Shown here one piece after another: positions 1 through 64,000 of a stretch of DNA of 64,000 bases. A program made the translations under genes and the position numbers. The stretch comes from Candidatus Falkowbacteria bacterium (GTDB taxonomy: Bacteria; Patescibacteriota; Patescibacteriia; XYB2-FULL-38-15), in contig JACRNW010000001.1 in assembly GCA_016214745.1 (NCBI GenBank), positions 1,038 through 65,037 of the forward strand, in the 5' to 3' direction. Within the stretch, counting starts at the first letter, position 1, and each line of letters opens with the position of its first letter. The notes beneath the pieces were generated by a model. It saw nothing but the letters and a program-made list of their open reading frames with translations, was not told the DNA's origin and searched no databases.

Positions 1-1043
1 CCGCGGATTTTTAAATCTTCGCGCAAATGATCGTCGGTCAAAACGCGATTAATTCCTTCGGCCATGTTTTCCGGCGAATATGGATCAACCAAATACGCCG
101 CCTCGCCCGCAACTTCGCGAAGCGCCGGAATTCCGGAAGCAACGACCGGCGTACCGCAAGCCATGGCTTCCAAAACCGGGATGCCAAAACCTTCGTAAAG
201 AGATGGAAAAACAAAAGCCGCCGCGCCGTTCATCAAATGCGGCAAATCTTGCTTTCCAACCCAGCCGGGCATTATCACGTCATTTTGTAAATCATTATCC
301 GCAATGGCTTTGGCGACTTTTTGAAACCCGAAACCCCGCTGGCCTACCAAAACTAATTTTAAATTTTCTTGATGATTTTTTTTCAAAATTTTAAACGCCT
401 TAATCAATGCTGCCGTGTTTTTCTTTTCCTCCATCCGTCCGGCGTACAAAATATACGGCTCGGTAATTTTATATTTTTCCAAAACTTTAGCCACCACCTC
501 TTTGTCTTCAATAACTTTATACCGCTCGCTGTCATATCCATTTGGCACAACTACAATCCGCTCCGGAGAAATTTTAAAAAATTCTATGAGCTCATTTTTT
601 GTAAATTCTGAGACGGAAATTATTTTTGCCGCGTGGCGAATGGCAAATTTGATGGCAAATTTATGATATTTCAGAGCCAACCAATCGTAGGCCTCCGGCA
701 ATCGCAGGAATGCCACGTCGTGGCAGGTGGTCACAACTCTGTTTGGATGAATGAACGGAATGGTGTGGGCCGGAATAAAAAGCATTTCCGGCGGCCGCTG
801 CCACATTTCCCAGGATAATCTGATTTGCGTCCAAAGTTTTTTGGGCGGCCAATTCAAAATCCTGCTTTGCCAGTTCGGCGGCAAATCTCCGATTTCATCG
901 CGCAACTTTTCCGGCGAATACAAAACAAACTGATCTTTTGGATCAGCTATTTTTTTCAATTCCTGTATCAAGTGATGTGAATACCACTCGGTTCCCGTCT
1001 TTTCCGATTTATTCGCGCGTGAGGCGTCGATGCCAATCGTCAT
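1..1043 (-). CDS. glycosyltransferase family 4 (GT-B fold), partial; C-terminus lies beyond window start
   Basis: Reverse complement of 1..1043 is one open frame from ATG (1043..1041). It reads MTIGIDASRAN...TTCHDVAFL...ILYAGRMEEKKN...SLYEGFGIPVLEAMACGTPVVAS...LVDP..., the typical GT4 motifs. It is missing from the ORF track because there is no stop codon inside the window. Confidence 0.8.
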   Translation of the reverse strand, partial: MTIGIDASRANKSEKTGTEWYSHHLIQELKKIADPKDQFVLYSPEKLRDEIGDLPPNWQSRILNWPPKKLWTQIRLSWEMWQRPPEMLFIPAHTIPFIHPNRVVTTCHDVAFLRLPEAYDWLALKYHKFAIKFAIRHAAKIISVSEFTKNELIEFFKISPERIVVVPNGYDSERYKVIEDKEVVAKVLEKYKITEPYILYAGRMEEKKNTAALIKAFKILKKNHQENLKLVLVGQRGFGFQKVAKAIADNDLQNDVIMPGWVGKQDLPHLMNGAAAFVFPSLYEGFGIPVLEAMACGTPVVASGIPALREVAGEAAYLVDPYSPENMAEGINRVLTDDHLREDLKIR

Positions 1044-1058
1044 GTGTGATATTTTTAT

Positions 1059-2066
1059 TTACTTCGTCGCTAAAATGCTCTTTTTGTAAGATTCCAAATT
1101 TTCCAAAGCAATGCCTGTACCTTTCGCCACGCAAAGCAATGGCTCGTTCGCCACGTAAGCCGAAATGCCAGTCGCTTGGGAAATTAATTGATCAATATTC
1201 CGGAGAAGCGCCGTCCCGCCGGAAAGAACAACTCCTTTATCAATCACGTCGGCGGAGAGTTCTGGCGGAGTATTATACAAAACTTCCTTGACCGCGGCGA
1301 TGATGCCGTCAAGTTCGTTTGCCACCGCGTCGGTCACGTCGTCTGAGGTGACAATAATCGTTCGCGGCAAACCCGTAATCATGTCGCGGCCGCGCACTTC
1401 CATTCTTAATTTTTCTTCAAGATAAAGCGCTGAACCTATTTCTATTTTAATTTGTTCCGCCGTCCTCTCTCCGATTGCCAAACCATATTTCCGACGGGTA
1501 AATTCCGCGATGGCCGTATCTAATTTATTGCCGCCGATTCTAACCGAGGCGGAAGAAACAATGCCGCCGAGTGAAATCACAGCCATTTCCGCCGTACCGC
1601 CGCCGATATCAATAATCATATGGCCCGAAGCGCTGCCGATCGGAATGTTCGCGCCGATTGCGGCCACTATCGGCTCTTTAATAACATAAGCCGCTTTGGC
1701 GCCGGCCGTAATCGTCGCGTCAATCACCGCTCTTTTTTCCGTTGAAGTAATTCCTGCCGGCACGGCAACCATCACTTCGGGACGAAAAAGCCGCACGCCG
1801 CCCAATGCCTTATTGATAAAATATCTGAGCATTGTTTCGGTTGTTTTGTAATCGGCAATCACGCCGTCTTTAAGCGGCCGTCTCGCGACGATTGTTTCCG
1901 GAGTTCGACCGAGCATTTCCTTGGCTTCATGACCAACGGCTAAAATTTTTCTATCAGAAACAGAAAGCGCAACCACCGACGGCTCGTTGATGATAATTCC
2001 CCTCTTGGGAACATGGACCAAAACATTCGTTGTTCCAAGATCAATTCCGATCTTTTTTCTTAACAT
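1059..2066 (-). CDS. mreB: rod shape-determining protein MreB (actin homolog)
   Basis: 335 aa. Starts IGIDLGTTN, has DIGGGTAE and ends VLSGGTALLRNID..., the full actin/MreB phosphate-binding and adenosine motifs. Confidence 0.9.
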   Translation of the reverse strand: MLRKKIGIDLGTTNVLVHVPKRGIIINEPSVVALSVSDRKILAVGHEAKEMLGRTPETIVARRPLKDGVIADYKTTETMLRYFINKALGGVRLFRPEVMVAVPAGITSTEKRAVIDATITAGAKAAYVIKEPIVAAIGANIPIGSASGHMIIDIGGGTAEMAVISLGGIVSSASVRIGGNKLDTAIAEFTRRKYGLAIGERTAEQIKIEIGSALYLEEKLRMEVRGRDMITGLPRTIIVTSDDVTDAVANELDGIIAAVKEVLYNTPPELSADVIDKGVVLSGGTALLRNIDQLISQATGISAYVANEPLLCVAKGTGIALENLESYKKSILATK

Positions 2067-2088
2067 ATCTTTATAAAACCTACTACTA

Positions 2089-2168
2089 CAATTAGTTACT
2101 TAATTACCTAGTTACCATTAGTTACTTTTTTACATCGGTAACCAAGTAATTGGGTAACTAAGTAATTC
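2089..2168. repeat. AT-rich TAATTAC-unit palindromic intergenic element (family 2, copy A)
   Basis: The left arm (caattagttacttaattacctagttacc...) is an imperfect reverse complement of the right arm (ggtaaccaagtaattgggtaactaagtaattc). The two arms flank a central TTTTTT. A homologous element lies at 40191..40282. Confidence 0.5.
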
Positions 2169-2179
2169 TGTCGTTTTTA

Positions 2180-4177
2180 TTAAAATCGAACTTCTATTTG
2201 CCTATCAACTTTTAAGTCTGTCTGCAATTTATACGCGGTGTCGCCCCAATATCTCTCTTCTTCCGCCGGACTGGCTTGTTTAATATTTTTACCAAAATTC
2301 AAGTTTAAAGTCAAGGGATGGGCAATTGTGCCAGACTGCTTTTGAACAAATAATTTATACGACCCTCCGCTGATTTGATTTTTTATTTTTTCCGGCAAAA
2401 CATATTCAAAACTGAGTGTCCCCTCTTTTCCGGGCTCAATGGAAATAAATGCGCCAAAAAAAGTTTTACTAAATTCTTCTCCGGTATCAATTTTTCCGGG
2501 CCGGCCTGCGGGATTGTAAATCCTGTCGTTTTCCATCATCCCGCTGCCGCCGACAAGCGTACTTCCGGCCGGAACGTAAACACGGGTGTATGTTCGGTAA
2601 CGCGTAGTTTTCCAGGTGAAGGTTCCGTTGTTCTTGTAAGTGATGCTCACTTTGGCGCGAATATCACCTGAGGCATCTTTGGATAAAGAATAATTTATTT
2701 TTCTGTCCATCACTCCGTCGGTTTTCAAACTGGCCAAGTTGGCGTCAATTACCGAAAGATAATCTCCATCTGAATCCAAAATTTTTCCGCTCCATCCTTC
2801 GCGGGCGATAATTGTCTGCAATTCCTCGTCCTTGCTCCAAAAAAGAAGCTGCTTTTCGGTCAGAGCTTTTTCCGTCACGCCAAAAATACTTGACCATTTA
2901 GATGACGGGAGATTGGCCAGACGGTTGAAAATAATTTCTCCCAATTTCCCGACGATGTCTTTACGCTGAACTTCGGGAATCCCCTTTTCATAATATTCTT
3001 TTTCAACTTTGTATTGGAGAACGTCCATCAAATTATCCGGCGTGAATGTTTCTCCGTCCATTTCAATGTTGCCGATCTGGCGCAGAATATCTGAAATTAT
3101 AGTCGGGGTAACGGCAATGACGGCGTCAATTTTTTTCTCCGCGCCACCTTCAGCGTGATAAAACCAATCGGCCTTGGCCGCGGCGGTCGGAAAATCCGGC
3201 GACCAGTTGGAATCGCGCATAAACCAAGCGCCGACTCTTAAATATTTCGCGAGCGGCGCAGGCGGCGGAACGCGAAGATACTTTTCGGCTGCGCCGTCCA
3301 GGGCGTAAATATTATCTGTATCAAAAGTTTCCACCTCGCCGTCTTTCACTTTCACGATTCCGTACGTACCGATAAAGCCGCCTGTCGGACGAAGTTCATC
3401 GCTGTTTTGTAAAAGAAAAAGATAAGTCTTTTCACTGGGATAGCCGGCAATCTGCGGTAAAATCTCAGCCGCCGGAATGGCTTTGACAAGAATATTTCTG
3501 ATTTTAATTAATGTTTCTCTTACCGGACCCAGCACTTTCAAAAGTTGGCCCGCGACTTTATCTTCCTGAATCTGATCCAGAGCCAAGAGCGCTAAATCTA
3601 TTTTTGCTTTGGCTCCCTGAAGTCGCGGCGGGGAAACAAAAAGTTTCTGTAAAAGTTCCCGTTTTTTTTCGGGACTAATCTCCGCGAAACTTGTCCCGGC
3701 GCCAACTTCCGGAATGCCTCCGACTACCGATTGGGCGTCAGTGGCGACGTTCATAATTTCGCGAGCCACGTCGGCCAAATCTCCCAGTGCCGATGAAGTT
3801 TCAATTCCCGACCGGAGAAGACCGGCAACCGCGTCGTATTGATTGCCAATCCAGGGAAATTTACTTAAAAATTTTAATTTATTAAAACTCTCTTCGGCTT
3901 CCTTAAAATTATTTTCCGCTTCCGATAAATAAAAACCCGCCTTCTCTAAATTCAGGGCGGAAATTTCGGCTGAAGCCAATTCTAAATTTTGTTTGCCTGT
4001 TTCTGATAAATTATAAACTTTTCGGGCGGTCCCAAAATAAATGCCGACAATAATTAAACTGATCGCGACTGCCGCGGCGACAGTGTAAAGTAAAATTTTA
4101 ACGAACAAAACCGTCCTCCGCTTTTCCGCTCTTGCGGGATGGATAATATCCAAAAAATTTGTCCCCCTAAATTTCAT
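2180..4177 (-). CDS. large membrane-anchored hypothetical protein (DUF4012-like; family assignment from memory only)
   Basis: 665 aa with an N-terminal TM helix, then a long extracytoplasmic region including DELRPTGGFIGTYGIV. Proteins of this kind sit next to GT clusters in CPR genomes. Confidence 0.45.
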   Translation of the reverse strand: MKFRGTNFLDIIHPARAEKRRTVLFVKILLYTVAAAVAISLIIVGIYFGTARKVYNLSETGKQNLELASAEISALNLEKAGFYLSEAENNFKEAEESFNKLKFLSKFPWIGNQYDAVAGLLRSGIETSSALGDLADVAREIMNVATDAQSVVGGIPEVGAGTSFAEISPEKKRELLQKLFVSPPRLQGAKAKIDLALLALDQIQEDKVAGQLLKVLGPVRETLIKIRNILVKAIPAAEILPQIAGYPSEKTYLFLLQNSDELRPTGGFIGTYGIVKVKDGEVETFDTDNIYALDGAAEKYLRVPPPAPLAKYLRVGAWFMRDSNWSPDFPTAAAKADWFYHAEGGAEKKIDAVIAVTPTIISDILRQIGNIEMDGETFTPDNLMDVLQYKVEKEYYEKGIPEVQRKDIVGKLGEIIFNRLANLPSSKWSSIFGVTEKALTEKQLLFWSKDEELQTIIAREGWSGKILDSDGDYLSVIDANLASLKTDGVMDRKINYSLSKDASGDIRAKVSITYKNNGTFTWKTTRYRTYTRVYVPAGSTLVGGSGMMENDRIYNPAGRPGKIDTGEEFSKTFFGAFISIEPGKEGTLSFEYVLPEKIKNQISGGSYKLFVQKQSGTIAHPLTLNLNFGKNIKQASPAEEERYWGDTAYKLQTDLKVDRQIEVRF

Positions 4178-4196
4178 AAATTTTTTTAATTATTTT

Positions 4197-5003
4197 TTAC
4201 CTTCCGGCTGCTATTGTTTCCCGCCCCCATTTTTTAAAATATTTTAGCCAACTTGCCAGATGAATTCTCGTAACTTTTTTAAAAATTCCACTCCACCAAT
4301 GACCTTCGGCCGACTCGCGGCGGTGAAAATGAATTACGGAAATTTCCGGATGATAAACCACTTTCCATTTTTTCTCCCACATGCTCCGGCATAAATCAAC
4401 GTCGTCAAAATAGGCAAAATATCTTTCGTCCAAAAGCCCGACGTCGTCCAAAGATTTTCTTCTGATTAATAAACATCCGCCCAAAAGCCAATCAACTTCC
4501 CGCGTGGAATTATGATCAAAATCTTTCATAAAATAATGATCCAATTTCTTTTTAGCAAAACCAAGGCGGCCGAGCGGCGTCCGGCGGTAAACCGGTTCCC
4601 AAAAATCCGGAAAACGATAACATGAATATTGCAAAGATTTATCGGGATTTAAAAGTTTTGGTCCGACAATTCCCGCATCTTGCCTCGCATCTAAAAATTG
4701 AACTAACTTTTCAAGTACTCCGGAAAAAACAATAATATCAGGATTCATAATCATCACGTAACGGCCGCGCGCTTTTTTTATTCCCAAATTATTGCCCTTG
4801 GCGTAGCCTAAATTTTTATCTGAAGCGACAAAAGTAATTTCCGGAAAATTTTCGCGCATCATTTGCGCGGTTCCGTCGCCCGAAGCATTATCAACCACGA
4901 TAATTTCATAATCCAGTTTCGGCTGGACCATTTTAATGCCTTTCAAACATTCCTTTAGGAGTCCGCGCGCCCGGTAGTTTAAAATGATAATTGATAAATC
5001 CAT
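4197..5003 (-). CDS. glycosyltransferase family 2
   Basis: MDLSIIILNYRARG...VVDNASGDGT...MNPDII, the GT2 N-terminal DxD-type fold motifs. Confidence 0.8.
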   Translation of the reverse strand: MDLSIIILNYRARGLLKECLKGIKMVQPKLDYEIIVVDNASGDGTAQMMRENFPEITFVASDKNLGYAKGNNLGIKKARGRYVMIMNPDIIVFSGVLEKLVQFLDARQDAGIVGPKLLNPDKSLQYSCYRFPDFWEPVYRRTPLGRLGFAKKKLDHYFMKDFDHNSTREVDWLLGGCLLIRRKSLDDVGLLDERYFAYFDDVDLCRSMWEKKWKVVYHPEISVIHFHRRESAEGHWWSGIFKKVTRIHLASWLKYFKKWGRETIAAGR

Positions 5004-5006
5004 ATT

Positions 5007-6005
5007 TTAAGAAAACCACTTTTTTATTTCCGCCATATCAACTTTTCTGTGCGCCACAATCCATCTTCTTTTTCTCCACATCTTCGGAAGTTTTTTAAAA
5101 AATTCTCCTAAACCTTTTAGCGTCCTCGGCTCCAAAAATAAAAGATAAATAAATTTTTTAAATTCGTACCATTTTATCCGATAGCCCCAGCGCCACCACA
5201 GTTCCGCCGGAACATCTTTAAAGAGAAAAAATAAATGATTTTTGTAAGAATGATAATTAACAAAAGCCGATTTCTTTTTTCTCTGGCGCGCCGCCGCGAG
5301 ATCTCCCGCGCCGATACTTCTTGCCGAGCGATCATGATAAGCGCGGGCCGACGACAAAAACCATGCTTTAAAACCCGCGAGACGCAGACGATACACCAGA
5401 TCCACGTCTTCTTTATAACTGAAAAAATCTTCGTCAAAAAATTCTCCGTTAATCGCTATTTCGTTTAATGCTCTACGCCGATAAACCGGCGCGGCGCCGG
5501 AAACGCCAAAAACCTCTTTCGCTTCGTTCCACTTTTGGTCGTCCATCTCCCCCGCCCCCAATTCCACTCCCCGATGATTTTTAAAAATTTTTATGCCGAC
5601 GGAATCAATCAAATCTGTTTTTTGATTATTCGGAAAATCCCAGTGAAGCAATTTTCCCGTCACGGCCGCCACTTCGCTGTGGCTGTCTAAAAATTTAATT
5701 ATTTCTTCTAAAAAATTCTGTTCTAAAATTATATCCTGATTTAACATTAAAACATAATCACTCTCCGTTGCGCGGAGCGCCTGATTATGGCCGGCGGCAA
5801 AACCGACATTTTCCTCATTAAATTCCAGCCGGCAATTCCCGACCGGCAACAGGGAATTTTTTAAATATTCCACCGTTCCGTCAGTTGAACCATTATCCAA
5901 AATGAATAGCGAAAAATCGCGGAAAGTTTGTTTGGCAATTGAATCCAAACAATGTGGCAAATATTTTTTTCCGTTCCAAGTTACTAAATTTATGGAAACC
6001 TTCAT
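5007..6005 (-). CDS. glycosyltransferase family 2
   Basis: VSINLVTWNGKKYLPHCLDSI...ILDNGSTDGT...LNQDII. Confidence 0.8.
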   Translation of the reverse strand: MKVSINLVTWNGKKYLPHCLDSIAKQTFRDFSLFILDNGSTDGTVEYLKNSLLPVGNCRLEFNEENVGFAAGHNQALRATESDYVLMLNQDIILEQNFLEEIIKFLDSHSEVAAVTGKLLHWDFPNNQKTDLIDSVGIKIFKNHRGVELGAGEMDDQKWNEAKEVFGVSGAAPVYRRRALNEIAINGEFFDEDFFSYKEDVDLVYRLRLAGFKAWFLSSARAYHDRSARSIGAGDLAAARQRKKKSAFVNYHSYKNHLFFLFKDVPAELWWRWGYRIKWYEFKKFIYLLFLEPRTLKGLGEFFKKLPKMWRKRRWIVAHRKVDMAEIKKWFS

Positions 6006-6008
6006 AAT

Positions 6009-7523
6009 TTACTTCCTCGCTTTTTCCGTTACCCAAAAACCGAGATATTTTCCGAGCATTAATCTTGTCTGCGCTTCCACGGCCGGAATTGAACCGAACA
6101 AAATTAAAGACACCGGAAGCAGCACCCATTGCGCAAGCATAATGACAAATTTAAACGGACTCTGATTTTTCGGCCGAGGCGGAAGCAAAAACAAAAATAA
6201 AATCGCCGAAACAACCATGCCGAGCATGGCGGCGGTAAGGAGCCACTGCAAAACAAGCGGCGCGGTCTGAAAAAACGCTGTGGCGCCGATTTTTTCTTTG
6301 CCAAACCAAAGCGGCAGTTTACTTAAAACAAACATCAAAATCGGCGCGGTCGCCCAGGAGTACATTCCTTCACCCAAATTCCAAAGATATTTAAATCTTT
6401 TCCAAAACGGGATTCTCGGCACCGCGATTTCTCCCCTGTCGGTTTTTAAAGTTCCGCGGGAAAAATGCCAAACCATATACGGAAAATGCTCAACGCCCCA
6501 AGCCCAACGCCGCTGTTGCTTATAAAGATTGACTAGACTGCGCCATGGCGTTTCGGCCATAACCGTATCCATGGAAACCGGAATATACATCGGCACAACT
6601 TCAAAATCTCCGCCGTAACGGATAAAGCATTGCAAAAAAATTCTTGAATCGTCGGTGACAATATCTTTTTGCCAAAAATCAACATCAACCAAAGCTTTGA
6701 AAGCGATGCTATGCGAAGAAAAAGTAAAAAGCCGGTCGGGTTTCGCAAGTTCGGTCAGGAGCCAAAAGGTCGTGCCGCAAGCCGCGACGCGCATAAGAGA
6801 CATTGAATCCCAAATATTGTTATTGTAAAGCGCCACCGGCTGGAAAGCTGCCCGTTCGCGTTTTGGATGAGTAATATATTTATAAGCGAGACAAGCAAAA
6901 TATTCCGGATGGACGCAAGTATCGCTGTCAAAATATGAAACAACGATTTTTTCGTAAGGAATTTTTAATTCGTCAACCAATTCTTTCGCCTTAAATCCCG
7001 CCCAATGAGCGTTCGCGCCTTTTCCCTTGATCTCGCCGGCCAAATTATCCGGATGAGTGATAATCAAAAGTTTTAAAAATTTTTCGCCAAATTCTTTTTC
7101 TATAATTTCAGCGTTCCTGTCAAAATTTTCTTTATTTCTCTCTTCGCCCGACAAGACGACAATCATTTTATCAAGCGGGTAATGCGAAGCAGCCAAATTA
7201 GAAAATGTGGAGCGCAGCACTTCAATCGGCTCTTTTGAAGTTGGCATGACCACCATGTGATAATAATTCTCCCAGCCGGGCAAAGCGCGAACTTTTTCCA
7301 ACCAATCAGTATGGATGTCTCTCTGATAACGCCGCCAAGAAACTGCCATGTAAAAAACAAAATAAAGAACGCGGAAAAGCCAATACACGGAAAAAATGAT
7401 GACAAAATAAATTACCCAAAGCGGCTTCACAAAAGAAAGCACGACAGCCAAAATAAAAGTCAACCAGACAAGTGTGCCTGGGATCATTTCTAACAATCTA
7501 TATTTTTTTCTATCGGAAAGCAT
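6009..7523 (-). CDS. membrane-embedded processive GT2 glycosyltransferase (cellulose/chitin-synthase-like, QxxRW motif)
   Basis: 504 aa with N-terminal and C-terminal TM segments. It has DSDTCVHPEYF (DxD) and QQRRWAWG (Q[QR]xRW). Confidence 0.7.
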   Translation of the reverse strand: MLSDRKKYRLLEMIPGTLVWLTFILAVVLSFVKPLWVIYFVIIFSVYWLFRVLYFVFYMAVSWRRYQRDIHTDWLEKVRALPGWENYYHMVVMPTSKEPIEVLRSTFSNLAASHYPLDKMIVVLSGEERNKENFDRNAEIIEKEFGEKFLKLLIITHPDNLAGEIKGKGANAHWAGFKAKELVDELKIPYEKIVVSYFDSDTCVHPEYFACLAYKYITHPKRERAAFQPVALYNNNIWDSMSLMRVAACGTTFWLLTELAKPDRLFTFSSHSIAFKALVDVDFWQKDIVTDDSRIFLQCFIRYGGDFEVVPMYIPVSMDTVMAETPWRSLVNLYKQQRRWAWGVEHFPYMVWHFSRGTLKTDRGEIAVPRIPFWKRFKYLWNLGEGMYSWATAPILMFVLSKLPLWFGKEKIGATAFFQTAPLVLQWLLTAAMLGMVVSAILFLFLLPPRPKNQSPFKFVIMLAQWVLLPVSLILFGSIPAVEAQTRLMLGKYLGFWVTEKARK

Positions 7524-7663
7524 TAAAGTTTGGTTACTAACTTTAGTTAACTTCGACGCGGGAACCGGCCTCCCGGACCTTTCTAAAAACCTTAAAACAA
7601 AGCCTAACTTTTCCCATAATTAAGCTAAAATCTGTCTAAATCATAATTCTTTTTGCTGATTTT

Positions 7664-7775
7664 GTCAACCCCATCCGAGATAAAGGTGAATTTATATAAT
7701 CAGTAAGCAAATAACCAGAAAAAATTGTTGCTCCGCCGGAAACATCAATTAACCTAAATCTCGGACGGGGTCAAC
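7664..7775. repeat. pair of 18-bp imperfect inverted repeats (7664..7681 / 7758..7775) enclosing ~75 bp
   Basis: gtcaaccccatccgagat and atctcggacggggtcaac match in 15 of 18 positions as reverse complements. They sit at the junction between the AT-rich backbone and the GC-rich gene at 7851. Confidence 0.4.
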
Positions 7776-7850
7776 CTCCCCCGAATAAAGCCTTATTTTA
7801 AAATAAAAAAACCGGCCGGGCCTAAAAGACCAAGCCGGACGGACAACGAA

Positions 7851-8456
7851 CTACGATTGACCGTTTTCCCTCCGCTCGCCGCGCAGACGCCGGAGAAGCC
7901 GCCAGGCAACCCAGTGGTAGATCGTGACCAAAGAGTCGAATGTCACACCGAGCGTGTCTACTCCTTCACGGGTCACTGTGTGAGGTTCCTTGCCCTCGCG
8001 GCAAGTCACCTTGAAGGTGACTTGGACATGGTGGCTGTGTTCGTAGTCAACCGCAAAAACCGAATAGCCGACAATCCGTACGCACCCGAGATGCTGTTCG
8101 ATCTCCGGCCAACGCTTGATGAGCGCTTTGCGTAAAGCGCGCTCCATAAGGTCAACCGATCCGAGGCGACCCTCAAAAGCGGCGCCATTCTTTACGCGTT
8201 GGCTCACCGCCTGCTCGTCGGCAATCTCAACCACCTGGCCGTCCAGGAGCGTGCTGATTTCAATGCGGAAACAGCTAGCCACCTTCCCGTCATCCACTCG
8301 GCGTTGTTTGTGAAAACCAAAACTGAGTACCTCAAATTGGGGCGCCTTGCCGGCGGCGATTGCTCCCGCAAGCTCTCTTTCGAGAGAATTTTTCCCCTTC
8401 CCTTTTACGGCCGGACCCGTATTCACTGCCACATCTATTCCCTCCTCCCTCCCCAT
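7851..8456 (-). CDS. hypothetical protein, GC-rich (~60% GC) gene of likely foreign origin
   Basis: 201-aa ORF with high GC3, set in 38% GC surroundings. A strong SD (GGGAGGGAGGG) precedes an in-frame GTG about 8 codons into the ORF, so the true start may be near 8432. No family was recognised. Confidence 0.5.
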   Translation of the reverse strand: MGREEGIDVAVNTGPAVKGKGKNSLERELAGAIAAGKAPQFEVLSFGFHKQRRVDDGKVASCFRIEISTLLDGQVVEIADEQAVSQRVKNGAAFEGRLGSVDLMERALRKALIKRWPEIEQHLGCVRIVGYSVFAVDYEHSHHVQVTFKVTCREGKEPHTVTREGVDTLGVTFDSLVTIYHWVAWRLLRRLRGERRENGQS

Positions 8457-8509
8457 TTAGAAAAACGGATCCGTCAATCCGTTTTTAATAATTTATCATA
8501 ACAAATAAA

Positions 8510-8548
8510 AAAAGCAAGTCCAAAATCAACCGGACCTGCTTTTTAAAA
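8510..8548 (-). terminator. rho-independent terminator downstream of 8551..8862 gene
   Basis: On the minus strand the sequence is GCAGGTCCggttgattttGGACTTGC followed by TTTTTTT. Confidence 0.5.
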
Positions 8549-8550
8549 AT

Positions 8551-8862
8551 TTATTTCATGTGCTTTTGAATGTCGCTCCATTTACTTTTTAATTCCGCCA
8601 TTACTTCCTGAATTTGCTTTTCCGCCATTTTTTTTCTTTTTCCGTATTCCACGACTGCTTTCTCCACTACCTCTTCATATTTTTCCTTACTCATCACTTT
8701 CATTTTTTCCACTTCCTTCAAAATCTTAGCGAAAAGATCAGACGACATTTTCTTTAATTCCGCGCGACGTTCCTCACCGGTTTTTTTGGTGGTGAGGAGA
8801 GCGGCGGCCGTGCCGATCAGGGCGCCGAGAAGTGCTCCCTTGAAAAATTCTTTTTTCCCCAT
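8551..8862 (-). CDS. YtxH-like small protein (N-terminal Gly-zipper TM + coiled coil)
   Basis: MGKKEFFKGALLGALIGTAAALL, then a K/E-rich helix. Composition is native AT-rich. Confidence 0.5.
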   Translation of the reverse strand: MGKKEFFKGALLGALIGTAAALLTTKKTGEERRAELKKMSSDLFAKILKEVEKMKVMSKEKYEEVVEKAVVEYGKRKKMAEKQIQEVMAELKSKWSDIQKHMK

Positions 8863-8991
8863 AAAATTTTAATTAATTATTATAAAATTTATTTAGAAAT
8901 CTCTTTTTATTATTTTACCACAAATTAATAAATAAAAAAATCCCGTACCCTGTCCGAGGACAAAATACGGGACGAACCGCCAAGATTCTCC

Positions 8992-9579
8992 TTATCCGAC
9001 GGCTGGCTGACTTCGCGCGAAGAGAATGCGCGCGTGGAAAACGACGCTCAAAACGGCAAAGACGAGTGCCACCCACAAGGCGATGTTCGCAACGTCGAGC
9101 GTCCAGCCGGCGCCAACGACAAGACCGATCACGGCCGTGCTCTGCAACCACATCTTGATCTTGCCGAAAGCATTGGCCTTGCCCGATTTGCCGAGCAGAG
9201 ATGCGAGCAACCGGCCAAGGGCAAGAATCACTTCAATGGAAGCCGTTACGATGATGAGCTCAAATGGGAAATGCCCCCGGCCGTTGGTCAGAAGAATCCC
9301 AACGACCATCACTTTGTCGGCACAGGGGTCAAGCCATTCGCCGAGCTTAGTCTGCTCACCCCGCCACCTGGCCAGAGCTCCGTCCAGCGCGTCCAAGAAC
9401 ACGGCAAAAGCGATAAACAGAATGCCCAGGAAATGGCTGCCGACCCTGAGCAAAACCGCCACGAACAGAGCAACGAGCATGCGAGCAAAAGAAAGGTGAT
9501 TGGGCTTGATCCAGAGCGGGGTTCGCTTCACGATCGGATTCAGCAACCAATCTCCCCAGCTGAGTTTTTTCTCCTCCAT
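8992..9579 (-). CDS. CDP-alcohol phosphatidyltransferase (PgsA-like), GC-rich
   Basis: FLDALDGALARWRGEQTKLGEWLDPCADK matches the D-G-x2-A-R...G-x3-D-x3-D signature, and the protein has multiple TM helices. The likely start is MEEKKLSWGDW at 9579, preceded by a strong SD (AAGGAGGGAG); the ORF track extends to 9681. The gene is about 60% GC. Confidence 0.75.
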   Translation of the reverse strand: MEEKKLSWGDWLLNPIVKRTPLWIKPNHLSFARMLVALFVAVLLRVGSHFLGILFIAFAVFLDALDGALARWRGEQTKLGEWLDPCADKVMVVGILLTNGRGHFPFELIIVTASIEVILALGRLLASLLGKSGKANAFGKIKMWLQSTAVIGLVVGAGWTLDVANIALWVALVFAVLSVVFHARILFARSQPAVG

Positions 9580-9707
9580 CACTCCCTCCTTGGCTCCGGA
9601 CACTGCGAAATTGTCCAGGCCTTCATTTGTCCTATCATAAATAAAAAAATTCTGCAAACAAAAACAGAGTGATTTTTCCACTCTGTTTTTAAAAATCTTC
9701 TAAGATT

Positions 9708-10802
9708 TTATTGTCGCGGCGTAAAAGAAACTCGAGTTGAGCCAGTGCCGCCGCCAAATGACGCCGAGATATCAACCAAAACTTTGTAACCGACTTCAGC
9801 ACTCGTTCCAATTTTGAAAGAAACCGCATAAACACCGCCGCCAGAATGAACAAGAGTGTAGGTGATGTTGCCCGAATTGTAATGGGCCACGGCTTTGACC
9901 GTCGCATTAGTTATCGGATTGCCCGCGCCGTCTTTTACTGTCGCGGTGATTGTCTCATTGCCCCTGACGTTTGGCGTCGGATTGCTGATTTGTCCCACGA
10001 CGCCAATAATTATTGCTGGCGGTGGCGGCGCGGTGTTGGTATTGGTATTTGTGTTTGTAGCCGTATTCGTGTTAGTTTCGGTATTTGTGTTCGCGTTAGT
10101 GTTCGCGCCTGCTTCCGCATTAGTGTTGACCGCCGCATTCACGTTCTCGTTAGCATTAGTTTCAATAATCGGCACATAAGTCACAGTTTCAGTAGTGCTG
10201 GCAAGATTGCCGGCCGGATCAGTCGCCGTCACGGTTAAATTATTTTCTCCGGACGTTAGCGGAATGTTCGCGCTCCAGGTACCGTCGGCGCCCACAGTGG
10301 CGGCAACGCCGTTCACGGTGACTATTGAACCTGGCGCCGCTTTGCCGCTCGCAATATAATTTTTATCATTTACAACTAAACCCGCGGCAGACTGCACTTC
10401 AAGCGTCGGCGCAGCTGTATCAAATTTTATGACAATTTCGCCTGAAGTGCGGCTCGATCTTCTAACCGCGTTAAGCGCCCGAGCCGTAAATTTATTTTCT
10501 CCGGCGACAAGCGAAACATTTTCAAAAATAAAATTTCCTTCCGCGTCCGCGCTTGCCATAGCCACCGCTTTTTTATCCTTATCAAAAATTACAACTACTG
10601 CGTCCGCCCTGGCTGTTCCCCTGAGCGTCACTTTTTCTTGATTAGTGACGGTAGGAAATCCGGTAAACTTTGGCGCCGGCAAATAAATCACTGCCAGCCA
10701 AATAATAAGGCCGACTGCTAACAAAAACAACGCTGCCGAAATGGCGCACCAAATCAGCCTCTCGCGCGTTAATTTTGTCTTTAAAACAAAAGGTAAATCC
10801 AT
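9708..10802 (-). CDS. membrane-anchored surface protein with bacterial Ig-like domains and a (TN)n low-complexity linker
   Basis: N-terminal TM helix. The body is T/A/G/V-rich beta-strand-like sequence. It contains NTNTETNTNTATNTNTNTNTAPPPP. Confidence 0.55.
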   Translation of the reverse strand: MDLPFVLKTKLTRERLIWCAISAALFLLAVGLIIWLAVIYLPAPKFTGFPTVTNQEKVTLRGTARADAVVVIFDKDKKAVAMASADAEGNFIFENVSLVAGENKFTARALNAVRRSSRTSGEIVIKFDTAAPTLEVQSAAGLVVNDKNYIASGKAAPGSIVTVNGVAATVGADGTWSANIPLTSGENNLTVTATDPAGNLASTTETVTYVPIIETNANENVNAAVNTNAEAGANTNANTNTETNTNTATNTNTNTNTAPPPPAIIIGVVGQISNPTPNVRGNETITATVKDGAGNPITNATVKAVAHYNSGNITYTLVHSGGGVYAVSFKIGTSAEVGYKVLVDISASFGGGTGSTRVSFTPRQ

Positions 10803-10871
10803 AAATTTGGAATTAATAATAAATTACCTCTTGTCTTATAACGAAGAAGTATCAATTTTCTTACACCTAAA

Positions 10872-11234
10872 TTACGCCTGCGTTTGAGGCATTACCGACG
10901 CTTTTTTAACCCGCAAAAGCGGCGCTAAAACTCCAAGGCCGTAACCGAGCCAAAGTGTCCAATCCCCGAAGATCGCTGGATTAAACCGCATCGTCACAAT
11001 GACGTCTAAAATCACGCCAACCACGAGCCAAGAAAAACCATAGCCCAAGGCCAAACCATAATTTTTTGGCTTAACGTAACCAGCAAAAATGAAAGAAAGG
11101 ACGCCGGCAATAATGGCGAAGCCAATACTTAACCAAAGAGATTCTTGGACTTTAAAACCAATAAAAGCAGAAACAATCACAAACATCAACGCCCAAATAA
11201 TAGCGCCAAAACCGATAGCTTTTTTCCAATTCAT
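10872..11234 (-). CDS. small integral membrane protein (3-4 TM), hypothetical
   Basis: 120 aa, hydrophobic throughout. Confidence 0.5.
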   Translation of the reverse strand: MNWKKAIGFGAIIWALMFVIVSAFIGFKVQESLWLSIGFAIIAGVLSFIFAGYVKPKNYGLALGYGFSWLVVGVILDVIVTMRFNPAIFGDWTLWLGYGLGVLAPLLRVKKASVMPQTQA

Positions 11235-11295
11235 AAATTCACCCCCTTTTCAAAAAATTTATACTAAAACCCCGGAATTAATCCGGGGTAAATTT

Positions 11296-12021
11296 TTATT
11301 GTGCCAAAGGAAGCGCGGTCAGGTTGGTATTGTTAATACCCAAACCGAGTTCTCTCATAATCCTGAAGGCGTCGTCAGGCCGGCCGAGATAATATTTTTT
11401 TCTGTCTTTCGGATAAATGTAGTAGGCCTCGCCGTGCGACTGGACATCGAGCAAAATTCTTCCGACAACATTCGTCGGAAAATAAGTCGTGTTGGTTATG
11501 AAGTCGTGCGTGGCGCCGAGCCCGAGCGTTCGCATCACATTAAATGCGTCAGTCGGACGGCCGAGATAATAACCTTTCTTGTCCACCGGATAATAGTAAT
11601 AGGCCTCGCCGTTTTTTTCTACGGCCAAAAAAATGTAGCCGAGATATTTAGTCAAACTTGTCGCGGAAGTTCCGGTCCCGCTCGAAGTGCCGGAAGTATT
11701 TGTTAAAGCTTTGTCGGTAAGTTGCATCAAAACCGCGCCGACCCAGCCGACCGTACCGTCAGCCAGCTGCACTTTGTACCAGCCGTCAGTTTCACCGATT
11801 ACCTTAATTACCGAACCCTTAACCACGGTTTTTAAAATTGTTGAGTTAACTGTGCAAGGCTCGTTTCGGACGTAAGCGCTAATAATCACTTCGCCGCGCA
11901 AATCGCGATCGTAAATCGGATCGCAACCGCAACACTCTGTGGCGGCCGAGACATGATTTACTGGCCAGAAACCGAAGGCTAAAATAGCCAAAACTACAAT
12001 GGAAAATGCCTGTTTTTTCAT
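11296..12021 (-). CDS. secreted protein with SH3b-like domain and two GEAYYxYP-x-DxKxYYLGRPxDAFxxMRxLGLG repeats
   Basis: Signal peptide MKKQAFSIVVLAILAFGFWPVNHVSA. GWYKVQLADGTVGWV is SH3b-like. There is an internal duplicated ~45-aa motif. Confidence 0.6.
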   Translation of the reverse strand: MKKQAFSIVVLAILAFGFWPVNHVSAATECCGCDPIYDRDLRGEVIISAYVRNEPCTVNSTILKTVVKGSVIKVIGETDGWYKVQLADGTVGWVGAVLMQLTDKALTNTSGTSSGTGTSATSLTKYLGYIFLAVEKNGEAYYYYPVDKKGYYLGRPTDAFNVMRTLGLGATHDFITNTTYFPTNVVGRILLDVQSHGEAYYIYPKDRKKYYLGRPDDAFRIMRELGLGINNTNLTALPLAQ

Positions 12022-12100
12022 AATCTTAAAATTATGACTTAGGCGGACACTGATTTTATTTTATCATTTTTAAAAATCAGCGTCCATTTTCATTGTAACG

Positions 12101-12481
12101 TTAATACACCCTTTTAAATTTCACGACAAAAACCGGTTCATATTTATTTTCGTACTCATCAGTCACCTGAACCGTCTCGCCTTTCACAAAAGTATTTAAA
12201 GCAAGGTCGGAAAGCATTTCCGCGTCGGTTTCCGTGTCCGCTTTTAAAGTTTCAAGCTCATTAAACTCGGAAGAAAAATCTCCCCGCACGTCCATTTCAA
12301 TTTTTTTCTTTTTCTCGCGAAGAGTTTTTAAATCCTCCACAATTTTTCCATAATCAGCGCTTTGGGTAAGCGCGTCTTTGTACGCGGATCTAATTTCTTT
12401 CTGTTTCTTTTTTGTTTTTTGCATGCGGAGCCAAACTTCTTGAAGATTTGCCATACTTCGTAATGTTAAAAATTTAATCAA
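12101..12481 (-). CDS. hypothetical coiled-coil protein
   Basis: 126 aa, K/E-rich. Confidence 0.4.
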   Translation of the reverse strand: MIKFLTLRSMANLQEVWLRMQKTKKKQKEIRSAYKDALTQSADYGKIVEDLKTLREKKKKIEMDVRGDFSSEFNELETLKADTETDAEMLSDLALNTFVKGETVQVTDEYENKYEPVFVVKFKRVY

Positions 12482-12523
12482 AAAACCAGTTACTTTCTTC
12501 TCCGAATAACCGGTAAATAAATT

Positions 12524-12715
12524 TTAACCAAAAAGTTTAATTATTTTATCAACAATAATTTGATGTTCTCTTTCGTCATTTCTAATGTGTTCAATGTCGC
12601 CGCGCCAGCCGTTGGCCAAAAGTTCTTTTAAAATCAAATCACAGTTATCCTCAGCTATTTTTTCCATCTTTTTCGCTTCGGCAAGTATTGATTCAACTTC
12701 CGGTCTGCTCGGCAT
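12524..12715 (-). CDS. small hypothetical protein with ExxH motif (possible C-terminal half of a split ferritin-like gene)
   Basis: Contains DEREHQ. Its start lies 1 nt beyond the stop of the upstream ORF, in a different frame. Confidence 0.35.
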   Translation of the reverse strand: MPSRPEVESILAEAKKMEKIAEDNCDLILKELLANGWRGDIEHIRNDEREHQIIVDKIIKLFG

Positions 12716-12716
12716 A

Positions 12717-12941
12717 TTATTTTAAATTATTAATAATATTTTCCAAAACTTTTTTATGTCCAGAACTTTGCGCGATTAAAATTTCCAAATATTTTTTAAC
12801 TTCTTTGCGGTCGGTTTCGGAAAAAATTTCCATAAAACCCTCGTCTCTAATCAATTCCATATAAAGAGTAATAAAATCGTCTTCGTAAATAATCCCCTGT
12901 TTAATCAAGTTTTCCACTCCTGTAATTTTTTGATCATCCAT
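12717..12941 (-). CDS. small hypothetical protein (possible N-terminal half of split gene)
   Basis: The likely start is MDDQKITG at 12941, which avoids overlap with rluA-like. The ORF track starts at 12995. Confidence 0.35.
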   Translation of the reverse strand: MDDQKITGVENLIKQGIIYEDDFITLYMELIRDEGFMEIFSETDRKEVKKYLEILIAQSSGHKKVLENIINNLK

Positions 12942-12954
12942 AAATTTTAAGTGC

Positions 12955-13623
12955 TTACAAATATTTTTTCCACTCCTTCGGCCAAGGTAGTTCAACCGTT
13001 TTTATTTCATCGCTCGTGGCCAAGTGAAACGAAAGCGACGCGGCAAAAAGAGCAATAGATTTATCGGGCAGAGGTTCGCTTGCGCCGTATTTAAGATCGC
13101 CCAAAATCGGGTGGCCGATTGAGGTAAGCTGGGCGCGAATCTGGTGCGCCCGGCCTGTTCCTAATTTTATTTTTAATAAAGAATTTTTAGCGCCAACTTT
13201 TTCCACTTCCCAAAAAAGTTCAGCACGTGCCGTTCCTGGCATTTCATGATCAAAAACTTCCACCACATTTTTCTTTTCATCTTTTTTCAAAAAACTTACA
13301 ATTTCGCCGCTCGATTTTTCCATTTTTCCAACTACAACCGCATAATAATATTTTTCAACCGCGTGCTCGCGAAATTGCGCCGAGATCCTTGACGCGCCTT
13401 TGCTTGTTTTCGCGAAAAGCACAACGCCGCCGACCGGCCGATCCAGCCGATGGACAAGCCCCAAAAAAACATTGCCAGGTTTTTTATATTTTTCTTTTAA
13501 ATATTTTTTCACTTCGTCCATTAAACACGGATCACCCGTTTTATCCGCCTGCACAAGCATTCCGGCTGGTTTTTCCACGACGATCAAATGATTATCTTCA
13601 TATAAAACATTGAGTTTCATCAT
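12955..13623 (-). CDS. RluA-family pseudouridine synthase
   Basis: LVHRLDRPVGGVVLFAKT (HRLD catalytic-Asp motif) and ...GRAHQIRAQL. Confidence 0.85.
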   Translation of the reverse strand: MMKLNVLYEDNHLIVVEKPAGMLVQADKTGDPCLMDEVKKYLKEKYKKPGNVFLGLVHRLDRPVGGVVLFAKTSKGASRISAQFREHAVEKYYYAVVVGKMEKSSGEIVSFLKKDEKKNVVEVFDHEMPGTARAELFWEVEKVGAKNSLLKIKLGTGRAHQIRAQLTSIGHPILGDLKYGASEPLPDKSIALFAASLSFHLATSDEIKTVELPWPKEWKKYL

Positions 13624-13781
13624 AGACCTTTTGCGGGATAATTTTTCGTCGCGAAATTCATAAATTTTGAGCGAAAAATATGAAAGACGAGGAGGTTTAT
13701 TAATAATAAGCCGACGAGTTTTGAATATTTTGCAGCCAAAATTTATAATTGCAGCAGAAAGGATTATCCCGTAAAAGGTCT
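13624..13781. repeat. 19-bp inverted repeat pair bracketing the whole intergenic region (13624..13642 / 13763..13781)
   Basis: agaccttttgcgggataat and attatcccgtaaaaggtct match in 18 of 19 positions as reverse complements. Confidence 0.4.
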
Positions 13782-14646
13782 AACTCCAGCGAGCAAAAAT
13801 ACCGCAAGGCAGTAGCCGACCGCTTCCTTTTTCTTCAATCGTCAATTCCCCTGCCTCAAGCGTTCCGCCATGCTTTTCCAAAAGCGGCAATAAATTATTT
13901 TTGTAAGCGGTCGCGGAATACCCGGAAGCATAACCATTAATTAGAAAAAATAACGGTTTATCCGTAAGTAATTCAAAACACAGCTTCATTAATTCCAAAA
14001 AATTATCTTCAATTTTCCAAAGTTCGCCGCCCGGCCCGTGGCCAAACGCCGGCGGATCCATCACGATGCCATCGTAGCGCCGGCCGCGTTTGATTTCCCG
14101 TTTCACAAACTTCACGGCATCCTCCAAAATCCAGCGAATCGGTTTTTCCTCCAAGCCGGAAAGAGCCGCGTTGTCGCGCGCCCAGGTAATGGCGACTTTT
14201 GAACCGTCCAAGTGGCATACTTCAGCGCCGGAGGCCGCAGCGGCAAGCGTCGCTCCGCCCGTGTAGCCAAAAAGATTAATCACGGAAATTTGTCTTTTCG
14301 CTCCGCCAACTAATTTTTTAATCCACTCCCAATTTCCGACTTGTTCCGGAAAAATTCCCAAATGTTTAAAAGTTGTGGGCTTTATCCAAAAATCCAAACC
14401 CGCCAGATTTATCTGCCAACGGCCAGGAACTTCTCTTTTTATTTTCCATTCTGCCGATTCAGCGCTTCGTTTAAATTCGCCGTCAACTTTTTTCCACGCG
14501 GCTAAATTTAATTTCGGCCAAAGCGCCTGCGGATCAGGACGCGAAAAAACAAACCGCCCGTAGCGTTCCAATTTCTCTCCCTCGCCGGAATCCAGCAACT
14601 CGTAATCCGCTGAGGATTTTGTTTTTAAAATTAAATAGTCAATCAT
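13780..14646 (-). CDS. class I SAM-dependent methyltransferase (RlmI/RlmK-like catalytic domain)
   Basis: VINLFGYTGGATLAAAASGA...VMDPPAFGHGP. Confidence 0.7.
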   Translation of the reverse strand: MIDYLILKTKSSADYELLDSGEGEKLERYGRFVFSRPDPQALWPKLNLAAWKKVDGEFKRSAESAEWKIKREVPGRWQINLAGLDFWIKPTTFKHLGIFPEQVGNWEWIKKLVGGAKRQISVINLFGYTGGATLAAAASGAEVCHLDGSKVAITWARDNAALSGLEEKPIRWILEDAVKFVKREIKRGRRYDGIVMDPPAFGHGPGGELWKIEDNFLELMKLCFELLTDKPLFFLINGYASGYSATAYKNNLLPLLEKHGGTLEAGELTIEEKGSGRLLPCGIFARWS

Positions 14647-14662
14647 TTCAAGTTAATTCAAC

Positions 14663-16657
14663 TTACTGTCTGGTGCCAGAACCAGTTAGGGTGCAACTCA
14701 TGTAGTTAACTGTTCCATCAGTCGCGTAACCGACTGCATCCATAGACCCGCTACCGGAAAAAGCCGCGCCGCCGTCCTGCTCACTGAAAGCAAAGTAAAA
14801 TATTGCCGAAGCATAAGCAGTGCCACCCTCTACGGGCATTGACATCTGAAAGGATTCAATGGCCGCACCCGAATCGTCAATCGCGACATAAGTATTTACT
14901 GTGCTGTCAAACGTAACATTATTTATCACCGTAAAATCAAGCCCAAACGTATCTGAATAGGTTGGCCTACCCGGAACAGTGGTCACACAGTTGCCGGTCA
15001 ATGTTCCTGTATAATGCCCGTCCCACTGACCACCGGCCTCTCCTTCCGCCTGTAACTCGGCGGTGCTGGGCAAAAGATTTTTTTCCGTACAACCAGACTC
15101 ACCTCCCATATATCTGCCGCCAGAGTATGTCAAGAAATCCCAACACTGGGTATTGTTATTACCAATTTTGTAGTCGCAAGTATAACCAAATTCGGCGGTG
15201 GGAAGGCGGCTCTTGGCAAGCCCGGCCCCGCCTACGGTTCCGCCCTTGGCCACGCAGTCGTCGTAAAATTTTTGCACGGTCGGACTGTGGCCAGAGGATG
15301 AAGGTTCGCCGATATAGATAACGCCCATTCCTTCCAAATTATGCCAACCATTTTCCCAATCTTTTCCCGAATTCTTTTCCCCTTTAGCAAAACCTATCGC
15401 CGAAGCATCAATGCCATTTGTTGATTGCATTATCTCTTCAACACAATAAACGTTGGTCGGCCCGCCCGAACCGGTACTAATCCCGCCGCGACCAATGCAG
15501 ATTTTTCTGGCTGGCGGCTGATTACTGGTGCCACCGGTTGTACCACCAGTTGTGCCGCCGCCCGAGACGTTTCCTCCAGTATTTTGTTTCTGCTGATTAG
15601 TTTGATTTTGTTGTTGATTATTAGTTTGTGTTTGTTGTCCTGACGGTTTACACCTCGTGTCGCAATTGTACATCCGTCTTTGGTAGTCAGTCATCTTAAC
15701 GGTCGGATCACTGCAAACCTGACAAGTAACATCCATCCCCGGCCCGATGTCCGGAACTGGCGGCAAGGCAGCAAAAGCCGAAGGAATAAAATCAAACGAG
15801 AAGAAACCCGCTTTCTCGGAATGCGTAATGCCATTCAACCAATGACGCTCTACTCTTAATTTGGCGCCGACGTAAAGCATTGACACCTGATTTTTCATTT
15901 GGATGGCGCCGTCACCAAATTCTTTAAGCTCGGAAATTTTTTGGACGCTATGCTCAAATAATTGCTTGGCTTTTCTGTCGCTCAATTTTAATTTAAAATC
16001 GCCCGGGTCGTCCCTCACATCTCCCCAAACTTTTGGATCTAAAGATGCGATTCCAACTTCGTTGACCCAGTCTACGGCCGCCTCTTTATAACTCTCCAAT
16101 TCTTTGGGCACACTAAGATCTTTCAATCTTCCCGACACCATCTGAGTTTCAATGCCGACTCTCTGCCAGGAAGCGGTAACGAGTGGTTTTTTTTCTACCA
16201 ATGAATCGCCCATTATTTTTGCCACAGTCGCTTCAGCCAAATTATCCTGAATTAAAAAAAGTGAATCGGAAAATTTTTTATCGTTCAAGTCGGTTAAATA
16301 GACATAAACCCCGAAACCGGCCAAAAGCAAAATCACACCGATGATGATTGAACCGATAATCGGTTGTCGGATGATGAGACGGATTAAGGAATAAAATATA
16401 AAATAAATAAGATAAAGAATGCAAATTGCAAAAAAGGCGAGAAACGCGGATATTCCCAAAATTTCTAAACGGCTGTACTCTGCAAAGCTAGACACTCCAC
16501 TTTCCATAAAATAAAACACTGGAATTAAAACCACAAAACCCACGAACCAAATAGTGAAAAAATCAGGCTCATTGTCTTTTGTTTGGCGGTAACTGGCGTG
16601 CCGCATTTGGGGCAAAATTTCAAAAAGGCCCCCAAATTCCGGCCGCATTTTGCGCAA
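14663..16657 (-). CDS. large hypothetical membrane protein with Q/N/G/T-rich low-complexity linker and Cys-containing C-terminal region
   Basis: 664 aa with N-terminal TM helices and QQQNQTNQQKQNTGGNVSGGGTTGGTTGG. Confidence 0.55.
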   Translation of the reverse strand: MRKMRPEFGGLFEILPQMRHASYRQTKDNEPDFFTIWFVGFVVLIPVFYFMESGVSSFAEYSRLEILGISAFLAFFAICILYLIYFIFYSLIRLIIRQPIIGSIIIGVILLLAGFGVYVYLTDLNDKKFSDSLFLIQDNLAEATVAKIMGDSLVEKKPLVTASWQRVGIETQMVSGRLKDLSVPKELESYKEAAVDWVNEVGIASLDPKVWGDVRDDPGDFKLKLSDRKAKQLFEHSVQKISELKEFGDGAIQMKNQVSMLYVGAKLRVERHWLNGITHSEKAGFFSFDFIPSAFAALPPVPDIGPGMDVTCQVCSDPTVKMTDYQRRMYNCDTRCKPSGQQTQTNNQQQNQTNQQKQNTGGNVSGGGTTGGTTGGTSNQPPARKICIGRGGISTGSGGPTNVYCVEEIMQSTNGIDASAIGFAKGEKNSGKDWENGWHNLEGMGVIYIGEPSSSGHSPTVQKFYDDCVAKGGTVGGAGLAKSRLPTAEFGYTCDYKIGNNNTQCWDFLTYSGGRYMGGESGCTEKNLLPSTAELQAEGEAGGQWDGHYTGTLTGNCVTTVPGRPTYSDTFGLDFTVINNVTFDSTVNTYVAIDDSGAAIESFQMSMPVEGGTAYASAIFYFAFSEQDGGAAFSGSGSMDAVGYATDGTVNYMSCTLTGSGTRQ

Positions 16658-16736
16658 CGCATAGTGTTTTAATTAATGTTAAAACTATTATTAGTTTACC
16701 ACATTTTGACTCGGTGGAATAGCATTTAATCCACAA

Positions 16737-16765
16737 CAAAAACCGCCGAAAGCGGTTTTAATAAT
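16737..16765. terminator. bidirectional hairpin terminator
   Basis: AAAACCGCcgaaaGCGGTTTT, a perfect 8-bp stem flanked by A and T runs. Confidence 0.5.
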
Positions 16766-16779
16766 TTTTGAGACCAAAC

Positions 16780-16851
16780 TCCGAGACTTGGATTCGTCCG
16801 GTCATTCGACCGGACGCCCCGTCGGATGACGGGGCGAACTCCCGCCCTAAT
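16780..16851 (-). repeat. tRNA-linked GC-rich hairpin element, ending in a degenerate copy of the tRNA-Gln 3' end
   Basis: Read in tRNA orientation: after tRNA-Gln comes GGGCGGGAGTTCGCCCCG, then hairpins CCCCGTCatccGACGGGG and GTCCGGTCgaatGACCGGAC, then CGAATCCAAGTCTCGGAG. That last stretch copies the tRNA 3' end CGAATCCAGGTCCCCGAG. Confidence 0.55.
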
Positions 16852-16922
16852 CTCGGGGACCTGGATTCGAACCAGGATAGCCACCTTCAAAGGGTGGTGT
16901 CCTACCGTTAGACGATCCCCGA
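16852..16922 (-). tRNA. tRNA-Gln (anticodon UUG)
   Basis: Manual fold: acceptor UCGGGGA/UCCCCGA with the U1:A72 typical of bacterial tRNA-Gln, D-arm GTCT/GGAC, anticodon stem CCACC/GGTGG with loop CTTTGAA, T-arm CCTGG-TTCGAAT-CCAGG, discriminator G. No CCA is encoded. Confidence 0.8.
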
Positions 16923-16947
16923 GAGCAGAGCGAGAAATTTAAATAAA

Positions 16948-16978
16948 AAAATACAGACTTTTGACTTGTCTGTATTTT
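16948..16978. terminator. hairpin terminator downstream of ftsX
   Basis: ATACAGACttttgacttGTCTGTAT with flanking T/A runs. Confidence 0.5.
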
Positions 16979-16990
16979 AACTTTTTTCTT

Positions 16991-17905
16991 TTAAACTTTC
17001 AAGTACCGGCCCACCGCCAAACTACTTGTCACAATATTTAAGAGCACAACGCCCACGAATTGCCAGCCAAAAATCTGAAGAAAATTTTGGGAAAAATAGC
17101 CGAGTAAATTAAATTCCGCGCCGCCGAAAAATCCGGCCAGATACGGTTCGGCAAAACCGATCGCCGGAAAGGTAAGAAGTATCGTAAAGAAAACGGCAAA
17201 AATTCCGTAGAAAACTCCGCTCGCGAGGAATGGCGCCCGGACAAACCAGTTGGCCGCGCCGACCAATTTCATTACTCCTATTTCTTCGCGGTGAGTGTAA
17301 ATCGTCATCCTGACCGTGTTAAATCCGATTAAAACCGCGACAACGGCAAAAAGTCCGGCTATGCCAAACCCCGTACTCTTGGCTTTTTCTGAAATGGAAT
17401 CAATTTTTTTAATTATTGCCTCGTGATCTTCAAAACTTTTCTCTTGAATAATATTTGCGTATTGCGCGTCGTCAAAAACTTCTAAAATTTCCGGGTAATC
17501 GGCGGGGTCATGCGCTTTAACAATAAGGGTCGCGCCGAGCGGATTTTCCCCGACTTCCTCAAGAGATTCTTTTATCACCGCGTCGTTTTCATGTTTTTTT
17601 GTAAAATCCCTGAGCGCCTCTTCCGGCGAAACATAAATTACATCTTTTACTCCAGACAAACTCAAAAGATATGATTTTATATTTCCAATCTCGCTTTCAG
17701 CCACTCCTGGTTTGAAATAAACACTGACGTCAATTTTATCTTCCACTTGGGCGACCGCTGTTTTGGTCAAAAAATTCAAAGTAATCAAAAAATTTATTGA
17801 AACTAAAGTCAAAACTAAAACCACGACCGTGGCCGTAGTAAGCCAAAAATTTCGCCAAAAATCTTGCGAAGAAAATTTAATAATGCGGAATAGCGCTGCA
17901 AACAT
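16991..17905 (-). CDS. ftsX: cell division permease-like protein FtsX
   Basis: N-terminal TM helix, large periplasmic domain and C-terminal 3-TM FtsX domain (GVMKLVGA...). It lies adjacent to ftsE. Confidence 0.85.
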   Translation of the reverse strand: MFAALFRIIKFSSQDFWRNFWLTTATVVVLVLTLVSINFLITLNFLTKTAVAQVEDKIDVSVYFKPGVAESEIGNIKSYLLSLSGVKDVIYVSPEEALRDFTKKHENDAVIKESLEEVGENPLGATLIVKAHDPADYPEILEVFDDAQYANIIQEKSFEDHEAIIKKIDSISEKAKSTGFGIAGLFAVVAVLIGFNTVRMTIYTHREEIGVMKLVGAANWFVRAPFLASGVFYGIFAVFFTILLTFPAIGFAEPYLAGFFGGAEFNLLGYFSQNFLQIFGWQFVGVVLLNIVTSSLAVGRYLKV

Positions 17906-17929
17906 ATGCTAGAATTTAGAAAATAGAAG

Positions 17930-18280
17930 CTAGAATTTAGAATTAACAAAGTTATTTAATATTTTCATCACCTCTACTAAGGTAATCTCTACTCCTTTAA
18001 AACTTAATTTCGGAAATAAAACTTTAGCAATTTCGATCTGGCTTTCCAATTCTGACCCAGAACCAAACGCAACGCACAATAATTGTTTCTTTTCTTTGGC
18101 GTGAAAACGATGATAGCTCTCAGCAATATTGGAAGAAATAGAAATTACAGCTCTTCTCATCTGATTCGTTAAACCATACACTTCAGAATGAGGAAATTCA
18201 TCTGTCAACCGATAAATCTCTACAGCCAAATCACGCGCTTTCTGCCAAACCACCAATTCCTTAAAAGATTTTGTGGCCAT
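17930..18280 (-). CDS. four-helix-bundle protein (23S rRNA intervening-sequence protein family, TIGR02436-like)
   Basis: 116 aa. VVWQKARDLAVEIYRLT...ISSNIAESY is characteristic of this family. It is inserted between ftsE and ftsX. Confidence 0.7.
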   Translation of the reverse strand: MATKSFKELVVWQKARDLAVEIYRLTDEFPHSEVYGLTNQMRRAVISISSNIAESYHRFHAKEKKQLLCVAFGSGSELESQIEIAKVLFPKLSFKGVEITLVEVMKILNNFVNSKF

Positions 18281-18313
18281 AAATTCTATTTTCTATTTTC
18301 TACTTTCTAGATT

Positions 18314-18994
18314 CTACAATACGTATTTTCCAACCTCTTGATCGCTGATAACCGTCCCCTGCTCAAGCGTTACGACTCGCCGGCGCAAAGAATTAACCAA
18401 CTCGCGATTATGAGAAACCAAAAGAACGGTCGTGCCAAACTCATTGATTTTCAAAAGTAAATCAGCGATTTCTCTCGTATTGATTGAATCAAGATTTCCG
18501 GTTGGCTCGTCGGCCACTAAAATCTTCGGCCGATGAATCAGGGCACGGGCGATAGCGACTCTCTGCTGCTCGCCGCCCGAAACTTGTTTTGGATAACGGT
18601 CAGCTTTTTCATCCAAACCGACAATTCTCAAAACTTGCGGAACAATTGTTTTGATTCTTCCAACTGAGGCACCGCAAACTTCAAGAGCAAAGGCGACATT
18701 TTCAAAAATAGTTTTCTTGGGCAAAAGTTTAAAATCCTGAAAAATAACTCCGATCTGCCGCCGCAAAGTCGGAATTTCCGAGCGTCTGATTTTTGTAATA
18801 TCCCAATCGCCGATCGTGATCTTACCGCGCGTCGGACGCTCTTCCGCAGTCAGCAATTTGATAAGCGTCGTTTTGCCGGTCCCCGACTGGCCGACAATAG
18901 AAACAAATTCTCCGGCGTTAATTTTTAAATTTACGCCCTGCAGGGCGACTGTGTTCGGCGGATAAATTTTTTCTATACCTCGAAACTCAATCAT
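18314..18994 (-). CDS. ftsE: cell division ATP-binding protein FtsE
   Basis: Walker A GQSGTGKTT, ABC signature VSGGEQQRVAIARAL and Walker B ILVADEPTGNLD. Confidence 0.9.
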   Translation of the reverse strand: MIEFRGIEKIYPPNTVALQGVNLKINAGEFVSIVGQSGTGKTTLIKLLTAEERPTRGKITIGDWDITKIRRSEIPTLRRQIGVIFQDFKLLPKKTIFENVAFALEVCGASVGRIKTIVPQVLRIVGLDEKADRYPKQVSGGEQQRVAIARALIHRPKILVADEPTGNLDSINTREIADLLLKINEFGTTVLLVSHNRELVNSLRRRVVTLEQGTVISDQEVGKYVL

Positions 18995-19089
18995 ATTAAT
19001 ACATTATATGCGATTATCAAAAAAATGCCAACCCCAAAATCTAAGAAAAGGTCTTGACTTGATTTTTCTCTTAAAACGTCCTAAACTAA

Positions 19090-19265
19090 GATTAATATTT
19101 ACAAAAAGGCGCGGGATTAGTATAGTGGCAGTATGCGACCTTCCCAGGCCCCCACACCAAATTCGCGAGAGTAGTTCAATGGTAGAATGCGTGCTTCCCA
19201 AGCACGAGACGGGGGTTCGATTCCCCTTTCTCGCTGATTTGGTGTAGGGGCAAGTTGAGGCGCCG
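19090..19265 (+). other. outer tRNA-Gly(CCC)-like sequence interrupted by ~105 nt that contain a complete tRNA-Gly(CCC) (probable disrupted or pseudo tRNA)
   Basis: The 5' part GCGGGAT-TA-GTAT-AGTGGCA-GTAT-G-CGACC-TTCCCA(G) is a tRNA 5' half with a CCC anticodon loop. The 3' part (A)AGTTG-AGGC-GCCGG-TTCGATT-CCGGT-ATCCCGC-T supplies a T-arm and a complementary acceptor strand. The two parts are separated by 19127..19230. Confidence 0.4.
19144..19214 (+). tRNA. tRNA-Gly (anticodon CCC)
   Basis: GCGAGAG-TA-GTTC-AATGGTA-GAAT-G-CGTGC-TTCCCAA-GCACG-AGAC-GGGGG-TTCGATT-CCCCT-TTCTCGC-T, a clean cloverleaf. It is bracketed by a 14/15-bp helix (19127..19141 pairing with 19216..19230). Confidence 0.85.
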
Positions 19266-19282
19266 GTTCGATTCCGGTATCC

Positions 19283-19424
19283 CGCTTTGAAAATACAAAT
19301 AAATTTTGGCGGAATCGAACGGGAAGGGTTTGGGAAACGGGAGTTTCCCACCTTTTCGGCGGAAAACAGTTGGGGAAAACCGCCGGTTTGCCCCAAGCGC
19401 AGTCCCGCCATGGCGGGACGAGTA
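19283..19424 (+). ncRNA. tRNA-linked structured element (copy 1) ending in a duplicate of the preceding tRNA 3' end
   Basis: TTTTGGCGGAATCGAACGGGAAGGG, hairpin GGGAAACgggaGTTTCCC, hairpin CGGCGG...CCGCCG, hairpin GCGCAGTCCCGCCATGGCGGGACGAGTAGTGAG, then ATTCCGGTATCCCGCT, which copies 19250..19265. A homologous copy lies at 28989..29120. Confidence 0.55.
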
Positions 19425-19447
19425 GTGAGATTCCGGTATCCCGCTTT

Positions 19448-19523
19448 TAAAAACTTGGCGCAATCTTTGCCGACGTAGCTCAGCCAGCAGAGCAATGCTT
19501 TCGTAAAGCAGAGGTCGTGGGTG
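19448..19523 (+). tRNA. tRNA-Thr (anticodon CGU), CCA encoded
   Basis: GCCGACG-TA-GCTC-AGCCAGCA-GAGC-A-ATGCT-TTCGTAA-AGCAG-AGGTC-GTGGG-TGCAAAT-CCCAC-CGTCGGC-T-CCA. Confidence 0.8.
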
Positions 19524-19524
19524 C

Positions 19525-19558
19525 AAATCCCACCGTCGGCTCCAGAAAACAGCAATTC
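19525..19558 (+). terminator. rho-independent terminator after tRNA-Thr
   Basis: AAAACAGCaattcatttttgaagGCTGTTTTTT. Confidence 0.55.
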
Positions 19559-19562
19559 ATTT

Positions 19563-19583
19563 TTGAAGGCTGTTTTTTGATTT
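19563..19583 (+). repeat. degenerate duplicate of tRNA-Thr 3' end
   Basis: AACTCCCACCGTCGGCTTAGG versus the tRNA 3' end AAATCCCACCGTCGGCTCCA. Confidence 0.5.
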
Positions 19584-19642
19584 AACTCCCACCGTCGGCT
19601 TAGGAAAAACGGACTTTTAGAGAAAGGCCGTTTTTCTTTTTC

Positions 19643-20653
19643 CTAAATTTTTATAAACCGCCAAATTCTTGCCTTTGCTGATTCTTCAGTCAGATAATCG
19701 TCCAAACTCTTTGTCTTTATTAAAATATGCTCCGCCCGTACTTGGATGACTTCGCCATTTTCATCTTTAACTTGCTCCGTAACTTTTATAATATGGTAAC
19801 CATAACTCGTTAAAACCAAATCGCTTGTCTCTCCGACTCCGAGAGCAAACGCCGCCGCTTCAAATTCCGGGACCATGGTTCCTCGGCCAAAATAACTCAG
19901 GTCGCCGCCATCCTCCGCAGTCGTGTCTTCACTGTATTCTTTTGCCAAATCCTCAAAACTTTTTTCTCCCCTTTTCACTTCAGCCAAAACATTTTCAGCT
20001 TTTTGTTTCGCCTCTTGGTTTAATGTCTCGTCTTTGGAAATGGCTTCCTGCAATTTTTGCTGGATTAAAAACGGCTTTAAAACTTTTTCCTTAAACTCTT
20101 CAATGCCCCAGCCGTATTGTTCTTGCAAAGTTTTTTCAACATTTTCCCTTGATTCGTCTTGAGAGACAATCTTTTCCACTTCCGCTTCCAGCTCGCTGTC
20201 TGAAACGCTCACATTATATTTTTTTGCCAATTGATAAGAAAGTTCATTTTTCAAAAGCCGATCCAAAACCTGGCTTTTAAGTTCTTGCTCGCTCGGTATC
20301 TCCGCTCCCAATTCCGCGCCCTGGCTCGCAAAAAAAGTCTTTAAAGTTTCCAGGTCATCCGCGTAATCGGAAAATCTGACCGGATGCCAATTAACAAGAG
20401 CGGCGGGATATGGCGCAACTTTGGTAATTTTTGCGACGACTTCTCCGCTCCAGCCAAAACGATAAATTCCGATGCCGAAAATTACCGCGGCTAAAACTAA
20501 AATTGAAAGCGCTCCCAAGCCAAGTCCCAAAAAGAATTTTTTCAGGCCGCCTTTTTTAGAATCAGACATTGTCTCGCCCGCGCCGGCTGTTTCGGGAATA
20601 GATTCAGAAACTTCCATCTCTTTTTCCTCGTTCTCTTTTAATGGTAAATCCAT
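19643..20653 (-). CDS. membrane-anchored parvulin-type peptidyl-prolyl isomerase (PrsA/SurA-like)
   Basis: N-terminal TM helix and a SurA_N-like helical region. The C-terminal PpiC domain reads GGDLSYFGRGTMVPEFEAAAFALGVGETSDLVLTSYGYHIIKV. Confidence 0.7.
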   Translation of the reverse strand: MDLPLKENEEKEMEVSESIPETAGAGETMSDSKKGGLKKFFLGLGLGALSILVLAAVIFGIGIYRFGWSGEVVAKITKVAPYPAALVNWHPVRFSDYADDLETLKTFFASQGAELGAEIPSEQELKSQVLDRLLKNELSYQLAKKYNVSVSDSELEAEVEKIVSQDESRENVEKTLQEQYGWGIEEFKEKVLKPFLIQQKLQEAISKDETLNQEAKQKAENVLAEVKRGEKSFEDLAKEYSEDTTAEDGGDLSYFGRGTMVPEFEAAAFALGVGETSDLVLTSYGYHIIKVTEQVKDENGEVIQVRAEHILIKTKSLDDYLTEESAKARIWRFIKI

Positions 20654-20666
20654 AAATTTTGGCTAT

Positions 20667-20778
20667 CTACAAATTACGAATTTTGATACAAATATACAAA
20701 TTCCTTCTGACGCGTTAATTCACCAAAAAATGTTCTTGGCCGTTATTTGTATATTTGTAAATGATTTGTAATTTGTAG
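20667..20778. repeat. MITE-like palindromic intergenic element, family 1 copy R1 (~112 bp: ~35-bp inverted arms + conserved ~45-bp core)
   Basis: Left arm CTACAAATTACGAATTTTGATACAAATATACAAAT. Right arm ATTTGTATATTTGTAAATGATTTGTAATTTGTAG. Core ...GACGCGTTAAT...AAATGTTCTT...GTT. About 80% identical to 55051..55160. Confidence 0.6.
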
Positions 20779-20788
20779 TAATATTTAT

Positions 20789-21178
20789 TTAACTTTTAAA
20801 AAAATAATTCCACCACTTTTCCGGATTGCCGGAGGCCGTCTCTTCTCCCGCGTCTCCCGCGCCGCCATTCGCCTCTTTTTCATCTCTTGCCGGAATAATC
20901 ACGACTGATTCGCCGGGTTTTTGCAAATTAAATTTCAGCCGGGCCTCCTGCTCTAAAAAATCATCCGTCCCCAAAAAATTCAAAAAACTTCCGAGTTCTT
21001 CATTCTTTGTTTCAAGCCGCGCGATTTCATCCTGCGCCGACTTTATTTCTTCATCAATTTCCCGGCTCTCTAAAAACTTTTTTCCAAAAGAAAAAATCAA
21101 AAAGCCCAAAACGATGAGGCCCAAAAATAAAAAAAGTTTTGAAGCAAGAAATCGCTTGGCCGAAAATGGCTTCTTCAT
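20789..21178 (-). CDS. septum formation initiator family protein (FtsB/DivIC-like)
   Basis: N-terminal TM helix, then the coiled coil EIDEEIKSAQDEIARLETKNEEL. Confidence 0.55.
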   Translation of the reverse strand: MKKPFSAKRFLASKLFLFLGLIVLGFLIFSFGKKFLESREIDEEIKSAQDEIARLETKNEELGSFLNFLGTDDFLEQEARLKFNLQKPGESVVIIPARDEKEANGGAGDAGEETASGNPEKWWNYFFKS

Positions 21179-21202
21179 AAAACCTCTTACGAAGTAATTA
21201 TA

Positions 21203-21919
21203 TCAATTTTTTCCGCCTGCGTCGACCCCACGAAAATTATCTCGGTTAAAATTCTTCAGCTGTTCTAATTTTTTTAATTTTATCTGCCGCAATTTATTTC
21301 TCACCAAACCGTCCAGTTCCTCAAGCTGTTTTTCGTCAAGATCTTCAATGCTTTTTTTAATAATATTAAATTGTTCGGCGTTTGGCGGCGGAACTCGTAA
21401 ATCCAGCATGCCGTCCGGCCTGCGCTTTTCTAGATGCGAAAGGTCGGCGATTAACTGCTGGACGCTTTCCGGAGAACGGACATTTTTTATTTCAAGTCCG
21501 ATGTCTGTTCCCGCGGCCGCTATTCTCACGTCGCCGTAGCGAAAGATTGTCTGCCAAATTCCTTTTCGACGATATGAAACATCTTGAATTTTTTCGTAAA
21601 CCGCTTCGGAAACAATCCGTTCAAAAAATCCGCGCTGGTCAATATCAACAACCCGACAATTTGTGATGATGAAGGCGTTGTAATACCAACTGACAAAAGT
21701 TTGGACGGCATAAATTATGCCAAGTATGATGGGAAAAAGAAAAAGAACCACGCCCCAATAACCCCACTTGAAAAGCGGAAAAATAAAAAAGAAAGGTAAA
21801 ATCAAAAGCAAAAACACGGCCAAAATTTTCGGCCAAAAAGTCAAGCCAAAGTGGCGGACAACGACGACCACTTCTTCTCCGGCTTTCGGATTTATTTTTT
21901 TGATGATAAGATCTTCCAT
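21203..21919 (-). CDS. membrane protein with bacterial PH (bPH_2/YdbT-like) domain
   Basis: Two TM helices flank the region RVVDIDQRGFFERIVSEAVYEKIQDVSYRRKGIWQTIFRYGDVRI. Confidence 0.5.
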   Translation of the reverse strand: MEDLIIKKINPKAGEEVVVVVRHFGLTFWPKILAVFLLLILPFFFIFPLFKWGYWGVVLFLFPIILGIIYAVQTFVSWYYNAFIITNCRVVDIDQRGFFERIVSEAVYEKIQDVSYRRKGIWQTIFRYGDVRIAAAGTDIGLEIKNVRSPESVQQLIADLSHLEKRRPDGMLDLRVPPPNAEQFNIIKKSIEDLDEKQLEELDGLVRNKLRQIKLKKLEQLKNFNRDNFRGVDAGGKN

Positions 21920-21930
21920 CTCAAATAAAA

Positions 21931-22281
21931 TTAAAAACTCATTCTGTCTTTATAGTCTCTAAAAATTTTATTTAACTTTTCAACTTCTTCCGCGCTAAAG
22001 TCTGCATCGTAGGAAATGCCATGCTTTTCACAAAAAGCGACTAAACTTTCAATTTCCCGATAATCACCATGGCGGCGAACTTTATCTTTTAATACTTCAC
22101 GAATAACCTGGCCAACTTCCGCAGAAACCCCCTCCTTCTTTAAATCATTAATTATCGTTTCTATTTCCTCTACGGTCAACGGATACTCCGCAAATTTATA
22201 TCTTAGAGTTTCTTCCAATATTGTTTCCCCAGTCACGGTTCTTTCTTTTCCGTCAAATCCACGGCGCGTATATTCTGCCAT
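21931..22281 (-). CDS. hypothetical protein
   Basis: 116-aa ORF with compact spacing within the operon. Confidence 0.4.
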   Translation of the reverse strand: MAEYTRRGFDGKERTVTGETILEETLRYKFAEYPLTVEEIETIINDLKKEGVSAEVGQVIREVLKDKVRRHGDYREIESLVAFCEKHGISYDADFSAEEVEKLNKIFRDYKDRMSF

Positions 22282-22285
22282 AAAA

Positions 22286-23599
22286 TTAAAATTTATTTTT
22301 TAAAATTTCCCTGACTTTTTCCCGGTCATCCCAGGGAATTTTTTTATTGTCGACCACGCAGATCGCTTGTTCCGATCCTTTACCGGTAATTATTACCAAA
22401 TCATTTTCGCGAGCAAGGCCGAGCGCTTTGGCGATTGCTTCGCCGCGGTCCAAAATTTTAAATAAATTCACTCCATCTTGTTTGCCAGCAGCTCCAGCCG
22501 CCACTTGATTTATAATTTCCATCGGATTTTCATCATACGGATCTTCGTTCGTAATTATAACATAATCAGCATTTTCCGCGGAGATTCCACCAAGAATCGT
22601 CCGACGAGATTTATCGCGGCCGCCGCCGGCTGAACCAAGAACATGAATTATTTTTGCTCCACTAACTATGAACTGTAAACTATGAACCGTCTTGTACAAT
22701 TGCCTCATTGATTCCGGCTCTGGCGCGTAATCAACTAAAACTTTAAAATTCTGTCCTTCGTCAATAAATTCCATTCTGCCCGGGACTCCGCGAACTTTTT
22801 CTAACACTGACGAGATCGTGTCTAATGTCAAACCTTGCGACAATCCGACCGCCACTGCGGCTAAAACATTATAAACATTAAACTCGCCTAACAAATTTAA
22901 ATGAAACAGCACGCCGCGAACCGTGAAGTCCACGCCATTACTTCCGAGCGCTACATTTTCCGCCCGAACATCCGATTGATTTTTTATTCCATATTTAATT
23001 TTTTCATCTGCTGAAAATTCCGCGAAATATTTTGCGTGTTCATCGTCAAGATTTACCACGCTAACTTTATTTATTTTTTTTCCGTCAATCATTTTTCGCG
23101 GCTTAGCCGTCAAATGCTGGAAAAATTTTCCTTTTGCCTTTTTATAATTTTCAAAACCGCCATGCGCTTCAATGTGTTCCGGCGTTAAATTGGTAAAAAC
23201 CGCCACGTCGTAATTTACGCCAAGATGACGAAATTGTTCCACGCCTTGCGATGAAGTTTCAATTATTGCATACCGGCAGCCAGCCGCGACCATCTGCCGC
23301 AATAATTTTTGCAGAGCAAACCGGCCGAGCATAGTCATCTTTTTTTTATTCAAACATTCTTCGCCCGCCACTTTAAAACCAACCGTGGAAGTCGCGCCGA
23401 CTTTAAAACCAGCACCTTCAAACATTTTAGCGATTAGATGAACCGTGGTTGATTTTCCGTTCGTGCCCGTCACACCGATCACAATTAACTTATTTGACGG
23501 AAAACCATAAAAAATATTCGCCGCCAAAGCTAAAAGTTTGTGGTACCACCCGAGCAAAAACCCCGGAATAAATTTTTTGATTATTTCTTTTATGCTCAT
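22286..23599 (-). CDS. Mur ligase family protein, MurE-like (UDP-MurNAc-tripeptide synthetase-like) lacking the usual N-terminal domain
   Basis: VIGVTGTNGKSTT P-loop and the C-terminal YVIITNEDPYDENP (DNPR-type motif). It overlaps the murD stop by 4 nt. Confidence 0.65.
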   Translation of the reverse strand: MSIKEIIKKFIPGFLLGWYHKLLALAANIFYGFPSNKLIVIGVTGTNGKSTTVHLIAKMFEGAGFKVGATSTVGFKVAGEECLNKKKMTMLGRFALQKLLRQMVAAGCRYAIIETSSQGVEQFRHLGVNYDVAVFTNLTPEHIEAHGGFENYKKAKGKFFQHLTAKPRKMIDGKKINKVSVVNLDDEHAKYFAEFSADEKIKYGIKNQSDVRAENVALGSNGVDFTVRGVLFHLNLLGEFNVYNVLAAVAVGLSQGLTLDTISSVLEKVRGVPGRMEFIDEGQNFKVLVDYAPEPESMRQLYKTVHSLQFIVSGAKIIHVLGSAGGGRDKSRRTILGGISAENADYVIITNEDPYDENPMEIINQVAAGAAGKQDGVNLFKILDRGEAIAKALGLARENDLVIITGKGSEQAICVVDNKKIPWDDREKVREILKNKF

Positions 23600-24936
23600 T
23601 TTATTTTTTTAACTTCTTTCAAAAATTTGTCTCCGCGCTCAAATTCATTTTTAAACATCCCAAAACTAGCAGCCGATGGTGATAGAAGCACCACATCGCC
23701 GCGCGCGGCAAATTTCCGCGCAGTTTTTACGGCTTCTGACATACTGCGAACGACAGTAATTGGTAATTGGTAATTAGTGATTAGTAATTGTTTTTGGAGT
23801 TTTGGCGTGGCCGTACCACTTAGAAGCACGACTGCTTTGGCGTATTTTTTAATCACCGGCGCCAAATTTTTAAAATTCAAATTTTTATCCGCCCCGCCGC
23901 AAATTAAAATATTTTTTTTACCACCTATAGCACGCAACGCTGCAATCGTCGCTTCGGGCATGGTTGAAGTCGTGTCGTTATAATATTTCACGCCGCCGAT
24001 TTCGCGCACAAATTCCAATCGTCCAGGCACGGCTCCAAGATTCTCCACTATTTTTTTTATTTTCACGGCTGGGATGTCTAAAATTTTTCCTACCGCCATG
24101 GCCGCGGCAATATTTTCCAAATTATGTTCTCCTAAAATTTTCAGATTCCATTCGCGCGGTACGTCGCCCGCAGAAAACCAAATTACTTTTCCTTTTGCTT
24201 TCTTCGCAAATTTCCGGCACCACGCACAATTTTTATTTAAAACTAAAAAATCATTTTTTGTTTGATTTGTAAAAATCGCTTCTTTATCATGGACATATTT
24301 TGCCATGCTGTTTTTATAATAATTCTGGTGGTCGGGATAAATATTAGTCACGACGGAAATACGCGGACTAATTCCAAGGTCACGCCAACCCTGAAGTTGC
24401 CAACTGGAAAGTTCCAAAACAACGAAATCATTTTTTTTAACTTTTTCCAAAAGCGGAAGCGTCGCCATTCCGCGGACATTTCCGCCGAAATATGTTTTTT
24501 TACCGGTTGTTTTTGTAATTTCATAAATTAAATTTGAGGTCGTTGTTTTCCCGCGCGTTCCGGTAATGCCGATAATTTTACACTCCGCCTCGCGAGCAAA
24601 TAACGCATCATCCATAAAAATCGGCACGCCGTTTTTCTTTGCCTCGGCGATAAACGGCGAATCAAGCGGCACACCCGCAGCTTTAAAAACCATGTCCACA
24701 TTTTTAAAATCTTCCGGCCGATGTTTGCCTAAAATAAATTTTATTGGATGCGCCCATTTTTTATTTTTTAAAAAATTCTTTATTTCCCGGATCGATGATG
24801 CTAAGTCTTTTGCACTTTTTAAATCTGTCACTGTTAACCGCGCGCCCTTTCCCGCCAAATATTTAACAATTCCAATCCCCCGGCCCAGAAGGCCGAGTCC
24901 CATCACCGTTATTTTTTTGTCACGAAAATTGATCAT
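23596..24936 (-). CDS. murD: UDP-N-acetylmuramoylalanine--D-glutamate ligase
   Basis: N-terminal Rossmann motif ITVMGLGLLGRG, IIGITGTRGKTTT and C-terminal GDVVLLSPSAASFGMFKNEFERG. Confidence 0.85.
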   Translation of the reverse strand: MINFRDKKITVMGLGLLGRGIGIVKYLAGKGARLTVTDLKSAKDLASSIREIKNFLKNKKWAHPIKFILGKHRPEDFKNVDMVFKAAGVPLDSPFIAEAKKNGVPIFMDDALFAREAECKIIGITGTRGKTTTSNLIYEITKTTGKKTYFGGNVRGMATLPLLEKVKKNDFVVLELSSWQLQGWRDLGISPRISVVTNIYPDHQNYYKNSMAKYVHDKEAIFTNQTKNDFLVLNKNCAWCRKFAKKAKGKVIWFSAGDVPREWNLKILGEHNLENIAAAMAVGKILDIPAVKIKKIVENLGAVPGRLEFVREIGGVKYYNDTTSTMPEATIAALRAIGGKKNILICGGADKNLNFKNLAPVIKKYAKAVVLLSGTATPKLQKQLLITNYQLPITVVRSMSEAVKTARKFAARGDVVLLSPSAASFGMFKNEFERGDKFLKEVKKIK

Positions 24937-24937
24937 T

Positions 24938-25438
24938 TTACTTAAACAAATAAAGCCCGCCGCCCGTTATTAACCCAACAATAATTCCCGCTATTATAAC
25001 GCCAATCGCGATTAGAATCAAGGCGCGCCGCGGCGGAATGCCAAAAAGAAAAGCGGCCACGGCTCCGGACCAGGCGCCAGTCAAGGGCAAGGGAATCGCC
25101 ACAAAAATTACGAGCGCCAAATTTATGCCGTATTTTAAAATTCCGTCTTCAAATTTGCGGCGCACGCGATTAAACCACCAGTTAAAAAATCGCCGGGCCA
25201 AGCCCCAATGTTTCATCAAAAAATCCACTACCGGTTTTATAAGATAAACAATGAAAAAAATCGGCACCATGTTGCCGAGCACCGACCAAAGAAACGCCGA
25301 CCAAAAAGACATTCCGTAAACTAAAAGCGCGACCGGCAACGCCACGCGCAATTCAGCGATGGGAATCATGGCGACGAGAGCCGTCGCCGCCTCGGGCGGA
25401 AAATTTTTAAATATTTCTGCGTAATTTATTCCGAACAT
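24938..25438 (-). CDS. putative small multidrug-export-like membrane protein (PF06695-like; low-confidence family call)
   Basis: 166 aa, 4 TM helices, IPIAELRVALPVAL motif. Confidence 0.4.
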   Translation of the reverse strand: MFGINYAEIFKNFPPEAATALVAMIPIAELRVALPVALLVYGMSFWSAFLWSVLGNMVPIFFIVYLIKPVVDFLMKHWGLARRFFNWWFNRVRRKFEDGILKYGINLALVIFVAIPLPLTGAWSGAVAAFLFGIPPRRALILIAIGVIIAGIIVGLITGGGLYLFK

Positions 25439-25441
25439 ATT

Positions 25442-25855
25442 TTACAATTTTAACAAAAACTCATTTGCTTTTTCCAAAACCTTTTTCCCATTTTGAAAAG
25501 TAATTTGTTCCATAGCCTCCGCGTAAGGCAACCACTTAAAATCAATATGCTCATCGGAAAGTTTTACCCCTTCTGTTTTTGTTTCCGCTAAATAAAAAAT
25601 TGCTTCTTTATAAATTGTTTTTCCTTCTTTTTTATAAAACCAAAAAATTTTCTCCCTAAAACTGGGGAGAAAAATCAAATCAGTAATTCCCGTTTCTTCA
25701 TTTGCTTCTCTCCGCACCGTCTCTTCTTCTTTTTCTCCAAGTTCAATCGCTCCCCGCGGAAAATCCCAGTGGCCTGATTCGTAACGTAAAAGCAAATATT
25801 TAATTTCGCCGTCTCGTCTAAAGATTACGGCGCCGGCGGAAATTTCTTTTGGCAT
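25442..25855 (-). CDS. NUDIX hydrolase
   Basis: The Nudix box RGAIELGEKEEETVRREANEETGI fits Gx5Ex7REUxEExGU. Confidence 0.75.
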   Translation of the reverse strand: MPKEISAGAVIFRRDGEIKYLLLRYESGHWDFPRGAIELGEKEEETVRREANEETGITDLIFLPSFREKIFWFYKKEGKTIYKEAIFYLAETKTEGVKLSDEHIDFKWLPYAEAMEQITFQNGKKVLEKANEFLLKL

Positions 25856-25880
25856 ATTTTTCTTTATTTATATTTTCCCC

Positions 25881-26453
25881 CTACTCTCTCATTTTCACGT
25901 CGTAAAGTATTTCTTCAGCGCGCCGCAGATTTTGTTTGGCCTGATCATATTTTGTCCGCAAATATCCGGTCAAATTCATTTTAATCAATTCACCGATAAC
26001 GTCGCGAACACCGGCTACAAACTCCTCAACTTTTTTAAATTTTTTCTCCGTGGCCGCAAGAACCGTCTTCCGAACAAGTTCACCAGTAAAATCACAAAGT
26101 CCACCCAAATAACTGTCGGCGTCAATTTCCATTCCCTTGATAAAATCTATTTTCCCGTCTTCTAAAAACCGGCCAAAAAATTTTGCCTCCACGTATTCTT
26201 CAAGCGCCGCCCGATATGCCCCCTCATAGCGCAACTCCGGTTCTTGTTTAGATTTCTTTTCCAAATCTTGAAAAATCACCTCCACTTCGGCGAGTAATGC
26301 ATTACCACCTTTTAAATCGTCCCGATGAAAAGCAAAAATCGCCTGCTTGGCCCTCATCAATGCTTCATTGGAAACACCGATTAATTTTCTTCTTTCCTCT
26401 CCGTAAAATTCAAAATCTTTTTTTAACTGCTGAAATAATTTTTGGTTAATCAT
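25881..26453 (-). CDS. translin-family protein (bacterial/archaeal translin-like)
   Basis: DSYLGGLCDFTGELVR and the C-terminal YDQAKQNLRRAEEILYDV resemble the translin motifs EDYLGGVLDLTGEL and RYDGLKYDVKKVEEVVYD. The match is recalled from memory. Confidence 0.5.
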   Translation of the reverse strand: MINQKLFQQLKKDFEFYGEERRKLIGVSNEALMRAKQAIFAFHRDDLKGGNALLAEVEVIFQDLEKKSKQEPELRYEGAYRAALEEYVEAKFFGRFLEDGKIDFIKGMEIDADSYLGGLCDFTGELVRKTVLAATEKKFKKVEEFVAGVRDVIGELIKMNLTGYLRTKYDQAKQNLRRAEEILYDVKMRE

Positions 26454-26459
26454 ATATCT

Positions 26460-26525
26460 CTACGAATTACAAATTATTTACAAATGTACAAATTTGTATA
26501 TTTGTATTTGATTCGTAATTTGTAG
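26460..26525. repeat. palindromic element, family 1 short copy R3 (arms only, no core)
   Basis: CTACGAATTACAAATTATTTACAAATGTACAAAT directly abuts its inverted partner ATTTGTATATTTGTATTTGATTCGTAATTTGTAG. Confidence 0.55.
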
Positions 26526-26528
26526 TAA

Positions 26529-27638
26529 TTAAATACAATTATCGCATTTAACGGCTAAAAGTAAAATAATGGAATTTCTTGTTACAAGCCCCACCACTTT
26601 TTCATTTTCCACGACCGGCAAACGGCCGAATTCATTTGACGCCATCTTCAAAAAAGCGTCGTAAGCCGTATCAGCCGATCGGATTGTTAAAAGTTTATCC
26701 GCGCTGGTCATCACTTCTCCGACGGCCGTCTTCGCCCATTTCGTCCGCGGAACTTGGCGTAAATCTTCTATCGTGATAATTCCCAGAAGTTTATCATTTT
26801 CTTCAACCGGAAATCCTCCTTGTTTATAATCCAAAAACGCTTTGCCCAAATCTTTTAAAGTCATATTCCTCGGCACGCTCTTAAAATCTTTTTCCATAAT
26901 CTGATCAATCTTAAAACGCGAAAGAACTTCTTCCATTCTCTGTTGTTTCAAACTTGATCCGGCGGCCTGAAGGAGGAACCAACTGATTAAAATTATCCAA
27001 AGTCCGCCCAAAAAATCATTATCAAGAAGCATTTTTAAACCCCAAAGAGTAAAAAGAAAAGCGATAAAACGGCTCACGCCGACAGCCCGACGAGTGGCCC
27101 GCTCAATATCTTTATATTTTGCCCAAAGCGCGGAACGGAAAATTCTCCCTCCGTCCAGAGGAAAAGCCGGAACCATATTAAAAACCGCCAAAATTCCGTT
27201 GATTAAAAAAAGATAATTTGTGATGGCCGCGCCGGCGACCCCGATCTCAAAACCAGAAATAAACCAAAAAATACCGGCCAAAATTATGCTGAGGATCGGA
27301 CCGGCGATGGCCATATCAAATTCATCCGACGGTTTTTTTGGCTCGGTAACCATCTCCGCCACGCCGCCAAAAACAAATAACGTGATGCTTTTTACAATAA
27401 TATTCTTCCGTTTTCCAACCAACGAATGGGAAAGCTCATGGAGCAACACCGAAATAAAAAGCAACGCTGCGGCGATTCCTCCGGAAATCCAATAAGCCGA
27501 ACTGCTCCACCCCGGATAATTTGCCGGAAAATAAAAATCAGCCAGTGACCAAACTACGAGAAATAAAATCAAAAACCAGGAATAGTGAATTTTAATTTCT
27601 ATATTTCTGATTCTTCCGAACGAAAAAGAATTGTGCAT
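26529..27638 (-). CDS. site-2 protease family (M50) zinc metalloprotease with C-terminal CBS pair
   Basis: HELSHSLVGK (HExxH) in TM helices, LDGGR motif and C-terminal CBS-like repeats. Confidence 0.8.
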   Translation of the reverse strand: MHNSFSFGRIRNIEIKIHYSWFLILFLVVWSLADFYFPANYPGWSSSAYWISGGIAAALLFISVLLHELSHSLVGKRKNIIVKSITLFVFGGVAEMVTEPKKPSDEFDMAIAGPILSIILAGIFWFISGFEIGVAGAAITNYLFLINGILAVFNMVPAFPLDGGRIFRSALWAKYKDIERATRRAVGVSRFIAFLFTLWGLKMLLDNDFLGGLWIILISWFLLQAAGSSLKQQRMEEVLSRFKIDQIMEKDFKSVPRNMTLKDLGKAFLDYKQGGFPVEENDKLLGIITIEDLRQVPRTKWAKTAVGEVMTSADKLLTIRSADTAYDAFLKMASNEFGRLPVVENEKVVGLVTRNSIILLLAVKCDNCI

Positions 27639-27656
27639 AATTACGTTAAAATTATT

Positions 27657-28799
27657 TTAAATATTTTTATAAACTTTTTCCGTTTCGAAAACTATCATCT
27701 CCCAATTAAAATTTTCTTTGATAAATTTTTTACCTCGCTCTCCCCGCCCCGCCACAATCTCGGGAACAGCCATCAGATAAACTAATTTATCATAGAGATC
27801 ATTAATATTTTTTGTTTCAAAAGAAAATCCGGAATGGTCAATTGTTTCCATATTCTCCGGAATATTACTGATTAAGACGCATGTTCCATAAGACATCGCT
27901 TCTAAAATTGTAATGGAAAGCCCTTCGGCCTCGGAAGGGTGGACATAAAGATAAGCGTTCGCAAAAAGTTGTTTCAGCGGCTCGCCCACCTGAAATCCGG
28001 TAAAAATAATGTTTGGACTTTGTTCGGCGAGTTTATTCAAATAAGCATAGTAATCATCGGTAAAACTTGGCGCGCCGACAATTACTAATTTTTTAATCTT
28101 GCCGCCCGGCCAATTTTTCGGATCTTCACCAAAAGTATTTTCCATTTTCCGATAGGCCTGGATTAAATAGTGGATTCCTTTGTGTTTTATCAACCTTGCT
28201 ACCGTCAAAATATATGAATCTTTTTTCAGACCTAATTTTTCTATTTGGTCCGTCCCGCCGACTTTTTCCACGGCAACTCCGTTTGGAATATAGACAACTT
28301 CTTTTTTAAATTTTTCTCTACAATATTTTTGGATGGATTGGGAAACGGCAATGGTCTTATGCGCGAAATGAACCGCGGTCCATTCGCCCCAGCCAAGATA
28401 AATTCTCGCGAAGCGTCCCCATTTTTTATGAAATCGATCAATGCTATGAAAAGTAACAACAACTTTTGCTCTGGGTTTAAAAATTCTCGGAATCCAGGCC
28501 AGAGTAGACGGACCAATACCGTGGTAATGGATAACATCAACTTTTTTGAAAAGAACATTAATCGTTGCTAAAAAAGTATGAGTAATCGTGTCCAGATTTT
28601 TTGTGGCAATTGAGGGCAGGGAAATCAACCGAACGCCTTTATAATTTTTTTGACCGTTTATAATAAAACGGGGCCGGACGTAAGCTGAAACTTCGTGGCC
28701 GTTCGCGGCAAGCCGAACCGACAATTCCTCTACGTGCCGTTCTACTCCCCCGTCCCGAATAAACGGAATGCCCTTTTGGCCGAGCATGGCTATTCTCAT
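27657..28799 (-). CDS. glycosyltransferase family 4
   Basis: MRIAMLGQKGIP...HYHG...PSEAEGLSITILEAMSYGTCVLISNI... carries the E-x7-E region of GT4. Confidence 0.8.
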   Translation of the reverse strand: MRIAMLGQKGIPFIRDGGVERHVEELSVRLAANGHEVSAYVRPRFIINGQKNYKGVRLISLPSIATKNLDTITHTFLATINVLFKKVDVIHYHGIGPSTLAWIPRIFKPRAKVVVTFHSIDRFHKKWGRFARIYLGWGEWTAVHFAHKTIAVSQSIQKYCREKFKKEVVYIPNGVAVEKVGGTDQIEKLGLKKDSYILTVARLIKHKGIHYLIQAYRKMENTFGEDPKNWPGGKIKKLVIVGAPSFTDDYYAYLNKLAEQSPNIIFTGFQVGEPLKQLFANAYLYVHPSEAEGLSITILEAMSYGTCVLISNIPENMETIDHSGFSFETKNINDLYDKLVYLMAVPEIVAGRGERGKKFIKENFNWEMIVFETEKVYKNI

Positions 28800-28900
28800 A
28801 AAACTCTTGCCAAAAATAAAATGCCTTGGTATTATTATATCAAATTAAGACTAAAACGGCTATCAACGACTTCCTCGTTCTTTTTTTAAAATTTCATTAT

Positions 28901-28973
28901 GACCCGGTAGCTCAGCTGGTAGAGCATCTGCCTTTTAAGCAGAGTGTCCTGGGTTCGAGCCCCAGCCGGGTCA
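28901..28973 (+). tRNA. tRNA-Lys (anticodon UUU)
   Basis: GACCCGG-TA-GCTC-AGCTGGTA-GAGC-A-TCTGC-CTTTTAA-GCAGA-GTGTC-CTGGG-TTCGAGC-CCCAG-CCGGGTC-A. Confidence 0.9.
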
Positions 28974-28988
28974 TTTTTTATTTGCTAA

Positions 28989-29120
28989 TTTTTGGCTGGG
29001 CTCGAACGGGAAGGGGTCGGGAAACGGGAGTTTCCCGATTTGCGGAAATATTAAAACCGCAGGGTTTTAAAGCGCAGTCCCGCCATGGCGGGACGAGCAG
29101 TGAGCGCCCCAGCCGGGTCA
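28989..29120 (+). ncRNA. tRNA-linked structured element (copy 2) ending in duplicate of tRNA-Lys 3' end
   Basis: TTTTTGGCTGGGCTCGAACGGGAAGGGG, hairpin CGGGAAACgggaGTTTCCCG, hairpin TGCGG...CCGCA (compensatory relative to copy 1), GCGCAGTCCCGCCATGGCGGGACGAGCAGTGAGC, then GCCCCAGCCGGGTCA plus TTTTTTATTT, which duplicates 28958..28983. Confidence 0.55.
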
Positions 29121-29141
29121 TTTTTTATTTCCCCATAATTT

Positions 29142-29169
29142 AAAAAACCTTCAAAGCAAAGGTTTTTTC
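29142..29169 (+). terminator. hairpin terminator
   Basis: AAAAAACCTTcaaagcaAAGGTTTTTT. Confidence 0.5.
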
Positions 29170-29176
29170 TTTTATC

Positions 29177-29205
29177 TTGACAAAATCGATGATTTAACCT
29201 AAGAT
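29177..29205 (+). promoter_or_regulatory. sigma70-type promoter for the GGDEF gene
   Basis: TTGACA (29177..29182), a 17-nt spacer, TAAGAT (29200..29205). The SD AAGGAGG lies 7 nt before ATG 29258. Confidence 0.5.
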
Positions 29206-29257
29206 TTGAGGTCGCATGGATAGTACTTTCCCAAGACCACAAGAAGGAGGTGGGGCT

Positions 29258-29938
29258 ATGGGTTGTGAAAATGATTTTGACCAGCTACGTGATCTTACCG
29301 CGCGGCAACTGTGGATGGCACTCGCGGCGGCCTACCAGGCGCTCGCGGCGGACGAAGCCCAGATCAGGGGGTTCGGTGCCGTAGTCGTAGAGGCCGATGC
29401 TCGAATCGAGGAACTCGAGAGCGAGGTCAAGCGTCTGCGACGGCTCTTGGGCATTGACTTCTTGACCGGAGTCCCAAATCACTACCACATCATGGGGCTT
29501 CTGGAAAGAGAAATCGATCGCTCTAGGCGTTCCGGCTCCACTTTCAGCCTACTCTTCCTGGACATCGACCGCTTCAAGAACGTGAACAGCAACTACGGAC
29601 ACGAGGTCGGCAGTGCTGTCCTCCACGAACTGGCCAAACGGCTCGAGGCAGCTCTGCGACTCTCCGACGCCTTGGGACGATACGGCGGAGAGGAATTCAT
29701 CTTCATCCTTCCCAATGCGCCGCGAAAGGGAGCGGAAATCGCCGCCGAACGACTTCGGAAACTCGTCGCCGCCGAACCCTTCAAGATCGGCGACAAGTCC
29801 GTGGCCGTGACAGTGAGTATCGGCGTTGCCGAGTTCCGACGGACGGATACGGCGTCAAGCCTGATCGAAGCGGCGGATATGGCCATGCTCCAAGCCAAGG
29901 ACTTGGGCCGTAACCGCGTCGTCTCGGCTGAGCGATAG
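29258..29938 (+). CDS. GGDEF-domain diguanylate cyclase with N-terminal coiled coil, GC-rich (~62% GC)
   Basis: RYGGEEF is the GG[DE]EF active site, with upstream DxLTG-like DFLTGVPNH and ...FLDIDRFKNVN. The likely start is ATG 29258 after a strong SD; the ORF track starts at 29216. Confidence 0.85.
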   Translation: MGCENDFDQLRDLTARQLWMALAAAYQALAADEAQIRGFGAVVVEADARIEELESEVKRLRRLLGIDFLTGVPNHYHIMGLLEREIDRSRRSGSTFSLLFLDIDRFKNVNSNYGHEVGSAVLHELAKRLEAALRLSDALGRYGGEEFIFILPNAPRKGAEIAAERLRKLVAAEPFKIGDKSVAVTVSIGVAEFRRTDTASSLIEAADMAMLQAKDLGRNRVVSAER

Positions 29939-29945
29939 AGAAGGA

Positions 29946-30000
29946 TCTCAAGGACAGAAAATCCCGCAACAAGGAGGTGCGGGACCGATTCTGTCCTTTT
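29946..30000. terminator. bidirectional hairpin terminator between convergent GGDEF and murG
   Basis: GGACAGAAAATCCCGCA...TGCGGGACCGATTCTGTCC followed by TTTTCTTTTTTT. Confidence 0.5.
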
Positions 30001-30014
30001 CTTTTTTTAATTTT

Positions 30015-31097
30015 CTATCTTTTTATCACTTTTAAAATCTCTTCTGTTATCTTTTCCGCCGCGCCGGAGGGCATAACTTCTTTAATATTTCTGCTCAAAC
30101 TTTCCAATTCTACTTCATTATTTAATAACTCTCCGACCGCTCCGACAAAATTTTCCGGCGTCAAATTATTTTCATCCCAAAAAACGACGGCGTTTTGTTT
30201 TTTAAAATAATAAACGTTTTCTTCTTGGTGACTCCCGGAAATCGGGATCACGGCCGTCGGTTTTCCGAGCATGGCAAGTTCAGTCAAGGTCGCCATGCCG
30301 GCGCGGGAAATCACAAGATCAGCCGCGGCAAAAACATCCGGCAAATCTTTCGTTAAAAAATCAACCGTGTGATAGCGCGCGGTTTCTCTTTTTATATTTT
30401 CAATTTTCATCCGCAACGACTCATCAATTCTTCCTCCGGTCATATGAATAACCTGACAAAATTTTACGAGTTCAAGCGCCGATGCGACAACAATCTTATT
30501 CAACTCCAGCGCTCCCGTCCCGCCGCCCAAAATGAAAAGTATCGGCAGATCTTTTTCCAGATTAAAAATTTCCGCGATTCTCTCTTTGCTTCCGGAAAAT
30601 ATTTCTTGCCGCACGGGATTTCCCGTCACGACGGCGCGAGAAAAATATTTTAGAGAATCGGAAAATGTCACTGTGATAATTTTTGCAAAACGCGCGGTTA
30701 ATTTATTCGCCAATCCCGGCCGGATATCTTGCTGATGAATTAAACTCGGCACGCGCAAAAACCATCCCGCCCAGACGACCGGCACGGCGACAAATCCGCC
30801 GGCCGACAAAATCATCTGCGGTTTAAATTTAAAAATCAGCCAAAGAGATTTAAAAAATCCCGCGAGAAGTAAAAAGGGCATCAAAAAATTCCATCCGGAA
30901 AAATACCGGCGCAATTTTCCCGCTGGCACAGCCGCGAATTTAATATTGCGCGATTCAATTATTTTTTTCTCCGGCCCGTTTTTTGTTCCGAACCAAAAAA
31001 ATTCCGCGTCGGGTACGCGCTTTTTTAATTCTTCCGCCACGGCCAGTAGCGGCGTCACCGATCCCATTGTTCCCCCGCCGGTCAAGATTATTTTCAT
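30015..31097 (-). CDS. murG: undecaprenyldiphospho-muramoylpentapeptide beta-N-acetylglucosaminyltransferase
   Basis: MKIILTGGGTMGSVTPLLAVAEEL...GGGTGALELN...ISRAGMATLTELA. Confidence 0.85.
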   Translation of the reverse strand: MKIILTGGGTMGSVTPLLAVAEELKKRVPDAEFFWFGTKNGPEKKIIESRNIKFAAVPAGKLRRYFSGWNFLMPFLLLAGFFKSLWLIFKFKPQMILSAGGFVAVPVVWAGWFLRVPSLIHQQDIRPGLANKLTARFAKIITVTFSDSLKYFSRAVVTGNPVRQEIFSGSKERIAEIFNLEKDLPILFILGGGTGALELNKIVVASALELVKFCQVIHMTGGRIDESLRMKIENIKRETARYHTVDFLTKDLPDVFAAADLVISRAGMATLTELAMLGKPTAVIPISGSHQEENVYYFKKQNAVVFWDENNLTPENFVGAVGELLNNEVELESLSRNIKEVMPSGAAEKITEEILKVIKR

Positions 31098-31122
31098 ATC
31101 AATAAATAAACTATAAGTAAAA

Positions 31123-31714
31123 GGAGTTCACCCTTTAGGGTGTAAGTTCTAATCGCCCTCAACTGTAAAATCCACAATCGGATGTAACTCAAAAACCGAT
31201 TCTATCCACCCCAATCCTCTTTTTCCAATCCACTGCCCAGCGCTTGAAAATGGGTATTGAAAAGCCTCTGTTTGAGTTTTGCACAAACCGTGCTTTACTG
31301 GTTGATGATGAATATAATTAAAGTGCTTCCAAAAATCAACTTCATCGCGAATGCAATGATCCCAATAATTAAACCAAATTTTTCGTTTTTGTACGCGATC
31401 AATTTTATTTAATTGGAAAGCGCTTTTACCATTAATTGTTTGAATAAAGTCGGGTAAATCTTTTCCTCTGGCCATTTTAAAAAGCAGATGATAATGATTG
31501 GAAAGAATGCTCCAAGTATAAAAATTACTCTGAAATTTTCTCCCCGCCTCCCCAATTGTTTTATACAAAATTAATTTTTTATTTTGGCTGGAAAAAAATA
31601 GTTCCTGATTTACCGTTCTCGCCGTAATAAAATAAATTTGCTGGTCAACATACAAATGGGGCGGATAATGTGGTTTGAACATTAAAATATTCTACAGGCT
31701 AAAGCCTGAACTCC
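31123..31714 (-). mobile_element. REP-associated tyrosine transposase (RAYT/IS200-like Y1 transposase) unit flanked by inverted REP-like hairpins
   Basis: The Y1/HuH transposase gene (31149..31682) sits between GGAGTTCACCCTTTAGGGTGTAAGTTC (31123..31149) and its imperfect reverse complement TTCTACAGGCTAAAGCCTGAACTCC (31690..31714). The stems show compensatory changes (CACCC/GGGTG versus CAGGC/GCCTG). Confidence 0.65.
31149..31682 (-). CDS. Y1 (HuH) tyrosine transposase, IS200/RAYT family
   Basis: 177 aa. HYHLLF is the HuH motif, with a conserved Tyr in ...FNYIHHQPVKHGL. The size and motifs fit PF01797. Confidence 0.7.
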   Translation of the reverse strand: MFKPHYPPHLYVDQQIYFITARTVNQELFFSSQNKKLILYKTIGEAGRKFQSNFYTWSILSNHYHLLFKMARGKDLPDFIQTINGKSAFQLNKIDRVQKRKIWFNYWDHCIRDEVDFWKHFNYIHHQPVKHGLCKTQTEAFQYPFSSAGQWIGKRGLGWIESVFELHPIVDFTVEGD

Positions 31715-31729
31715 AAAAAAAATATAAAG

Positions 31730-32833
31730 CTACTCCTTGGAATATTTTGAAATATTTGCCATGATTCCCGCGGCGGCAAGACAAACGGTCAGTGCCGTTC
31801 CGCCGTAACTTACAAAAGGCAAAGGAATTCCGGTCAACGGCAAAATACCCGCCATGGCTCCAATATTTATAAATGATTGCAAAACAAACCAACTCGTAAT
31901 CCCAATCGCGAGCAGCCGACCAAAACCGTCCGGAGCATTTTTGGCGATTTTAAATCCGCGGATAGCCAGAAAAACTAATGCCGCGACAAACAAAATCATA
32001 AAAAGAAAACCCAATTCCTCGGCCATGACGGCAAAAATTGAATCGCCGGCGACTTCGGGCAGATATTGAAATTTTTGCCGTGAAAGACCCAGACCCAATC
32101 CAAAAAATCCACCCGAGCCGATAGCGAGCAGTGCCTGATTGATATGATAACCAACTCCTTGCGGATCAAGTTCCGGATGCAAAAAGGTCATCAATCGCGC
32201 TGTCCGGTAAGGAGCAAATCTAACCAAAAGAAAAAATAACAGTGCTCCCGCTCCGGAAATCCAGGCAAGATGCGAGAGCGGCGCGCCGGCCGCAAAATAA
32301 ACAATCAAAGAAATCATCGCGATTACGGAAAGAGTGCCGATGTCCGGCTGCAAAACCATCAAAACGACAATAATCCCGAAAACCGCCGCAAAAGGAATAA
32401 AACTCGTCCCGGCCTCCTGCATATCTCGCCCGCCGCGTTTTGGCCCAAGCCACGCGGCAAGATAAATTAAAAAAGTCAGTTTAACGATTTCCGCCGGTTG
32501 AAGCGACATGCCAAAAATATTTATCCAACTTTTAGAAGTTCCGTAATCGGCGGCCAAGCCGGGAATAAAAACTAAAAGTAAAAGCCCGATTGAAACAACT
32601 AAAAAAGGCAAGGCGTATCTTTTCCATTTTCGGTAATCAAGCCGTAGCATCAAAAGAAAGGCGATAACTCCGGGCGCCAGGCCAAACATAAGCTGGTGTT
32701 TCAAATACCAATAATTATCGCCAAATCTTTCGTAAGCCGCCGCCGAGCTCGCCGAAGAGAGCATTACTAAACCAAAAACGGCAAGTGCCGCCACAAGACC
32801 AATGAAAACGTAATCCGGTTTTTTCATGGACAC
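31730..32833 (-). CDS. ftsW: SEDS-family peptidoglycan polymerase FtsW/RodA
   Basis: 367 aa, 10 TM helices, dcw-cluster context next to mraY. Confidence 0.8.
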   Translation of the reverse strand: MSMKKPDYVFIGLVAALAVFGLVMLSSASSAAAYERFGDNYWYLKHQLMFGLAPGVIAFLLMLRLDYRKWKRYALPFLVVSIGLLLLVFIPGLAADYGTSKSWINIFGMSLQPAEIVKLTFLIYLAAWLGPKRGGRDMQEAGTSFIPFAAVFGIIVVLMVLQPDIGTLSVIAMISLIVYFAAGAPLSHLAWISGAGALLFFLLVRFAPYRTARLMTFLHPELDPQGVGYHINQALLAIGSGGFFGLGLGLSRQKFQYLPEVAGDSIFAVMAEELGFLFMILFVAALVFLAIRGFKIAKNAPDGFGRLLAIGITSWFVLQSFINIGAMAGILPLTGIPLPFVSYGGTALTVCLAAAGIMANISKYSKE

Positions 32834-32842
32834 TTTTTAAAT

Positions 32843-33898
32843 TTAAAATCCTTTATCTATAAGCGAGATTACAAAACCCACTACCGCCGCCACTCCGGCG
32901 ATTACCCAAAAACGCATCACGATCTTTGGTTCAGGCCAACCCTTTGCTTCAAGATGATGATGAATCGGCGTTGAAAGAAAAACTTTTTTCCCGCGAATTT
33001 TTTTGGAGATAATTTGGATAATCACGGAAATTGATTCCACCGCGAACAAAAATCCGATGATTGGCAAAAGCAAAACGGAATTGGTAAGCATGGCCACAAT
33101 GCCGAGCGTTACGCCAAGCGACATTGCTCCCGTGTCGCCCATAAAAAATCTTGCCGGATTAATGTTAAACCAAAGAAAAGCTAAAAGAGCCCCGTCAATC
33201 GCGCCGCAAAAAGCGGCCAAATCAAATTTGCCTTGCGAAAAAGCAATCGCGCCATATGCGGCAAAAGCGGCCAAGAGCAATCCGCCGGCCAAACCATCCA
33301 GCCCGTCGCTTTCATTCACGGAAAAAGACGTCGCCACAATTATAAAAATAAAGAGCGGGAAGTACCACCAGCCGATGGAAAAATTTCCGAGAAACGGCAC
33401 ATGGATGAAGTTCCAATCAAGTTTAAAATAAAACCACCAGGCGCCGACAATAGCTATAAACGTATAAATCAAAAGTCTGTGGCGCATTCTAAATCCCCCG
33501 CCGTTCGGCCCGATTTTCCGCGCGTTCAGATAATCGTCAACCAAACCGACAATTGCCGAAGCAACTAAGGCGCCAAGCGGCAGAAGCGTCTGCGAACGCG
33601 TTAAAAAATTTAGATTTTTTAAAATTTCCCAATTGGTCCACTGGCCTAAATAAAAAAATAATAAAGCCAAAAATAAAACTGTAACCCAAATTAAAACTCC
33701 GCCCATAGTCGGCGTGCCGGATTTTGCCTTGTGGAGCGCCGACATTATCGGCGCAGATTTTTCATCCCTGATTTGTTTGCCCAACTTATACTTAAACAAA
33801 AAGTGTGTCAGGGCCGGAGTCCAGGCCATGGCAATAATAAATGAAAGGGTTGTCAGAATAAAAATTTTAATGATTGCAAAACTATCCATGAGATTCAT
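32843..33898 (-). CDS. mraY: phospho-N-acetylmuramoyl-pentapeptide transferase
   Basis: Has the typical MraY motifs ...VDDYLNARK...NESDGLDGLAGG... Confidence 0.9.
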   Translation of the reverse strand: MNLMDSFAIIKIFILTTLSFIIAMAWTPALTHFLFKYKLGKQIRDEKSAPIMSALHKAKSGTPTMGGVLIWVTVLFLALLFFYLGQWTNWEILKNLNFLTRSQTLLPLGALVASAIVGLVDDYLNARKIGPNGGGFRMRHRLLIYTFIAIVGAWWFYFKLDWNFIHVPFLGNFSIGWWYFPLFIFIIVATSFSVNESDGLDGLAGGLLLAAFAAYGAIAFSQGKFDLAAFCGAIDGALLAFLWFNINPARFFMGDTGAMSLGVTLGIVAMLTNSVLLLPIIGFLFAVESISVIIQIISKKIRGKKVFLSTPIHHHLEAKGWPEPKIVMRFWVIAGVAAVVGFVISLIDKGF

Positions 33899-34287
33899 TG
33901 GTTAATCATAATAACCGCGTAAGCGGCAAGAGATAATAAAACCTGAATAAAGGCGGAGACGCCGGCCAAAAAATAACTTGTCACTTTGTCGCGCAGATAA
34001 ATTATGTCCGCCAAAATAAGATTGATGATAATAAAAAAAATTCCCACTAAAGGCATAATAAATATTTCATACCATCTGCCGATAAAATCAACTCCAAAAT
34101 AAATATTGTAATGCAGGGGCAAAACTTCTCCAATCGACCGGAACTCAGAAAATTTAAGATAAAGAATAGCCCAAAGAAATAAATTTAACGCCAAAGAAGT
34201 AATTAACAAAATTCTGAAAAAACCGTCCTTAAAAACTAAGACGGTGAAAATTTTAAAAAATTTTTTAATGGCGGAGAAAAAAAACAT
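33895..34287 (-). CDS. small integral membrane protein, hypothetical
   Basis: 130 aa, 4 TM helices, 4-nt overlap with the mraY start. Confidence 0.45.
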   Translation of the reverse strand: MFFFSAIKKFFKIFTVLVFKDGFFRILLITSLALNLFLWAILYLKFSEFRSIGEVLPLHYNIYFGVDFIGRWYEIFIMPLVGIFFIIINLILADIIYLRDKVTSYFLAGVSAFIQVLLSLAAYAVIMINQ

Positions 34288-34289
34288 AA

Positions 34290-35489
34290 TTACTTTTTGA
34301 TGGGCGACATCTTTCTGAGCCGCGCCACAATTCCGGGTAAAACTTTTAAAAGACGCTCCACGTCTTCTCGGGAATTATCTTTACCAAAAGTGACGCGCAC
34401 GCTGCCATGAGTCACTTCTGGGGAAACGCCCATGGCCGTTAAAACATGGGACGGCTCCAGCGATCCGGAAGAACAAGCCGAGCCGGTGGAAACCGCGATG
34501 CCTTCCATATCAAGCATTAATAAAATACTTTCACCTTCAACATTTTTAAAACAAAAATTAGCGTTTCCGGGTACGCGCTGTTTTAAATCGCCATTTAAAA
34601 TAGCGCTTGGAATTTTTTTAAGAATTTCCCCGACCAACTTGTCGCGTAATTTTTTAATATTCGCGTTTATTTTTTTTATTTCATTTTTATCAGTCAACAT
34701 TTCCACCGCCCTGCCCATTCCAACTATACCGGCAACGTTTTCCGTTCCCGAACGGATTCCCCGCTCTTGATGTCCGCCAAAAATAATTGGTAAAAGCGGC
34801 GTACCAGATTTTATAAAAAGAACTCCTGTTCCTTTTGGTCCGTAAATTTTATGAGCCGAAAGAGAAAGCATATCAACTCCGAGCCAATCTACCCGGCAGT
34901 CGCAAAAATTCGCCGCCTGAACCGCGTCGGTATGGAAATAAATTTTGTCTTCCTTACCGCGACCGGCATTTACTTCTTTGATAATCTGGCTAATCTCTTG
35001 TATCGGCTGAATAGTACCGACCTCATTGTTAACATACATTATGGAAATCAAAATTGTTTCCGGCCGAATTGCTTTTTTCACGTCCTCTAATCTGACAAGT
35101 CCGGCACGGCTTACCGGCAAATAAGTAACTTCAACTTCTTCTTTTTTTAATTCCCGGCAAACTTCAAGAACTGCCGGGTGTTCAATCGCCGAAGTAATAA
35201 CGTGAACTTTTCTTTTTAGATCAAGCGCTCTCGCCCGGCGAACTAAACCAAAAAGAGCCAAGTTGTTGCTTTCTGTCGCGCCGGAAGTAAAAATGACTTC
35301 TTTTGATTCGCATTCTAAAAATTTTGCCACTTGCTCCCGCGCTTTTTCAACCCCAGCCCGCGCTTTCTGTCCAAAACTGTGGAGCGATGAGGCATTACCA
35401 AAATCAGCCGTAAAGTACGGCTTCATCGCCCGCAAAACTTTGGGATCAACCGGGGTAGTAGCTGAATGATCTAAATAAATGCGCTTCAT
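34290..35489 (-). CDS. iscS: cysteine desulfurase (IscS/NifS, class V aminotransferase)
   Basis: YLDHSATTP...SLSAHKIYGPKGTGVL...SSGSACSS. Confidence 0.9.
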   Translation of the reverse strand: MKRIYLDHSATTPVDPKVLRAMKPYFTADFGNASSLHSFGQKARAGVEKAREQVAKFLECESKEVIFTSGATESNNLALFGLVRRARALDLKRKVHVITSAIEHPAVLEVCRELKKEEVEVTYLPVSRAGLVRLEDVKKAIRPETILISIMYVNNEVGTIQPIQEISQIIKEVNAGRGKEDKIYFHTDAVQAANFCDCRVDWLGVDMLSLSAHKIYGPKGTGVLFIKSGTPLLPIIFGGHQERGIRSGTENVAGIVGMGRAVEMLTDKNEIKKINANIKKLRDKLVGEILKKIPSAILNGDLKQRVPGNANFCFKNVEGESILLMLDMEGIAVSTGSACSSGSLEPSHVLTAMGVSPEVTHGSVRVTFGKDNSREDVERLLKVLPGIVARLRKMSPIKK

Positions 35490-35557
35490 GATTATTTTGT
35501 ATTTTATATCTAGTATTTAAATTTCAAAATACTTTATACTTGATACTTTATACTTTT

Positions 35558-35782
35558 TTACACCGCCTGCACTTCTTTCACGCCTTTAACTTTTGCTTTC
35601 AGAGCTCTCTCAATTCCCTGCTCCAGGGTCATCGCGGCCATGGGGCAATGATGGCAGGCGCCGACGAGTTTAACTTTTACCACGCCGGTTTTTTCATCAA
35701 CATCAACCAATTCCACATCGCCGCCGTCAGCCTGAAGCGCTGGACGTAATTCGTCTAAGATTTTTTTAACACTATCTTCCAT
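35558..35782 (-). CDS. NifU-like (Nfu) Fe-S cluster carrier domain protein
   Basis: VKVKLVGACHHCPMAAMTLEQGIE has the CxxC motif of the Nfu domain. Confidence 0.8.
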   Translation of the reverse strand: MEDSVKKILDELRPALQADGGDVELVDVDEKTGVVKVKLVGACHHCPMAAMTLEQGIERALKAKVKGVKEVQAV

Positions 35783-35793
35783 AAAATTATAAT

Positions 35794-36189
35794 TTACTTT
35801 TTTAATTTTTTAATCGCGTCATGCAATGCCTCAACCGCGAGCACCGAACAGTGAAGTTTAATCGGCGGCAGACCGCCGAGCGATTCGGCGATATTGGCTT
35901 TTGTAACTTTCGCCGCGACTTCCAGAGGCTGGCCTTTTACCAAATCCGTAATCATAGAAGAAGTAGCAATGGCCGCGGCGCAACCCAAAGTTTCAAATTT
36001 TATATCTTTAATATAATCAACCTCTTTTCCGCCGACTTTTTTCTTATCAATCTTTAAATATAATTTCATCATGTCGCCGCAAAGAGGATTTCCCGATTCG
36101 CCAACCACAGTCGGATTTTTAATCACGCCTTGATTGTGCGGACTCTTAAAATGTTTGATGACTTCCTTTGAATATATAACTTGAGACAT
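35794..36189 (-). CDS. iscU: Fe-S cluster assembly scaffold IscU
   Basis: GNPLCGD...GCAAAIATSSM...LPPIKLHCSVLA (LPPVK-type motif). Confidence 0.85.
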   Translation of the reverse strand: MSQVIYSKEVIKHFKSPHNQGVIKNPTVVGESGNPLCGDMMKLYLKIDKKKVGGKEVDYIKDIKFETLGCAAAIATSSMITDLVKGQPLEVAAKVTKANIAESLGGLPPIKLHCSVLAVEALHDAIKKLKK

Positions 36190-36199
36190 AAAAAATAAA

Positions 36200-36577
36200 T
36201 TAAGCTGCTATTCTCTTTTTTTGATTTAAAAAATCGTCTAAACGCCGATAGTAATCTTTTATTTCTTCCTTCCCGCTCCCGTCTTCTCTTTCCAAAATTT
36301 TTCTATTTTGCTCCAACGCTTCCTTAATATCACCAACAATCTCCATATCATTGGGAGCGAGTGCTTTGTCCAATTTCTCAAACAATTTATCAATCTTCAC
36401 AACCGCCACCATTCTTCTTTTTCCCTCAACAACCATTTCTTTTGACATTTCTTCTTCACCATCTTTTAAAGACTCATTGTATGCCCTTTTTTCTTCTAAT
36501 ATTTTTTCTAACGTTTCTTCTGGTAGTTCTTCCTCCTCGTCTATCTCCGGGAAAGAAGAAATTTCTGATTTTTTCAT
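36200..36577 (-). CDS. acidic hypothetical protein
   Basis: 125 aa, E/D/K-rich. Confidence 0.4.
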   Translation of the reverse strand: MKKSEISSFPEIDEEEELPEETLEKILEEKRAYNESLKDGEEEMSKEMVVEGKRRMVAVVKIDKLFEKLDKALAPNDMEIVGDIKEALEQNRKILEREDGSGKEEIKDYYRRLDDFLNQKKRIAA

Positions 36578-36586
36578 AAATAAATT

Positions 36587-36841
36587 TTAAGCCGCTTTTT
36601 TAATGGCGCTCTCAAGTCTTTTATAATAAGTGTCTATCGTCTCTTGCGCTTCCTTGCCAAAAAGTTTATGGTATCTTTTTAACGCCTCCCTTGCTTCGCT
36701 GGCTATTTCTCCTTGCTGTTCCTCGGGCAAATTGCCTTTCTCCAGTTCTCCCAACAATCGGTCAAGTGTTGCCATTATTTCCACCTCAGCCGTAGCTTCC
36801 GGAGACATCGGCTCCCTATCGTCATATTGTGGTTTTCCCAT
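36587..36841 (-). CDS. hypothetical protein
   Basis: 84-aa ORF. Confidence 0.4.
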   Translation of the reverse strand: MGKPQYDDREPMSPEATAEVEIMATLDRLLGELEKGNLPEEQQGEIASEAREALKRYHKLFGKEAQETIDTYYKRLESAIKKAA

Positions 36842-36916
36842 ATAAAATAAACTAAAGATTTAATCCTCCATTTTTCAATTATATCTTATTCTCACTTAAA
36901 ATTCAAGGGGTGTCAT

Positions 36917-36945
36917 TTGACATTTTAGGAACAATCATCTAAAAT
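36917..36945 (+). promoter_or_regulatory. sigma70-type promoter upstream of 36980 gene
   Basis: TTGACA (36917..36922), a 17-nt spacer, TAAAAT (36940..36945). Confidence 0.5.
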
Positions 36946-36979
36946 GGGAATATAAAAAAATAATCTTAAATTAAACAAT

Positions 36980-37297
36980 ATGGGACCAGAAAGAAGAGAG
37001 GCGCCACCACAAGAATACGGCGTGGAACAATTTAAGGGTGACTTGCAAAGAGAACTTGAGCAAGAATTACGAGATTGGGAACTCGATCTCCAATCGCGAG
37101 ATCAAGGAGATACCGATGCCTTAGAAATAGCGCTAAAGCACGTACGATTTAAAAGGGGCAAAAAGGATGAAGAAGGGGTAAGTGAAGAAATCGAAAATAG
37201 CGCCCAGGGATTTATAACAAGAGAATTGGAAAGAGAAGATATCCGCAGAAGGATGGAAGCGATTAGACGCGTCCTTGCCAAACTTTCCGGAAAATAA
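36980..37297 (+). CDS. hypothetical protein
   Basis: 105-aa ORF located directly after the promoter. Confidence 0.45.
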   Translation: MGPERREAPPQEYGVEQFKGDLQRELEQELRDWELDLQSRDQGDTDALEIALKHVRFKRGKKDEEGVSEEIENSAQGFITRELEREDIRRRMEAIRRVLAKLSGK

Positions 37298-37352
37298 ATT
37301 ATATCCAGTAACTTTCAACTTTACAAACTTTATAACTTTATAAACTAAAAAT

Positions 37353-37637
37353 ATGGCTCATAAAAAAGCAGGCGGTTCTACTAGTTTAGGCCGCGATTCA
37401 CAAGCTCAACGCTTAGGCGTAAAAATGACCGAAGGCCAAATGGCTTTTCCTGGCCGGATTTTGGTTCGCCAACGCGGAACAAAAATCCATCCCGGTAAAA
37501 ACGTCCGCCGAGGAAGCGATGATACTTTATACGCCGTCGCCGAAGGAATGGTAAAGTTCACCACGAGAAAAAAGACTAAATTTGACGGACATTTACGCAT
37601 GACAAAAATTGTAAACGTCATGCCTAAAGAAGCATAA
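37353..37637 (+). CDS. rpmA: 50S ribosomal protein L27
   Basis: [24 protein letters not shown]...[10 protein letters not shown]. Confidence 0.9.
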
Positions 37638-37704
37638 ACCAAGACAAAATATTTAACTAAAAGGACAGTCCTCGTACACAAGGACTGTCCTTTTAGAAAC
37701 TATA

Positions 37705-38499
37705 TTATTTTTCCACGACCACCATTACCCGCGCGCCAGTTCTCATATCTGGTTCTGGCCGAGGATCCTGGTAGGCCCGCACCCCGCCCACCCAATCATG
37801 TACTGCCCAAAGCAAATCACCGTACAAATAACGATACGCTTCGCCGCGGCGCGTCCCCGGGTCATTTGTAATGAACTCGGTCTGATTATAACCGCGAATC
37901 ACGAGCATATGATAAAGCGGCCCCGGTTGTTTATAATATGGATTGCCGACGTCCCGGCCAGCCAACGGCACAATAATTAAATCTCCGGCGACTAATTTTT
38001 TCTTAATTTCCGTTTCCGTCACCATTTTATCAAGAGACGACTTGAGACCAAAATATTTGTCTAAAACTTCCACCACTTGCGCCGCGGTCAAATCAAGCGG
38101 ATAACCGTTGTCATCCTCCCATTTTACCAACTTCAAAATTTCCTCTGCCATTATGTTATTGTCCAATTTTTCATTTTTAAAATATTTCGCGACCATAATC
38201 ATTGATGCTTCCTCGCAGGCCTCCTGATATGGCATACTCCAATCTCCAAGCGGCGCCTGAGAAGCAAAAGCAACTGGCGCGAGAAAATCAGCGGGCAGGG
38301 CGGACGACGTCTGAATTGCGTTAACATTTGCCGGCGGAACTTGCGACGCGCTATTAGTGTTCGCGCTTGTATTTGTGTTTACATTATAGTTAGTCGGCTG
38401 GCTATTCTGATTATTTTGATTATTAACAATTGACGACTGTGTTCCGCAGCCGGCGCCGACGAGAAATAAAATTGCGACGATGAAAAATAAACGTTTCAT
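37705..38499 (-). CDS. lipoprotein with peptidase-C39-like domain
   Basis: Lipobox LVGAGC, an N/Q-rich linker, then a C39-like fold region containing ...EACEEASMIMVAKYF... Confidence 0.5.
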   Translation of the reverse strand: MKRLFFIVAILFLVGAGCGTQSSIVNNQNNQNSQPTNYNVNTNTSANTNSASQVPPANVNAIQTSSALPADFLAPVAFASQAPLGDWSMPYQEACEEASMIMVAKYFKNEKLDNNIMAEEILKLVKWEDDNGYPLDLTAAQVVEVLDKYFGLKSSLDKMVTETEIKKKLVAGDLIIVPLAGRDVGNPYYKQPGPLYHMLVIRGYNQTEFITNDPGTRRGEAYRYLYGDLLWAVHDWVGGVRAYQDPRPEPDMRTGARVMVVVEK

Positions 38500-38550
38500 G
38501 GACTTTAATGATCTTACGTTTTAACAAATTAACCCGACCCCTCTTCCAAT

Positions 38551-40176
38551 TTACTTGCGTGATTTTAAACACGCTGAAATAAATTCTTTAAAAAGCGGGT
38601 GTGGATTTAATGGACGCGACTTGAATTCTGGATGAAATTGCACTCCGACAAAAAACGGATGATCTTTGATTTCAATAATTTCTACTAAAGAATTATTCGG
38701 CGAAGTGCCGGCAATCACAAGCCCCGCTTTTTCAAACTGCTCCCGGTAAGCGTTATTAAATTCATAGCGATGGCGATGACGCTCGGAAATATTTCTTTGG
38801 CCGTAAGCTTTATAACTCAGAGATTTCTTATTTAAAATGCAGGGATACGCGCCAAGCCGCATTGTCCCGCCATATTTTTTATTTTTGATTAGATTACCCT
38901 GCTCCTCCATAATATGGACGATTGGATTTGTTGTTTTGGGATTGATTTCCGCGGTGTTAGCGTCCGCGAGTCCGCAAATATTTCTTGCGAACTCCACCAC
39001 CGCCATCTGCATTCCGTAGCATAATCCAAAATAAGGAATTTTATTTTCCCGGCAATATTGAATTGCCTTAATTTTACCCTCAACGCCGCGTGATCCAAAA
39101 CCGCCCGGCACAATTACTCCGTCAAGTTGTTTTAAATCTTTAAGTTTAGACGGGTCTTTTTCAAACTCTTCCGAATTCAACCAAGTCAAAACTGGTTTAC
39201 AATTATGCGCCCAAGCCGCATGTTTGATTGCTTCAATCACGGAAATATAGGCGTCGGACAAAACAAAATTTCCGGTGGTAAAATATTTTCCGACAATGCC
39301 GACGCGCACTTCGCCCTTGGCTGTTTTTATTGTCTTAATGAGCTTCTTCCAATCAGCCAAATCTTTCTGCCGCGCGCGCATATAAAATTTAGAAAGAATT
39401 CTCTGACCTAGCTGCTCTTTTTCAAAGTTGAGCGGCACTTCATAAATTGTATCAATATCCGGCGCGGAAATAACATCGCGTTTGTCCACGTTACAAAAAA
39501 TTGAAATTTTTCTTTTTCTCGGTTCGTCAAGCGGCTGTTCGGCGCGGCACAAAATAAAATCCGGCTGAATTCCCGCGGCGTTTAAAAGCTGAGCTGCCTG
39601 CTGAGTCGGTTTGGTTTTCATTTCTCCGATTTTTGACGGAATCGGCAAATAACTAACTAAAACAAAAAGGACGTCGTCCGGACGCCGCTGATGAAGCATT
39701 CTCGCCGCTTCCAAAAATAAAACATTTTGATATTCGCCGACCGTGCCGCCGACTTCCACGATGACAAAATCCGCCTTGGCAATTTTTCCCGCCCGCCGGA
39801 TTCTTCTGATGACTTCTTCCGGAACGTGCGGCACAACTTCCACGCATCGGCCGCCGTACTCCAAGTTTCTTTCTTTTTGAATAACCGTCTGGTAAACCCG
39901 GCCAGTTGTCATGTAGTTGTCGGAATAAATATTTTCGTTCAAAAAACGTTCATAATTTCCAATGTCCTGATCTGTCTCATCGCCGTCTTCGGTGACAAAA
40001 ACTTCACCGTGCTCAACCGGGTTCATTGTCCCGGCGTCAATATTAATGTAAGGATCAATTTTTACCGCCGTCACGCGGAAGCCCTTACCTTGTAAAATTT
40101 TCCCGATGGAGGCCGAAGCTGTCCCCTTGCCGACTCCGGACATCACGCCGCCAACCACAAAAATAAATTTAGGCAT
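38551..40176 (-). CDS. pyrG: CTP synthase
   Basis: MPKFIFVVGGVMSGVGKG... and the C-terminal GATase domain GLCYGMQ...HRHRYE. The start is set at ATG 40176; the ORF track uses an upstream TTG at 40185. Confidence 0.95.
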   Translation of the reverse strand: MPKFIFVVGGVMSGVGKGTASASIGKILQGKGFRVTAVKIDPYINIDAGTMNPVEHGEVFVTEDGDETDQDIGNYERFLNENIYSDNYMTTGRVYQTVIQKERNLEYGGRCVEVVPHVPEEVIRRIRRAGKIAKADFVIVEVGGTVGEYQNVLFLEAARMLHQRRPDDVLFVLVSYLPIPSKIGEMKTKPTQQAAQLLNAAGIQPDFILCRAEQPLDEPRKRKISIFCNVDKRDVISAPDIDTIYEVPLNFEKEQLGQRILSKFYMRARQKDLADWKKLIKTIKTAKGEVRVGIVGKYFTTGNFVLSDAYISVIEAIKHAAWAHNCKPVLTWLNSEEFEKDPSKLKDLKQLDGVIVPGGFGSRGVEGKIKAIQYCRENKIPYFGLCYGMQMAVVEFARNICGLADANTAEINPKTTNPIVHIMEEQGNLIKNKKYGGTMRLGAYPCILNKKSLSYKAYGQRNISERHRHRYEFNNAYREQFEKAGLVIAGTSPNNSLVEIIEIKDHPFFVGVQFHPEFKSRPLNPHPLFKEFISACLKSRK

Positions 40177-40190
40177 AAATATCAAAACAA

Positions 40191-40282
40191 TTAATTACCT
40201 AATTACAATAAATTACTTAATTACACTTTTTTCTAAAAAGCAACGAGGTAACTGGGCAACTAGGTAATTAAGTAACTCAAAA
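40191..40282. repeat. AT-rich TAATTAC-unit palindromic intergenic element (family 2, copy B)
   Basis: TTAATTACCTAATTACAATAAATTACTTAATTACAC-TTTTTT-...GGTAACTGGGCAACTAGGTAATTAAGTAACTC is homologous to 2089..2168. Confidence 0.5.
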
Positions 40283-40729
40283 TTATTTCTCTTCTACTAC
40301 CCTCACCAAAATCTTCACATCCAGTCCCTGACCTAATTTTACCATAACTTCGTGTCCACCAACATCCTTAATCGATTTTTCTAATTTTATCTGGTCCTTA
40401 TCTATTTCAAAACCTTTTTTCGCGAGTTCAATCGCTATTTCCGAAACACCGATGGATCCGTAAAGTTTTCCGCCTTCACCAACCTTGGCCGCGATTTTAA
40501 TTTCCACGCCGGAAAGTTCTTTAGCTAATTTTTTTAATCGTTTCTCCTCGTGTGCCGCTTTTTCCGCCGCCGCCTTCTTCTCCATCTCAACTTTTGTCAC
40601 CGCTCCGGCCGTGGCGAGCCGCGCTAAACCCTTCGGAATTAAAAAATTCCGGGCGTAACCCTCGGCCACCTCTTTTGTCTCCCCCGCCCGTCCGACTTTA
40701 TCCACATTTTTAAGAAGAATAACTTTCAT
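40283..40729 (-). CDS. rplI: 50S ribosomal protein L9
   Basis: [36 protein letters not shown]. Confidence 0.9.
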
Positions 40730-40750
40730 ATCAGTTTATTATAGCACAAA

Positions 40751-41713
40751 TTATAAAGTAGTAATTGGCCTGGACTGGACGATGTAAAATTTCCTTTTTT
40801 CCAGTGCCCATTCAATATCGCAAGGAAATTTATAATGCTTTTCAATCGCCGCGCAGATTTTTGCGAGATCAACAATTTGCCGGCCGTCCAGTTTCTGGCG
40901 GTTCCGCAACTTTCCCGGCACTGGTTTCCTAAAAACCCCGGCAGGGCCTTTCCTTGTCCGCATCATTTCCTGCTCGCTTACATTTATGTCTAAAATTTCC
41001 CAATGCCTTTTGTCTAAAACATATGCATCCGGCGTTACTTCCCCGCCGACAAGCGACTCCCCAAGCCCAAAACAGGCTTCAATTATCATCTGATTTTTAT
41101 CACGCGTCACGGGATGGACCGTAAAACAAACGCCAGCCACTTCCGATTGCACCATTTTTTGCACCACGACCGCCACAGAAACGTGCGACCGGCGCAAACC
41201 TTTTTCATTACGGTAAAAAATCGCCCGCTCCGTAAAAAGCGACGACCAACATTTTTTTACCATGCCTAATAAATTTTGCCGCGTCACATTTAAATATGAT
41301 TCCAACTCTCCGGCCCAGGAAGCCTGCGAAGAATCCTCGGCCGTTGCCGAAGAACGAACCGCCACAAGCAAATATTTTGACGCCGCAGTTTTGGCCAAAA
41401 CGTCGTAGGCAGACAAAATTTCTTTTTGCAAATCAATTGGCATTCGCGCGTCATGGATCAAATCACGAATTTTTAGCGAGGCCTGATCAACCGAATTTAC
41501 ATCTTTATAATTTATTTTATCCAAAGCCGCTTCAATTTCCACTCCCAAATCCGTTTCTTTCAAAAATCTTTCAAACGATTGGGCTGTTACCACAAATCCG
41601 GGCGGCACATTAATTTTTGCGCTGGTCATTTCTCCGAGCGACGCTCCTTTTCCCCCGGCTAATTTCACGTCTTTTTTAGAAATTTTTGAGAATGGCAAAA
41701 TAAATTCTTTCAT
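40751..41713 (-). CDS. stand-alone PPDK_N ATP-grasp domain protein (PEP synthase / pyruvate phosphate dikinase N-terminal nucleotide-binding domain)
   Basis: VKLAGGKGASLGEMTSAKINVPPGFVVT...AVRSSATAEDS...IVQSRPITTL. It has the PPDK_N domain and no His or TIM domain. Confidence 0.8.
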   Translation of the reverse strand: MKEFILPFSKISKKDVKLAGGKGASLGEMTSAKINVPPGFVVTAQSFERFLKETDLGVEIEAALDKINYKDVNSVDQASLKIRDLIHDARMPIDLQKEILSAYDVLAKTAASKYLLVAVRSSATAEDSSQASWAGELESYLNVTRQNLLGMVKKCWSSLFTERAIFYRNEKGLRRSHVSVAVVVQKMVQSEVAGVCFTVHPVTRDKNQMIIEACFGLGESLVGGEVTPDAYVLDKRHWEILDINVSEQEMMRTRKGPAGVFRKPVPGKLRNRQKLDGRQIVDLAKICAAIEKHYKFPCDIEWALEKRKFYIVQSRPITTL

Positions 41714-41723
41714 ATAATTTAAA

Positions 41724-43340
41724 TTATTTAATAATTTTTACCACGCCGTGATTGGCGTCCACCTCTACTATATCGCCATCTTTTAAAACCTTTGTCGCGA
41801 TTTTGGTGCCGATGACACAGGGAATACGAAGTTCGCGAGCCACAATTGCCGCATGAGAAGTTACCCCACCCTGCTCCGTAACAATAGCTGCGGCTTTTTT
41901 CATGGCTGATACTAAATCTGGATTAGTGGCGATAGAAACTAAAATATCGCCCTTCCGCATCTTTTCCATGTCTTCGGGATTGATAACAATTCTCACCGCA
42001 CCCTTCGCTTTTCCTACACAACCACACTGACCTTTTATTTCGCTGACTTCTTCTGCCCCTTTTTCCCGAACTGATTCCGCTAACCTTTTTGCCTTCTCGC
42101 CCGTAAAGACCACGTCTCTCTCCTTTTCGGCGTAATAAACGCAAAGTTTTGTCCGCTTCTTAATTTCTTTTTTATCAAGTCTACTTTTCAAAAGAGCTGC
42201 CCCAACTTCCTGCGGCAGCATAAATTTTACTTGCATCAAACTCAAACCCAGTCTTCTTCCGATCTCCCGTAAAATCGCTTCCATTTGATAAATAGCAAAT
42301 ATCTGCGCATAACGGCGGTATATTTTTGTAATCATAAAATTGCCAAAAGCATCAAAAATTTTTCTCCAGCCGCCTTTGATTTTCAATTTTTTAATCAATG
42401 CATTTCTTTTTCGAACGCCCACTTTAAACTCCTGCTGCATTTCTTGATATTTCTTTTCCAAATCACCTGATACCACAAGCCTCACCAATTCTTTCAGATA
42501 ATGATCAAAACTGTAAATCCCCTGCTTTTCAGTAAAAAGATATCTCATGTAAAAATACTTAAGATAATGTTTTTCTAAAAGTTTATAAATTTCCGGACCA
42601 ATTCTTTCTTTGATTTTTCCCGCTTCTTGCTCAAACAGTTCTTCATATTTTTTTGAATGGGTTTTAAAACCGTACTTTGTTACCTCCCCCTCTTTAAACT
42701 TTTTAAATAATTCCAGAAATAATTTGAGCTGATTTTTGTCTTGTTGAACTTTTTGACCAATTTTCAAAAGTTCCTCTTGTTCAACTTGAATAAGAGATTT
42801 TTGGATTGGCTGAGTAAGAATGACTAGATGTTCATTTATTTTTTCTTCGGAAATTCCAGCGTCTCGCAGATGCTCTTTTAATCGATTAGTCAGATTATTG
42901 TGAAACATGTCAGCAGCAACCGGAATCCATCCCCAACAATAATAGTCAGTGTGAATTTGGTCATGCTTATTGTAAAATTTCCACAACTCTCGTTTAGACA
43001 ATTGCGATAAATTATCTTGTGGCAAAGTATTGGCGTAATTTCTTAACTTATCTGACCAGATTATAATCTCTTTGTTGACCCGCTCGGCGAACTTTGGATT
43101 TTTAATAAATTTTTGGACTATATTCTCACCAACCTCAAAGGAATCATTTTCCCCGTAATAAAACCAAAGATGATAACCGCGATAAATACAAATAATTTTT
43201 TTATAAGCACGACCAGTGAATCTCTTAAATTCATTAACAAAATTTGAAAGCCAGATCTGAGAAAATAAAAAATCGCAATTTGGAATCTCTTCCCCCAACA
43301 TCCACAAGTCTTTGTCATTTAAATATTTCAGCTTTTTCAT
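41724..43340 (-). CDS. PEP-utilising-enzyme mobile (phosphohistidine swivel) domain protein with ~380-aa helical N-terminal domain, paralog 1
   Basis: C-terminus [30 protein letters not shown]. Confidence 0.75.
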
Positions 43341-44839
43341 ATTTTTAATTGTTTCACAACTTTTATTACTCCTTTTGTAGCGTCGACTTCCACTAAATCT
43401 CCATCTTTTAAAACTTTAGTTGCGATTTTGGTGCCAATGACGCAAGGAATTCCCAACTCGCGGGAAATAATGGCGGCATGGGAAGTTATACCGCCCTCGT
43501 CCGTAACAATAGCCGCGGCTTTTTTCATCAAAGGCACATATTCCGGCCTCGTCATGCCGGCTACTAAAATTTCTCCTTTTTCAAGCTTAGCGCCTTTTGG
43601 ATTTAATACTACACGCACCCGCCCCCGAACTTTTCCTCCGGAAGCCGCTGAACCCTTCAATATATTATCTTTGATTTGAATATTTTGAGCAATGATCTTT
43701 TCGGCAAACTTTAAATATTTTTTTCCAGACAAAATTATTCTTTCTCCGTCGTCTTTGTTAATTGATATAAATAACTTTTGGCGCCGTTTTATTTCTTCTT
43801 TGTCATATTGACCATTGGATTTTAAAAATTCAATAAACTCCGGCGCAATCATAAAATGTAAATCAACAAAGGGGACGTTAAACTTTTTGGCTGCTAATTC
43901 CATAATTGTACCGACGGCGTAATTCATATATAAGCCGGTTTTCTTTCTAGCATCTTGCCAAAAACTGGCCACGGCAAACATTTCTAAAAATTGTGCGTCT
44001 TTTTTTAATATTAAATATTTTTTAATCAATTCCCGTTTTTTAGATTTAATATTTTGTTCGTAGTTTTCCAATTTTTCTATTTCTCCCTTGATCTCCCGCC
44101 GAGATTTACCCCTAGTAAGTTCTTGGGCACTTCGCCAAAATTCCCTTTCGCTCACATTTTTATGTTCATAATAACCATTCTCTATCCAAAAATATTTCTT
44201 TTGATGAGATTGAATTAATTGTTTTATTTCTCGAGAAGCCGATCCGTAAGATTTGATTAATTGATCTTTGGCTTTCAGCGCAATGCGCATCAAACCAAGA
44301 TTATTTTCCGCCGAGAAACTCAAACGAGGCTCTTTTAATAATTTAAACAAATCATCGCCGGAAATTTTATATTTATTCTTTATTCCATTTATGTCCTCTT
44401 CGCCAATCATTGATGGCGCTTCAGGTATTGTGGCTCGCCCAAATTCGTAATGAAATTTTTCGGTAATCAATCTATATGATTCCAACAATGGCAGAAAATT
44501 GTTTCTTGCTCTTTGCTGGACAAGGTCAATAAATTCTTTCGCTTCTTTCTGCCAAATGTCAAAATGGTCTTGCACTTTTTTAATATTTTTCTTAAACCAT
44601 TTATAATTCTTAGCCAATTCCGCCTTGTCAAGCACCCAATGAGCTTTCCTGCCGCCATCAAAAATCACACTAAATAAAAATGTATTCATTGAAAACCCAA
44701 GCGTGTCTTTGCTACCGGCACACCAGGCCTCCTCCGCGAGATCATCAAAATGCGGACGCAAAACCGGACCATAAATAGATTTATCCTTTATTGCCTTCAA
44801 TTTTTCTTCCAATATTTGTAATTTTTCCCGGTCATCCAT
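43337..44839 (-). CDS. phosphohistidine swivel domain protein, paralog 2
   Basis: [30 protein letters not shown], plus the shared N-domain motifs ([12 protein letters not shown]; ...[10 protein letters not shown]). Confidence 0.75.
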
Positions 44840-45118
44840 ATATTTATTTTTTGTTCATGTTTCTTTTTCAGTCTCCTTGTCCAATCTAATCGCGTCGCAA
44901 TAATGCGCAGACACCGCACCCATTTGACAAAATTTTCAAAATAGATTATACTATATTGTTTGGTAAAGGTGAAAAATTGTCTGATTCTAGACAATTTTTC
45001 CCATACTAAATTGCACTTTGATAGTGGGCAAAAATTGTTTGGAGACGCTCTATTTATCTCGGTTGAGGTAACGAGAGCGTCTTCAAACAACCGCCCCGAG
45101 GGGGCAAGGAGGAGATCA

Positions 45119-45727
45119 ATGCCCGCAACGATCGTCGTGGTTCGCCATCCCGAGAAGGACGGAGACAAGATCACCCCGCACGGCGCAGAGCAGGCCTTTG
45201 CGGCGGCGCTGGCGCTCGGCGAACGGTTCAAGAACTTCGAAGGGTTCGACCGGCTCATCCACTCCGGCGCGCACCGCGCCTGGCAAGCGCTCCGCGTCAT
45301 GGCCGCGGCCCTGGGTCTGAAACTCCCGGACGAAGAGCGCTCCTTCTTGAACTTCACGGCCACACTCACGCAGACGCTCGGCAGCTCCGACGCGTTCTAC
45401 GCCGAAGTGGCCAAGATGAAGGCGGCGGAAGGAACGGACCGGCTGACGCTCGCCATGGCGCTCCGCCACAGCGAGTTCGCTCGCCAAGGCCGCCAGATCA
45501 TGATCAATGGTCTCCTCGGTCTTGCCTGTGACATGGCGATGAGGGGCCAGGCGACGGCACTCACCGTTTCCCATTCGCCCTGGCTCGAACTGGCGTCCTT
45601 CGACACCGAGAACACGCCCTACGGCATCGGCGAAAGCGATGCCGTGATCTACGTCGTGGCGGGCGACGAAATCCTCGTCGGGAGCGAACTCGTCCGAGCC
45701 CCGCTCCCCGGCAAGCCGCTTTTCTAG
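45119..45727 (+). CDS. histidine phosphatase superfamily protein (SixA/PGAM-like), GC-rich (~64%)
   Basis: MPATIVVVRHPEKDGDKITPHG (RH-type catalytic motif) and a later TVSHSPW. A strong SD CAAGGAGGAG precedes ATG 45119. The ORF track's longer frame from 44960 is AT-rich leader. Confidence 0.55.
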   Translation: MPATIVVVRHPEKDGDKITPHGAEQAFAAALALGERFKNFEGFDRLIHSGAHRAWQALRVMAAALGLKLPDEERSFLNFTATLTQTLGSSDAFYAEVAKMKAAEGTDRLTLAMALRHSEFARQGRQIMINGLLGLACDMAMRGQATALTVSHSPWLELASFDTENTPYGIGESDAVIYVVAGDEILVGSELVRAPLPGKPLF

Positions 45728-45757
45728 CCTACCTCACCTTTCCCACCGAAGTGCATC

Positions 45758-45796
45758 TCCCACGCCCGGTCTCCTGACTGGGCGTTCTTTTTTTAT
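45758..45796 (+). terminator. rho-independent terminator
   Basis: CACGCCCGGtctcctgaCTGGGCGTTCTTTTTTTATTT. Confidence 0.5.
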
Positions 45797-46051
45797 TTAC
45801 CCTGTTAAATAAGATTTGAGCCGATTCCTTAAAAATAACTTGCCGAGATAGGTCTTTAAATACTTTTCTCTATGGGTGGCATCTTGTTGATTCAAACAAG
45901 CCTCATAATATATTAAAACTAATGGCCCTCTGTCTTTAGTAGATTCAACTTTCCTTTTTTGATGAAGCTCAAATCTTGATTTTAAATCTTTGGTATAACC
46001 TGTGTAGAATTTTTTATCCTTTAAGGACATCAAAACATATACGTAATGCAT
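45797..46051 (-). CDS. GIY-YIG nuclease superfamily small protein
   Basis: 84 aa. HYVYVLMSLKDKKFYTGYTKDLKSRFELHQ is the GIY-(10-11)-YIG module. Confidence 0.7.
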   Translation of the reverse strand: MHYVYVLMSLKDKKFYTGYTKDLKSRFELHQKRKVESTKDRGPLVLIYYEACLNQQDATHREKYLKTYLGKLFLRNRLKSYLTG

Positions 46052-46061
46052 AGATTTAAAA

Positions 46062-47576
46062 TCATTTAACGGGGTGAATTTTTTTAACTACTCCTTTTGT
46101 CGCGTATACTTCAACTAAATCTCCATCCTTCAAAACCTTCGTCGCGATTTTTGTTCCGATGACGCAAGGTTTTTTCATTTCTCGGGCGACAATGGCCGCG
46201 TGGCACATAATGCCGCCTTCGTCAGTGACAATAGCCGCAGCTTTGCGAATGGCGGGCATTAAGTTTGGGCTAGTGGCGGCGGAAACCAAAATATCTTTTT
46301 CATTCATTTTTTTTATTTCTTCGGGAGTATTTATCAACTTCACCTTTCCCCTTGCCTTACCCTTAAAGGCGACTGCCCCAGTAATTTCCTTCACCGCTTT
46401 TATCTCTTTCTCTTTCCCGGCATTCTCGTGAAAAAAATCTTGCGCCTGTTTACCGGTCAGACAAAGTTTTCTTCCGCCCTTTCTCCCGTAAACAACTAAT
46501 TTAATTCGTTCGTTAATAACGCCAGAATTAATTTTCCCCCTAAGCAATGCCTCTTCCATTTCTTCCGGCAACATCATCCTGACTTGTTTCAAACTTAGAC
46601 GTAAACGTTTTGCAATTTCTTTTAGTAAAAATTCTGCGTGATAGTATGACCAGGTTTGTAATTCGCGGCGATAAGGTTTGAAAAAGACCAAATCCCTGGC
46701 TAACTCAATGATATTCCGCTCGTAATCGTTGGCTTTAATTTGTTTTAATATTTTCTTTTGCTGTGATCTAATATCTGATTTACTCTTTTTGTGTTCTGCT
46801 ATTTCCTTGGAGGGATTTATTTCCCGACGAATAAAATCTTTGATTATATCAAGAAAATAAATATGATCTGCCGCCGGTCCCTCGTAAACGTAATGCACCC
46901 AAGCGTATCTTTGGGTATGATTATCCACCAACCGCCAAACTTTTTTATTATTCTCCCTAATATATTTTACTAATTCTTGTGAATCTAAAACTTTAAATTT
47001 CTTTTCCAAATTTTTATATTTTTTAATTTGAATCAAAACTTTCAAGAGATCCAACTCCTGCTGTTTATTAAAGGTTTCACGCAAGGGCGTAGTCAGTTCT
47101 CCAAAATATTTTTCCGCTTTTTTATTTTTAAGAATTCTATTTAATTCATCCGATAAAAAAGTCGTGTTTTGATAATCCAAGAGGGGAGAAATTAAACCAT
47201 ACGCATACACTTCTTGATTTGATAACACATAATGCTGATAATAATTGTTCAAAACTCTATTACTCTTTCCTTTTAAATTACTTTTAAAAATTTTCGTAAA
47301 AGATGCCTGTTCCAAACCAAGTTTTTCCATTTGCGAAAAAATATTTCTCAAAAAATTTTGATTTTTCTTAATTAGTTTTACAATTGCAAAATGTGCCGCG
47401 CCCCAATTACTCGGCAGATGATAATACTCAATCGCGTTATTCTCAATTTTGAAAAAAAGGTCCCCCGACTTCCCTATTATCTTTTTTATATTTTTGCTGA
47501 ACGCTTCTACCATCGTGAATATGGGAAATAGAGAAACAACATATTCATTGGCTATCTTTTGCCATTTTTCTTTCAT
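46062..47576 (-). CDS. phosphohistidine swivel domain protein, paralog 3
   Basis: [30 protein letters not shown], plus the shared N-domain motif QRYAWVHYVYEGP. Confidence 0.75.
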   Translation of the reverse strand: MKEKWQKIANEYVVSLFPIFTMVEAFSKNIKKIIGKSGDLFFKIENNAIEYYHLPSNWGAAHFAIVKLIKKNQNFLRNIFSQMEKLGLEQASFTKIFKSNLKGKSNRVLNNYYQHYVLSNQEVYAYGLISPLLDYQNTTFLSDELNRILKNKKAEKYFGELTTPLRETFNKQQELDLLKVLIQIKKYKNLEKKFKVLDSQELVKYIRENNKKVWRLVDNHTQRYAWVHYVYEGPAADHIYFLDIIKDFIRREINPSKEIAEHKKSKSDIRSQQKKILKQIKANDYERNIIELARDLVFFKPYRRELQTWSYYHAEFLLKEIAKRLRLSLKQVRMMLPEEMEEALLRGKINSGVINERIKLVVYGRKGGRKLCLTGKQAQDFFHENAGKEKEIKAVKEITGAVAFKGKARGKVKLINTPEEIKKMNEKDILVSAATSPNLMPAIRKAAAIVTDEGGIMCHAAIVAREMKKPCVIGTKIATKVLKDGDLVEVYATKGVVKKIHPVK

Positions 47577-47591
47577 ATTTTTACTATTAAT

Positions 47592-49127
47592 TTACTTAAT
47601 TACTTTTACCACTCCCTTTGTCGCGTCTACTTCCACCAAATCTCCGTCTTTTAAAATTTTACTAGCATTTTTTGTACCAATAATACATGGCTTATTCATC
47701 TCGCGCGCGACGATTGCCGCATGAGAAGTAATGCCGCCGATATCTGTCACGAAAGCCGCGGCTAATTTCATGGCTGGCAAAAGCTGAGGAATGGTTTGAA
47801 CTGCCACTAGAATATCATCTTTTTTTATTTTCTTCATCTCGTACGGCTCGTTGATAATTTTCACCACTCCCCTAACCTTGCCGGCGCAGGCAATATTACC
47901 TTTAATAACACCTGTTTTGACTACCCGCTCGATCTGGAATTTTTCTCTGATAATTTTTTCGGCTTTTTCCCCGGTAAAAATTCTTAAATCGTTAAGATCC
48001 TTAACGTAATTTACGCAAAAATTATATCTTTGTCTCAACATGCTAACCCTGGGAATTTTTCCGCCCCTTAGCATTCTAATGAACTCGAATCTGGTTAAAT
48101 TTTGTAAATCCTTGTAATCTTTTCCTGAACTCCGGGCAAATCTTTTTAAGGATAAGGTCAAAAGGTAAAAAGTGAAAAATAGTAATTCTGAACGAATCAT
48201 CTTTGCTCCGGCAAATTCTCGGGCAGTCTCAAAATAATGCCTTTCACCCTCATCCAAATTAAGCTCTTTGAAATACTGCTCTTGCAATTTAATCAAAGGT
48301 CGCAAGTCAACTGATTCTTTTAAATTTCCTAATTCTTTTTTATCTTCTAAAATCACCTCTATTTTTTCTATTAATTTTTTCAGATCCATTTCTGGGCCAA
48401 TGTGACCGTAGTCTATCCATCTAAACTGATAAACCAAATCATTCAATCCCGAGAACAAGGCGGGGTAATTCCTTTTCAATAATGAAAATAACCTTGGGGT
48501 CGGGCTTTCCAAAAAAATATTTTTTATTTTTAATCTTTCTATTTCCTGACAAATATCAAATAATTTCTTTTTAAAAATAAAACTTTTTGTTTTTAACGAT
48601 GTCTTACCTAAAACGCCCACATAACTCCCAAGGGATCTTTTCAATTTATATTGCTCAATCTTTTTATTAACAATTTTTTCCAAAGCGTTGGAAAGCCCGT
48701 AGTGACTTAAATCGGCCATCACTGCTCCAAACCCCACGCTGCAAATTTTAAAAAATGTTTCAATTGCCTCTTCCCATTTATCGGCTATCTTTTTGAAATT
48801 GGGATTTTCATTTTCCAACAAATCAAAGATTTCATAATATTTTTTATAAAGATCAACCGCAATCTCTTCGGTTTTGATCAATATCTTTTTCCCATAATTT
48901 TTTTCACTATGAATCTTCTTGGCAATTTTTTCTCCCAAAACCCGCAAAATATCTGGATTGCAAAACCATTCTTCCGTGCCTCCTTTAAAGAGGACATAAT
49001 TATCTCTCATCCGGGGCAATCCCAAATATTCCTCTATTAATTTATGAGAAAATGCTTCTTGGTTAATGGTAATATTAAGAAAAACGGTATTATTTTCTTT
49101 GTGGGTTGAAACGTATTTCTTTTCCAT
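47592..49127 (-). CDS. phosphohistidine swivel domain protein, paralog 4
   Basis: [30 protein letters not shown], plus the N-domain motif QFRWIDYGHIGP. Confidence 0.75.
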   Translation of the reverse strand: MEKKYVSTHKENNTVFLNITINQEAFSHKLIEEYLGLPRMRDNYVLFKGGTEEWFCNPDILRVLGEKIAKKIHSEKNYGKKILIKTEEIAVDLYKKYYEIFDLLENENPNFKKIADKWEEAIETFFKICSVGFGAVMADLSHYGLSNALEKIVNKKIEQYKLKRSLGSYVGVLGKTSLKTKSFIFKKKLFDICQEIERLKIKNIFLESPTPRLFSLLKRNYPALFSGLNDLVYQFRWIDYGHIGPEMDLKKLIEKIEVILEDKKELGNLKESVDLRPLIKLQEQYFKELNLDEGERHYFETAREFAGAKMIRSELLFFTFYLLTLSLKRFARSSGKDYKDLQNLTRFEFIRMLRGGKIPRVSMLRQRYNFCVNYVKDLNDLRIFTGEKAEKIIREKFQIERVVKTGVIKGNIACAGKVRGVVKIINEPYEMKKIKKDDILVAVQTIPQLLPAMKLAAAFVTDIGGITSHAAIVAREMNKPCIIGTKNASKILKDGDLVEVDATKGVVKVIK

Positions 49128-49136
49128 AAAATATTC

Positions 49137-50675
49137 TTAAATTTTTTTCACAATCCCCCTTGTCGCATCAACCTCCACTAAATCTCCATCCCTCAAAACT
49201 TTCGTAGCAATTTTCGTGCCGACGACACAGGGAATTTTTAATTCCCGAGAGACAATCGCCGCATGGCACGTCAAACCGCCAACGTTCGTAACAATAGCCG
49301 AAGCAAGTTTCATGGCCGGAACAAGAGCCGGATAAGTTGTTTCGCTCAACATCACATCTCCCTTTTTCATTTTTTTCAAATCATCTACTGTCTCAATTAT
49401 TGACACTCGCCCCTTCGCCCTTCCTGGCGAAGCGCAAATCCCAAATAATTTTTCTACTTTTTTAACTTTCTGTTCAACAAATGTAGATCTGTCCAGAAAT
49501 TCCTGCGCCGCCTTACCGATATAAACCACCGGCCGATGAACGCTATCGGTATAAATCAGACTAAAATTATATCTCTCATTTAATTTGTTGGCATCATACT
49601 TATCTTTTAATAATGCGTCTTTCACCTCCCAATTACAGAAAAATCTTACCTGCCTTAAACTTAAACCAAGTCTTCGTCCAATTTCTTTGGCTATTTTATC
49701 CAAAACATAGGCGCCATAATACATACAATCTTTGCGCCAACTCTTCAACCAAACAATATCTCTTGCGATATCAAAAAGTTTTTTCTCTTTCTTGCTAAAA
49801 TTTAATTGTTTAAAAATTTTTACCCTTTTTTTCTTTATCTCCGCAAATTTATTCTTACCCTCTTCTATCAATTCCTCAATATTATTTTGTTTCAGAAGTC
49901 CTCGCCAAATTTCCAAAAAATATTCTAATTCAAGAACTGGCCCTTCGTAGTTATAGTGTAACCAAAGATATTTTTGATAATGCTTTTTTATCTTCTGTTG
50001 TAAAGAGGGGCTAATCTTGTTCAGATTTTTTTTGATCTCATCAATATTATTTTTCAAAAATAAATTTTTTGTTTTCTGATCTTTTTTCAACAACTTAACT
50101 AACTCTAATGATTCTTTTGATTCAATCTCAATAAAACTGGATTTTTCGGGGGTGGTAAGAACACTAAATGTCTCTGATAATTTTTGATCAGATTTAACTT
50201 TCTTTTTTAATAAATCTAAAAGATAATTACTAAAAAGTTGGCGATCAGCTTCCAGGAGCCACGTGGTTATTTGTCCAGGAAGATGAGACCAATATTGGCG
50301 GTCAATCAATTGATCAAAAACTCCCGCCAATTGCTTGCCTGATAGTGCCGAAAAATCTTTATTTTCTAAACTTTTTGCAAAAGAAAAATAATTCTTGGTA
50401 TATTTTACCAATTCTGAATTTCTTTTTTCTGTCCATTCGGGATATTTAACAGTTTTATTGAGCAAAAAATTTATACCCTTAGTAAAATCATCTCTTAAAT
50501 AACAAAGTGTAAGCGTGCCTTCATTTACAATAAATAAAACATGCTTGAAGTGTGGGCCGCCGCCTTTTTTCTCTATGTAAGTACCGTACTCTTCAAGAAA
50601 CGGCACAAGCATAAGGTAGTTGCACTTTGGGATTTTTTCAATTTTGAACCATCTAAATTTCTTTATTTCTTCCAT
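49137..50675 (-). CDS. phosphohistidine swivel domain protein, paralog 5
   Basis: ASAIVTNVGGLTCHAAIVSRELKIPCVVGT, plus N-domain motifs QKYLWLHYNYEGP and [13 protein letters not shown]. Confidence 0.75.
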   Translation of the reverse strand: MEEIKKFRWFKIEKIPKCNYLMLVPFLEEYGTYIEKKGGGPHFKHVLFIVNEGTLTLCYLRDDFTKGINFLLNKTVKYPEWTEKRNSELVKYTKNYFSFAKSLENKDFSALSGKQLAGVFDQLIDRQYWSHLPGQITTWLLEADRQLFSNYLLDLLKKKVKSDQKLSETFSVLTTPEKSSFIEIESKESLELVKLLKKDQKTKNLFLKNNIDEIKKNLNKISPSLQQKIKKHYQKYLWLHYNYEGPVLELEYFLEIWRGLLKQNNIEELIEEGKNKFAEIKKKRVKIFKQLNFSKKEKKLFDIARDIVWLKSWRKDCMYYGAYVLDKIAKEIGRRLGLSLRQVRFFCNWEVKDALLKDKYDANKLNERYNFSLIYTDSVHRPVVYIGKAAQEFLDRSTFVEQKVKKVEKLFGICASPGRAKGRVSIIETVDDLKKMKKGDVMLSETTYPALVPAMKLASAIVTNVGGLTCHAAIVSRELKIPCVVGTKIATKVLRDGDLVEVDATRGIVKKI

Positions 50676-50736
50676 ATATTTTGATACTTTATGTATTTTA
50701 TCTAATTTTACTCCTATTCTCCCCCTTTTGCCAAAT

Positions 50737-50893
50737 CCCGTTAGAAGTTCTCGTCATAAAAATTTACCGAAAATTTTTATGAGCAAAAACCGTCGAAGTT
50801 ATTATTTTTTAATATCTTTGCTCAACTATTTTTTAACTTAGATCAAACAAACTTCTAACGGGACAAACCATTCTTCATCTTTTCGTCATAAAA
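50737..50893. promoter_or_regulatory. divergent promoter region with inverted 13-mer (CCCGTTAGAAGTT / AACTTCTAACGGG) and direct 11-mer (TCGTCATAAAA x2) repeats
   Basis: 50737..50749 pairs with 50850..50862 as an inverted pair. 50751..50761 and 50883..50893 are a direct repeat. The region lies between the paralog-5 start and the Zn-ribbon gene. Confidence 0.4.
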
Positions 50894-50910
50894 TAAATAT
50901 ATAATAAAAG

Positions 50911-51204
50911 GTGGTAAAATTTAAGATTAAAAATATGGACCAAGATTTGTGCTATTGCGGCGAAAGAGCTGTCCGCGGCGAAGGACTACTCCGGAATACA
51001 ATGTCCTGCCCGGCTTGCGGCAGTGAGTGGGAAATCACTCATTGTTGGAATTGCGGCGAACAAATTGACGGACGCTTTTCTTCCACCTGCCGCTCATGCA
51101 GCTGGTATCTCTGCGCCAAATGCGGGGCCCACGAACCGGATTGCACGCACACAATCAAGGCAAGTTTGAAAAACGCCGCCCACTACCAGGGCACTTTTAT
51201 CTAA
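50911..51204 (+). CDS. small Cys-rich zinc-ribbon protein (4x CxxC)
   Basis: CYCGE...CPACGSEW...CWNCGE...CRSCSWYLCAKCG. The start could be GTG 50911 or ATG 50935. Confidence 0.5.
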   Translation: MVKFKIKNMDQDLCYCGERAVRGEGLLRNTMSCPACGSEWEITHCWNCGEQIDGRFSSTCRSCSWYLCAKCGAHEPDCTHTIKASLKNAAHYQGTFI

Positions 51205-51257
51205 ACATCTAAAAAAATTAAAAAAAAGGCCGCGTCGCCTCTTTTTTGTTATCTAAA

Positions 51258-52508
51258 TTATTTTGCTGGACTATTTATAATTTCAATCGCTTTGTCCATC
51301 TGCGGATCGCGATTAGCGTTGTAATCTTCCTCGGTCAGTTTAATTTCCACGTCTGGCGCTATTCCCTCTTTATCAATTTGCCTGCCTTTTGGCGTGAGCC
51401 ACTCGGCCACGGTAATTTTCACTGCCGAGCCGTCTGGCAACGGTTCCAAGTTTTGAACTGATCCTTTGCCAAAAGTTTTTTCTCCCACAAGCGTTGCCTT
51501 GCCATAATCTTGCAGAGCACCGCCAACAATTTCCGAAGCCGAGGCAGAACCCTGGTTTACCAAAACCACGGTTTTTAAATTTTCCAATCTGGCAAGCCCG
51601 CTTGAACGTTCTTCATTTTTTTGACCGTCGTCCATTTGTTCCACCACAATAACGTCGTTTGAAACCCACTCACCCGCCACTTCCACCGCCGTGTCCAAAA
51701 ATCCGCCGGGATTATTTCTAAGATCCAAAATTAAACCCTTGGGATTTTTTGCGATAAGTTCCGTGACGGCCTGGTTAAATCTTCTTGTCGTATCTTCATT
51801 AAAATGATTAATTTCTATGTAGGCAATATCACCTTTCATTTCCCATTTAACGCTCGCAACTTCAATCTGATCGCGCGTAATTTTAAAATCCTCTGACTTT
51901 TCCCAACCTTCTCGCCAAATGGTCAAAGTAACATCCGTTCCTTTTTCTCCGCGAATAATGCTCACGGCATAATCAAGCGCCATATCGGTCGTGTCCTTGC
52001 CGTCAATGGCCAAAATCCTGTCGCCCGCTTTGAGTCCGGCTTTCTCGGCCGGCGTATCGGGTAATGGCGCGATAATTGTCAGTTGTTTATTTTTAATTCC
52101 AAGCTCGGCGCCAATTCCGGAAAAAGTTCCTTCCAATTCCTTTTTAAAATCTTCCGCGGTTTGGGGATCAAAAAAAACTGAATACGGATCATCCAGCGAA
52201 GAAATAATTCCCGCGAGCGCTCCATAAAAAAGTTTCGTGTCCTGAACCGGCTGATGAACATAATCATTTTTTGCCAAATCCCAAACTTGCCAGAAAAGAT
52301 TAAAATCAATATCTTTAGACAAATATTCCGGAATCTGATTTCTATTCTGGACTTGCCCGCCGTAAAATTCTTTTTCTGCTTCAATTTTTCCTTGCCTCGC
52401 TCCCAACGCCATGCCGCCCAAAAACCCGCCCAAAACTAAAATCGCGAGAACATAAACAGCGGCGTATTTAAAAATAAATTTGTGTTTTTCAATAAATTTA
52501 AATATCAT
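51258..52508 (-). CDS. carboxyl-terminal processing protease (S41, CtpA-like) with PDZ domain
   Basis: N-terminal TM helix, PDZ (GLKAGDRILAIDG) and catalytic LVNQGSASASEIVGGALQD with the following Lys. Confidence 0.85.
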   Translation of the reverse strand: MIFKFIEKHKFIFKYAAVYVLAILVLGGFLGGMALGARQGKIEAEKEFYGGQVQNRNQIPEYLSKDIDFNLFWQVWDLAKNDYVHQPVQDTKLFYGALAGIISSLDDPYSVFFDPQTAEDFKKELEGTFSGIGAELGIKNKQLTIIAPLPDTPAEKAGLKAGDRILAIDGKDTTDMALDYAVSIIRGEKGTDVTLTIWREGWEKSEDFKITRDQIEVASVKWEMKGDIAYIEINHFNEDTTRRFNQAVTELIAKNPKGLILDLRNNPGGFLDTAVEVAGEWVSNDVIVVEQMDDGQKNEERSSGLARLENLKTVVLVNQGSASASEIVGGALQDYGKATLVGEKTFGKGSVQNLEPLPDGSAVKITVAEWLTPKGRQIDKEGIAPDVEIKLTEEDYNANRDPQMDKAIEIINSPAK

Positions 52509-52542
52509 AAATTATTTTAAAACTTATTATTTATTAATTATT

Positions 52543-53799
52543 TTATTCAACTCTTTTTATTTTTGCTCCCAATCCATTGAGCCGCTCTTCAATTTTTTCA
52601 TATCCTCTATCCACAACCTGCGCTTCGTTAATAATTGTTTCGCCGGAAGCAATGAGGCCGGCAATAATTAAAGTGGCTCCGGCCCGTAAATCAAAACTTT
52701 TTATTTCCTGGCCTTGGAGTGGCGTCGGACCGGTAATAACCACCCTGTGCGGATCGGCCACGATGGCGTTCGCGCCCATTTTCACGAGTTCTCCGACATA
52801 ACCCATTCTTCCCTCAAAAAGCGGATCCTGGATTAGGGTCGTTCCCTGGCACTGAGTCGCCAAAACGCCGAACGGCGCCTGGAGATCGGTCGGAAAACCC
52901 GGGTACGGCAATGTTTGCAATCGGAAAGCCCGCAAAAATTTTCTCGGTTTAATTTTTAAATAATCTTTGCCAACTTCTAAATTCACGCCTGCTTCTTGCA
53001 ATTTAAGCAAAATAATTTCAAGATGGGCCGGAATAATATTTTCAATCGTAACCTCGCCGCCCGATACCGCCGCGGCCACGGCCAAAGTTCCGATTTCAAT
53101 CTGGTCAGGAATCAAAGTATGGCGCGGGCCGGAAAGTTTCTCCACACCATCTATAATCAACGTGTGAGTTCCTCCCCCGCTGATTTTCGCGCCCATACTG
53201 TTTAAAAATTTAATCAAATCCTGAACGTGCGGCTCGGCGGCGGCCAAATGAACCTCGGTTCTGCCTTTGGCCAAACTCGCGGCCATCAAGAGGTTCTCTG
53301 TTGCCGTAACGGAAAATTCTGGTAGAATTATAAGTGAACCAGTAAGACCTTCTGCTTCCAGAGTAAAACTGCCGTCCTTGCGCGTAATTTTCGCGCCAAG
53401 TTTTCCCAGGGCGTAAAAATGCGTGTCCGGCGGCCGGTTGCCGATAATGCAACCCCCCGGCTCGGGAATCGCCACTTTTTTAAAACGAGCCAAAAGCGGG
53501 CCTAAAAATAAAATTGATGAACGCATACTTTTGACAGCCTTTTCATCAAGCAATTTTATGTCGGCATCTTTAGCGCAAATTGTAACCTCATGATCTCCGG
53601 TCCATTCTACGCTTGCTCCCAAACTTTTTAAAATATCAAGCATTCGTATCACGTCGGAAATTTTCGGAACATTTGAAATTACGCATTCTTCGGAAGTTAA
53701 AAGAGTCGCCGCGATAATCGGCGTCGCCGCGTTCTTCATGCCGCTGGCTCTGATTTTTCCGCGCAAAGGCGCGCCCCCTTGAATAACAAATTTAGACAT
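52543..53799 (-). CDS. murA: UDP-N-acetylglucosamine 1-carboxyvinyltransferase
   Basis: MSKFVIQGGAPLRGKIRASGMKNAATPIIAATLL... shows the EPSP-synthase fold, with the active-site Cys in ...PGGCIIGNRP. Confidence 0.9.
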   Translation of the reverse strand: MSKFVIQGGAPLRGKIRASGMKNAATPIIAATLLTSEECVISNVPKISDVIRMLDILKSLGASVEWTGDHEVTICAKDADIKLLDEKAVKSMRSSILFLGPLLARFKKVAIPEPGGCIIGNRPPDTHFYALGKLGAKITRKDGSFTLEAEGLTGSLIILPEFSVTATENLLMAASLAKGRTEVHLAAAEPHVQDLIKFLNSMGAKISGGGTHTLIIDGVEKLSGPRHTLIPDQIEIGTLAVAAAVSGGEVTIENIIPAHLEIILLKLQEAGVNLEVGKDYLKIKPRKFLRAFRLQTLPYPGFPTDLQAPFGVLATQCQGTTLIQDPLFEGRMGYVGELVKMGANAIVADPHRVVITGPTPLQGQEIKSFDLRAGATLIIAGLIASGETIINEAQVVDRGYEKIEERLNGLGAKIKRVE

Positions 53800-53894
53800 A
53801 TTATAACAGTTTAACTTTTTATAACAAAAAAATCAAGAGTCTATTTTCCGGTAAAATATTTAAACAAACTTAAAATAAAATTAAAAAATATTTT

Positions 53895-55049
53895 ATGAAT
53901 ATTCGCTACCGACGCATCGTTTATCTCTCTTTCATTTTTATATTCCTTATCATCACTCCCGTCGTCATTCTCTATACGGCCGGGTATCGTTATAATTTTC
54001 AAAAAAATAAAATTCAGAAAACCGGCATTTTGATTCTAAAATCAAATCCGTCGGGAGCATCAATTTATTTGAACGACGAATTAAGAACGGAAAAAACTCA
54101 GGCAAGAATCGCAAACCTCATGCCCGACGATTACAACATAAAAATTGAAAAAGAAAATTTTTATCCGTGGCAAAAAACTCTTCCCGTCCAAAGCCGCCTG
54201 ACCACTTTCGCGGAAAACATCACTCTTTTTGAAAAAAATTTACCGGTGGAAGTTGTTGAAACTAATTCCGAACTTTTTAGTCTTTCGCCCGATAAAGTAA
54301 AAATTGTTTATCTGGATAAAAAAGAAACTGGGGACGAAGTTTGGCTTTTAAATTTTAAAAATAATAAAAAAGATTTAATCTACAGAGTTTCTCGGGATTC
54401 GGGCGAAATCGCCAATTTGGAATGGAGCAATGACAACCAAAAAATACTGATTACCCTAAACGCTATCAACGGAACTGGACAAAATAAATATGTAATGTTA
54501 AATACGCAAACCGACGAAGTATTAATCTATCAAAAACTATCTGATTTTTACTTCACTTTCAAGGGCGTACCCATGAGTATCGCCGACGCTTCCCGCCTCC
54601 CTGACCTTGCTCTCTCGTCGGGGTATTCCGGCGTGGTCGCCGTGCTGGATAAAAAAACGAAAAATCTTCAAGTTCTTGAACCGACTACGGAAAACGTTAT
54701 TTTTGAAACAACGGCCGACAAGGCAATCTGGTCGGCCGACGCCAGAAAAATTTTATACACTACTGATTTCGAAATTTGGATTTACGATTTTAATACTTCG
54801 GGAAAAAAGCTCGTCAGCCGCTATAGCCAAGAAATAAAACAACTTGATTGGGTCAATGAAAATTATATTGCCGTCCTTTTAGACAACACCATAAAAATAA
54901 TTGAACTTGACGAACGGGACCAGAGAAACGTTGTTGACATTATTGCCCTAGATGAGATTAAAGATTTCTCTGTTGATCCGACTGAACAAAAAATCTACTT
55001 TTCCGGAATTGTCGGAAACAAAAAAGGAGTTTTCGCACTCCCATATTAA
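53895..55049 (+). CDS. membrane-anchored PEGA-domain protein with C-terminal beta-propeller-like region
   Basis: N-terminal TM helix. The PEGA domain reads ILKSNPSGASIYLNDELRTEKTQARIANLMPDDYNIKIEKENFYPWQKTL. Confidence 0.55.
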   Translation: MNIRYRRIVYLSFIFIFLIITPVVILYTAGYRYNFQKNKIQKTGILILKSNPSGASIYLNDELRTEKTQARIANLMPDDYNIKIEKENFYPWQKTLPVQSRLTTFAENITLFEKNLPVEVVETNSELFSLSPDKVKIVYLDKKETGDEVWLLNFKNNKKDLIYRVSRDSGEIANLEWSNDNQKILITLNAINGTGQNKYVMLNTQTDEVLIYQKLSDFYFTFKGVPMSIADASRLPDLALSSGYSGVVAVLDKKTKNLQVLEPTTENVIFETTADKAIWSADARKILYTTDFEIWIYDFNTSGKKLVSRYSQEIKQLDWVNENYIAVLLDNTIKIIELDERDQRNVVDIIALDEIKDFSVDPTEQKIYFSGIVGNKKGVFALPY

Positions 55050-55050
55050 T

Positions 55051-55160
55051 CTACAAATTACAAATTTAGTACAAATATACAAATCCTTGCCAACACGTTA
55101 ATCTAATAGAAATGTTCTTCACTGTTATTTGTATATTTGTAAATGATTTGTAATTTGTAG
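55051..55160. repeat. MITE-like palindromic intergenic element, family 1 copy R2
   Basis: CTACAAATTACAAATTTAGTACAAATATACAAAT...CACGTTAATCTAATAGAAATGTTCTTCACTGTT...ATTTGTATATTTGTAAATGATTTGTAATTTGTAG. It fills the whole intergenic gap. Confidence 0.6.
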
Positions 55161-55163
55161 TAT

Positions 55164-56234
55164 CTACAATTCCACCACCGAGTTGTCGCCAATAATCATT
55201 TTATGACCGAGCGGCAAACTGTCAGCGGACGAGGCAATCACCGCGTTATGACCGATTAAACTGTCAACAATCCTCTTGCCGCATTTTATTTCCGCGTTAT
55301 CAAAAATGATTGAGTGTTCAATTTCTGTATTTGTGATTTTGGTGTTATCGCCGATTGAAGTGTAGGGACCGATGTAACTGTCGTTAATCATACAATTCTT
55401 GCCGATTACAACCGGACCGCGAATCAATGATCTACCGCCGACATAAGTTCCTTTTTCAATTTTTACTTTTCCTTGGATAATTACTCCCGGGGCCACGTTG
55501 GCCTCATTTTTTATATCAGATAAATCATGCAAAATTAACTGATTGCCTTCAAGTAAATCTTCCGGTTTTCCCGTATCTTTCCACCAACCGGTAATTTCTT
55601 CATAACCGACATTAAATCCTTTTTCTATCAAATAAGTGTTGGCATCGGAAATTTCATATTCGCCGCGAGGTGATGGCGGAATATTTTCCACCGCGTCAAA
55701 AATACGATGGTCATAAATATAAATTCCCGTCTGAGCAAAATTGCTTTTGGGCTGATTTGGTTTTTCCTCAACGCGAAGAACTTTTCCGTTAGAAATCACC
55801 GGCACGCCGAATCTTTCAGGATCGGGTACGCGGGCAAAAGCTAAAAGAACATTAAGATTTTCGTTGACAAATTTATCAACAAATCTTTTAATGCTTCCTA
55901 AAATAATATTATCGCCAAGATAAAAAATAAAAGGTTCATCTCCGAGAAAATCTTTGGCATTTCGGACAATATGCGCCAGACCTTTAGGACCGCCCGTCTG
56001 TTCAATGTAGGAAATCTTGAGACCCCAACGGCTGCCGTCGCCAACTGCTGGCTGAATTTCTTTTTCGCCGGGATTGATATTAATGCCAACCTCTTTTATA
56101 CCAGTCTCAGCTATTTTTTCCAACGCGTAAAAAAGCATCGGCTTATTGGCGATGGGAATCAAATGTTTATTGGTTGTATAGGTAATCGGTCGGAGTCTTG
56201 TGGCGCGTCCTCCGGCCGTGATCAATGCTTTCAT
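55164..56234 (-). CDS. sugar-phosphate nucleotidyltransferase (RmlA/glucose-1-phosphate thymidylyltransferase-like) with C-terminal left-handed beta-helix
   Basis: MKALITAGGRATRLRPITYTTNKHLIPIANKPML, then C-terminal hexapeptide repeats. The start is taken at M16 of the track ORF (56234) to avoid overlap with rfbD. Confidence 0.7.
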   Translation of the reverse strand: MKALITAGGRATRLRPITYTTNKHLIPIANKPMLFYALEKIAETGIKEVGININPGEKEIQPAVGDGSRWGLKISYIEQTGGPKGLAHIVRNAKDFLGDEPFIFYLGDNIILGSIKRFVDKFVNENLNVLLAFARVPDPERFGVPVISNGKVLRVEEKPNQPKSNFAQTGIYIYDHRIFDAVENIPPSPRGEYEISDANTYLIEKGFNVGYEEITGWWKDTGKPEDLLEGNQLILHDLSDIKNEANVAPGVIIQGKVKIEKGTYVGGRSLIRGPVVIGKNCMINDSYIGPYTSIGDNTKITNTEIEHSIIFDNAEIKCGKRIVDSLIGHNAVIASSADSLPLGHKMIIGDNSVVEL

Positions 56235-56239
56235 AAATC

Positions 56240-57082
56240 TTATTTTGTTTTTAAGTACTCGGCCAACGCCTCTTCCCATTTTCGGATTGGCGGAAGTTTA
56301 GTATTCAGCAATAATGAATATTTCGGCCTTTTGGCGGGCCTTGGAAATCTATCCGCGCCCACCGGTATTAATTTAACATTTTTACCGGATAATTCAAATA
56401 TTTTCTTTGCCCAGCCGTACCAGGTGCAGCCGCCTGCGTTTGTTACATGATAAATGCCAAACGGTTTTTTCCATTCAATAATTTCTCTCGTTCGCTTCGC
56501 TAAATCAGAAACGTAAGTCGGCGAACTAAATTCTTCATCAACCAATTCCAGACAATCTTTTTCTTCGGCGCATTTTATCATCACGTCAACAAAACTTTTT
56601 TTTGCTCCCTCGGTCTCTGCCTGTTTGCCAAACAACCGCGAAGTCCTGATTAAATAAAATTTTTTATTTTTCAGTTGCCGCTCACCAATCAATTTTGATT
56701 CTGCGTACACGCTCTCGGGATTCGGCTCATCATTTTCTTTATAGCCATCAATCTCTTTTCCGTCAAAAACATAATCTGTGCTGTAGTGGATTAAAGTTGC
56801 GTCTACCACGCCGGCTGCTTCCGATACATTCCCCACCGCGTAACCGTTCACTGCCAGAGCCAAATCTTTTTCTCCTTCTTCAATTTTGTCCACCGCGTTA
56901 TAAGCCGCGGCGTTAATAATAATTTCCGGTTTCAAATCGGAGATTTTTTTTCTGACATCTTCTTTCTTAGTTATATCAATTTCTTCTTTATCCCAAGAGA
57001 TAACCTCATAGCCGTTTCCGCCGAATTCTTGGACCAACTCTTGCCCCAACATTCCTTTTGCCCCGATGATTAAAACCTTCAT
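56240..57082 (-). CDS. rfbD: dTDP-4-dehydrorhamnose reductase
   Basis: MKVLIIGAKGMLGQEL...YSTDYVFDG...YAESK (YxxxK) matches the RmlD length and motifs. Confidence 0.8.
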   Translation of the reverse strand: MKVLIIGAKGMLGQELVQEFGGNGYEVISWDKEEIDITKKEDVRKKISDLKPEIIINAAAYNAVDKIEEGEKDLALAVNGYAVGNVSEAAGVVDATLIHYSTDYVFDGKEIDGYKENDEPNPESVYAESKLIGERQLKNKKFYLIRTSRLFGKQAETEGAKKSFVDVMIKCAEEKDCLELVDEEFSSPTYVSDLAKRTREIIEWKKPFGIYHVTNAGGCTWYGWAKKIFELSGKNVKLIPVGADRFPRPAKRPKYSLLLNTKLPPIRKWEEALAEYLKTK

Positions 57083-57211
57083 ATATTAAAAATTAATCTC
57101 TTTTGCTCCTTAATCCTAATAAAATACGTGTTTTTTGTCAATTTAAAAAAACACCGCTTCGGCAATGTTTGGTTGCCAAAACGGTGTGTCACCTCCTTCT
57201 CCTTGTCGCGA

Positions 57212-57430
57212 TCAGGCCGCGGCGGGCTTGCGCGCCTTCGCCGCCTTGACCATGGCGCGAAGCTCCTCGCTGCAGAGATCGTGCCAACGCGCGATGAAAT
57301 TGTCCACCTTCTCCTGCGGACAACAGCCGCCCGCTTCAGCAAGATGGATGAGCCGGACAACCTGAACCTTCTCGTGCCGAATCCTGGCCAGCTCACTGCG
57401 CCTCTTTCTGGGCTTGTGCCTTCTCGCCAT
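57212..57430 (-). CDS. small basic hypothetical protein, GC-rich
   Basis: 72 aa, MARRHKPRKRRSELARIRHEK..., high GC3. Confidence 0.35.
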   Translation of the reverse strand: MARRHKPRKRRSELARIRHEKVQVVRLIHLAEAGGCCPQEKVDNFIARWHDLCSEELRAMVKAAKARKPAAA

Positions 57431-57451
57431 AACGCGCCTCCTGCAGCCGAA

Positions 57452-58040
57452 CTACAGCCCGGCCTTGGCCAGAGCCGCGAGCGACCGACCGTCGGTGGAC
57501 TGCCTCCGGAACTCGTCCGGGGTCATGCCCTCCGCATCCGGGAAGTCGGCGTTCACGAAGGTAGACGGCGATCACGCCCGCAATGCGCTGAGGATTCGAC
57601 TCGAAGAAGTTCGAATCGTAGAAGTTGCCGACGAGCTTGCCCTTGTCGGCCAATTCGCCCTTGGAGATACTGGACGGCCTGAGCTCCAAAACCTCGCCGT
57701 TCAGGCCCTTGGTCCTTCGCACCCGCACCCGCGGCGCGCCGTATCTGTTCATCTCGATCACGACGTGGCCCACGACGCGCGGACTGCCGTCCTCGGGCGG
57801 CGGGACATTCGGCTCTTCGTAGAGCGCGATCTGTCCCCAACCGCCGCGATCCACGTAGCGGGCGTCGTGGAACTTGCCGTCACCTCGACCACTTCGACCC
57901 GTCGCCGGGTCGAAGCACCAAAGCTCGGCGGCCTTGCCTCCGCCGATCTTGGCGCCGCGCACGTCATCGGGTTCGAGACAGACGACGACATTCTCGCCCA
58001 GACGCCTTTGCGCCTCTTCCAACGTGATGATCTCCGGCAT
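57452..58040 (-). pseudogene. GC-rich hypothetical gene with apparent frameshift near 57545..57575
   Basis: A strong SD (AAGGAAGGAGAGGAG) precedes ATG 58040 (MPEIITLEEAQRRL...). A high-GC3 frame runs to ~57560, where GC3 signal switches to another frame that ends ...TFVNADFPDAEGMTPDEFRRQSTDGRSLAALAKAGL* at 57452. The tail of the track ORF (57393..) is an Arg/Gly-rich off-frame readthrough. Confidence 0.45.
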
Positions 58041-58165
58041 CTCTCCTCTCCTTCCTTGAAGCCCCCTTGGCTTCTTGTTGATATTGATAAGATTAAAGTA
58101 AAAAATTAAAAATGTCAAGAATCAAAAAGCGGCCTTGCGGCCGCTTGCTTTTTATTTAATATTTT

Positions 58166-58354
58166 TTATTTTTCTTTCTCTTTTGGATGCAAAAGATTAT
58201 GTAATTTTCTTAATGCTTGCGTTCTCTGTTCTGGTGTACCGCGTTCTGCCAACTTTTGTAATTCGGCAATCCGCCGTTGTTTCTCCGCCAATTCTGCCTC
58301 AGTCCGCTTTTTTTCTTCAAGCGCCGCCGCAAATTGTGATTCTTGTTCTCCCAT
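58166..58354 (-). CDS. small coiled-coil hypothetical protein, GC-rich
   Basis: 62 aa, E/K/R/Q-rich. Confidence 0.35.
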   Translation of the reverse strand: MGEQESQFAAALEEKKRTEAELAEKQRRIAELQKLAERGTPEQRTQALRKLHNLLHPKEKEK

Positions 58355-58392
58355 ATTTTTATAATTATCTTGAGTTACGAACGATTCACTTT

Positions 58393-58520
58393 CCCCTCCC
58401 TCGACGGGAGGGGATTAAGGGGAGGGTGGCAAAGCTAATATTTTCACCCTCACCCCTGCCCGCAACGCCAGCGCTAGCGTGGCAGGCGGGCCAACCCTCT
58501 TCCGTCAAGGGAGAGGGGGC
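58393..58520. other. block of four consecutive GC-rich hairpins including a G-quadruplex-type motif
   Basis: CCCCTCCCtcgacGGGAGGGG, then GGGGAGGGTG...CACCCTCACCCC, then GCCCGC...GCGGGC (with inner AGCGCTAGCGT), then CCCTCTtccgtcaaGGGAGAGGG. The plus strand carries GGGAGGGGATTAAGGGGAGGGTGG (G3-4 x4). Confidence 0.45.
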
Positions 58521-58933
58521 ATCTTTTGATAATAAGGGCTCGCTTTCTTAAATTCTTCGTAGTCCTCAATATAATCGCTCCGATCTGGGTTATAGTTAGT
58601 AGATGATAATGCTAAGAGCACCGCGTCAGGAGAAAAATCTTTAAAATGGTGCCAAACAAAATTCGGAACGTAGATCGCGCCGGTCGGTCCGACGAGCGGA
58701 ATTTCTTCAAGACCTTGGCCTTTATCAATCACTGCTAAGCAACTTCCCTGAATCAAAACAAAAAATTCTTCTTCAACTTTATGACAATGCGCGCCGGTCG
58801 GAGCCGCGGGTTTCGTAATAAAATAAACTCGCTTCACTTCAAAATCAATATAATCTTTCAGTTCCACCGGACTCATCACGAATTTTGGCGTGTCAACTTT
58901 TTTTAGTTCAAAAACTTTAAATTCTTTTGCCAT
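58505..58933 (-). CDS. cupin-fold sugar 3,4-ketoisomerase-like protein (FdtA/WxcM C-terminal domain family)
   Basis: 142 aa. KRVYFITKPAAPTGAHCHKVEEEFFVLIQGSC resembles the FdtA RG.HAHK region. It is not RmlC (no RGLHFQ-type motif). Confidence 0.55.
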   Translation of the reverse strand: MAKEFKVFELKKVDTPKFVMSPVELKDYIDFEVKRVYFITKPAAPTGAHCHKVEEEFFVLIQGSCLAVIDKGQGLEEIPLVGPTGAIYVPNFVWHHFKDFSPDAVLLALSSTNYNPDRSDYIEDYEEFKKASPYYQKMPPLP

Positions 58934-58937
58934 AATT

Positions 58938-59951
58938 TTATTTGATATGCGGATTCAATTCTTCTTTTCGCTTTTGCAATTTTTCTACCCATTCTTTATT
59001 CGCCAAATACCATTCCACTGTTTCCTTTAAACCCTGTTCAAATTTATCGCGGCTATATTTTGGTTGCCAGCCTAACGCTAAAATTTTTGAGGCATCAATA
59101 GCATAACGACGATCATGGCCCGGCCGGTCAGTCACATGTTCAATCATCTCTTCTCCCTTGCCCATGATTTTCAACATCATTTTTGTAACTTCCATATTGC
59201 TGCGTTCGTTGTCCACGCCAATGTTATAAACTTCACCCGCGACGCCTTTATGGAGTAATAAATCCAGAGCGGCGGCGTGGTCAGTCACGTGAATCCAGTC
59301 ACGGACATAAAGTCCGTCGCCGTAAACTGGAACTTTTTGGTTATTTATCAAACGAAAAATAAAAAATGGAATTATTTTTTCGGGAAATTGGTATGGCCCG
59401 TAATTATTGGAGCAATGAGTTACGACGACCGGAACTTTATGCGTCACAAAATATGCATTGCACATTAAATCTCCACCAGCCTTGGCCGCGGCATAAGGCA
59501 TATTTGGCCAGATCGGGGTCGCCTCCGTGAATTTTCTATCTTCATCAAGTCCGAGCGCACCGTAAACTTCATCAGTTGAAACATTAACAAACTTTTCTAT
59601 ATTATTGGCTCGCACCGCATCCAAAATCATCTGCACGCCCAAAGTATTAGTCATAACAAAATCTTTGCAGCCGCCGTGGATTGAGCGGTCAACATGAGTT
59701 TCTGCGGCAAAATTTATGACATGTGTAATTTGATGTTCTTTAATAACCTGGTTTAATTTTTCTAAATCGCAAATATCACCCTGAACAAAAATATAGTTCT
59801 GATTTTTTTCTACATCACGTAAATTATCTAAATTTCCAGCGTAAGTCAGCTTATCATAATTTACGATTTTATAATCCGGATATTTTTGGAGCATTTGCCG
59901 GACAAAGTTTGAACCAATAAACCCCGCCCCGCCACAAACCAATAAATTCAT
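58938..59951 (-). CDS. rfbB: dTDP-glucose 4,6-dehydratase
   Basis: MNLLVCGGAGFIGSNFV...YAAAKAGGD (YxxxK)...HVTDRPGHDRRYAID. Confidence 0.9.
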   Translation of the reverse strand: MNLLVCGGAGFIGSNFVRQMLQKYPDYKIVNYDKLTYAGNLDNLRDVEKNQNYIFVQGDICDLEKLNQVIKEHQITHVINFAAETHVDRSIHGGCKDFVMTNTLGVQMILDAVRANNIEKFVNVSTDEVYGALGLDEDRKFTEATPIWPNMPYAAAKAGGDLMCNAYFVTHKVPVVVTHCSNNYGPYQFPEKIIPFFIFRLINNQKVPVYGDGLYVRDWIHVTDHAAALDLLLHKGVAGEVYNIGVDNERSNMEVTKMMLKIMGKGEEMIEHVTDRPGHDRRYAIDASKILALGWQPKYSRDKFEQGLKETVEWYLANKEWVEKLQKRKEELNPHIK

Positions 59952-59961
59952 ATTTATTCCA

Positions 59962-60495
59962 TTATTTTATAAAATATTTTCTCGCCATTGCCCAGGCGGC
60001 CAGAACTTGCCCATCCCAAATTTCATTTGTTTCTATCATTTTATCAATCTCTTCCGGTGTCTTGAACAAAATTTCAATCTCCTCTGTCTCGTCAGGATGA
60101 CTCTCTGTTTTTTCTAACTTCTTGGCTAAAAATACTTTTATCATCTCGTCAACCAATCCCTTACAAGAAGCCATTTCGCCAACAAAACTCAATTCACCTA
60201 TTTTGTAGCCAGCCTCCTCTTCAAGTTCGATTCGAGCGGCCTCTTCATAAGATTGATTTTCTTTCAGTCCACCGATAGGGAACTCTATGTTTTCTCGTTT
60301 AAAAAGATAACGCCACTGTTTAGTCATAATAATACGCCCGTCATCTAAAACAGGAATCACCGAAGCGCCACCATTCGTGTGCATATAATAGTAATCCCCT
60401 TCTTTACCCTTCGGCAAGACGTACTTTTCGTGTCTGTATGTCCACCACGGATTTTTGTGCAAAATTTCTTCACTTAATTTTTCCCACTTTTTCAT
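59962..60495 (-). CDS. NUDIX hydrolase (ADP-ribose pyrophosphatase-like)
   Basis: Nudix box GGLKENQSYEEAARIELEEEAGY. Confidence 0.75.
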   Translation of the reverse strand: MKKWEKLSEEILHKNPWWTYRHEKYVLPKGKEGDYYYMHTNGGASVIPVLDDGRIIMTKQWRYLFKRENIEFPIGGLKENQSYEEAARIELEEEAGYKIGELSFVGEMASCKGLVDEMIKVFLAKKLEKTESHPDETEEIEILFKTPEEIDKMIETNEIWDGQVLAAWAMARKYFIK

Positions 60496-60899
60496 ACAAT
60501 TTCTTTTCTAATTTTTTCTCCGATCTCCGCCATCTCGCCTTGTTTGTATTCTTTTCTCGACCAAGGCTCGAGCCCGTCGTCCGGAAAACGCGGAATAATG
60601 TGCCAATGCAAATGCGGAACAATCTGGCCGGCCACCGCGCCGTTATTCTGCCCGACGTTAAAACCCTTGAGATCAAATGCGCGGGTTATGCCCCATGCCA
60701 CTTTTTTAATCGTAAGCATTATTTCTTTCAAAATTTCCTCGCCGCCATCAAGCAAATTTTCAAAATGCTCTTTGGGCACGACCAACGTATGGCCGTGATT
60801 TACCGGATTAATATCCAAAAAAGCCACCACTTTATGGTTTTCATAAACTTTAACCGAGGGAATTTCGCCTCTGATAATTTTACAAAAAATACAATCCAT
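60492..60899 (-). CDS. HIT-family (histidine triad) nucleotide hydrolase
   Basis: MDCIFCKIIRGEIP...VNHGHTLVVP...VPHLHWHIIPR (HxHxHxx). Confidence 0.85.
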   Translation of the reverse strand: MDCIFCKIIRGEIPSVKVYENHKVVAFLDINPVNHGHTLVVPKEHFENLLDGGEEILKEIMLTIKKVAWGITRAFDLKGFNVGQNNGAVAGQIVPHLHWHIIPRFPDDGLEPWSRKEYKQGEMAEIGEKIRKEIV

Positions 60900-60902
60900 A
60901 AT

Positions 60903-60956
60903 CCTAAGGATCGTAAGGATCCTAAAGATCTTAAGGATCCTTGGGATCGCGACGAT
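60903..60956. repeat. tandem 9-bp repeat (6 units, consensus CCTAAGGAT) immediately upstream of HIT start
   Basis: cctaaggat cgtaaggat cctaaagat cttaaggat ccttgggat cgcgacgat. It contains GGATCC/GATC palindromes. Confidence 0.6.
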
Positions 60957-60965
60957 CTATATTTA

Positions 60966-61157
60966 TTATTTTATTTTCCCAAATAGTACTGTCAGAATAC
61001 CAGAAACTAACGGAATTATCAAGAGTAAACTGAAGCTGATGTAAAAACTGACAAAACCTGGCTCAAACCATTCAAAAATGCCAAAAACAATCAGCGTGAT
61101 AAAAGAAATCACAAATGCGTCTCTAAAAATTTTATAAAAAAATTCTTTTATCGTCAT
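60966..61157 (-). CDS. small membrane protein, hypothetical
   Basis: 63 aa, 2 TM helices. Confidence 0.4.
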   Translation of the reverse strand: MTIKEFFYKIFRDAFVISFITLIVFGIFEWFEPGFVSFYISFSLLLIIPLVSGILTVLFGKIK

Positions 61158-61747
61158 AAAATTTCATTTAACCGCCGAACTATTTCGTCCAAAATTTTAT
61201 TGGCTATTTCTTTTTCAGTCATTGGTTTGCAAATAAAAAGCGCTCTGATTTTATAAATCAGAATATCGCCGGTTTGTAGCCCCGGCGCGGAAAAACCAAA
61301 CCTGAACTTTTTTCCTTCCGGAGAAAGCTTTCCCAATTCAAAAATTTCAGTTTTTGTTTGCAGGGCGCCCGCGGTCGGCGGCAATTCGCGAAAATCAAAA
61401 GTCCAGGCGTCTTTATTTGCGAGGCCGCCGAATTTTATCGGCACATCGGCTGAATTTTTATATTTTATCGTGACGGCCACTTTTTCAAAATTACTGTTTG
61501 GGCTCAAATCAAAATAAACTGGTTCAGAAAGCAGCGTCCGATAACTTTCGCCATCAATATCTTCCTCTGCCCCGGAAACTCTATCTTTCGGATAAAGTTT
61601 AGAAATAAATGGCGACTCACGCCGCATATCATAAACTGCTTCCATTTTTCCGCTCGGCGAAATCGCTTTCACGGTGAGCCAGCCCAAAATGATAATGGGA
61701 ATGAAAATCAAAATAACGCGGATAAATTTATGCCAAAAAGAAAGCAT
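61154..61747 (-). CDS. membrane-anchored hypothetical protein
   Basis: 197 aa, N-terminal TM helix, 4-nt overlaps with both neighbours. Confidence 0.45.
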   Translation of the reverse strand: MLSFWHKFIRVILIFIPIIILGWLTVKAISPSGKMEAVYDMRRESPFISKLYPKDRVSGAEEDIDGESYRTLLSEPVYFDLSPNSNFEKVAVTIKYKNSADVPIKFGGLANKDAWTFDFRELPPTAGALQTKTEIFELGKLSPEGKKFRFGFSAPGLQTGDILIYKIRALFICKPMTEKEIANKILDEIVRRLNEIL

Positions 61748-61750
61748 AAT

Positions 61751-63376
61751 CTATTTTAAATATTTCAATTGATAAAGCGATTCCGCTCCAAAATTTTTTA
61801 TTTCAATTATTTTTATTTCTTCTTTATTAATTCTGCCATCATAAAGATAATCCATTTCTTTTTCCGTCAAAGGCAGGCCATAATAATAAAGCGGCAAAAT
61901 TTTCGCGAGTTCGGGAATCAGGGCGTAAGTGCTATCATCGCGGAGCGGCGAGACAACCCTGTGTTCTGGAAAAAATATCTTATCGGCGCGATCAACAATA
62001 ATCACTGCCTCGGAAGGAATAAACAAATCTACCGATTTGGCGATCGCGGCGTAATCGTGCACGTTTTTATAAACATAAGCCAATCCGTCATTTTTATCAA
62101 AAAAAGTTAATTTCACCCCAAAAAGAATAAAAATTAAACAAAGAACTGCGGCAAAAAGTTTTTGTTTTAGGGGACGGATAAAATCAACTAATTTTATAAG
62201 GGTAAACGCGACGAGCGGCAATGATAAAATATAAATTGGCAACCAATACCGAACGTAAGAAGTTCCGATTGACGCTTCCTTGGCCGGGTTATCATAAAAA
62301 AACCAACTGCCGTAATATAAAAATAAAAATAGAGAAACAAATCCGCCGACCAGCAAATAAATTTTTATTTTTTTATCCAATTTCCCGGCAATTAATCTTT
62401 TGATAAAAACCGCCACGCTGAAAGCCGCAGGAATAGCGAACCACCAAAACATCCCGACAAAATAAGTGGAAAAATTTTTCAAAACATTTTTAATTTCAAG
62501 ACCAAAGGGAAAAATGAATTTCGCGGCCGAAACAAGCCATGCCGCCCCGCCGCCCGCCGGACTCCCCTCACCCAAATTATAAGCGGTAGTAAGCGGCTCG
62601 CCGTAAATTGTCCGGTTGTAAATAAAAATAGGAATAAAAGCTATGCCAGCGGAGAGAATAAAAATAATCAATTCGGACCATTTTACATTTTTTCTATAAA
62701 TTAAAAATAATATAAAGAGCGCTGCGCCAACCCAAATTATTTCCGACAACCTGACGGTTAATGCCAAACCAAAAAATAATCCGGCTAAAATATAATCAAG
62801 ATAATTTAATACCAACGTCTTAGACTTTTTATGTCCGACTAGAAAATAAAATCCTGCCAGGATTAGCGAAACAAATAAAATGTTTGGGAAGAGACCGCGG
62901 CTCGCATAATACCAAAAAGCCGGATGGACCAAAAACAAAAATGATGACCAAAGAGCAACCCGCCGGTCAAAGATATTTTTCACAATTCCATAAAAACAAA
63001 AAACCGCCGCACTGGCGAAAAATGGCGTGAGCCACCAAACTACCCCCAAAGTAAAAATTTTCGCGAGCCATCCATAAATCAAAATTAATCCCAAAAAACT
63101 CCCGGGCACAAGATATCCGCCGACTACCGCAATACTTCGCGGATGAATCATTCCGCCAGTTGTAAGATTCAGCGGCTCAAAAACTTTAAGCGTTCCGCTC
63201 ACGACGTAATTTTTTATGAAAAAATAATTAGCCGCCTCATCCGGCGAATTGAATTTTGCCGTCGCAGCCGCGGTCCCCAAATAAAACCAAGAATAAATAA
63301 AGAAAAAAATAACGGCAAAAAAAATCAGCGCCGTTTCCGCCCTATTTCCCTTTATCCATTTTGTGATAGAATACAT
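61751..63376 (-). CDS. polytopic membrane glycosyltransferase, GT39/ArnT (PMT_2)-like
   Basis: 541 aa, about 12 TM helices, N-terminal ...FNSPDEAANYFF..., a typical ArnT/PMT family architecture. Confidence 0.55.
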   Translation of the reverse strand: MYSITKWIKGNRAETALIFFAVIFFFIYSWFYLGTAAATAKFNSPDEAANYFFIKNYVVSGTLKVFEPLNLTTGGMIHPRSIAVVGGYLVPGSFLGLILIYGWLAKIFTLGVVWWLTPFFASAAVFCFYGIVKNIFDRRVALWSSFLFLVHPAFWYYASRGLFPNILFVSLILAGFYFLVGHKKSKTLVLNYLDYILAGLFFGLALTVRLSEIIWVGAALFILFLIYRKNVKWSELIIFILSAGIAFIPIFIYNRTIYGEPLTTAYNLGEGSPAGGGAAWLVSAAKFIFPFGLEIKNVLKNFSTYFVGMFWWFAIPAAFSVAVFIKRLIAGKLDKKIKIYLLVGGFVSLFLFLYYGSWFFYDNPAKEASIGTSYVRYWLPIYILSLPLVAFTLIKLVDFIRPLKQKLFAAVLCLIFILFGVKLTFFDKNDGLAYVYKNVHDYAAIAKSVDLFIPSEAVIIVDRADKIFFPEHRVVSPLRDDSTYALIPELAKILPLYYYGLPLTEKEMDYLYDGRINKEEIKIIEIKNFGAESLYQLKYLK

Positions 63377-63384
63377 AAATAAAT

Positions 63385-64000
63385 ATGACCCTCAGATTAC
63401 CTTATTGTATCATCATTTCTTTGATTTTAATAGTCGGCTTGCTCGGCAATTTTTTCCTTTGGGAAAGCACGTTACTCGGCCTGACTTTCGGCCCGGCCTA
63501 TCTAATTTTTTACGGATTTTTGCTCGGCTTTATCCTCTTTCGCGCCCGGCCTGATCTTTTTAAATTTCTCTACGGACTTTTATTTTTTCTCGCCGGCCTT
63601 TCGCTTTTCGGCGCCCTAATTTACTTTTTTTATAAATTAAACACCCTGGCGCTTGGAACGCTTGTGCTTTTGCCGCCATTCGTGATTCTCCCATTTCTAC
63701 GTTTTGGCAATCATCCCGAATCAGAAAAACATTTTAATCCTCTTCAAATCAATCCTCACATTTTACGAACCACTCTGCTTCTGGCCGTTTTTATTTTTTT
63801 GACGATTTTAAATTTACGCCATCTCTTGGCCGCCGGAACAGTTGAAGCGATCCGCACTCCCTGGAAAATTTTGCCTTTTGATTTTTTTATAAATTACTTT
63901 GTCGCTACTCTTGCCCTCCTATACTTTGTTTTAAAAAGTCAAAAAGAAGGACTAAACTTAATTTTAATCTCCGTTCACACTTTTTTAACGGTCGCCCTCG
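63385..64000 (+). CDS. integral membrane protein, N-terminal 205 codons (runs past window end)
   Basis: ATG 63385 opens a frame that continues without a stop to the end of the window. Hydrophobic helices throughout (MTLRLPYCIIISLILIVGLL...). Confidence 0.5.
   Translation, partial: MTLRLPYCIIISLILIVGLLGNFFLWESTLLGLTFGPAYLIFYGFLLGFILFRARPDLFKFLYGLLFFLAGLSLFGALIYFFYKLNTLALGTLVLLPPFVILPFLRFGNHPESEKHFNPLQINPHILRTTLLLAVFIFLTILNLRHLLAAGTVEAIRTPWKILPFDFFINYFVATLALLYFVLKSQKEGLNLILISVHTFLTVAL

Follow-up and report, generated by a model that had tools for sequence, protein, structure and literature searches.

GC-rich, Shine-Dalgarno-led genes in fixed slots of an AT-rich Candidatus Falkowbacteria contig: recent imports or long-standing accessory genes?

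An earlier note on a Candidatus Falkowbacteria contig described scattered GC-rich genes, each led by a strong Shine-Dalgarno (SD) sequence, in an AT-rich backbone, and read them as acquired piecemeal from high-GC donors. This raises the question of whether these genes are recent arrivals or whether their composition and initiation signals are properties that they have kept for long in their present places. We addressed it in the window, that is, the whole 64,000-nucleotide stretch of DNA that was analysed, and in related loci, designated below by L numbers.

Composition, initiation signals and predicted products of the GC-rich units

Six ORFs in five transcription units of the window have a GC content of 0.57-0.66 and a GC3 of 0.63-0.84, whereas the 59 native genes average 0.416 in GC (sd 0.042, maximum 0.49) and 0.411 in GC3 (maximum 0.54), so that the composition of these cassettes is atypical, with z=3.6-5.7 for GC and 4.0-7.7 for GC3. 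The GC peaks fall where the earlier note had placed its genes. A GGAGG motif lies within 20 nucleotides upstream of five of the six cassette ORFs and of none of the 59 native genes (Fisher p=7e-7), E1 being the sole cassette ORF that lacks it and has AAGGAAGGAGAGGAG in its place. The described contrast between isolated, SD-led GC-rich genes and an AT-rich backbone is thus confirmed, with two corrections: the backbone GC, given as 38%, measures about 42%, and the third hypothetical gene of the 57212-58354 stretch (58166-58354) is AT-rich and has no SD, which places it outside the set. The promoters and terminators said to flank the GC-rich units were found by scan, and each unit proved to be a separate one- or two-gene transcription unit and not part of one island. 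The automated gene caller set wrong frames or starts within the GC-rich patches, and its outlier list, which undercounts SDs, was used qualitatively only. The features are as follows.

7851..8432, minus strand: cassette A CDS, 193 aa from a GTG start; fold like that of the LeuA regulatory domain, in a lineage-restricted family; GC 0.57, GC3 0.63
8440..8454, minus strand: SD of A, GGGGAGGGAGGAGGG, kept in L084-L086 (alignment)
8461..8486, minus strand: hairpin (ACGGAT..ATCCGT) and U-run in the A leader, conserved
8551..8862, minus strand: native YtxH gene between A and B, AT-rich, GC 0.42
8940..8973, minus strand: terminator of B, a 15-pair stem followed by a T-run
8992..9579, minus strand: cassette B CDS, 195 aa, CDP-alcohol phosphatidyltransferase; GC 0.57, GC3 0.70
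9582..9591, minus strand: SD of B, AAGGAGGGAG, in which AGGAGGGAGT is invariant in four genomes
28900..28974, plus strand: tRNA-Lys(UUU) bordering the C slot (Rfam)
29177..29205, plus strand: promoter of C, TTGACA-17-TAAGAT, conserved in L001-L003 (alignment)
29243..29253, plus strand: SD of C, GAAGGAGGTGG; AAGGAGGTGG is also in L001-L003
29258..29938, plus strand: cassette C CDS, 226 aa, coiled-coil N-terminus and GGDEF domain; GC 0.59, GC3 0.70
29952..29996, plus strand: nested terminator of C, conserved AAGGAGG within the inner loop
41724..50675, minus strand: array of five AT-rich PEP-utiliser (swivel-domain) paralogues around D, GC 0.34-0.37
44924..44952, plus strand: promoter upstream of D, TTGACA-17-TATACT, 11 of 12 positions matching
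45106..45114, plus strand: SD of D, AAGGAGGAG
45119..45727, plus strand: cassette D CDS, 202 aa, SixA-like histidine phosphatase with VRHPE.. and ..SHSP motifs; GC 0.66, GC3 0.84
45762..45785, plus strand: terminator of D (scan)
57151..57221, minus strand: conserved 3' end of the E slot, comprising the last codons and stop, ACAAGGAGAAGGAGG, then a terminator stem
57212..57430, minus strand: cassette E2 CDS, 72 aa, basic, with the SD CAGGAGG at 57437-57443; GC 0.63, GC3 0.77
57453..58040, minus strand: cassette E1 CDS, frameshifted near 57545 relative to the intact L005 orthologue; GC 0.65, GC3 0.76
58043..58057, minus strand: SD of E1, AAGGAAGGAGAGGAG
58113..58118, minus strand: -35 box (TTGACA) of the E slot, after the upstream terminator; conserved in L005 and L008
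58127-58146: upstream terminator before the E slot (scan)

GC is raised at all three codon positions of the cassettes, their amino-acid composition is also shifted, and the ORFs have the coding pattern GC1>GC2<GC3. Folding z-scores of -2.7 and -3.0 for cassette mRNAs, against -1.5 for a native control, are weak evidence for stronger structure (20 shuffles each).

Cassette A, called earlier as 7851..8456, stands as a GC-rich gene, and its start is most likely the GTG at 8432 and not the ATG at 8456. It has no Pfam match, PF08502 (the LeuA regulatory domain) included; its AlphaFold model (pLDDT 85), a twice-repeated beta-beta-beta-alpha topology, finds M. tuberculosis LeuA (3fig/1sr9) as top Foldseek match in the PDB (prob 1.0, E 2e-5, TM 0.41), and judged by this model A looks like the allosteric (regulatory) domain of LeuA and would be a ligand-binding domain. 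Its leader hairpin, the only conserved one among the cassettes, reads GCGGA..TCCGC in L087, where the pairing is preserved by changes on both sides, and together with the U-run may be either a 5' hairpin or an attenuator. A hairpin just upstream of the SD was rejected as a common feature: it is present in B, D and E1, but that of B is a window-specific insertion. As the earlier note had it, an AT-rich YtxH-like gene (Pfam YtxH, E 1.3e-10) separates A from B. The assignment of 8992..9579 to the CDP-alcohol phosphatidyltransferases was borne out both by Pfam (CDP-OH_P_transf, PF01066, E 6.5e-26, 92 bits against a cut-off of 22) and by the motif DALDGALARWRGEQTKLGEWLDPCAD (DALDGALAR..G..LD..AD) in its translation, which fits Dx2DGx2ARx8Gx3Dx3D. 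Likewise, C is a GGDEF diguanylate cyclase, as had been proposed, matching PF00990 (E 3.2e-44, 151 bits) and carrying the active-site GGEEF and the I-site RxxD (RLSD) in RLSDALGRYGGEEF.

The reading of D as a histidine phosphatase is favoured by its VRHPE and SHSP motifs, whereas its Pfam His_Phos_1 match is weak (18.1 bits, below the cut-off of 21.7); the source annotations call some members of its family SixA or PhoE. Two of the five PEP-utiliser paralogues around it match Pfam PF00391, and a 214-nt repeat is common to all five. A GIY-YIG gene adjoins D. Around D and its L174 homologue, a structured-RNA search gave chance-level miRNA-like matches only, and a conserved riboswitch-like leader upstream of D was rejected, the leaders being alignable only between close relatives. 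Taken together, the predicted range of payloads, from a c-di-GMP cyclase, a phosphohistidine-phosphatase-like enzyme and a lipid head-group transferase to a ligand-binding domain and sugar-nucleotide-type enzymes, makes the payloads look like accessory envelope and signalling functions under diversifying selection. Genes of envelope glycosylation (GT2, GT4, RmlB/RmlD, FdtA, MurG) neighbour the slots.

Shared slots and diverging payloads among relatives

The slots and their payload families are common to relatives: each of the five units recurs at its position in relatives that were assembled independently, and is GC-rich and SD-led there too. A and its orthologues, together with B, occupy the same sites in six of them (L084-L087, L097 and L175), with the exception that B is missing in L097. 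Among these carriers, a backbone dS of 0.8-2.1 and a cassette dS of 1.2 or more show turnover of the synonymous sites, and the cassettes have nevertheless kept a GC3 of 0.53-0.70. The identities of A and B fail to track those of GT2 among the relatives.

In L001-L003, C has a GC of 0.58-0.60 and a GC3 of 0.67-0.70 beside a murG at 0.44-0.45, and its coding sequence is hypervariable and mosaic among relatives. Between L001 and L002 the flanks are 97-100% identical, whereas the C promoter and CDS are 40-75% identical in mosaic blocks; between the window and L002 dS is 0.31-0.37 in the flanks and about 2 in the GGDEF gene, and between L002 and L003 the GGDEF dS is 0.76 and the murG dS 1.25. The best non-syntenic matches to C are generic GGDEF proteins of 40-50% identity.

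D extends the comparison to eight other backbones, in each of which its homologue lies 13-29 GC points above the flanks, in divergent orientation among PEP-utiliser/PPDK_N genes, and with an SD or SD-like AGGAG upstream (SD-like sequences precede the homologues in L164, L166, L168, L169, L171 and L173; L174 has only AGGAG). Its GC3 is 0.44-0.98, the maximum being that of L174, against a flank GC3 of 0.24-0.48, and the two correlate (r=0.85, n=8, the points being phylogenetically non-independent). Over the nine backbones, the PEP-utiliser partners match the composition of their own backbone, unlike D. Between the window and L168, D is 84% identical and the neighbours just 30-65%.

The E slot is conserved at its ends and variable within. 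E1 and E2 are syntenic in L005 (62% identity for E2); the payload is a different one in L008 and in L010 and is GC-rich in different relatives, and the 3' end is common to L005 and L008, though the L008 payload is non-homologous. In L010 the payload carries an NDP-hexose 2,3-dehydratase domain and has a GC3 of 0.85. Repeated acquisition of some payloads at this slot is thus real. The E1 family is small, with 46 representatives in 1.84 billion proteins, and some members (P0158, P0162) have an AT-type amino-acid composition, which shows that high GC does not extend to all members of each family.

At all levels of divergence that were sampled, the payloads exceed the backbone by 13-29 GC points and retain an SD. 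Moreover, they outpace their neighbours in change, have mosaic sequences and trees that conflict with that of the backbone, and are exchanged between nearly identical strains.

Import or maintenance in place

The reading that we prefer, and hold with about even confidence, is that the GC-rich units are long-standing, fast-evolving, strain-swapped accessory genes in fixed expression slots, and that their high GC and their SD are kept up in situ. A slot would be an insulated unit made of a sigma-70-like promoter, a near-perfect SD, a payload of 70-230 codons and its own terminator. Between near-identical strains, payloads are exchanged by recombination within or beside the conserved promoter and terminator ends. 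We infer that these genes keep their high GC and their SD as maintained traits, and not as the residue of a recent import. Their most likely cause would be a GC-favouring fixation bias via unusually frequent recombination, that is, GC-biased gene conversion (gBGC), and selection for GC-rich, structured, long-lived, SD-dependent mRNAs may also act. Native genes appear to start on A/U-rich, unstructured leaders devoid of an SD; a GC-rich message could not offer such a leader, and the SD would thereby become a necessity. Elevated recombination, as expected of a gBGC hotspot, is indicated by mosaic alleles, discordance between flanks and cassettes, and tree incongruence. Third-position changes in the window lineage, polarised by parsimony, gave balanced strong-to-weak to weak-to-strong ratios, 19:18 for A and 10:13 for B, from counts that are underpowered, while a strong-to-weak excess was seen elsewhere (13-17:5-9 for C; 22:8 and 33:8 for L086), parsimony with a saturated GC-rich outgroup biasing the result in the same direction.

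That excess in several lineages is what amelioration predicts, and a serious rival to maintenance, in our judgement somewhat unlikely, is an ancient import from an unsampled GC-rich, SD-using donor, followed by slow amelioration and later exchange only among relatives. The rise of GC at all codon positions with its shift in amino-acid composition fits such an origin, as do the gradient of GC3 from A and B (0.63-0.70) to D (0.84) and the L010 payload (0.85), the NDP-hexose 2,3-dehydratase domain of the latter, a family typical of actinobacterial deoxysugar pathways, and the genuine payload turnover at the E slot. However, no donor is visible for A or D among 5.8 billion proteins or for E1 among 1.84 billion, in searches that need shared 5-residue words and can miss distant donors; families A and D count 23 and 13 members there, and every context examined is Patescibacteria-like. 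The B and C families are ubiquitous, which makes their origin untraceable. Ancient import must further contend with a D that is GC-elevated in nine different backbones beside backbone-like PEP-utiliser partners, with the GC3 of the L174 homologue, for which, in a family known from CPR-like contexts only, the donor would have to be extreme, and with the GC3 retained by A and B at saturated synonymous sites, for which a rough amelioration calculation puts the starting GC3 at about 0.96 or more, a value that is extreme, not impossible.

It is improbable that the donors were GC-rich Patescibacteria and that the payloads circulate inside the phylum. The loci fetched do include backbones of 0.55-0.63, and surveys put most horizontal gene transfer (HGT) into Patescibacteria as intra-phylum (PMC12455944). 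But SDs are rare in Patescibacteria backbones across GC classes (6-17%), and in the GC-rich ones a match of at least 5 nt precedes 17% of genes and one of at least 6 nt 10%, so GC-rich CPR donors would not supply the SD; furthermore, D does not lie in a GC-rich backbone in any of the nine contexts examined.

Recent piecemeal acquisition by the present genome from several high-GC donors, the reading of the earlier note, is very improbable. The strong contrast in composition and SD speaks for it, as do the separate units with promoters and terminators of their own and the position of C beside tRNA-Lys with a 25-nt perfect direct repeat. Recently transferred genes, however, are expected to be absent from close relatives, where A, B, C, E1 and E2 are syntenic, and to have their closest homologues in a distant, GC-matching donor, which is not the case for the A and D families. 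The best homologues of A and D all come from the same CPR lineage, a finding that the earlier note had named as speaking against import, and the closest homologues of B, C and E come from it as well. Of the piecemeal import, then, the separate, non-island units stand, and acquisition by the present genome from such donors is not supported, given the synteny in relatives.

Several kinds of element were considered and rejected as sources or labels for the units. None of the slots has an integrase or transposase associated with it, and a search of IMG/VR for a phage or mobile-element origin turned up no relatives for A, D or E1. Membership in defence systems gave no PADLOC match for ten cassette proteins. 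No repeat is shared among the slots that could mark recombination sites common to all five, and this, with a promoter of its own at each slot, also speaks against an integron cassette array. For a diversity-generating retroelement target, no copy of a cassette repeat exists elsewhere in the window, and the divergence spans whole genes and promoters.

Finally, an artefact, either a chimera from assembly or binning or ORFs called wrongly in GC-rich non-coding RNA, has nothing but the compositional jump itself in its favour and a negligible probability: identical architecture and junctions recur in independent ENA, Logan, JGI and NCBI assemblies, which effectively excludes the chimera, as the earlier note had expected, and the Pfam domains, intact catalytic motifs and codon-position pattern, with four tRNAs as the only Rfam matches at gathering score, oppose structured RNA.

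Relation to known systems and meaning

In the framework of Lawrence and Ochman, compositionally atypical, horizontally acquired genes are said to ameliorate over time. The cassettes resemble such genes: GC is higher at all codon positions, the ribosome-binding sites look foreign, the proteins evolve faster, and the genes lie in variable regions or beside a tRNA gene. They differ from them in a composition common to orthologues across species with saturated synonymous sites, in the different backbones that the composition of D spans, and in having no detectable donor lineage.

Recombination-associated GC enrichment in bacteria has been put down to gBGC (PMC4450053), and selection on GC content has been described as well (PMC2936529). 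The GC-rich cassettes are like these systems in that they are the genes for which recombination is clearly evidenced. On the logit scale, cassette and backbone GC3 differ by about 1-4, as calculated from the GC3 values. GC3 differences between recombining and non-recombining genes are generally modest in the gBGC literature, whereas the gap here is 0.2-0.5 GC3, concerns single genes and is coupled to a switch of initiation signal.

Hypervariable cassette loci, such as capsule/O-antigen loci, restriction-modification specificity loci and defence islands, are exchanged by flanking homology. The present slots are like them in having conserved flanks, alleles that diverged long ago, neighbours in envelope glycosylation and, at one site, payloads that are not homologous, but their units are single small genes with a conserved promoter and terminator of their own, systematically GC-rich and SD-led, and without a match to known defence families. 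Integron gene cassettes are likewise small, mostly single-gene, exchangeable payloads with conserved ends, whereas our slots are dispersed, have a promoter each, and no integrase, attI or attC-type repeats were seen at them.

We found no literature describing conserved GC-rich, SD-led genes in CPR. Atypical GC with a foreign-looking SD is the textbook signature of recent HGT; here it is inherited and conserved across species and, for one family, even across unrelated backbones, so composition-based HGT callers would mislabel such genes in CPR genomes. Through the D family, the analysis also connects the unexplained arrays of PEP-utiliser paralogues in Patescibacteria with a SixA-like phosphatase. 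If their GC-richness is actively maintained, the slots would be a natural and tractable setting in which gBGC and selection on GC, long in dispute, could be told apart, and would give a clue to the use of the SD for a special gene set in organisms mostly without SD-led initiation. We suggest tentatively, and with rather less than even confidence, that these genes form a distinct class in Patescibacteria, in which a gene-specific force driving GC, strong enough to hold GC3 at 0.6-0.98 across deep divergence within genomes of 30-46% GC, is coupled to a change from SD-less to SD-dependent initiation. If true, the genes would make up a second regime of expression, or give the clearest case in bacteria to date of locus-specific biased gene conversion.

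GC-rich reading frames and their start signals

Six reading frames in five transcription units ("cassettes") depart in composition from the window, whose GC content is 42.2%. The window belongs to a 145-kb Candidatus Falkowbacteria (Patescibacteria/CPR) contig, and the proteins of A, C and D are 99-100% identical to NCBI entries of that contig. The six frames are:

A, 7851-8432, reverse strand: GC-rich outlier ORF, hypothetical
B, 8992-9579, reverse strand: GC-rich outlier ORF, CDP-alcohol phosphatidyltransferase
C, 29258-29938, forward strand: GC-rich outlier ORF, GGDEF cyclase
D, 45119-45727, forward strand: GC-rich outlier ORF, SixA-like histidine phosphatase
E1, 57453-58040, reverse strand: GC-rich outlier ORF, hypothetical
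E2, 57212-57430, reverse strand: GC-rich outlier ORF, hypothetical

Their GC of 0.57-0.66 and GC3 of 0.63-0.84 lie 3.6-7.7 sd over the native genes (n=59; mean GC 0.416, mean GC3 0.411). GGAGG was found no more than 20 nt 5' of the start in five of the six but before no native gene (0 of 59; Fisher p=7e-7), with AAGGAAGGAGAGGAG in its place upstream of E1; A/T-rich strings such as AAATTTT precede native starts. A scan detected promoter-like and terminator-like sites flanking the units. This contrast in GC and Shine-Dalgarno (SD) sequence is real and highly non-random. An earlier note had described GC-rich genes with a strong SD scattered in an AT-rich window, and the counts agree with it, while its backbone GC of 38% has to be corrected to about 42% and one of its members, 58166-58354, being AT-rich and without an SD, was excluded. 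Pfam confirmed the earlier annotations of B, of C and of the YtxH gene between A and B, but the His_Phos_1 match of D fell below threshold. E1 is frameshifted near 57545: relative to the intact orthologue in L005 (L-numbers denote homologous loci fetched from relatives) the frame shifts at 57540-57550, and the conserved C-terminus ...STDGRSLAALAKAGL sits in another frame; E1 is a pseudogene or else contains a sequencing error.

Slots and payloads in relatives

Three short metagenomic contigs (L001-L003) carry the nearest homologues of C (47-56% identity), which have the same GT4/tRNA-Lys and murG neighbours on either side, are preceded by AAGGAGGTGG, and have a GC of 0.58-0.60 and a GC3 of 0.67-0.70 (neighbours 0.40-0.46). 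For A and B, GTDB species representatives were scanned with the adjacent GT2 gene, yielding five relatives with a GT2 identity of 84-87% (L084-L087, L097), to which L175 was added later. A occupies the same site in all six, and so does B except in L097, which is without it; their GC is 0.49-0.58 and GC3 0.53-0.70, with GGGAGGGAGGAGG-type SDs. Both are absent from the next relative, L088 (GT2 71% identity). In L005 the orthologues of E1/E2 (60-63% identity) are again flanked by the FdtA-like and rmlD genes. Since independent assemblies from four archives reproduce identical junctions, an assembly chimera, already thought unlikely, is ruled out. The description of the genes as piecemeal and not one island stands.

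Each payload sits in a slot, a fixed site with its own promoter, SD and terminator. Between the window and L002, the flanking genes differ by dN 0.02-0.06 and dS 0.31-0.37, as against dN 0.46 and dS ~2 for the GGDEF gene C; between L002 and L003, dS is lower in the GGDEF gene (0.76) than in murG (1.25). Identity of L001 to L002 is 97-100% over the tRNA and downstream flanks but only 40-75% over the promoter and coding sequence of C, which shows blocks differing in affinity along its length. The identities of A and B among relatives (0.44-0.61) are discordant with those of GT2, as in L084 and L085 (GT2 0.93 versus A 0.52 and B 0.46). The E slot holds non-homologous GC-rich genes in L008 and an NDP-hexose 2,3-dehydratase-domain gene in L010 (GC 0.65, GC3 0.85, SD GGCAAGGAGGAAGAG). 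L008, the window and L005 share one slot end, the upstream terminator and a TTGACATTT -35, and also the other, comprising the last codons, ACAAG..CAAGGAGG and a terminator stem. These comparisons show hypervariable, mosaic payloads that are exchanged.

Other elements were also observed. Just 5' of the C slot, a perfect 25-nt direct repeat (28959-28983 and 29106-29130), consisting of the tRNA-Lys 3' end and a T-run, encloses a GC-rich, hairpin-rich insert of ~122 bp that resembles the trace left by an integration or by a miniature element. The near-identical strain L001 carries a different ~130-bp insert (2150-2290) at the 5' end of the same tRNA-Lys with a 12-nt duplication, ATGACCCGGTAG, and this tRNA gene would seem to be a repeated target of small GC-rich elements. 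Between murG and ftsW, an IS200-like Y1 transposase-fold gene (31149-31682), 92% identical in L002 and replaced by a NUDIX gene in L003, has the look of a domesticated, or at any rate a stably resident, gene. Perfect SD-like sequences ACAAGGAGG (29965-29975 and 57189-57205) lie just 3' of the stop codons in the C and E slots, inside or beside terminator hairpins, and are kept in relatives; no usable start codon follows them. A GC-rich intergenic stretch (58400-58530) between the FdtA-like gene and a small AT-rich ORF, with hairpins including CCCCTCCC..GGGAGGGG, has no counterpart in L005. A TTTGTA-rich 53-nt intergenic repeat in three copies (20728-20780, 26475-26527, 55110-55162; two are 94% identical) may be a regulatory element. 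Short tandem repeats coding Thr/Asn runs (10030-10160) fall within an Ig-domain surface protein gene (9708-10802) that has no tblastn match in relatives.

Isolated GC-rich genes (GC3 0.74-0.87) also occur in other AT-rich Patescibacteria (L092 5337-6014 and 16660-17256; L090 19484-20413; L084 18084-18338; L175 18585-18842). They include a NUDIX-like gene and, near a GT4 gene in the window's relatives, a conserved 84-85-aa gene whose window counterpart would fall before position 1. Many GTDB entries from binchicken MAGs that bear the title 'uncultured Gammaproteobacteria' (L087, L089, L091, L094-L100 and others) appear mislabelled, because they are syntenic with Patescibacteria genomes.

Gene D and the PEP-utiliser arrays

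D provides the strongest case for a shared, GC-elevated gene in relatives. In every context examined (L164, L166, L168, L169/L170, L171/L172, L173, L174 and probably L028), the D homologue lies in divergent orientation among arrays of PEP-utiliser (swivel-domain) paralogues, often with a PPDK_N gene, and is GC-elevated with an SD or SD-like AGGAG 5' of it.

Composition of D and of its flanks (flank GC across these loci 0.30-0.46)
Window: D GC 0.66, GC3 0.84; flank GC3 0.35
L168: D GC 0.65, GC3 0.86; flank GC3 0.35
L166: D GC 0.64, GC3 0.79; flank GC3 0.47
L164: D GC 0.64, GC3 0.86; flank GC3 0.48
L174: D GC 0.71, GC3 0.98; flank GC3 0.46
L169: D GC 0.49, GC3 0.54; flank GC3 0.26
L171: D GC 0.49, GC3 0.51; flank GC3 0.28
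L173: D GC 0.46, GC3 0.44; flank GC3 0.24

Flank GC3 and D GC3 correlate (r=0.85) over the eight loci, which are not independent points, and at each locus the neighbours match the backbone composition while D does not. Identity to the window D protein ranges from 36% to 84%. The highest value is that of L168, where the surrounding PEP-utiliser genes are 30-65% identical, which points to D as a conserved functional partner of the arrays. A predicted phosphohistidine phosphatase beside phospho-histidine swivel-domain proteins would make biochemical sense.

The window's array (41724-50675) comprises five tandem ~500-aa paralogues, each with a C-terminal swivel domain, at a GC of 0.34-0.37, lower than the rest of the window; the whole block is missing from L005. 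Similar arrays recur across Patescibacteria, in many cases accompanied by the D phosphatase and a PPDK_N gene that is split. In the gap separating D from the following PEP-utiliser gene lies a stand-alone gene for an 84-aa GIY-YIG nuclease (45797-46051, GC 0.31), which is missing at the corresponding spot of L168; the L164 array holds two LAGLIDADG genes. The L174 D-family gene (275-925) adjoins PEP-utiliser genes of GC3 0.43-0.50 and has a ~230-nt leader 3' of a TTGACA-17-TATACT promoter.

Origin and proposed upkeep of the GC-rich slots

The main rival to in-place maintenance of GC is an ancient import with incomplete amelioration. Among A/B carriers, dS is ~0.8-2.1 in the backbone and at least 1.2 in the cassettes. 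By our own rough two-state calculation, which is not a tool output, only ~30-45% of any initial GC3 excess should remain since these species split, and an ancestral GC3 of at least ~0.96 would be required for the present 0.65. Polarised third-position changes in the window lineage are balanced (strong-to-weak:weak-to-strong, A 19:18, B 10:13); those in L086 and the C alleles are strong-to-weak-rich. Saturation biases the test toward strong-to-weak. Considering these estimates together with the behaviour of D across backbones and its GC3 of 0.98 in L174, we judge maintenance, on indirect evidence, more likely than pure decay.

Acquisition from high-GC donors, as the earlier note had proposed, is not supported. 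For A, D and E1, homologue searches revealed no such donor and no viral relatives. Family A counts 23 proteins among the 5.8 billion searched, each 174-219 aa long, and every one that could be assigned belongs to this clade. Family D has 13 members, and a set of 1.84 billion proteins yielded 46 representatives of E1. In the case of A and D the best homologues are all from the same CPR lineage, and the donor reading fails there by the refuting condition that the earlier note had set. The structure model of A (pLDDT 85) resembles the M. tuberculosis LeuA regulatory domain (Foldseek prob 1.0), and on this likeness A is probably a small ligand-binding protein.

GC-rich CPR donors do not explain the SDs either, since only 6-17% of genes in the sampled Patescibacteria backbones, whatever the GC class and even at 55-70% GC, have an SD match of 5 nt or more. 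Native genes begin on A/U-rich leaders, and the GC-rich message folds at about -0.43 kcal/mol per nt versus -0.27 for the native control; a message so tightly folded would plausibly need an SD to recruit ribosomes.

No description of a conserved pattern of GC-rich, SD-led genes was found in the searchable literature; general frameworks are available (PMC4450053, PMC2936529, PMC12455944). In summary, the best-supported description is one of fixed expression slots holding fast-evolving, recombining, lineage-restricted accessory genes, with GC-richness and the SD as conserved traits, and the force that maintains them may be gBGC associated with the recombination seen here, selection acting on properties of the mRNA, or the two combined.

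Follow-up and report, generated by a model that had tools for sequence, protein, structure and literature searches.

A previously undescribed family of tiny, highly folded and protein-less elements, here named E, lies behind tRNA genes in the window analyzed in this work (the whole stretch of 64,000 nucleotides) and is distributed widely among CPR/Patescibacteria. The duplicated tRNA 3' ends associated with these and other short inserts are best read, with a probability of about 0.45, as marks of the insertion of miniature cassettes without coding capacity, through recombination in the T-loop of tRNA genes. CPR/Patescibacteria genomes are tiny and have little room for junk, and in the loci sampled a large proportion of the tRNA genes have a conserved folded element of 100-150 nt downstream. 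If mobile, it would represent the smallest known class of tRNA-targeting insertion, a clean system for insertion directed by nucleic-acid structure alone and a way of looking at the overwriting and replacement of tRNA genes in CPR; if a functional RNA, it would add a new and widespread family of RNAs linked to the biology of tRNA, in a major branch of life that is for the most part uncultured.

Duplicated tRNA 3' ends in the window

Four complete tRNAs (Gln, Gly-CCC, Thr and Lys) were called in the window by ARAGORN and Rfam, and a fifth, the 'outer' tRNA-Gly-CCC (19111-19146 plus 19252-19286), has its anticodon loop split by the 'inner' tRNA-Gly (Table 1). The first-pass annotation had claimed that every tRNA in the window is followed by a duplicate of its own 3' end. 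A second copy of the last 16-27 nt of the tRNA was indeed present at the four loci (4/4), while the inner tRNA-Gly has no tail duplicate of its own. With 2000 random 300-nt window pieces as the null, the matches were far beyond the null for tRNA-Lys (16/16; null maximum 12), the outer tRNA-Gly (17/17 at 19429-19445; null maximum 13) and tRNA-Thr (16/17 at 19584-19600; null maximum 11), and weaker for tRNA-Gln (15/18 at 16779-16796, minus strand), whose score is reached by ~0.2% of the null pieces. At tRNA-Lys the exact repeat, flank included, covers 25/25 positions (28959-28983 = 29106-29130; repeat family D12). The copy at this locus, previously located at 29101-29130, occupies 29102-29130; those of Gly and Thr had been placed at 19409-19424 and 19563-19583, ~21 nt away from their real positions (19430-19445 and 19584-19604).

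All the copies in the window start in the T-loop interior, as had been suggested, and the same boundary could be observed in 46 related elements: over most of the final 15 nt they match the host tRNA at 96% or more (91% at the two end positions), and the identity collapses at T-loop positions 55/56. The DNA between tRNA and copy spans 39-144 nt in the window, in good agreement with the 40-130 nt estimated earlier, and holds no ORF. A tRNA 3' end directly repeated from the T-loop onward is known as the classic att scar, and the attL/attR-like geometry noticed at first was confirmed. The four loci are of different kinds, with E elements at Lys and Gly, another mini-element at Gln and neither at Thr.

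That the four cases are not all of one kind had escaped the first reading, as had the homology between the Lys and Gly cargos and the inverted copy of the tRNA T-arm with which cargos open.

Table 1. Features at the tRNA loci of the window and the evidence for each.
Feature	Position	Strand	Evidence or remarks
tRNA-Gln(UUG)	16851..16923	-	ARAGORN, Rfam
Gln mini-element: short arm GGAGTTCG (about 16835-16847) and two GC hairpins	16797..16850	-	
Old tRNA-Gln tail CGAATCCAAGTCTCGGAG	16779..16796	-	Sequence, tail scoring
Outer tRNA-Gly(CCC), 5' part, to anticodon-loop position 37	19111..19146	+	Matches sisters
105-nt insertion in anticodon loop of outer tRNA-Gly	19147..19251	+	ARAGORN, Rfam
Outer tRNA-Gly, 3' part (anticodon-stem 3' strand, T-arm, acceptor 3' strand)	19252..19286	+	
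E-Gly 5' arm GGCGGAATCGAAC	19308..19320	+	Complement of outer tRNA-Gly T-loop and T-stem 3' strand
E-Gly core	19321..19428	+	Shared blocks; R1
E-Gly P2; P3; P4 palindrome	19332-19349; 19370-19396; 19402-19419	+	
Outer tRNA-Gly tail copy GATTCCGGTATCCCGCT + TT	19429..19447	+	17/17 match
tRNA-Thr(CGU), encoded CCA	19469..19544	+	ARAGORN, Rfam
Terminator B hairpin GAAAACAGC...GCTGTTTTTT	19545..19583	+	Present/absent pattern in sisters
Old tRNA-Thr tail AACTCCCACCGTCGGCT, then TAGG and ancestral terminator A	19584..19645	+	
tRNA-Lys(UUU)	28900..28974	+	ARAGORN; Rfam 71.6 bits; intact, functional-looking
T-run TTTTTTATTT (duplicated flank, copy 1) and spacer GCTAATTTTT	28974..28993	+	Sequence
E-Lys 5' arm GGCTGGGCTCGAAC	28994..29007	+	Read from sequence; closing helix in predicted fold
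E-Lys core	29008..29101	+	GGGAAGGGGTC, P2, P3, P4, then GAGCAGT
E-Lys P2 hairpin (GGGA loop)	29019-29036	+	
E-Lys P3 hairpin	29051-29070	+	
E-Lys P4 palindrome GTCCCGCCATGGCGGGAC	29077-29094	+	
Putatively displaced tRNA-Lys tail copy GAGCGCCCCAGCCGGGTCA + TTTTTTATTT	29102..29130	+	Tail-match scoring; exact repeat

E elements at tRNA-Lys and tRNA-Gly

The same element of ~110 nt lies downstream of tRNA-Lys and of the outer tRNA-Gly, the homology of both copies being established by blocks of 34 and 26 nt, each found at these two places of the window only. It comprises, in this order, a 5' arm that is the reverse complement of the T-loop and T-stem of the adjacent tRNA, a near-invariant core (GAAC-GGGAAGGGGTC and a hairpin with a GNRA loop), a strongly covarying hairpin, a GC palindrome and the direct copy of the tRNA tail, and it is predicted to fold into a four-way junction that arm-tail pairing closes. 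The E-Lys arm corresponds, in reverse complement, to tRNA-Lys G53..C67, covering the T-loop, the T-stem 3' strand and 2 acceptor nucleotides, with a predicted arm-tail duplex of -12.9 kcal/mol; the whole of E-Lys folds at -59.5 kcal/mol (z=-3.7) and E-Gly gives z=-2.4, the P4 palindromes of both being identical. Covariance model R1 recovered E-Lys at 28993-29103 (62 bits, E=7e-13) and E-Gly at 19306-19393 (43.5 bits). The window tRNAs upstream of E are complete and score 62-72 bits.

Other readings of these sequences were discarded. The arm does not correspond to a disrupted sense T-arm (a T-loop intron), since it is antisense (at Lys CTCGAAC, not TTCGAGC) and in L129 includes the acceptor complement; a hammerhead-like core, proposed by eye, had no covariance-model match, and a G-quadruplex in GGGAAGGGGTCGGGAAACGGGA would lose its fourth G-tract in the variants with a GGAA loop.

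The same loci were compared in sister genomes, whose SurA-like protein is 70-74% identical to that of the window; the window proteins themselves were not on record in an exact-protein look-up. At Lys the sister site is empty: in L186, with a tRNA-Lys identical to that of the window, the gene reads tRNA...GGGTCATTTTTTATTTCC, with nothing in between. At Gly, tRNA-Gly is followed by tRNA-Thr after 2 nt, and the intact tRNA-Gly of L186, L187 and L189 matches the outer tRNA-Gly of the window. The insertion in the anticodon loop of the latter, in which inverted repeats GGCCCCCACACCAAAT / ATTTGGTGTAGGGGC surround a complete new tRNA-Gly(CCC) (19165-19235), is common to the window and L185 only, and absent in L186, L187 and L189. 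Occupied sister sites hold other elements of ~120 nt, R1 gave no match for E over ~56 kb of sister sequence, and neither kb-scale cargo nor remnants of it were found at the same sites in the sisters.

The tRNA-Thr and tRNA-Gln loci

At tRNA-Thr, a new tail with CCA and a new terminator stand ahead of the old tail, without arm or core. The sisters have the ancestral tail and terminator here; in L185, L187 and L189, (T)AGGAAAAACGGAC...GGCCGTTTTTC is located directly 3' of tRNA-Thr itself. Terminator B, present in the window and in L186 and absent in these three genomes, arrived together with the CCA of tRNA-Thr, and the upstream tail (CCA and terminator B) is demonstrably the newcomer.

The tRNA-Gln of the window shows two compensatory pair changes with respect to sister alleles (acceptor 3-70 and one T-stem pair), and the old tail is nearer the sister allele (..CCAAGTCCCGGAG) than the window's own tRNA-Gln. 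The mini-element between them is predicted to fold at -39.7 kcal/mol (z=-3.4), its closing helix pairing the arm with the tail copy; it is not a member of E according to R1, and the sisters carry a different mini-element at this site. Elements of these kinds mark hotspots of tRNA-gene turnover, and the pseudo-tRNA fragments and nested tRNAs to which they give rise confuse annotation.

Distribution, variation and partners of the E family

A scan with a degenerate core pattern identified 64 genome loci, of which 5 are chance matches and 59 are real elements, additional to those of the window and mostly labelled as CPR/Patescibacteria (13 nominally from other groups). Where an upstream tRNA was called, for most copies it is on the same strand at a distance of 6-130 nt, 16 tRNA isotypes host E, and the cargo measures ~60-200 nt without any ORF. 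A copy of the tail of the element's own tRNA (score at least 14) ends 44 of 54 elements. Given that detection of closing helices by local alignment was noisy, duplex folding was used instead, which yielded -10.9 kcal/mol for cognate arm-tail pairing vs -6.9 kcal/mol for non-cognate tails (p=2e-8), with closing helices typically of 10-22 bp. Arms start at GAAC (the complement of G53-C56) beside the core and run outward for 7-21 nt; their complementarity to the tRNA begins at position 53, reaches 72/73 at the most and in no case includes the CCA; the arm of L129, with 21 nt, includes the acceptor complement.

Covariation was evaluated on 63 distinct sequences with 500 shuffles and five measures, none of which was reached by any shuffle (0/500). 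Compensatory changes affect 8/8 pairs of P3, which is paired in 97.7% of cases, and 4/7 pairs of P2, whose loop is GNRA in 61/65. In 15/44 elements the tRNA and the copy each have a terminator of their own behind them, the sequences of the two being almost always unrelated, and a terminator (hairpin plus T-run) separates tRNA and E in about 24/44 (29 by a looser criterion), leaving no room for a promoter. Elements form tandem arrays (L164, L171), the same tRNA is occupied by different cargo families in related genomes, and in one metagenome-assembled genome the cores at tRNA-Ser (L170) and tRNA-Gln (L178) are ~90% identical. Separate E lineages at tRNA-Thr and tRNA-Glu persist across Moranbacteria, where the tail copy tracks the T-stem changes of its own tRNA. 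In the orthologous pair L129/L176, E is 94.5% identical vs 81% for the spacer and 78% for coding DNA.

No proteins encoded in cis accompany the elements. Integrase, reverse transcriptase and transposase domains were not detected among the 39 window ORFs scanned, and all-against-all clustering of the ORFs within 4 kb of E at the 59 loci gave no conserved ORF, only housekeeping synteny and a small GIY-YIG-like ORF in 4 loci; where tRNA and E are distant (L131, L150, L155), the ORFs between them showed no shared or obvious mobile-element family. Rfam, at gathering and permissive thresholds, found only tRNAs in the window, with nothing overlapping the elements at E<=10, and Rfam 15 had nothing on the elements of 8 other E loci at E<=0.5. 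The core 18-mer had 0 matches in 2.9 million viral contigs, where a 14-mer (TCGAACGGGAAGGG) is, among the matches listed, probably a chance hit, and BLAST against phage and plasmid collections gave no match for the elements. A literature search returned no paper on such elements, only one on group I introns of Patescibacteria (PMC13011429).

Origin of the duplicates and alternative explanations

In the cassette model, the incoming unit would consist of a tRNA tail that replaces the resident one from the T-loop onward and in many cases brings a terminator, a 5' arm of complementary sequence to this tail and the conserved structured core. Once inserted, the tRNA would stay intact by means of the incoming tail, while the resident tail would be pushed to the far side of the cassette and become the 'duplicate'; tRNA-Thr might represent the same event without arm or core. 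The exchange would be reciprocal and take place within the T-loop. Pairing of the arm with the neighbouring tail would give a cloverleaf-like four-way junction (P1-P4), and this folded form, which could be single-stranded or extruded DNA and possibly RNA, may be recognized by a recombinase encoded elsewhere in the genome and acting in trans. Such recognition would resemble that of the integron attC hairpin, which mimics a duplex recombination site. That tRNA and copy have unrelated terminators fits an incoming tail with its terminator and disfavours a simple fill-in duplication of the target. Precise deletion between direct repeats would recreate 'empty' sites, so gain is not strictly separable from loss in the comparison with sisters. 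The way in which a cassette acquires arm and tail for a new tRNA is left without explanation by this model. Also against it, known tyrosine integrases neither need nor explain an inverted target copy 90 nt from the crossover, the attC consensus boxes are lacking, and no excised circles or junctions were observed.

The proposal in the first-pass annotation of a small mobile element targeting tRNA T-loops is favoured by the existence of a conserved family at many tRNAs and CPR genomes and by its absence from sister sites. This does not extend to the other option considered there, mini-remnants of repeated integration and excision, which is unsupported because the cargo is conserved and covarying, no integrase lies nearby and the sister sites are clean. 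The view that the att-like repeats are what ordinary decay has left of large islands with an integrase or of prophages, or else are chance or assembly artefacts, is specifically supported by no result and is extremely improbable given match statistics far beyond the null, the same core in 59 independent assemblies, sister sites free of islands (empty at Lys and Gly, ancestral at Thr, with another mini-element at Gln), the lack of integrase fragments in the window ORFs or near the 59 loci, and the viral, phage and plasmid searches described above. Unequal, homology-facilitated illegitimate recombination between divergent tRNA alleles from relatives, with no dedicated mobile element, could explain the Thr locus as an L186/L188-like allele (CCA and terminator B) joined to an L185/L187-like one (tail, TAGG and terminator A), and the sister-type sequence retained in the Gln copy; tRNA genes are ideal homology anchors and recombination of this sort is established in transformable bacteria. 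As it leaves unexplained how a covarying core of 110 nt, with inverted arms that match the tRNA, can be conserved at 16 isotypes across the sampled CPR genomes, we consider it very unlikely.

A replicative insertion, in which a nick in the T-loop primes copying of the element's RNA or DNA, after which the newly made 3' end (..GTTC) folds back onto GAAC in the target strand to copy the tail, would yield both a target-matched arm and a target-site duplication. It is in line with arms that always start at GAAC beside the core, run out 7-21 nt and match whichever tRNA adjoins, with the nearly identical cores at tRNA-Ser and tRNA-Gln of one genome and with the inclusion of flank in the exact 25-nt repeat at Lys; as the exact repeat there, of about 25-27 nt, takes in 10 nt of flank, a staggered-cut duplication would be another way to produce this insertion. 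However, fill-in would give identical terminators, or none upstream, instead of the usually unrelated ones, no reverse transcriptase was found in the window, and long arms are kept in old copies and so are selected, not only birth marks. The paper on Patescibacteria introns reports none of group II in the phylum (PMC13011429), and altogether replicative insertion seems distinctly unlikely. An IS91-style insertion beside GAAC was rejected on the grounds that rolling-circle elements produce no duplication.

A different kind of explanation is that E is primarily a non-coding RNA, or a cis-acting DNA or RNA module, coupled to the tRNA and useful to the host. A cloverleaf RNA with a tRNA-identical 3' tail could interact with the 5' half of the tRNA, its gene or its enzymes, and presence/absence would then reflect loss or transfer by ordinary homologous recombination. 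This would agree with the conservation of orthologues above spacer and neighbouring coding DNA, the strong covariation with GNRA loops on one strand only, the predicted four-way junction, the tail copy, which for the most part keeps 96% identity or more and tracks T-stem changes in Moranbacteria, and the long perfect arms kept in old orthologues (L129, 21 nt). Against it are the terminators between tRNA and E, the lack of any promoter-like site upstream of E in the window, the sister genomes without the element at the same tRNAs, and behaviours typical of mobile DNA, such as occupation of 16 isotypes, tandem arrays and unrelated cargos at the same tRNA. G-U pairs are also nearly missing (5/747), although with 5 G-T vs 3 A-C in 747 pairs wobble-type pairs discriminate neither the strand nor RNA from DNA. 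We regard such a host role as unlikely; still, judged from sequence conservation, E resembles something under selection for a function more than an insert that is only selfish, and since its orthologues are conserved beyond the neighbouring genes it may have a function in the host. The arrangement might likewise have a role in processing or regulation, as already raised in the initial reading. More speculatively, E and its sister families might form a new protein-less tRNA-homing class with the folded nucleic acid as agent, be it a single-stranded mimic of the recombination site in the tRNA gene or a catalytic or guide RNA that steers itself into the T-loop, or a domesticated tRNA-tail RNA that senses or repairs the cognate tRNA, an idea we hold as tentative and rather doubtful.

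Relationship with known systems

As in tRNA islands of tyrosine integrases, a direct repeat of the tail starting in the T-loop flanks the insert, the tRNA is intact, in E presumably through the incoming new tail, insertions occur in tandem and different occupants share the same tRNA. Unlike such islands, E has a cargo of ~60-200 nt without integrase or ORF (no integrase was found in or next to the inserts, among the 39 window ORFs or in the 4 kb around the 59 loci), a conserved folded core, an inverted target copy, and no phage or plasmid relatives that we could find. Integron attC sites are also imperfect hairpins with two arms closing a variable structured center and a crossover-like boundary at G|TT (in E, the T-loop GTTCGA), and cassettes form tandem arrays with no recombinase inside the unit. 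However, E does not follow the R''/R' consensus (RYYYAAC/GTTRRRY), its arm ending in ..TTCGAAC and its tail starting with GTTCGA or GTGAGA, with C/G rather than R/Y at position 4; the GTTC box is at the inner, not the outer, end of the hairpin, the arms are tRNA-derived, each array is headed by a tRNA gene, and there is no cassette ORF, attI or integron integrase nearby.

With Correia, RPE, ERIC and REP/BIME sequences E shares its size (~100-150 nt) and its non-coding, multi-copy, intergenic nature, closed by inverted repeats; in E, in contrast, these repeats vary, being the tail of the adjacent tRNA, the duplication is of about 16-27 nt or more instead of 2-10 nt, and location is strictly tied to tRNA 3' ends. 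Similarly, E resembles MITEs in being small, non-coding, multi-copy and variably present between relatives, but not in having constant terminal inverted repeats, as only the T-loop complement is common to its arms and the rest of them varies with the tRNA, nor a short, fixed target duplication of 2-10 bp, as the repeat is delimited by tRNA features. The group I introns of Patescibacteria are structured, non-coding, tRNA-associated insertions of the same phylum and mostly lack homing endonuclease genes, but they interrupt the anticodon loop (35/36, 37/38), have at least 200 nt and match the Rfam group I model (PMC13011429), while E lies outside an intact tRNA and has no Rfam match. tRNA-like RNAs (tmRNA, viral tRNA-like 3' ends, YrlA) share with E a tRNA-identical tail on a multi-helix, cloverleaf-like fold; E seems to differ in lacking the acceptor 5' strand, and differs in having no Rfam match and in existing as one version per tRNA, not one gene per genome. 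Its tail pairs with the antisense arm in a continuous duplex, the closing helix, in which even the discriminator base is paired in the long-arm element L129. Finally, the arms do not correspond to a retroelement primer-binding site, i.e. the complement of the 18 3'-terminal nt of the tRNA including CCA, but start instead at the T-loop end.

Tail duplicates behind tRNA genes

The window has a G+C content of 42%, and its DNA is typical of a genome of the candidate phyla radiation (CPR)/Patescibacteria. It carries core bacterial genes, nearly all on one strand: those for MreB, FtsEX, CTP synthase and a SurA-like PPIase, and a mur/ftsW/mraY cell-wall cluster. No integrase, transposase or reverse-transcriptase domain was found in the 39 window ORFs scanned. 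Both ARAGORN and Rfam called tRNA-Gln (minus strand), tRNA-Gly(CCC), tRNA-Thr and tRNA-Lys. The tRNA-Gly(CCC) they called sits in the anticodon loop of a second, resident ("outer") tRNA-Gly(CCC) and divides that gene in two. The first-pass annotation had claimed that each tRNA is trailed by a duplicate of its own 3' end, and had proposed scoring the alignments against chance. The last 30 nt of each tRNA were compared with the 300-nt region downstream, with 2000 random window pieces as null. Matches at tRNA-Lys, outer tRNA-Gly and tRNA-Thr all lay above the null maximum (Table), the Lys repeat being exact over 25 nt, 10 of which are flank. The duplication is real and far from chance; the claim was thus confirmed, while two of the positions that came with it were 21 nt too low.

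Some other features of this DNA deserve mention. The 105-nt insertion in the resident tRNA-Gly, directly behind position 37 in the anticodon loop, is a complete tRNA-Gly(CCC) between 16-nt inverted repeats. The insertion is also present in the sister locus L185, which later lost the outer T-arm, and is missing in sisters L186, L187 and L189; it has the appearance of a self-contained replacement written over a tRNA gene. An ORF of the '23S rRNA intervening-sequence protein'/Avd-like four-helix-bundle type lies between ftsX and ftsE, ~0.8 kb from the tRNA-Gly/Thr cluster. There are also three copies of an AT-rich intergenic repeat, two of them 94% identical to each other, and five tandem paralogous ORFs of ~500 aa each with a 214-nt repeat in common (67-72% identity); the single one scanned carries a C-terminal PEP-utilising mobile domain.

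Features of the window and compared loci
Feature	Position or locus	Detail
tRNA-Lys tail duplicate		match 16/16; null maximum 12
Outer tRNA-Gly tail duplicate		match 17/17; null maximum 13
tRNA-Thr tail duplicate		match 16/17; null maximum 11
tRNA-Gln tail duplicate		match 15/18; score attained by 0.2% of null pieces
DNA between tRNA-Lys and copy (E-Lys)	28994-29101	5' arm GGCTGGGCTCGAAC
DNA between outer tRNA-Gly and copy (E-Gly)	19308-19428	5' arm GGCGGAATCGAAC
GC palindromic hairpins, window	19397-19429; 29072-29104	
GC palindromic hairpins, E insertions elsewhere	L138, L140, L145, L148, L149, L177	
tRNA-Gln, window	16851-16923	
tRNA-Gln, sisters	L186:13062-13135; L187:11350-11423; L189:2955-3028	compared with window
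Nested tRNA-Gly genes	19111-19286	insertion 19147-19251
AT-rich repeat, 53 nt	20728-20780; 26475-26527; 55110-55162	AAATGTTCTT..TTTGTAATTTGTAGTA
Avd-like ORF	17930-18280 (-)	
Five tandem ORFs	41724-50675	
Duplicates without strict-pattern E	L136	tRNA-Arg 667; tRNA-Glu 1227
	L152; L153; L166; L169	Asp; Tyr; Glu; Leu
	L164	Gly 3117 (2.3 tandem units)
	L192	tRNA-Lys 5836

A structured element between tRNA and copy

At tRNA-Lys and the outer tRNA-Gly, the DNA between tRNA and copy is homologous (element E). E-Lys and E-Gly have in common TCGAACGGGAAGGG, GGGAAACGGGAGTTTCCC and a 41-nt block with the palindrome GTCCCGCCATGGCGGGAC; neither block is found at any other place in the window. Each opens with an arm, the reverse complement of the T-loop and of the 3' strand of the T-stem in its own tRNA, and closes with the direct tail copy, and in the predicted folds arm-tail pairing closes a four-way junction (-59.5 kcal/mol, z=-3.7 for E-Lys; z=-2.4 for E-Gly). 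No promoter-like site was found upstream of E in the window. The tRNA-Gln cargo is a smaller, different element of the same arm-core-copy plan (fold z=-3.4), and the tRNA-Thr cargo is a terminator hairpin only.

A covariance model built from eight insertion-free members matched exactly two sites in the window and 65 in CPR loci, including divergent copies missed by the search pattern, and none in ~56 kb of sister DNA. Among 63 distinct sequences, in an alignment fitted to the model, the P3 hairpin was 97.7% paired, with compensatory changes at 8/8 pairs and more than 15 distinct stem sequences, and P2 had such changes at 4/7 pairs; neither 500 shuffles nor any slid register came near this covariation. 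Judging from the sequences compared, the structure of E is under selection. Of the 65 copies, 61 have a GNRA loop in P2, and the middle domain falls into two classes, with optional GC-palindrome hairpins inserted at several positions. Wobble pairs are almost absent (5 G-T and 3 A-C among 747), so that RNA and folded single-stranded DNA are not told apart as the selected form.

GC-rich palindromic hairpins of the CCGCC-N4-GGCGG type vary in position within E between genomes. The two window copies, otherwise old-diverged, share an identical block of ~35-41 nt around one such hairpin, which suggests module exchange or a separately mobile hairpin. At the same position, other copies repeatedly have a very stable mini-hairpin, GCGAAGC.

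Distribution and relation to known systems

When 185,579 species genomes were scanned once with a degenerate pattern for the core, 64 loci came up, 59 of them elements and five GC-rich chance hits. The element loci are mostly labelled Patescibacteria (Moran-, Parcu-, Sacchari-, Berkel-, Uhr-, Harrison-, Colwell-, Vogel- and Paceibacteria), and 13 are in third-party metagenome bins whose Bdellovibrionales or Gammaproteobacteria labels, repeated here as given, are putative. In nearly all loci a same-strand tRNA (Ser, Thr, Tyr, Arg, Asn, Gly, Asp, Lys, Leu, Glu, Pro, Ile, Ala, Gln, Val or Met) lies 6-130 nt upstream, and each E ends in the tail of that tRNA. Along most of the final 15 nt, tail and tRNA are at least 96% identical (91% at the two end positions); within the T-loop identity drops to background, and many copies have GTGAGA there in place of GTTCGA. 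Computed without the generic T-loop complement, arm pairing with the own tail reaches -10.9 kcal/mol versus -6.9 with those of other tRNAs (p=2e-8); the median length of the full closing helices is 15 pairs, and some span the entire tail (21 nt in locus L129). A small GIY-YIG-like ORF (..YVLKSKKNGKRYIGYT..) was seen near tRNA clusters, 130-1200 nt upstream of E, in L154 and three other CPR loci; 4/59 is too few for a link.

The arrangement works like that of tRNA-targeting integrative elements (attL/attR), but these have an integrase and kb-scale cargo, neither of which E has, and classical integrases do not explain the antisense arm. Miniature inverted-repeat elements have constant arms, unlike E, whose duplication is also long, and the consensus boxes, integrase and attI of integron attC systems are missing. 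E also does not qualify as a member of the Rfam RNA families or of the group I introns that PMC13011429 describes from tRNA genes of Patescibacteria, and literature searches found no description of E. These descriptive claims are well supported, and E is apparently a widespread, undescribed family of structured tRNA-tail elements.

Regarding its persistence, E is 94.5% identical between L129 and L176 (spacer 81%, nearest coding DNA 78%) and 91% between L152 and L154, while the tRNA-Thr E of four syntenic Moranbacteria is 81-84% identical versus 65-75% for coding DNA, and separate Thr- and Glu-linked lineages persist alongside each other. Orthologues conserved above their surroundings are evidence against a purely selfish reading; either the host needs the structure, or continued homing or gene conversion maintains it.

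Sister genomes and possible insertion mechanism

Sister loci were metagenome contigs with a SurA-like protein 70-74% identical and conserved gene order. In L186, TTTTTTATTTCC.. directly follows tRNA-Lys, without the element. L186, L187 and L189 have an intact tRNA-Gly that ends 2 nt upstream of tRNA-Thr, so the anticodon-loop insertion and E would both have been gained by the window lineage, or else lost precisely in the others. At the Thr locus, L185, L187 and L189 have tRNA + (T)AGG + terminator A, L186 has CCA + terminator B only, and the window has tRNA + CCA + terminator B + old tail + TAGG + terminator A, indicating that the upstream Thr tail is the newcomer. At tRNA-Gln the sisters have another cargo, of ~120 nt, and a tail duplicate that matches at 22/22; the window gene differs from the sister alleles by two compensatory base-pair changes, and its downstream copy retains the sister-type T-stem and acceptor.

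A hairpin plus T-run terminator separates tRNA and E in ~24/44 elements (29 by a looser criterion), which together with the Thr locus argues against E being an obligatorily co-transcribed tRNA trailer. In 15/44 both tRNA and copy have their own terminator, the two almost always unrelated in sequence. This and the Thr locus speak against a simple staggered-cut duplication as the origin of the copies, and favour an incoming unit, 'tail + terminator + arm + core', that would recombine within the T-loop. The main alternative is that the arm arose by fold-back copying primed on GTTC/GAAC, which is consistent with the variation in arm length but not with the terminators. In the case of an incoming unit, the folded form may act as an attC-like recombination substrate, because a single strand with arm and tail paired has the same duplex sequence as the 3' end of the tRNA gene. 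The insertion mechanism and any host function of E are put forward as hypotheses.

Other core families and arrays

Tail duplicates were also present at 13-15 of the 63 CPR-locus tRNAs without a strict-pattern E, their cargo being divergent E copies or unrelated cores of the arm-core-copy plan. At least five further, mutually unrelated core families combine antisense arm, core and tRNA-tail copy, none with an Rfam match; a 'tiny' one of ~55 nt reads arm-TGAGAAGTTTA-GC hairpin-copy. Tandem arrays, with the unit order tail-spacer-arm-core, comprise two E units plus 2.3 units of the tiny family in L164 and at least two E units in L171; both end in an extra spacer and arm without core. In one metagenome-assembled genome, ~90% identical cores lie behind tRNA-Ser and tRNA-Gln, and in related Moranbacteria the same tRNA-Glu carries different cargos.

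Follow-up and report, generated by a model that had tools for sequence, protein, structure and literature searches.

A complete tRNA gene in the anticodon loop of another points to in-place replacement of a resident tRNA-Gly(CCC) gene in a bacterium of the Patescibacteria type

Results

Organisation of a nested tRNA locus

The window (the whole stretch of DNA that was analysed, 64,000 nucleotides) carries ftsE, ftsX, murD, a second Mur ligase gene, murG, ftsW and a ppiC/prsA-like gene in the neighbourhood of the locus described here, and the best protein matches in the database are labelled Patescibacteria. The host is, judging by its sequence, a bacterium of the CPR (Patescibacteria) type. 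Gene order around the locus (ppiC, tRNA-Thr(CGT), tRNA-Gly(CCC), ftsE, ftsX, tRNA-Gln) is kept in all close relatives.

At the tRNA-Gly(CCC) position, a complete tRNA-Gly(CCC) was found inside a second, interrupted tRNA-Gly(CCC) (Table 1). The inner gene was called by ARAGORN and scored 67 bits against the Rfam tRNA model. The outer one is split between nucleotides 37 and 38; aligned with intact orthologues, the insert follows A37, give or take 1 nt. Its 5′ half, GCGGGATTAGTATAGTGGCAGTATGCGACCTTCCCA, comprises the acceptor strand GCGGGAT, the D arm, CGACC and TTCCCA, and its 3′ half, AAGTTGAGGCGCCGGTTCGATTCCGGTATCCCGCT, consists of the segments A, AGTTG, AGGC, GCCGG, TTCGATT, CCGGT, ATCCCGC and T. 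The intervening sequence is built, in order, of a G, GCCCCCACACCAAAT, TC, the inner tRNA, a second G and ATTTGGTGTAGGGGC, such that 71 nt are tRNA and only 34 nt are not. An initial annotation of the window had proposed this nesting, which is borne out by ARAGORN, Rfam and the predicted fold, with all of its coordinates being 21 bases too low (the inner tRNA moves from 19144..19214 to 19165..19235). The interruption, estimated there at ~105 nt, is exactly 105 nt, the arms of the closing helix are as it wrote them, with 14 of 15 positions paired, and the weak anticodon stem it remarked on in the outer tRNA can be traced to a C31.A39 mismatch.

Table 1. Features of the nested tRNA-Gly(CCC) locus and its surroundings, in window coordinates.
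Feature	Position	Strand	Evidence and remarks
Candidate operon promoter, −35 TTGATT, 17-nt spacer, −10 TAAACT (TAGAAT in relatives)	19059..19087	+	Read from the sequence; 8/12, below the scan threshold in the window; putative
Promoter-like site TTTACA-17-TATAGT, −10 inside the outer 5′ half (D arm)	19098..19126	+	Consensus scan 10/12; −35 in the invariant block GATTAATATTTACAAA
Outer 5′ half, resident tRNA-Gly(CCC) nt 1–37, leader of the inner tRNA	19111..19146	+	Equals nt 1–36 (standard numbering 1–37) of the intact gene in L082, L084 and L088
105-nt insert (type A cassette)	19147..19251	+	Missing in L082/83, L084, L086, L088–90 and L092/93; found in L081, L097/98 and L087
Terminal inverted repeat, 5′ arm GCCCCCACACCAAAT	19148..19162	+	Unchanged in 4/4 alleles
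Inner tRNA-Gly(CCC), putatively functional and foreign	19165..19235	+	ARAGORN, Rfam 67 bits, pair table, BLAST
Inverted repeat, 3′ arm ATTTGGTGTAGGGGC	19237..19251	+	14/15 pairs in the window, 15/15 in L087, 13/15 in L081 and in L097
Outer 3′ half, resident nt 38–73 with G39→A, trailer of the inner tRNA	19252..19286	+	34/35 identical to intact orthologues
E1, separate small element of 159 nt at the outer T-loop/3′ end, outside the nested cassette	19287..19447	+	Bounded by the duplicate GATTCCGGTATCCCGCTTT (19270–19288 and 19429–19447); missing in L097 and L084
tRNA-Thr(CGT), downstream in the same operon	19469..19544	+	Gene and terminator match L082; older 3′ stub at 19584–19600

Any splice that takes out the 105 nt joins the outer halves into a 71-nt sequence which ARAGORN calls as tRNA-Gly(ccc). 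Left in place, the halves gave no Rfam detection (E ≤ 10, 18950–19750), and intron-aware ARAGORN (introns of 0–400 nt) run on the region reported the inner tRNA only. The minimum free energy (MFE) fold of 19111–19286 places one cloverleaf inside another (−78.7 kcal/mol, z = −5.35, 0 of 200 shuffles as stable). At the boundary between the two, the fold has an asymmetric internal loop (~7 nt against 1–2 nt) followed by a continuous 15-bp helix between the arms, which is predicted to stack onto the inner acceptor stem across a 2×2 internal loop. Once the inner acceptor stem is counted, the inverted repeat reaches 23 nt at 87% complementarity.

The outer tRNA is intact in related lineages

A single uninterrupted tRNA-Gly(CCC) gene, GCGGGATTAGTATAGTGGCAGTATGCGACCTTCCCAAGGTTGAGGCGCCGGTTCGATTCCGGTATCCCGCT, occupies the syntenic site in L082/L083, L084 and L088–L090. 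It is identical to the joined outer halves of the window at 70 of 71 positions, the sole difference being G39→A. L086 and L092/93 have an intact but more diverged tRNA-Gly(CCC) at the site, and at least five lineages in total carry it intact. The intact gene scored 60.1 bits with Rfam in L082, this being the orthologue that differs from the joined halves by one base, and 58.4 bits in L092. The comparison of orthologous loci called for at the outset returned an uninterrupted gene at the site, related flanking sequence and outer halves that score as tRNA. Because relatives carry the site intact, and nearly identical to the joined halves, this comparison identifies the outer tRNA as the ancestral resident gene, into which the 105 nt were inserted at 37/38. 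A search of genome contigs with FtsE retrieved only distant relatives, at most 70% identical, with no tRNA-Gly at the site, and looking up the exact FtsE sequence of the window gave no database entry.

The inner and resident tRNA-Gly(CCC) are identical at just 52 of 71 positions, while the resident gene is itself conserved at 70–71 of 71 positions across lineages. BLAST matched the inner tRNA to generic bacterial tRNA-Gly with up to 86% identity. These figures bear on a local origin, in which the inner tRNA would be a paralogue of the resident gene, made by duplication or template switching and not from foreign DNA. The two do have the same anticodon, the common loop CTTCCCAAG and ~73% identity over 45 nt. 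However, a copy of so conserved a resident would not be expected to stand at 52/71 and to resemble generic bacterial genes, and the differences lie over all stems and are fully compensated, unlike those of a recent duplicate. We regard a local duplication or rearrangement as extremely unlikely.

Four nested alleles decay outside the inner tRNA

The same insert with the same junctions was detected in L081 (ENA), in L097 (NCBI GCA_964649075.1), to which L098 (Logan) is identical, and in L087 (JGI), giving four nested alleles with that of the window. L087 was retrieved with a pattern drawn from the insert alone, hence its outer sequence is an unbiased sample. The window is probably derived from a metagenome assembly, so that a chimera of two strains with different tRNA-Gly genes was also considered. 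The chance of this is practically negligible, as the same architecture with allele-specific substitutions recurs in four independent assemblies (ENA, NCBI, Logan and JGI), and the identity that the two tRNAs share around the junction runs to only nine consecutive bases, too few to cause a chimera.

The compartments of the locus differ in how they have changed. In the inner tRNA, all 21 stem pairs are present in 4/4 alleles and there are two substitutions only, both of which swap G-C and G.U. The helix between the arms retains 13 to 15 of its 15 pairs (Table 1), and its changes are all transitions, all on the 3′ arm and none of them compensated. In the outer gene, the 31-39 pair is broken (C31.A39) in 4/4 nested alleles and is C-G in every intact orthologue. 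The other outer arms are all intact in the window, and the acceptor, D and T arms are likewise intact in L081. L097 has an additional C.U mismatch in the T stem, and in L087 the anticodon has changed from CCC to CCT and A37 to G (CCCA reads CCTG), with the whole T arm replaced by AAAAT. A U55→C change in the outer T-loop of L081 was discounted as decay, the same TCCGATT loop being found in the intact gene of L092/93.

As judged from substitution patterns in four alleles only, there is purifying selection on the inner gene and none on the outer gene or the helix. We infer that the inner tRNA is functional and the outer one non-functional; some residual function of the outer tRNA is possible in the window, where only the 31-39 pair is broken.

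These patterns weigh against a functional intron or a cis-linked split tRNA. In such an arrangement the outer halves would be held together by the 15-bp helix and be trimmed and ligated, or used in two pieces, with one transcript yielding two tRNA-Gly. In its favour are an insertion at 37/38, the canonical position, an MFE fold that predicts the nested cloverleaf, acceptor, D and T arms of the outer tRNA that the window and L081 still have intact, and GC-rich complementary stretches beside each half that resemble the leaders of split tRNAs (PMC4033280). Nevertheless, the host is bacterial, and group I introns are the only tRNA introns described in bacteria (PMC4033280). Neither a bulge-helix-bulge (BHB) motif nor a match to an intron model is present: over 18950–19750, the insert, the outer halves and E1 matched no intron, ribozyme or other Rfam family, whether group I, group II or otherwise, at E ≤ 10. 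Moreover, the exons decay, with the 31-39 pair lost in all carriers, the T stem damaged in L097, and T arm and anticodon lost in L087 beside a perfect inner tRNA. Changes in the helix are uncompensated, and the low outer divergence between the window and L081 reflects a recombination tract and not constraint (see below). An intron or split tRNA is thus very unlikely, and the intron-like insertion offered among the first interpretations of the locus is abandoned here.

The nested allele has spread laterally

The insert is identical at 104 of 105 positions between the window and L087, whereas ftsE and ftsX of the two differ at 44–47% of 4-fold sites. Across the 34 non-tRNA insert bases there is one difference against a neutral expectation of ~15, far below chance. 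A tree of FtsE and FtsX puts L087 together with the intact lineages L082, L084 and L089 (bootstrap 100%) and the window together with L081 (bootstrap 90%); a clade of all carriers received 0%. The tracts around the locus tell a different story from the host tree. Between 18911 and 19030, the window differs from L081/L097 at 4 of 120 positions and from L082 at 22 of 120, with L082 and L084 differing at 14 of 120; the upstream flank of L087 is L082-like, with 0/60 differences.

Between the window and L081, 25% of 4-fold sites (112/453) are different, yet only 1 of 71 outer positions and none across 19100–19228. Purifying selection on the outer halves was proposed from this contrast and rejected, as the divergence profile displays a shared recombination tract and the changes in L087 and L097 are disruptive. 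From the profile, the tract common to the window and L081 is recently shared, not constrained.

Since the carriers are polyphyletic on the host tree and the allele lies within recombination tracts, the nested allele, as far as these alignments and trees tell, spreads laterally. It was either gained at least twice or precisely lost several times, and on this phylogeny gene flow at the locus is needed in both cases. The right junction, GC/AAGTTG, is common to all carriers, as a single origin with later recombination would leave it, or equally a precise site-specific mechanism. Taken over the four alleles, the displaced copy decays while the replacement is kept, and the distribution of the allele conflicts with host phylogeny and is accompanied by discordant local tracts, as expected of xenologous replacement.

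A second replacement and turnover at neighbouring tRNA genes

L095 harbours a separate event in the same gene. Nucleotides 1–34 and the last 15 nt of its resident gene are kept, and the middle 22 nt have given way to 194 nt, which include another, different tRNA-Gly(CCC) that is complete and has its CCA encoded in the gene (69.6 bits). The flanks within this insert form three separate GC-rich hairpins; a helix closing around the inner tRNA was looked for and dismissed, with the leader/trailer duplex at z of about −2 against shuffles. L092/93, the sister lineage of L095, has the resident gene intact. In L095 itself, that gene is beyond rescue by any splicing model. Because L095 bears a different insert and its sister lineage is intact, a foreign copy has, by this count, supplanted a destroyed resident tRNA-Gly(CCC) at least two times.

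Other tRNA genes nearby have also been exchanged. The tRNA-Thr of the window and its terminator are those of L082; behind them come a Thr 3′ stub and a terminator that are older and L088-like. L097 has the same Thr stub with an L084-like terminator, and L081 has an altogether different tRNA-Thr. The tRNA-Gln of the window has been replaced as well, with the old 3′ stub left behind. The locus is clearly mosaic, a pattern which would be expected from homologous and homology-facilitated illegitimate recombination after DNA uptake.

Small elements were also seen at tRNA 3′ ends, which both E1 and E2 duplicate. E2 matched no Rfam family at E ≤ 10. A large serine recombinase is encoded beside tRNA-Gln in L083.

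Putative expression of the inner tRNA

The candidate operon promoter (Table 1) includes TTGATTTTT, which is invariant in an alignment of six lineages. From the second, promoter-like site, transcription would start ~30 nt before the inner tRNA. Only 18 nt of insert precede the inner tRNA, leaving no room for a promoter of its own, hence it would be transcribed from the resident promoter or from the site with its −10 in the outer 5′ half. The inner tRNA would then be freed by RNase P at the 5′ end and by RNase Z or exonucleases at the 3′ end, and as neither Gly gene of the window encodes CCA, this would be added after processing. The outer halves would act as leader and trailer only. The 15-bp helix may prevent misfolding of the two similar tRNAs or offer an RNase III site; it is eroding and, with uncompensated changes, unmaintained.

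Search for mobile copies of the insert

The inverted repeat at the ends of the insert raises the question of whether it is a mobile element. As a site-specific cassette, it would be a non-autonomous 105-bp unit that is put repeatedly into tRNA-Gly(CCC) anticodon loops by an enzyme encoded elsewhere, which we consider unlikely. The inverted repeats would then serve a transposase as ends or make up a palindromic attP, one half-site each, and the unit would persist by addiction, since it kills the resident and carries the only replacement; this too is doubtful. The repeat in its 15/15 form lies exactly at the insert ends, extending to 23 nt with the inner acceptor at 87%. Lineages which the host tree shows to be polyphyletic have identical junctions, a different insert bearing tRNA-Gly(CCC) sits in the same anticodon loop in L095, and integrative elements are active at neighbouring tRNAs (the L083 serine recombinase, E1 and E2), all of which would be in line with such a cassette.

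No clean target-site duplication was found at the junction, where the intact sequence CCCAAGGTTG corresponds to CCCAG-insert-AAGTTG in the nested allele. Models with target-site duplications of 2, 3, 4 or 5 bp and an integron-type G/TT crossover were examined by hand, and none fits without extra indels or substitutions. There is no direct repeat at the ends of the nested insert, whereas E1 and E2 do show one. Further copies of the arms were absent from the 64-kb window and from the 96 other loci examined. The 23-nt junction of arm and tRNA was matched once in JGI metagenomes, at the orthologous locus. Viral contigs were scanned for this junction, the inner anticodon arm, the core of the E-elements and the palindromic attP junction, with zero matches to any of them. 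The excised form, GGTGTGGGGGC-N0-8-GCCCCCACACC, is missing from the viral contigs and the 96 other loci, and in phage and plasmid records BLAST matched only the tRNA part of the insert, to generic tRNA-Gly genes. A circle of 105 bp is, in general, a poor recombination substrate, and the spread of the allele is already accounted for by the flanking recombination tracts.

In the absence of a target-site duplication, of further copies and of an excised viral form, and with a single JGI match, the evidence does not make the insert a self-mobile element. Of the two options raised initially, a mini-element with inverted ends or a recombination scar with a replacement copy, what holds is that the outer halves are ancestral, the inner copy is foreign and the allele moves between lineages; self-mobility is unlikely. 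Recombination alone does not explain the perfect terminal inverted repeat of the ancestral form.

It would be a bold and rather improbable step to join the 105-bp unit and the L095 insert into a class of selfish ‘tRNA replacement cassettes’ homing into the anticodon loop of the resident isoacceptor. Equally tentative, and on balance not what we expect, is the notion of a unit that kills the resident, carries the only working copy, uses the host promoter and spreads laterally in Patescibacteria, with the repeat as the recognition site of a putative enzyme.

Discussion

The nested locus probably arose when a foreign isoacceptor cassette took over from a resident tRNA gene in place, later to be spread among related lineages by recombination; it is best not read as an intron. 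The ancestral state is a single tRNA-Gly(CCC) ahead of tRNA-Thr(CGT), lying between ftsE and a ppiC-like gene and served by a conserved candidate promoter. Some lineages have a 105-bp segment between nucleotides 37 and 38 of this gene, in which 15-bp terminal inverted repeats enclose a foreign tRNA-Gly(CCC) of a more standard bacterial type. The insertion would kill the resident gene, making the insert the only working tRNA-Gly(CCC) at this locus. The nested allele would have passed among related Patescibacteria, most likely by homologous recombination anchored on conserved tRNA and promoter sequences.

If so, gene replacement can produce a nested tRNA in a bacterium, with no splicing system needed, and a foreign isoacceptor can displace a resident tRNA in place and borrow its promoter. 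The locus offers a dated series of an intact gene, a fresh insertion, point decay and arm loss. It also carries a caution for annotation, as tRNA-finders report the inner gene only and miss the disrupted resident, and a naive reading of both would lead to a false bacterial protein-spliced intron or split tRNA. The L095 event, the replaced tRNA-Gln and tRNA-Thr genes and the 3′-end elements suggest that tRNA genes in the reduced genomes of Patescibacteria are hotspots of horizontal exchange on a micro-scale, and this is relevant to how such traffic is tolerated where each tRNA exists in a single copy. Were the cassette self-mobile after all, it would be a new and minimal kind of addictive element. 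We found no description in the full-text literature of a complete tRNA nested in the anticodon loop of another, and this form of in-place gene replacement is apparently undescribed.

Known types of disrupted tRNA genes include group I introns, archaeal and eukaryal BHB introns, and split, tri-split and permuted tRNAs (PMC4033280). The interruption at 37/38 is shared with archaeal and eukaryal BHB introns. However, the BHB motif consists of two 3-nt bulges separated by 4 bp (PMC4033280), and there is no bulge-helix-bulge here; when nucleotides 32–35 were paired manually with the 3′ GGGG, a bulge of 8 nt and not 3 nt was left. The locus differs further in its bacterial host, in an intervening sequence that is itself a tRNA and in outer halves that decay in relatives. 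With the split tRNAs of Nanoarchaeum equitans and Caldivirga (PMC4033280) it has in common complementary, GC-rich stretches of 15 nt beside each half, though in form only, as there is no relaxed BHB at the boundary of leader and exon and the host is bacterial.

Group I introns, the only kind in bacterial tRNAs, also sit at 37/38, and have ~10 helices and a length of roughly 100 nt or more (PMC4033280). Those of tRNA-Leu(UAA) and tRNA-fMet in cyanobacteria resemble the present case in their position in a bacterial tRNA and in a sporadic distribution that suggests lateral transfer. In contrast to them, the insert has no ribozyme core and no Rfam intron match, 71 of its 105 nt are tRNA and its exons are not preserved. 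In shape, the insert is like miniature inverted-repeat transposable elements (MITEs), being small and non-coding and having, in its ancestral form, perfect 15-bp terminal inverted repeats (GCCCCCACACCAAAT and ATTTGGTGTGGGGGC in L087). It is set apart from these by the lack of a target-site duplication, by being seen as one copy at one locus and by its tRNA cargo.

Integrative elements such as phages, ICEs and genomic islands enter tRNA genes, which they make whole again with a copy of the segment they displace (attL/attR). Here too, DNA has entered a tRNA gene and brings along what keeps tRNA function going, and similar signatures were noted at other tRNAs of these genomes (the 3′-end duplicates of E1 and E2, and the serine recombinase of L083). 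Unlike these elements, however, the insert carries a whole different tRNA and not the displaced 3′ part, has no direct tRNA repeat at its ends, encodes no integrase, is only 105 bp long and leaves the resident dead. The locus also resembles xenologous (in situ) gene displacement, with which it shares a foreign equivalent at the same locus, mosaic divergence and old stubs, in this case at tRNA-Thr and tRNA-Gln. It differs in that the replacement lies inside the old gene, with both halves still flanking it, which recombination anchored on one side would not usually yield.

Repeated replacement at tRNA genes

In L095, one of the orthologous loci in related Patescibacteria, the resident tRNA-Gly(CCC) gene has undergone a second replacement event, which is independent of the first, nested one. 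Here 194 nt stand in place of nucleotides 35–56, comprising three GC-rich hairpin units (TCCGCC-N14-GGCGGA) and also a complete but different tRNA-Gly(CCC) with an encoded CCA, and the resident gene is intact in the sister lineages L092 and L093. The intact gene of these sisters has the T-loop TCCGATT, which is also found in the outer halves of the nested alleles L081 and L097, and its position 55 is a C instead of the nearly invariant U (pseudouridine). Despite this C the gene scores 58.4 bits, and the locus has no other tRNA-Gly. A sigma-70-like site (TTTACA-17-TATAGT) overlaps the resident gene, its −10 falling within the D arm. Intact resident genes carry this site as well, and in nested alleles it could serve the inner tRNA as promoter.

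The window tRNA-Gln(UUG) is a further tRNA replaced in place. It is unlike the tRNA-Gln of all relatives, and 73 nt past it lies a stub, GAATCCAAGTCTCGGAG, of the relatives’ tRNA-Gln type. Behind the relatives’ own tRNA-Gln there follow, in order, a terminator-like hairpin, a conserved GC-rich segment of ~80 nt and a duplicate, TTCGAATCCAAGTCCCGGAG, which repeats the 20 nt at the 3′ end of the tRNA exactly. Four lineages keep this duplicate unchanged, but it has decayed in L084. A large serine recombinase gene (556 aa) directly adjoins tRNA-Gln in L083, with other genes at this position in L082.

In the window, tRNA-Thr is followed by a terminator of the type seen in L082 and then by a second Thr 3′ end, AACTCCCACCGTCGGCT (19584–19600), paired with a terminator of the L088 type. 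The same Thr stub is present in L097, behind a terminator of the L084 type. This region looks like an imported foreign tRNA-Thr segment with an anchor on one side only. Immediately upstream of tRNA-Thr, L092 and L093 carry a GC-rich, hairpin-rich insertion of ~125 nt, which starts with GCCGACGTAG, a duplicate of the first 10 nt of tRNA-Thr, and is missing from this position in L095.

Insertions between ftsE and ftsX and at tRNA 3′ ends

The 116-aa ORF between ftsE and ftsX in the window matches the 23S rRNA-intervening-sequence protein family, and is a lineage-specific insertion, as the ftsE–ftsX gap of relatives spans only ~90–105 nt and can shrink to 3 nt.

Three non-coding elements of 147–190 nt (E1–E3) form a family whose insertion site is the T-loop/3′ end of tRNA genes, with a different target in each case (Gly, Lys and Gln). 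Each carries a 19–25-nt duplicate of the 3′ end of its target tRNA, followed by an inverted copy of the T-arm of the same tRNA, the conserved core GGGAAGGG-TTGGGAAAC-GGRA-GTTTCCC and a variable hairpin, after which E1 and E2 also have the palindrome GTCCCGCCATGGCGGGAC. Neither E1 nor E2 matched any Rfam family, and E1 is missing from the corresponding site in L097 and L084. E1–E3 may be miniature integrative elements.

Features in the window and in loci compared with it (L numbers)
Feature	Locus	Position (nt)	Strand	Detail
E1	Window	19287–19447		At tRNA-Gly
E2	Window	28984–29130		Behind tRNA-Lys (28900–28974)
E3	L065	4740–4930		Behind tRNA-Gln
Sigma-70-like site	Window	19098–19126		10/12
Intact resident tRNA-Gly(CCC), T-loop TCCGATT	L092	3367–3437		Also L093
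Replaced resident tRNA-Gly(CCC)	L095	3709–3988	Minus	
Region after tRNA-Thr	Window	19545–19640		
GC-rich insertion upstream of tRNA-Thr	L092	3220–3345	Minus	Also L093
tRNA-Gln(UUG) and stub	Window	16776–16923	Minus	
Region behind tRNA-Gln	L081	~5900–6060		
Region behind tRNA-Gln	L082	~7135–7300		
Region behind tRNA-Gln	L087	~5200–5375		
Region behind tRNA-Gln	L095	~5825–6000		
116-aa ORF	Window	17930–18280	Minus	PF05635, 100 bits
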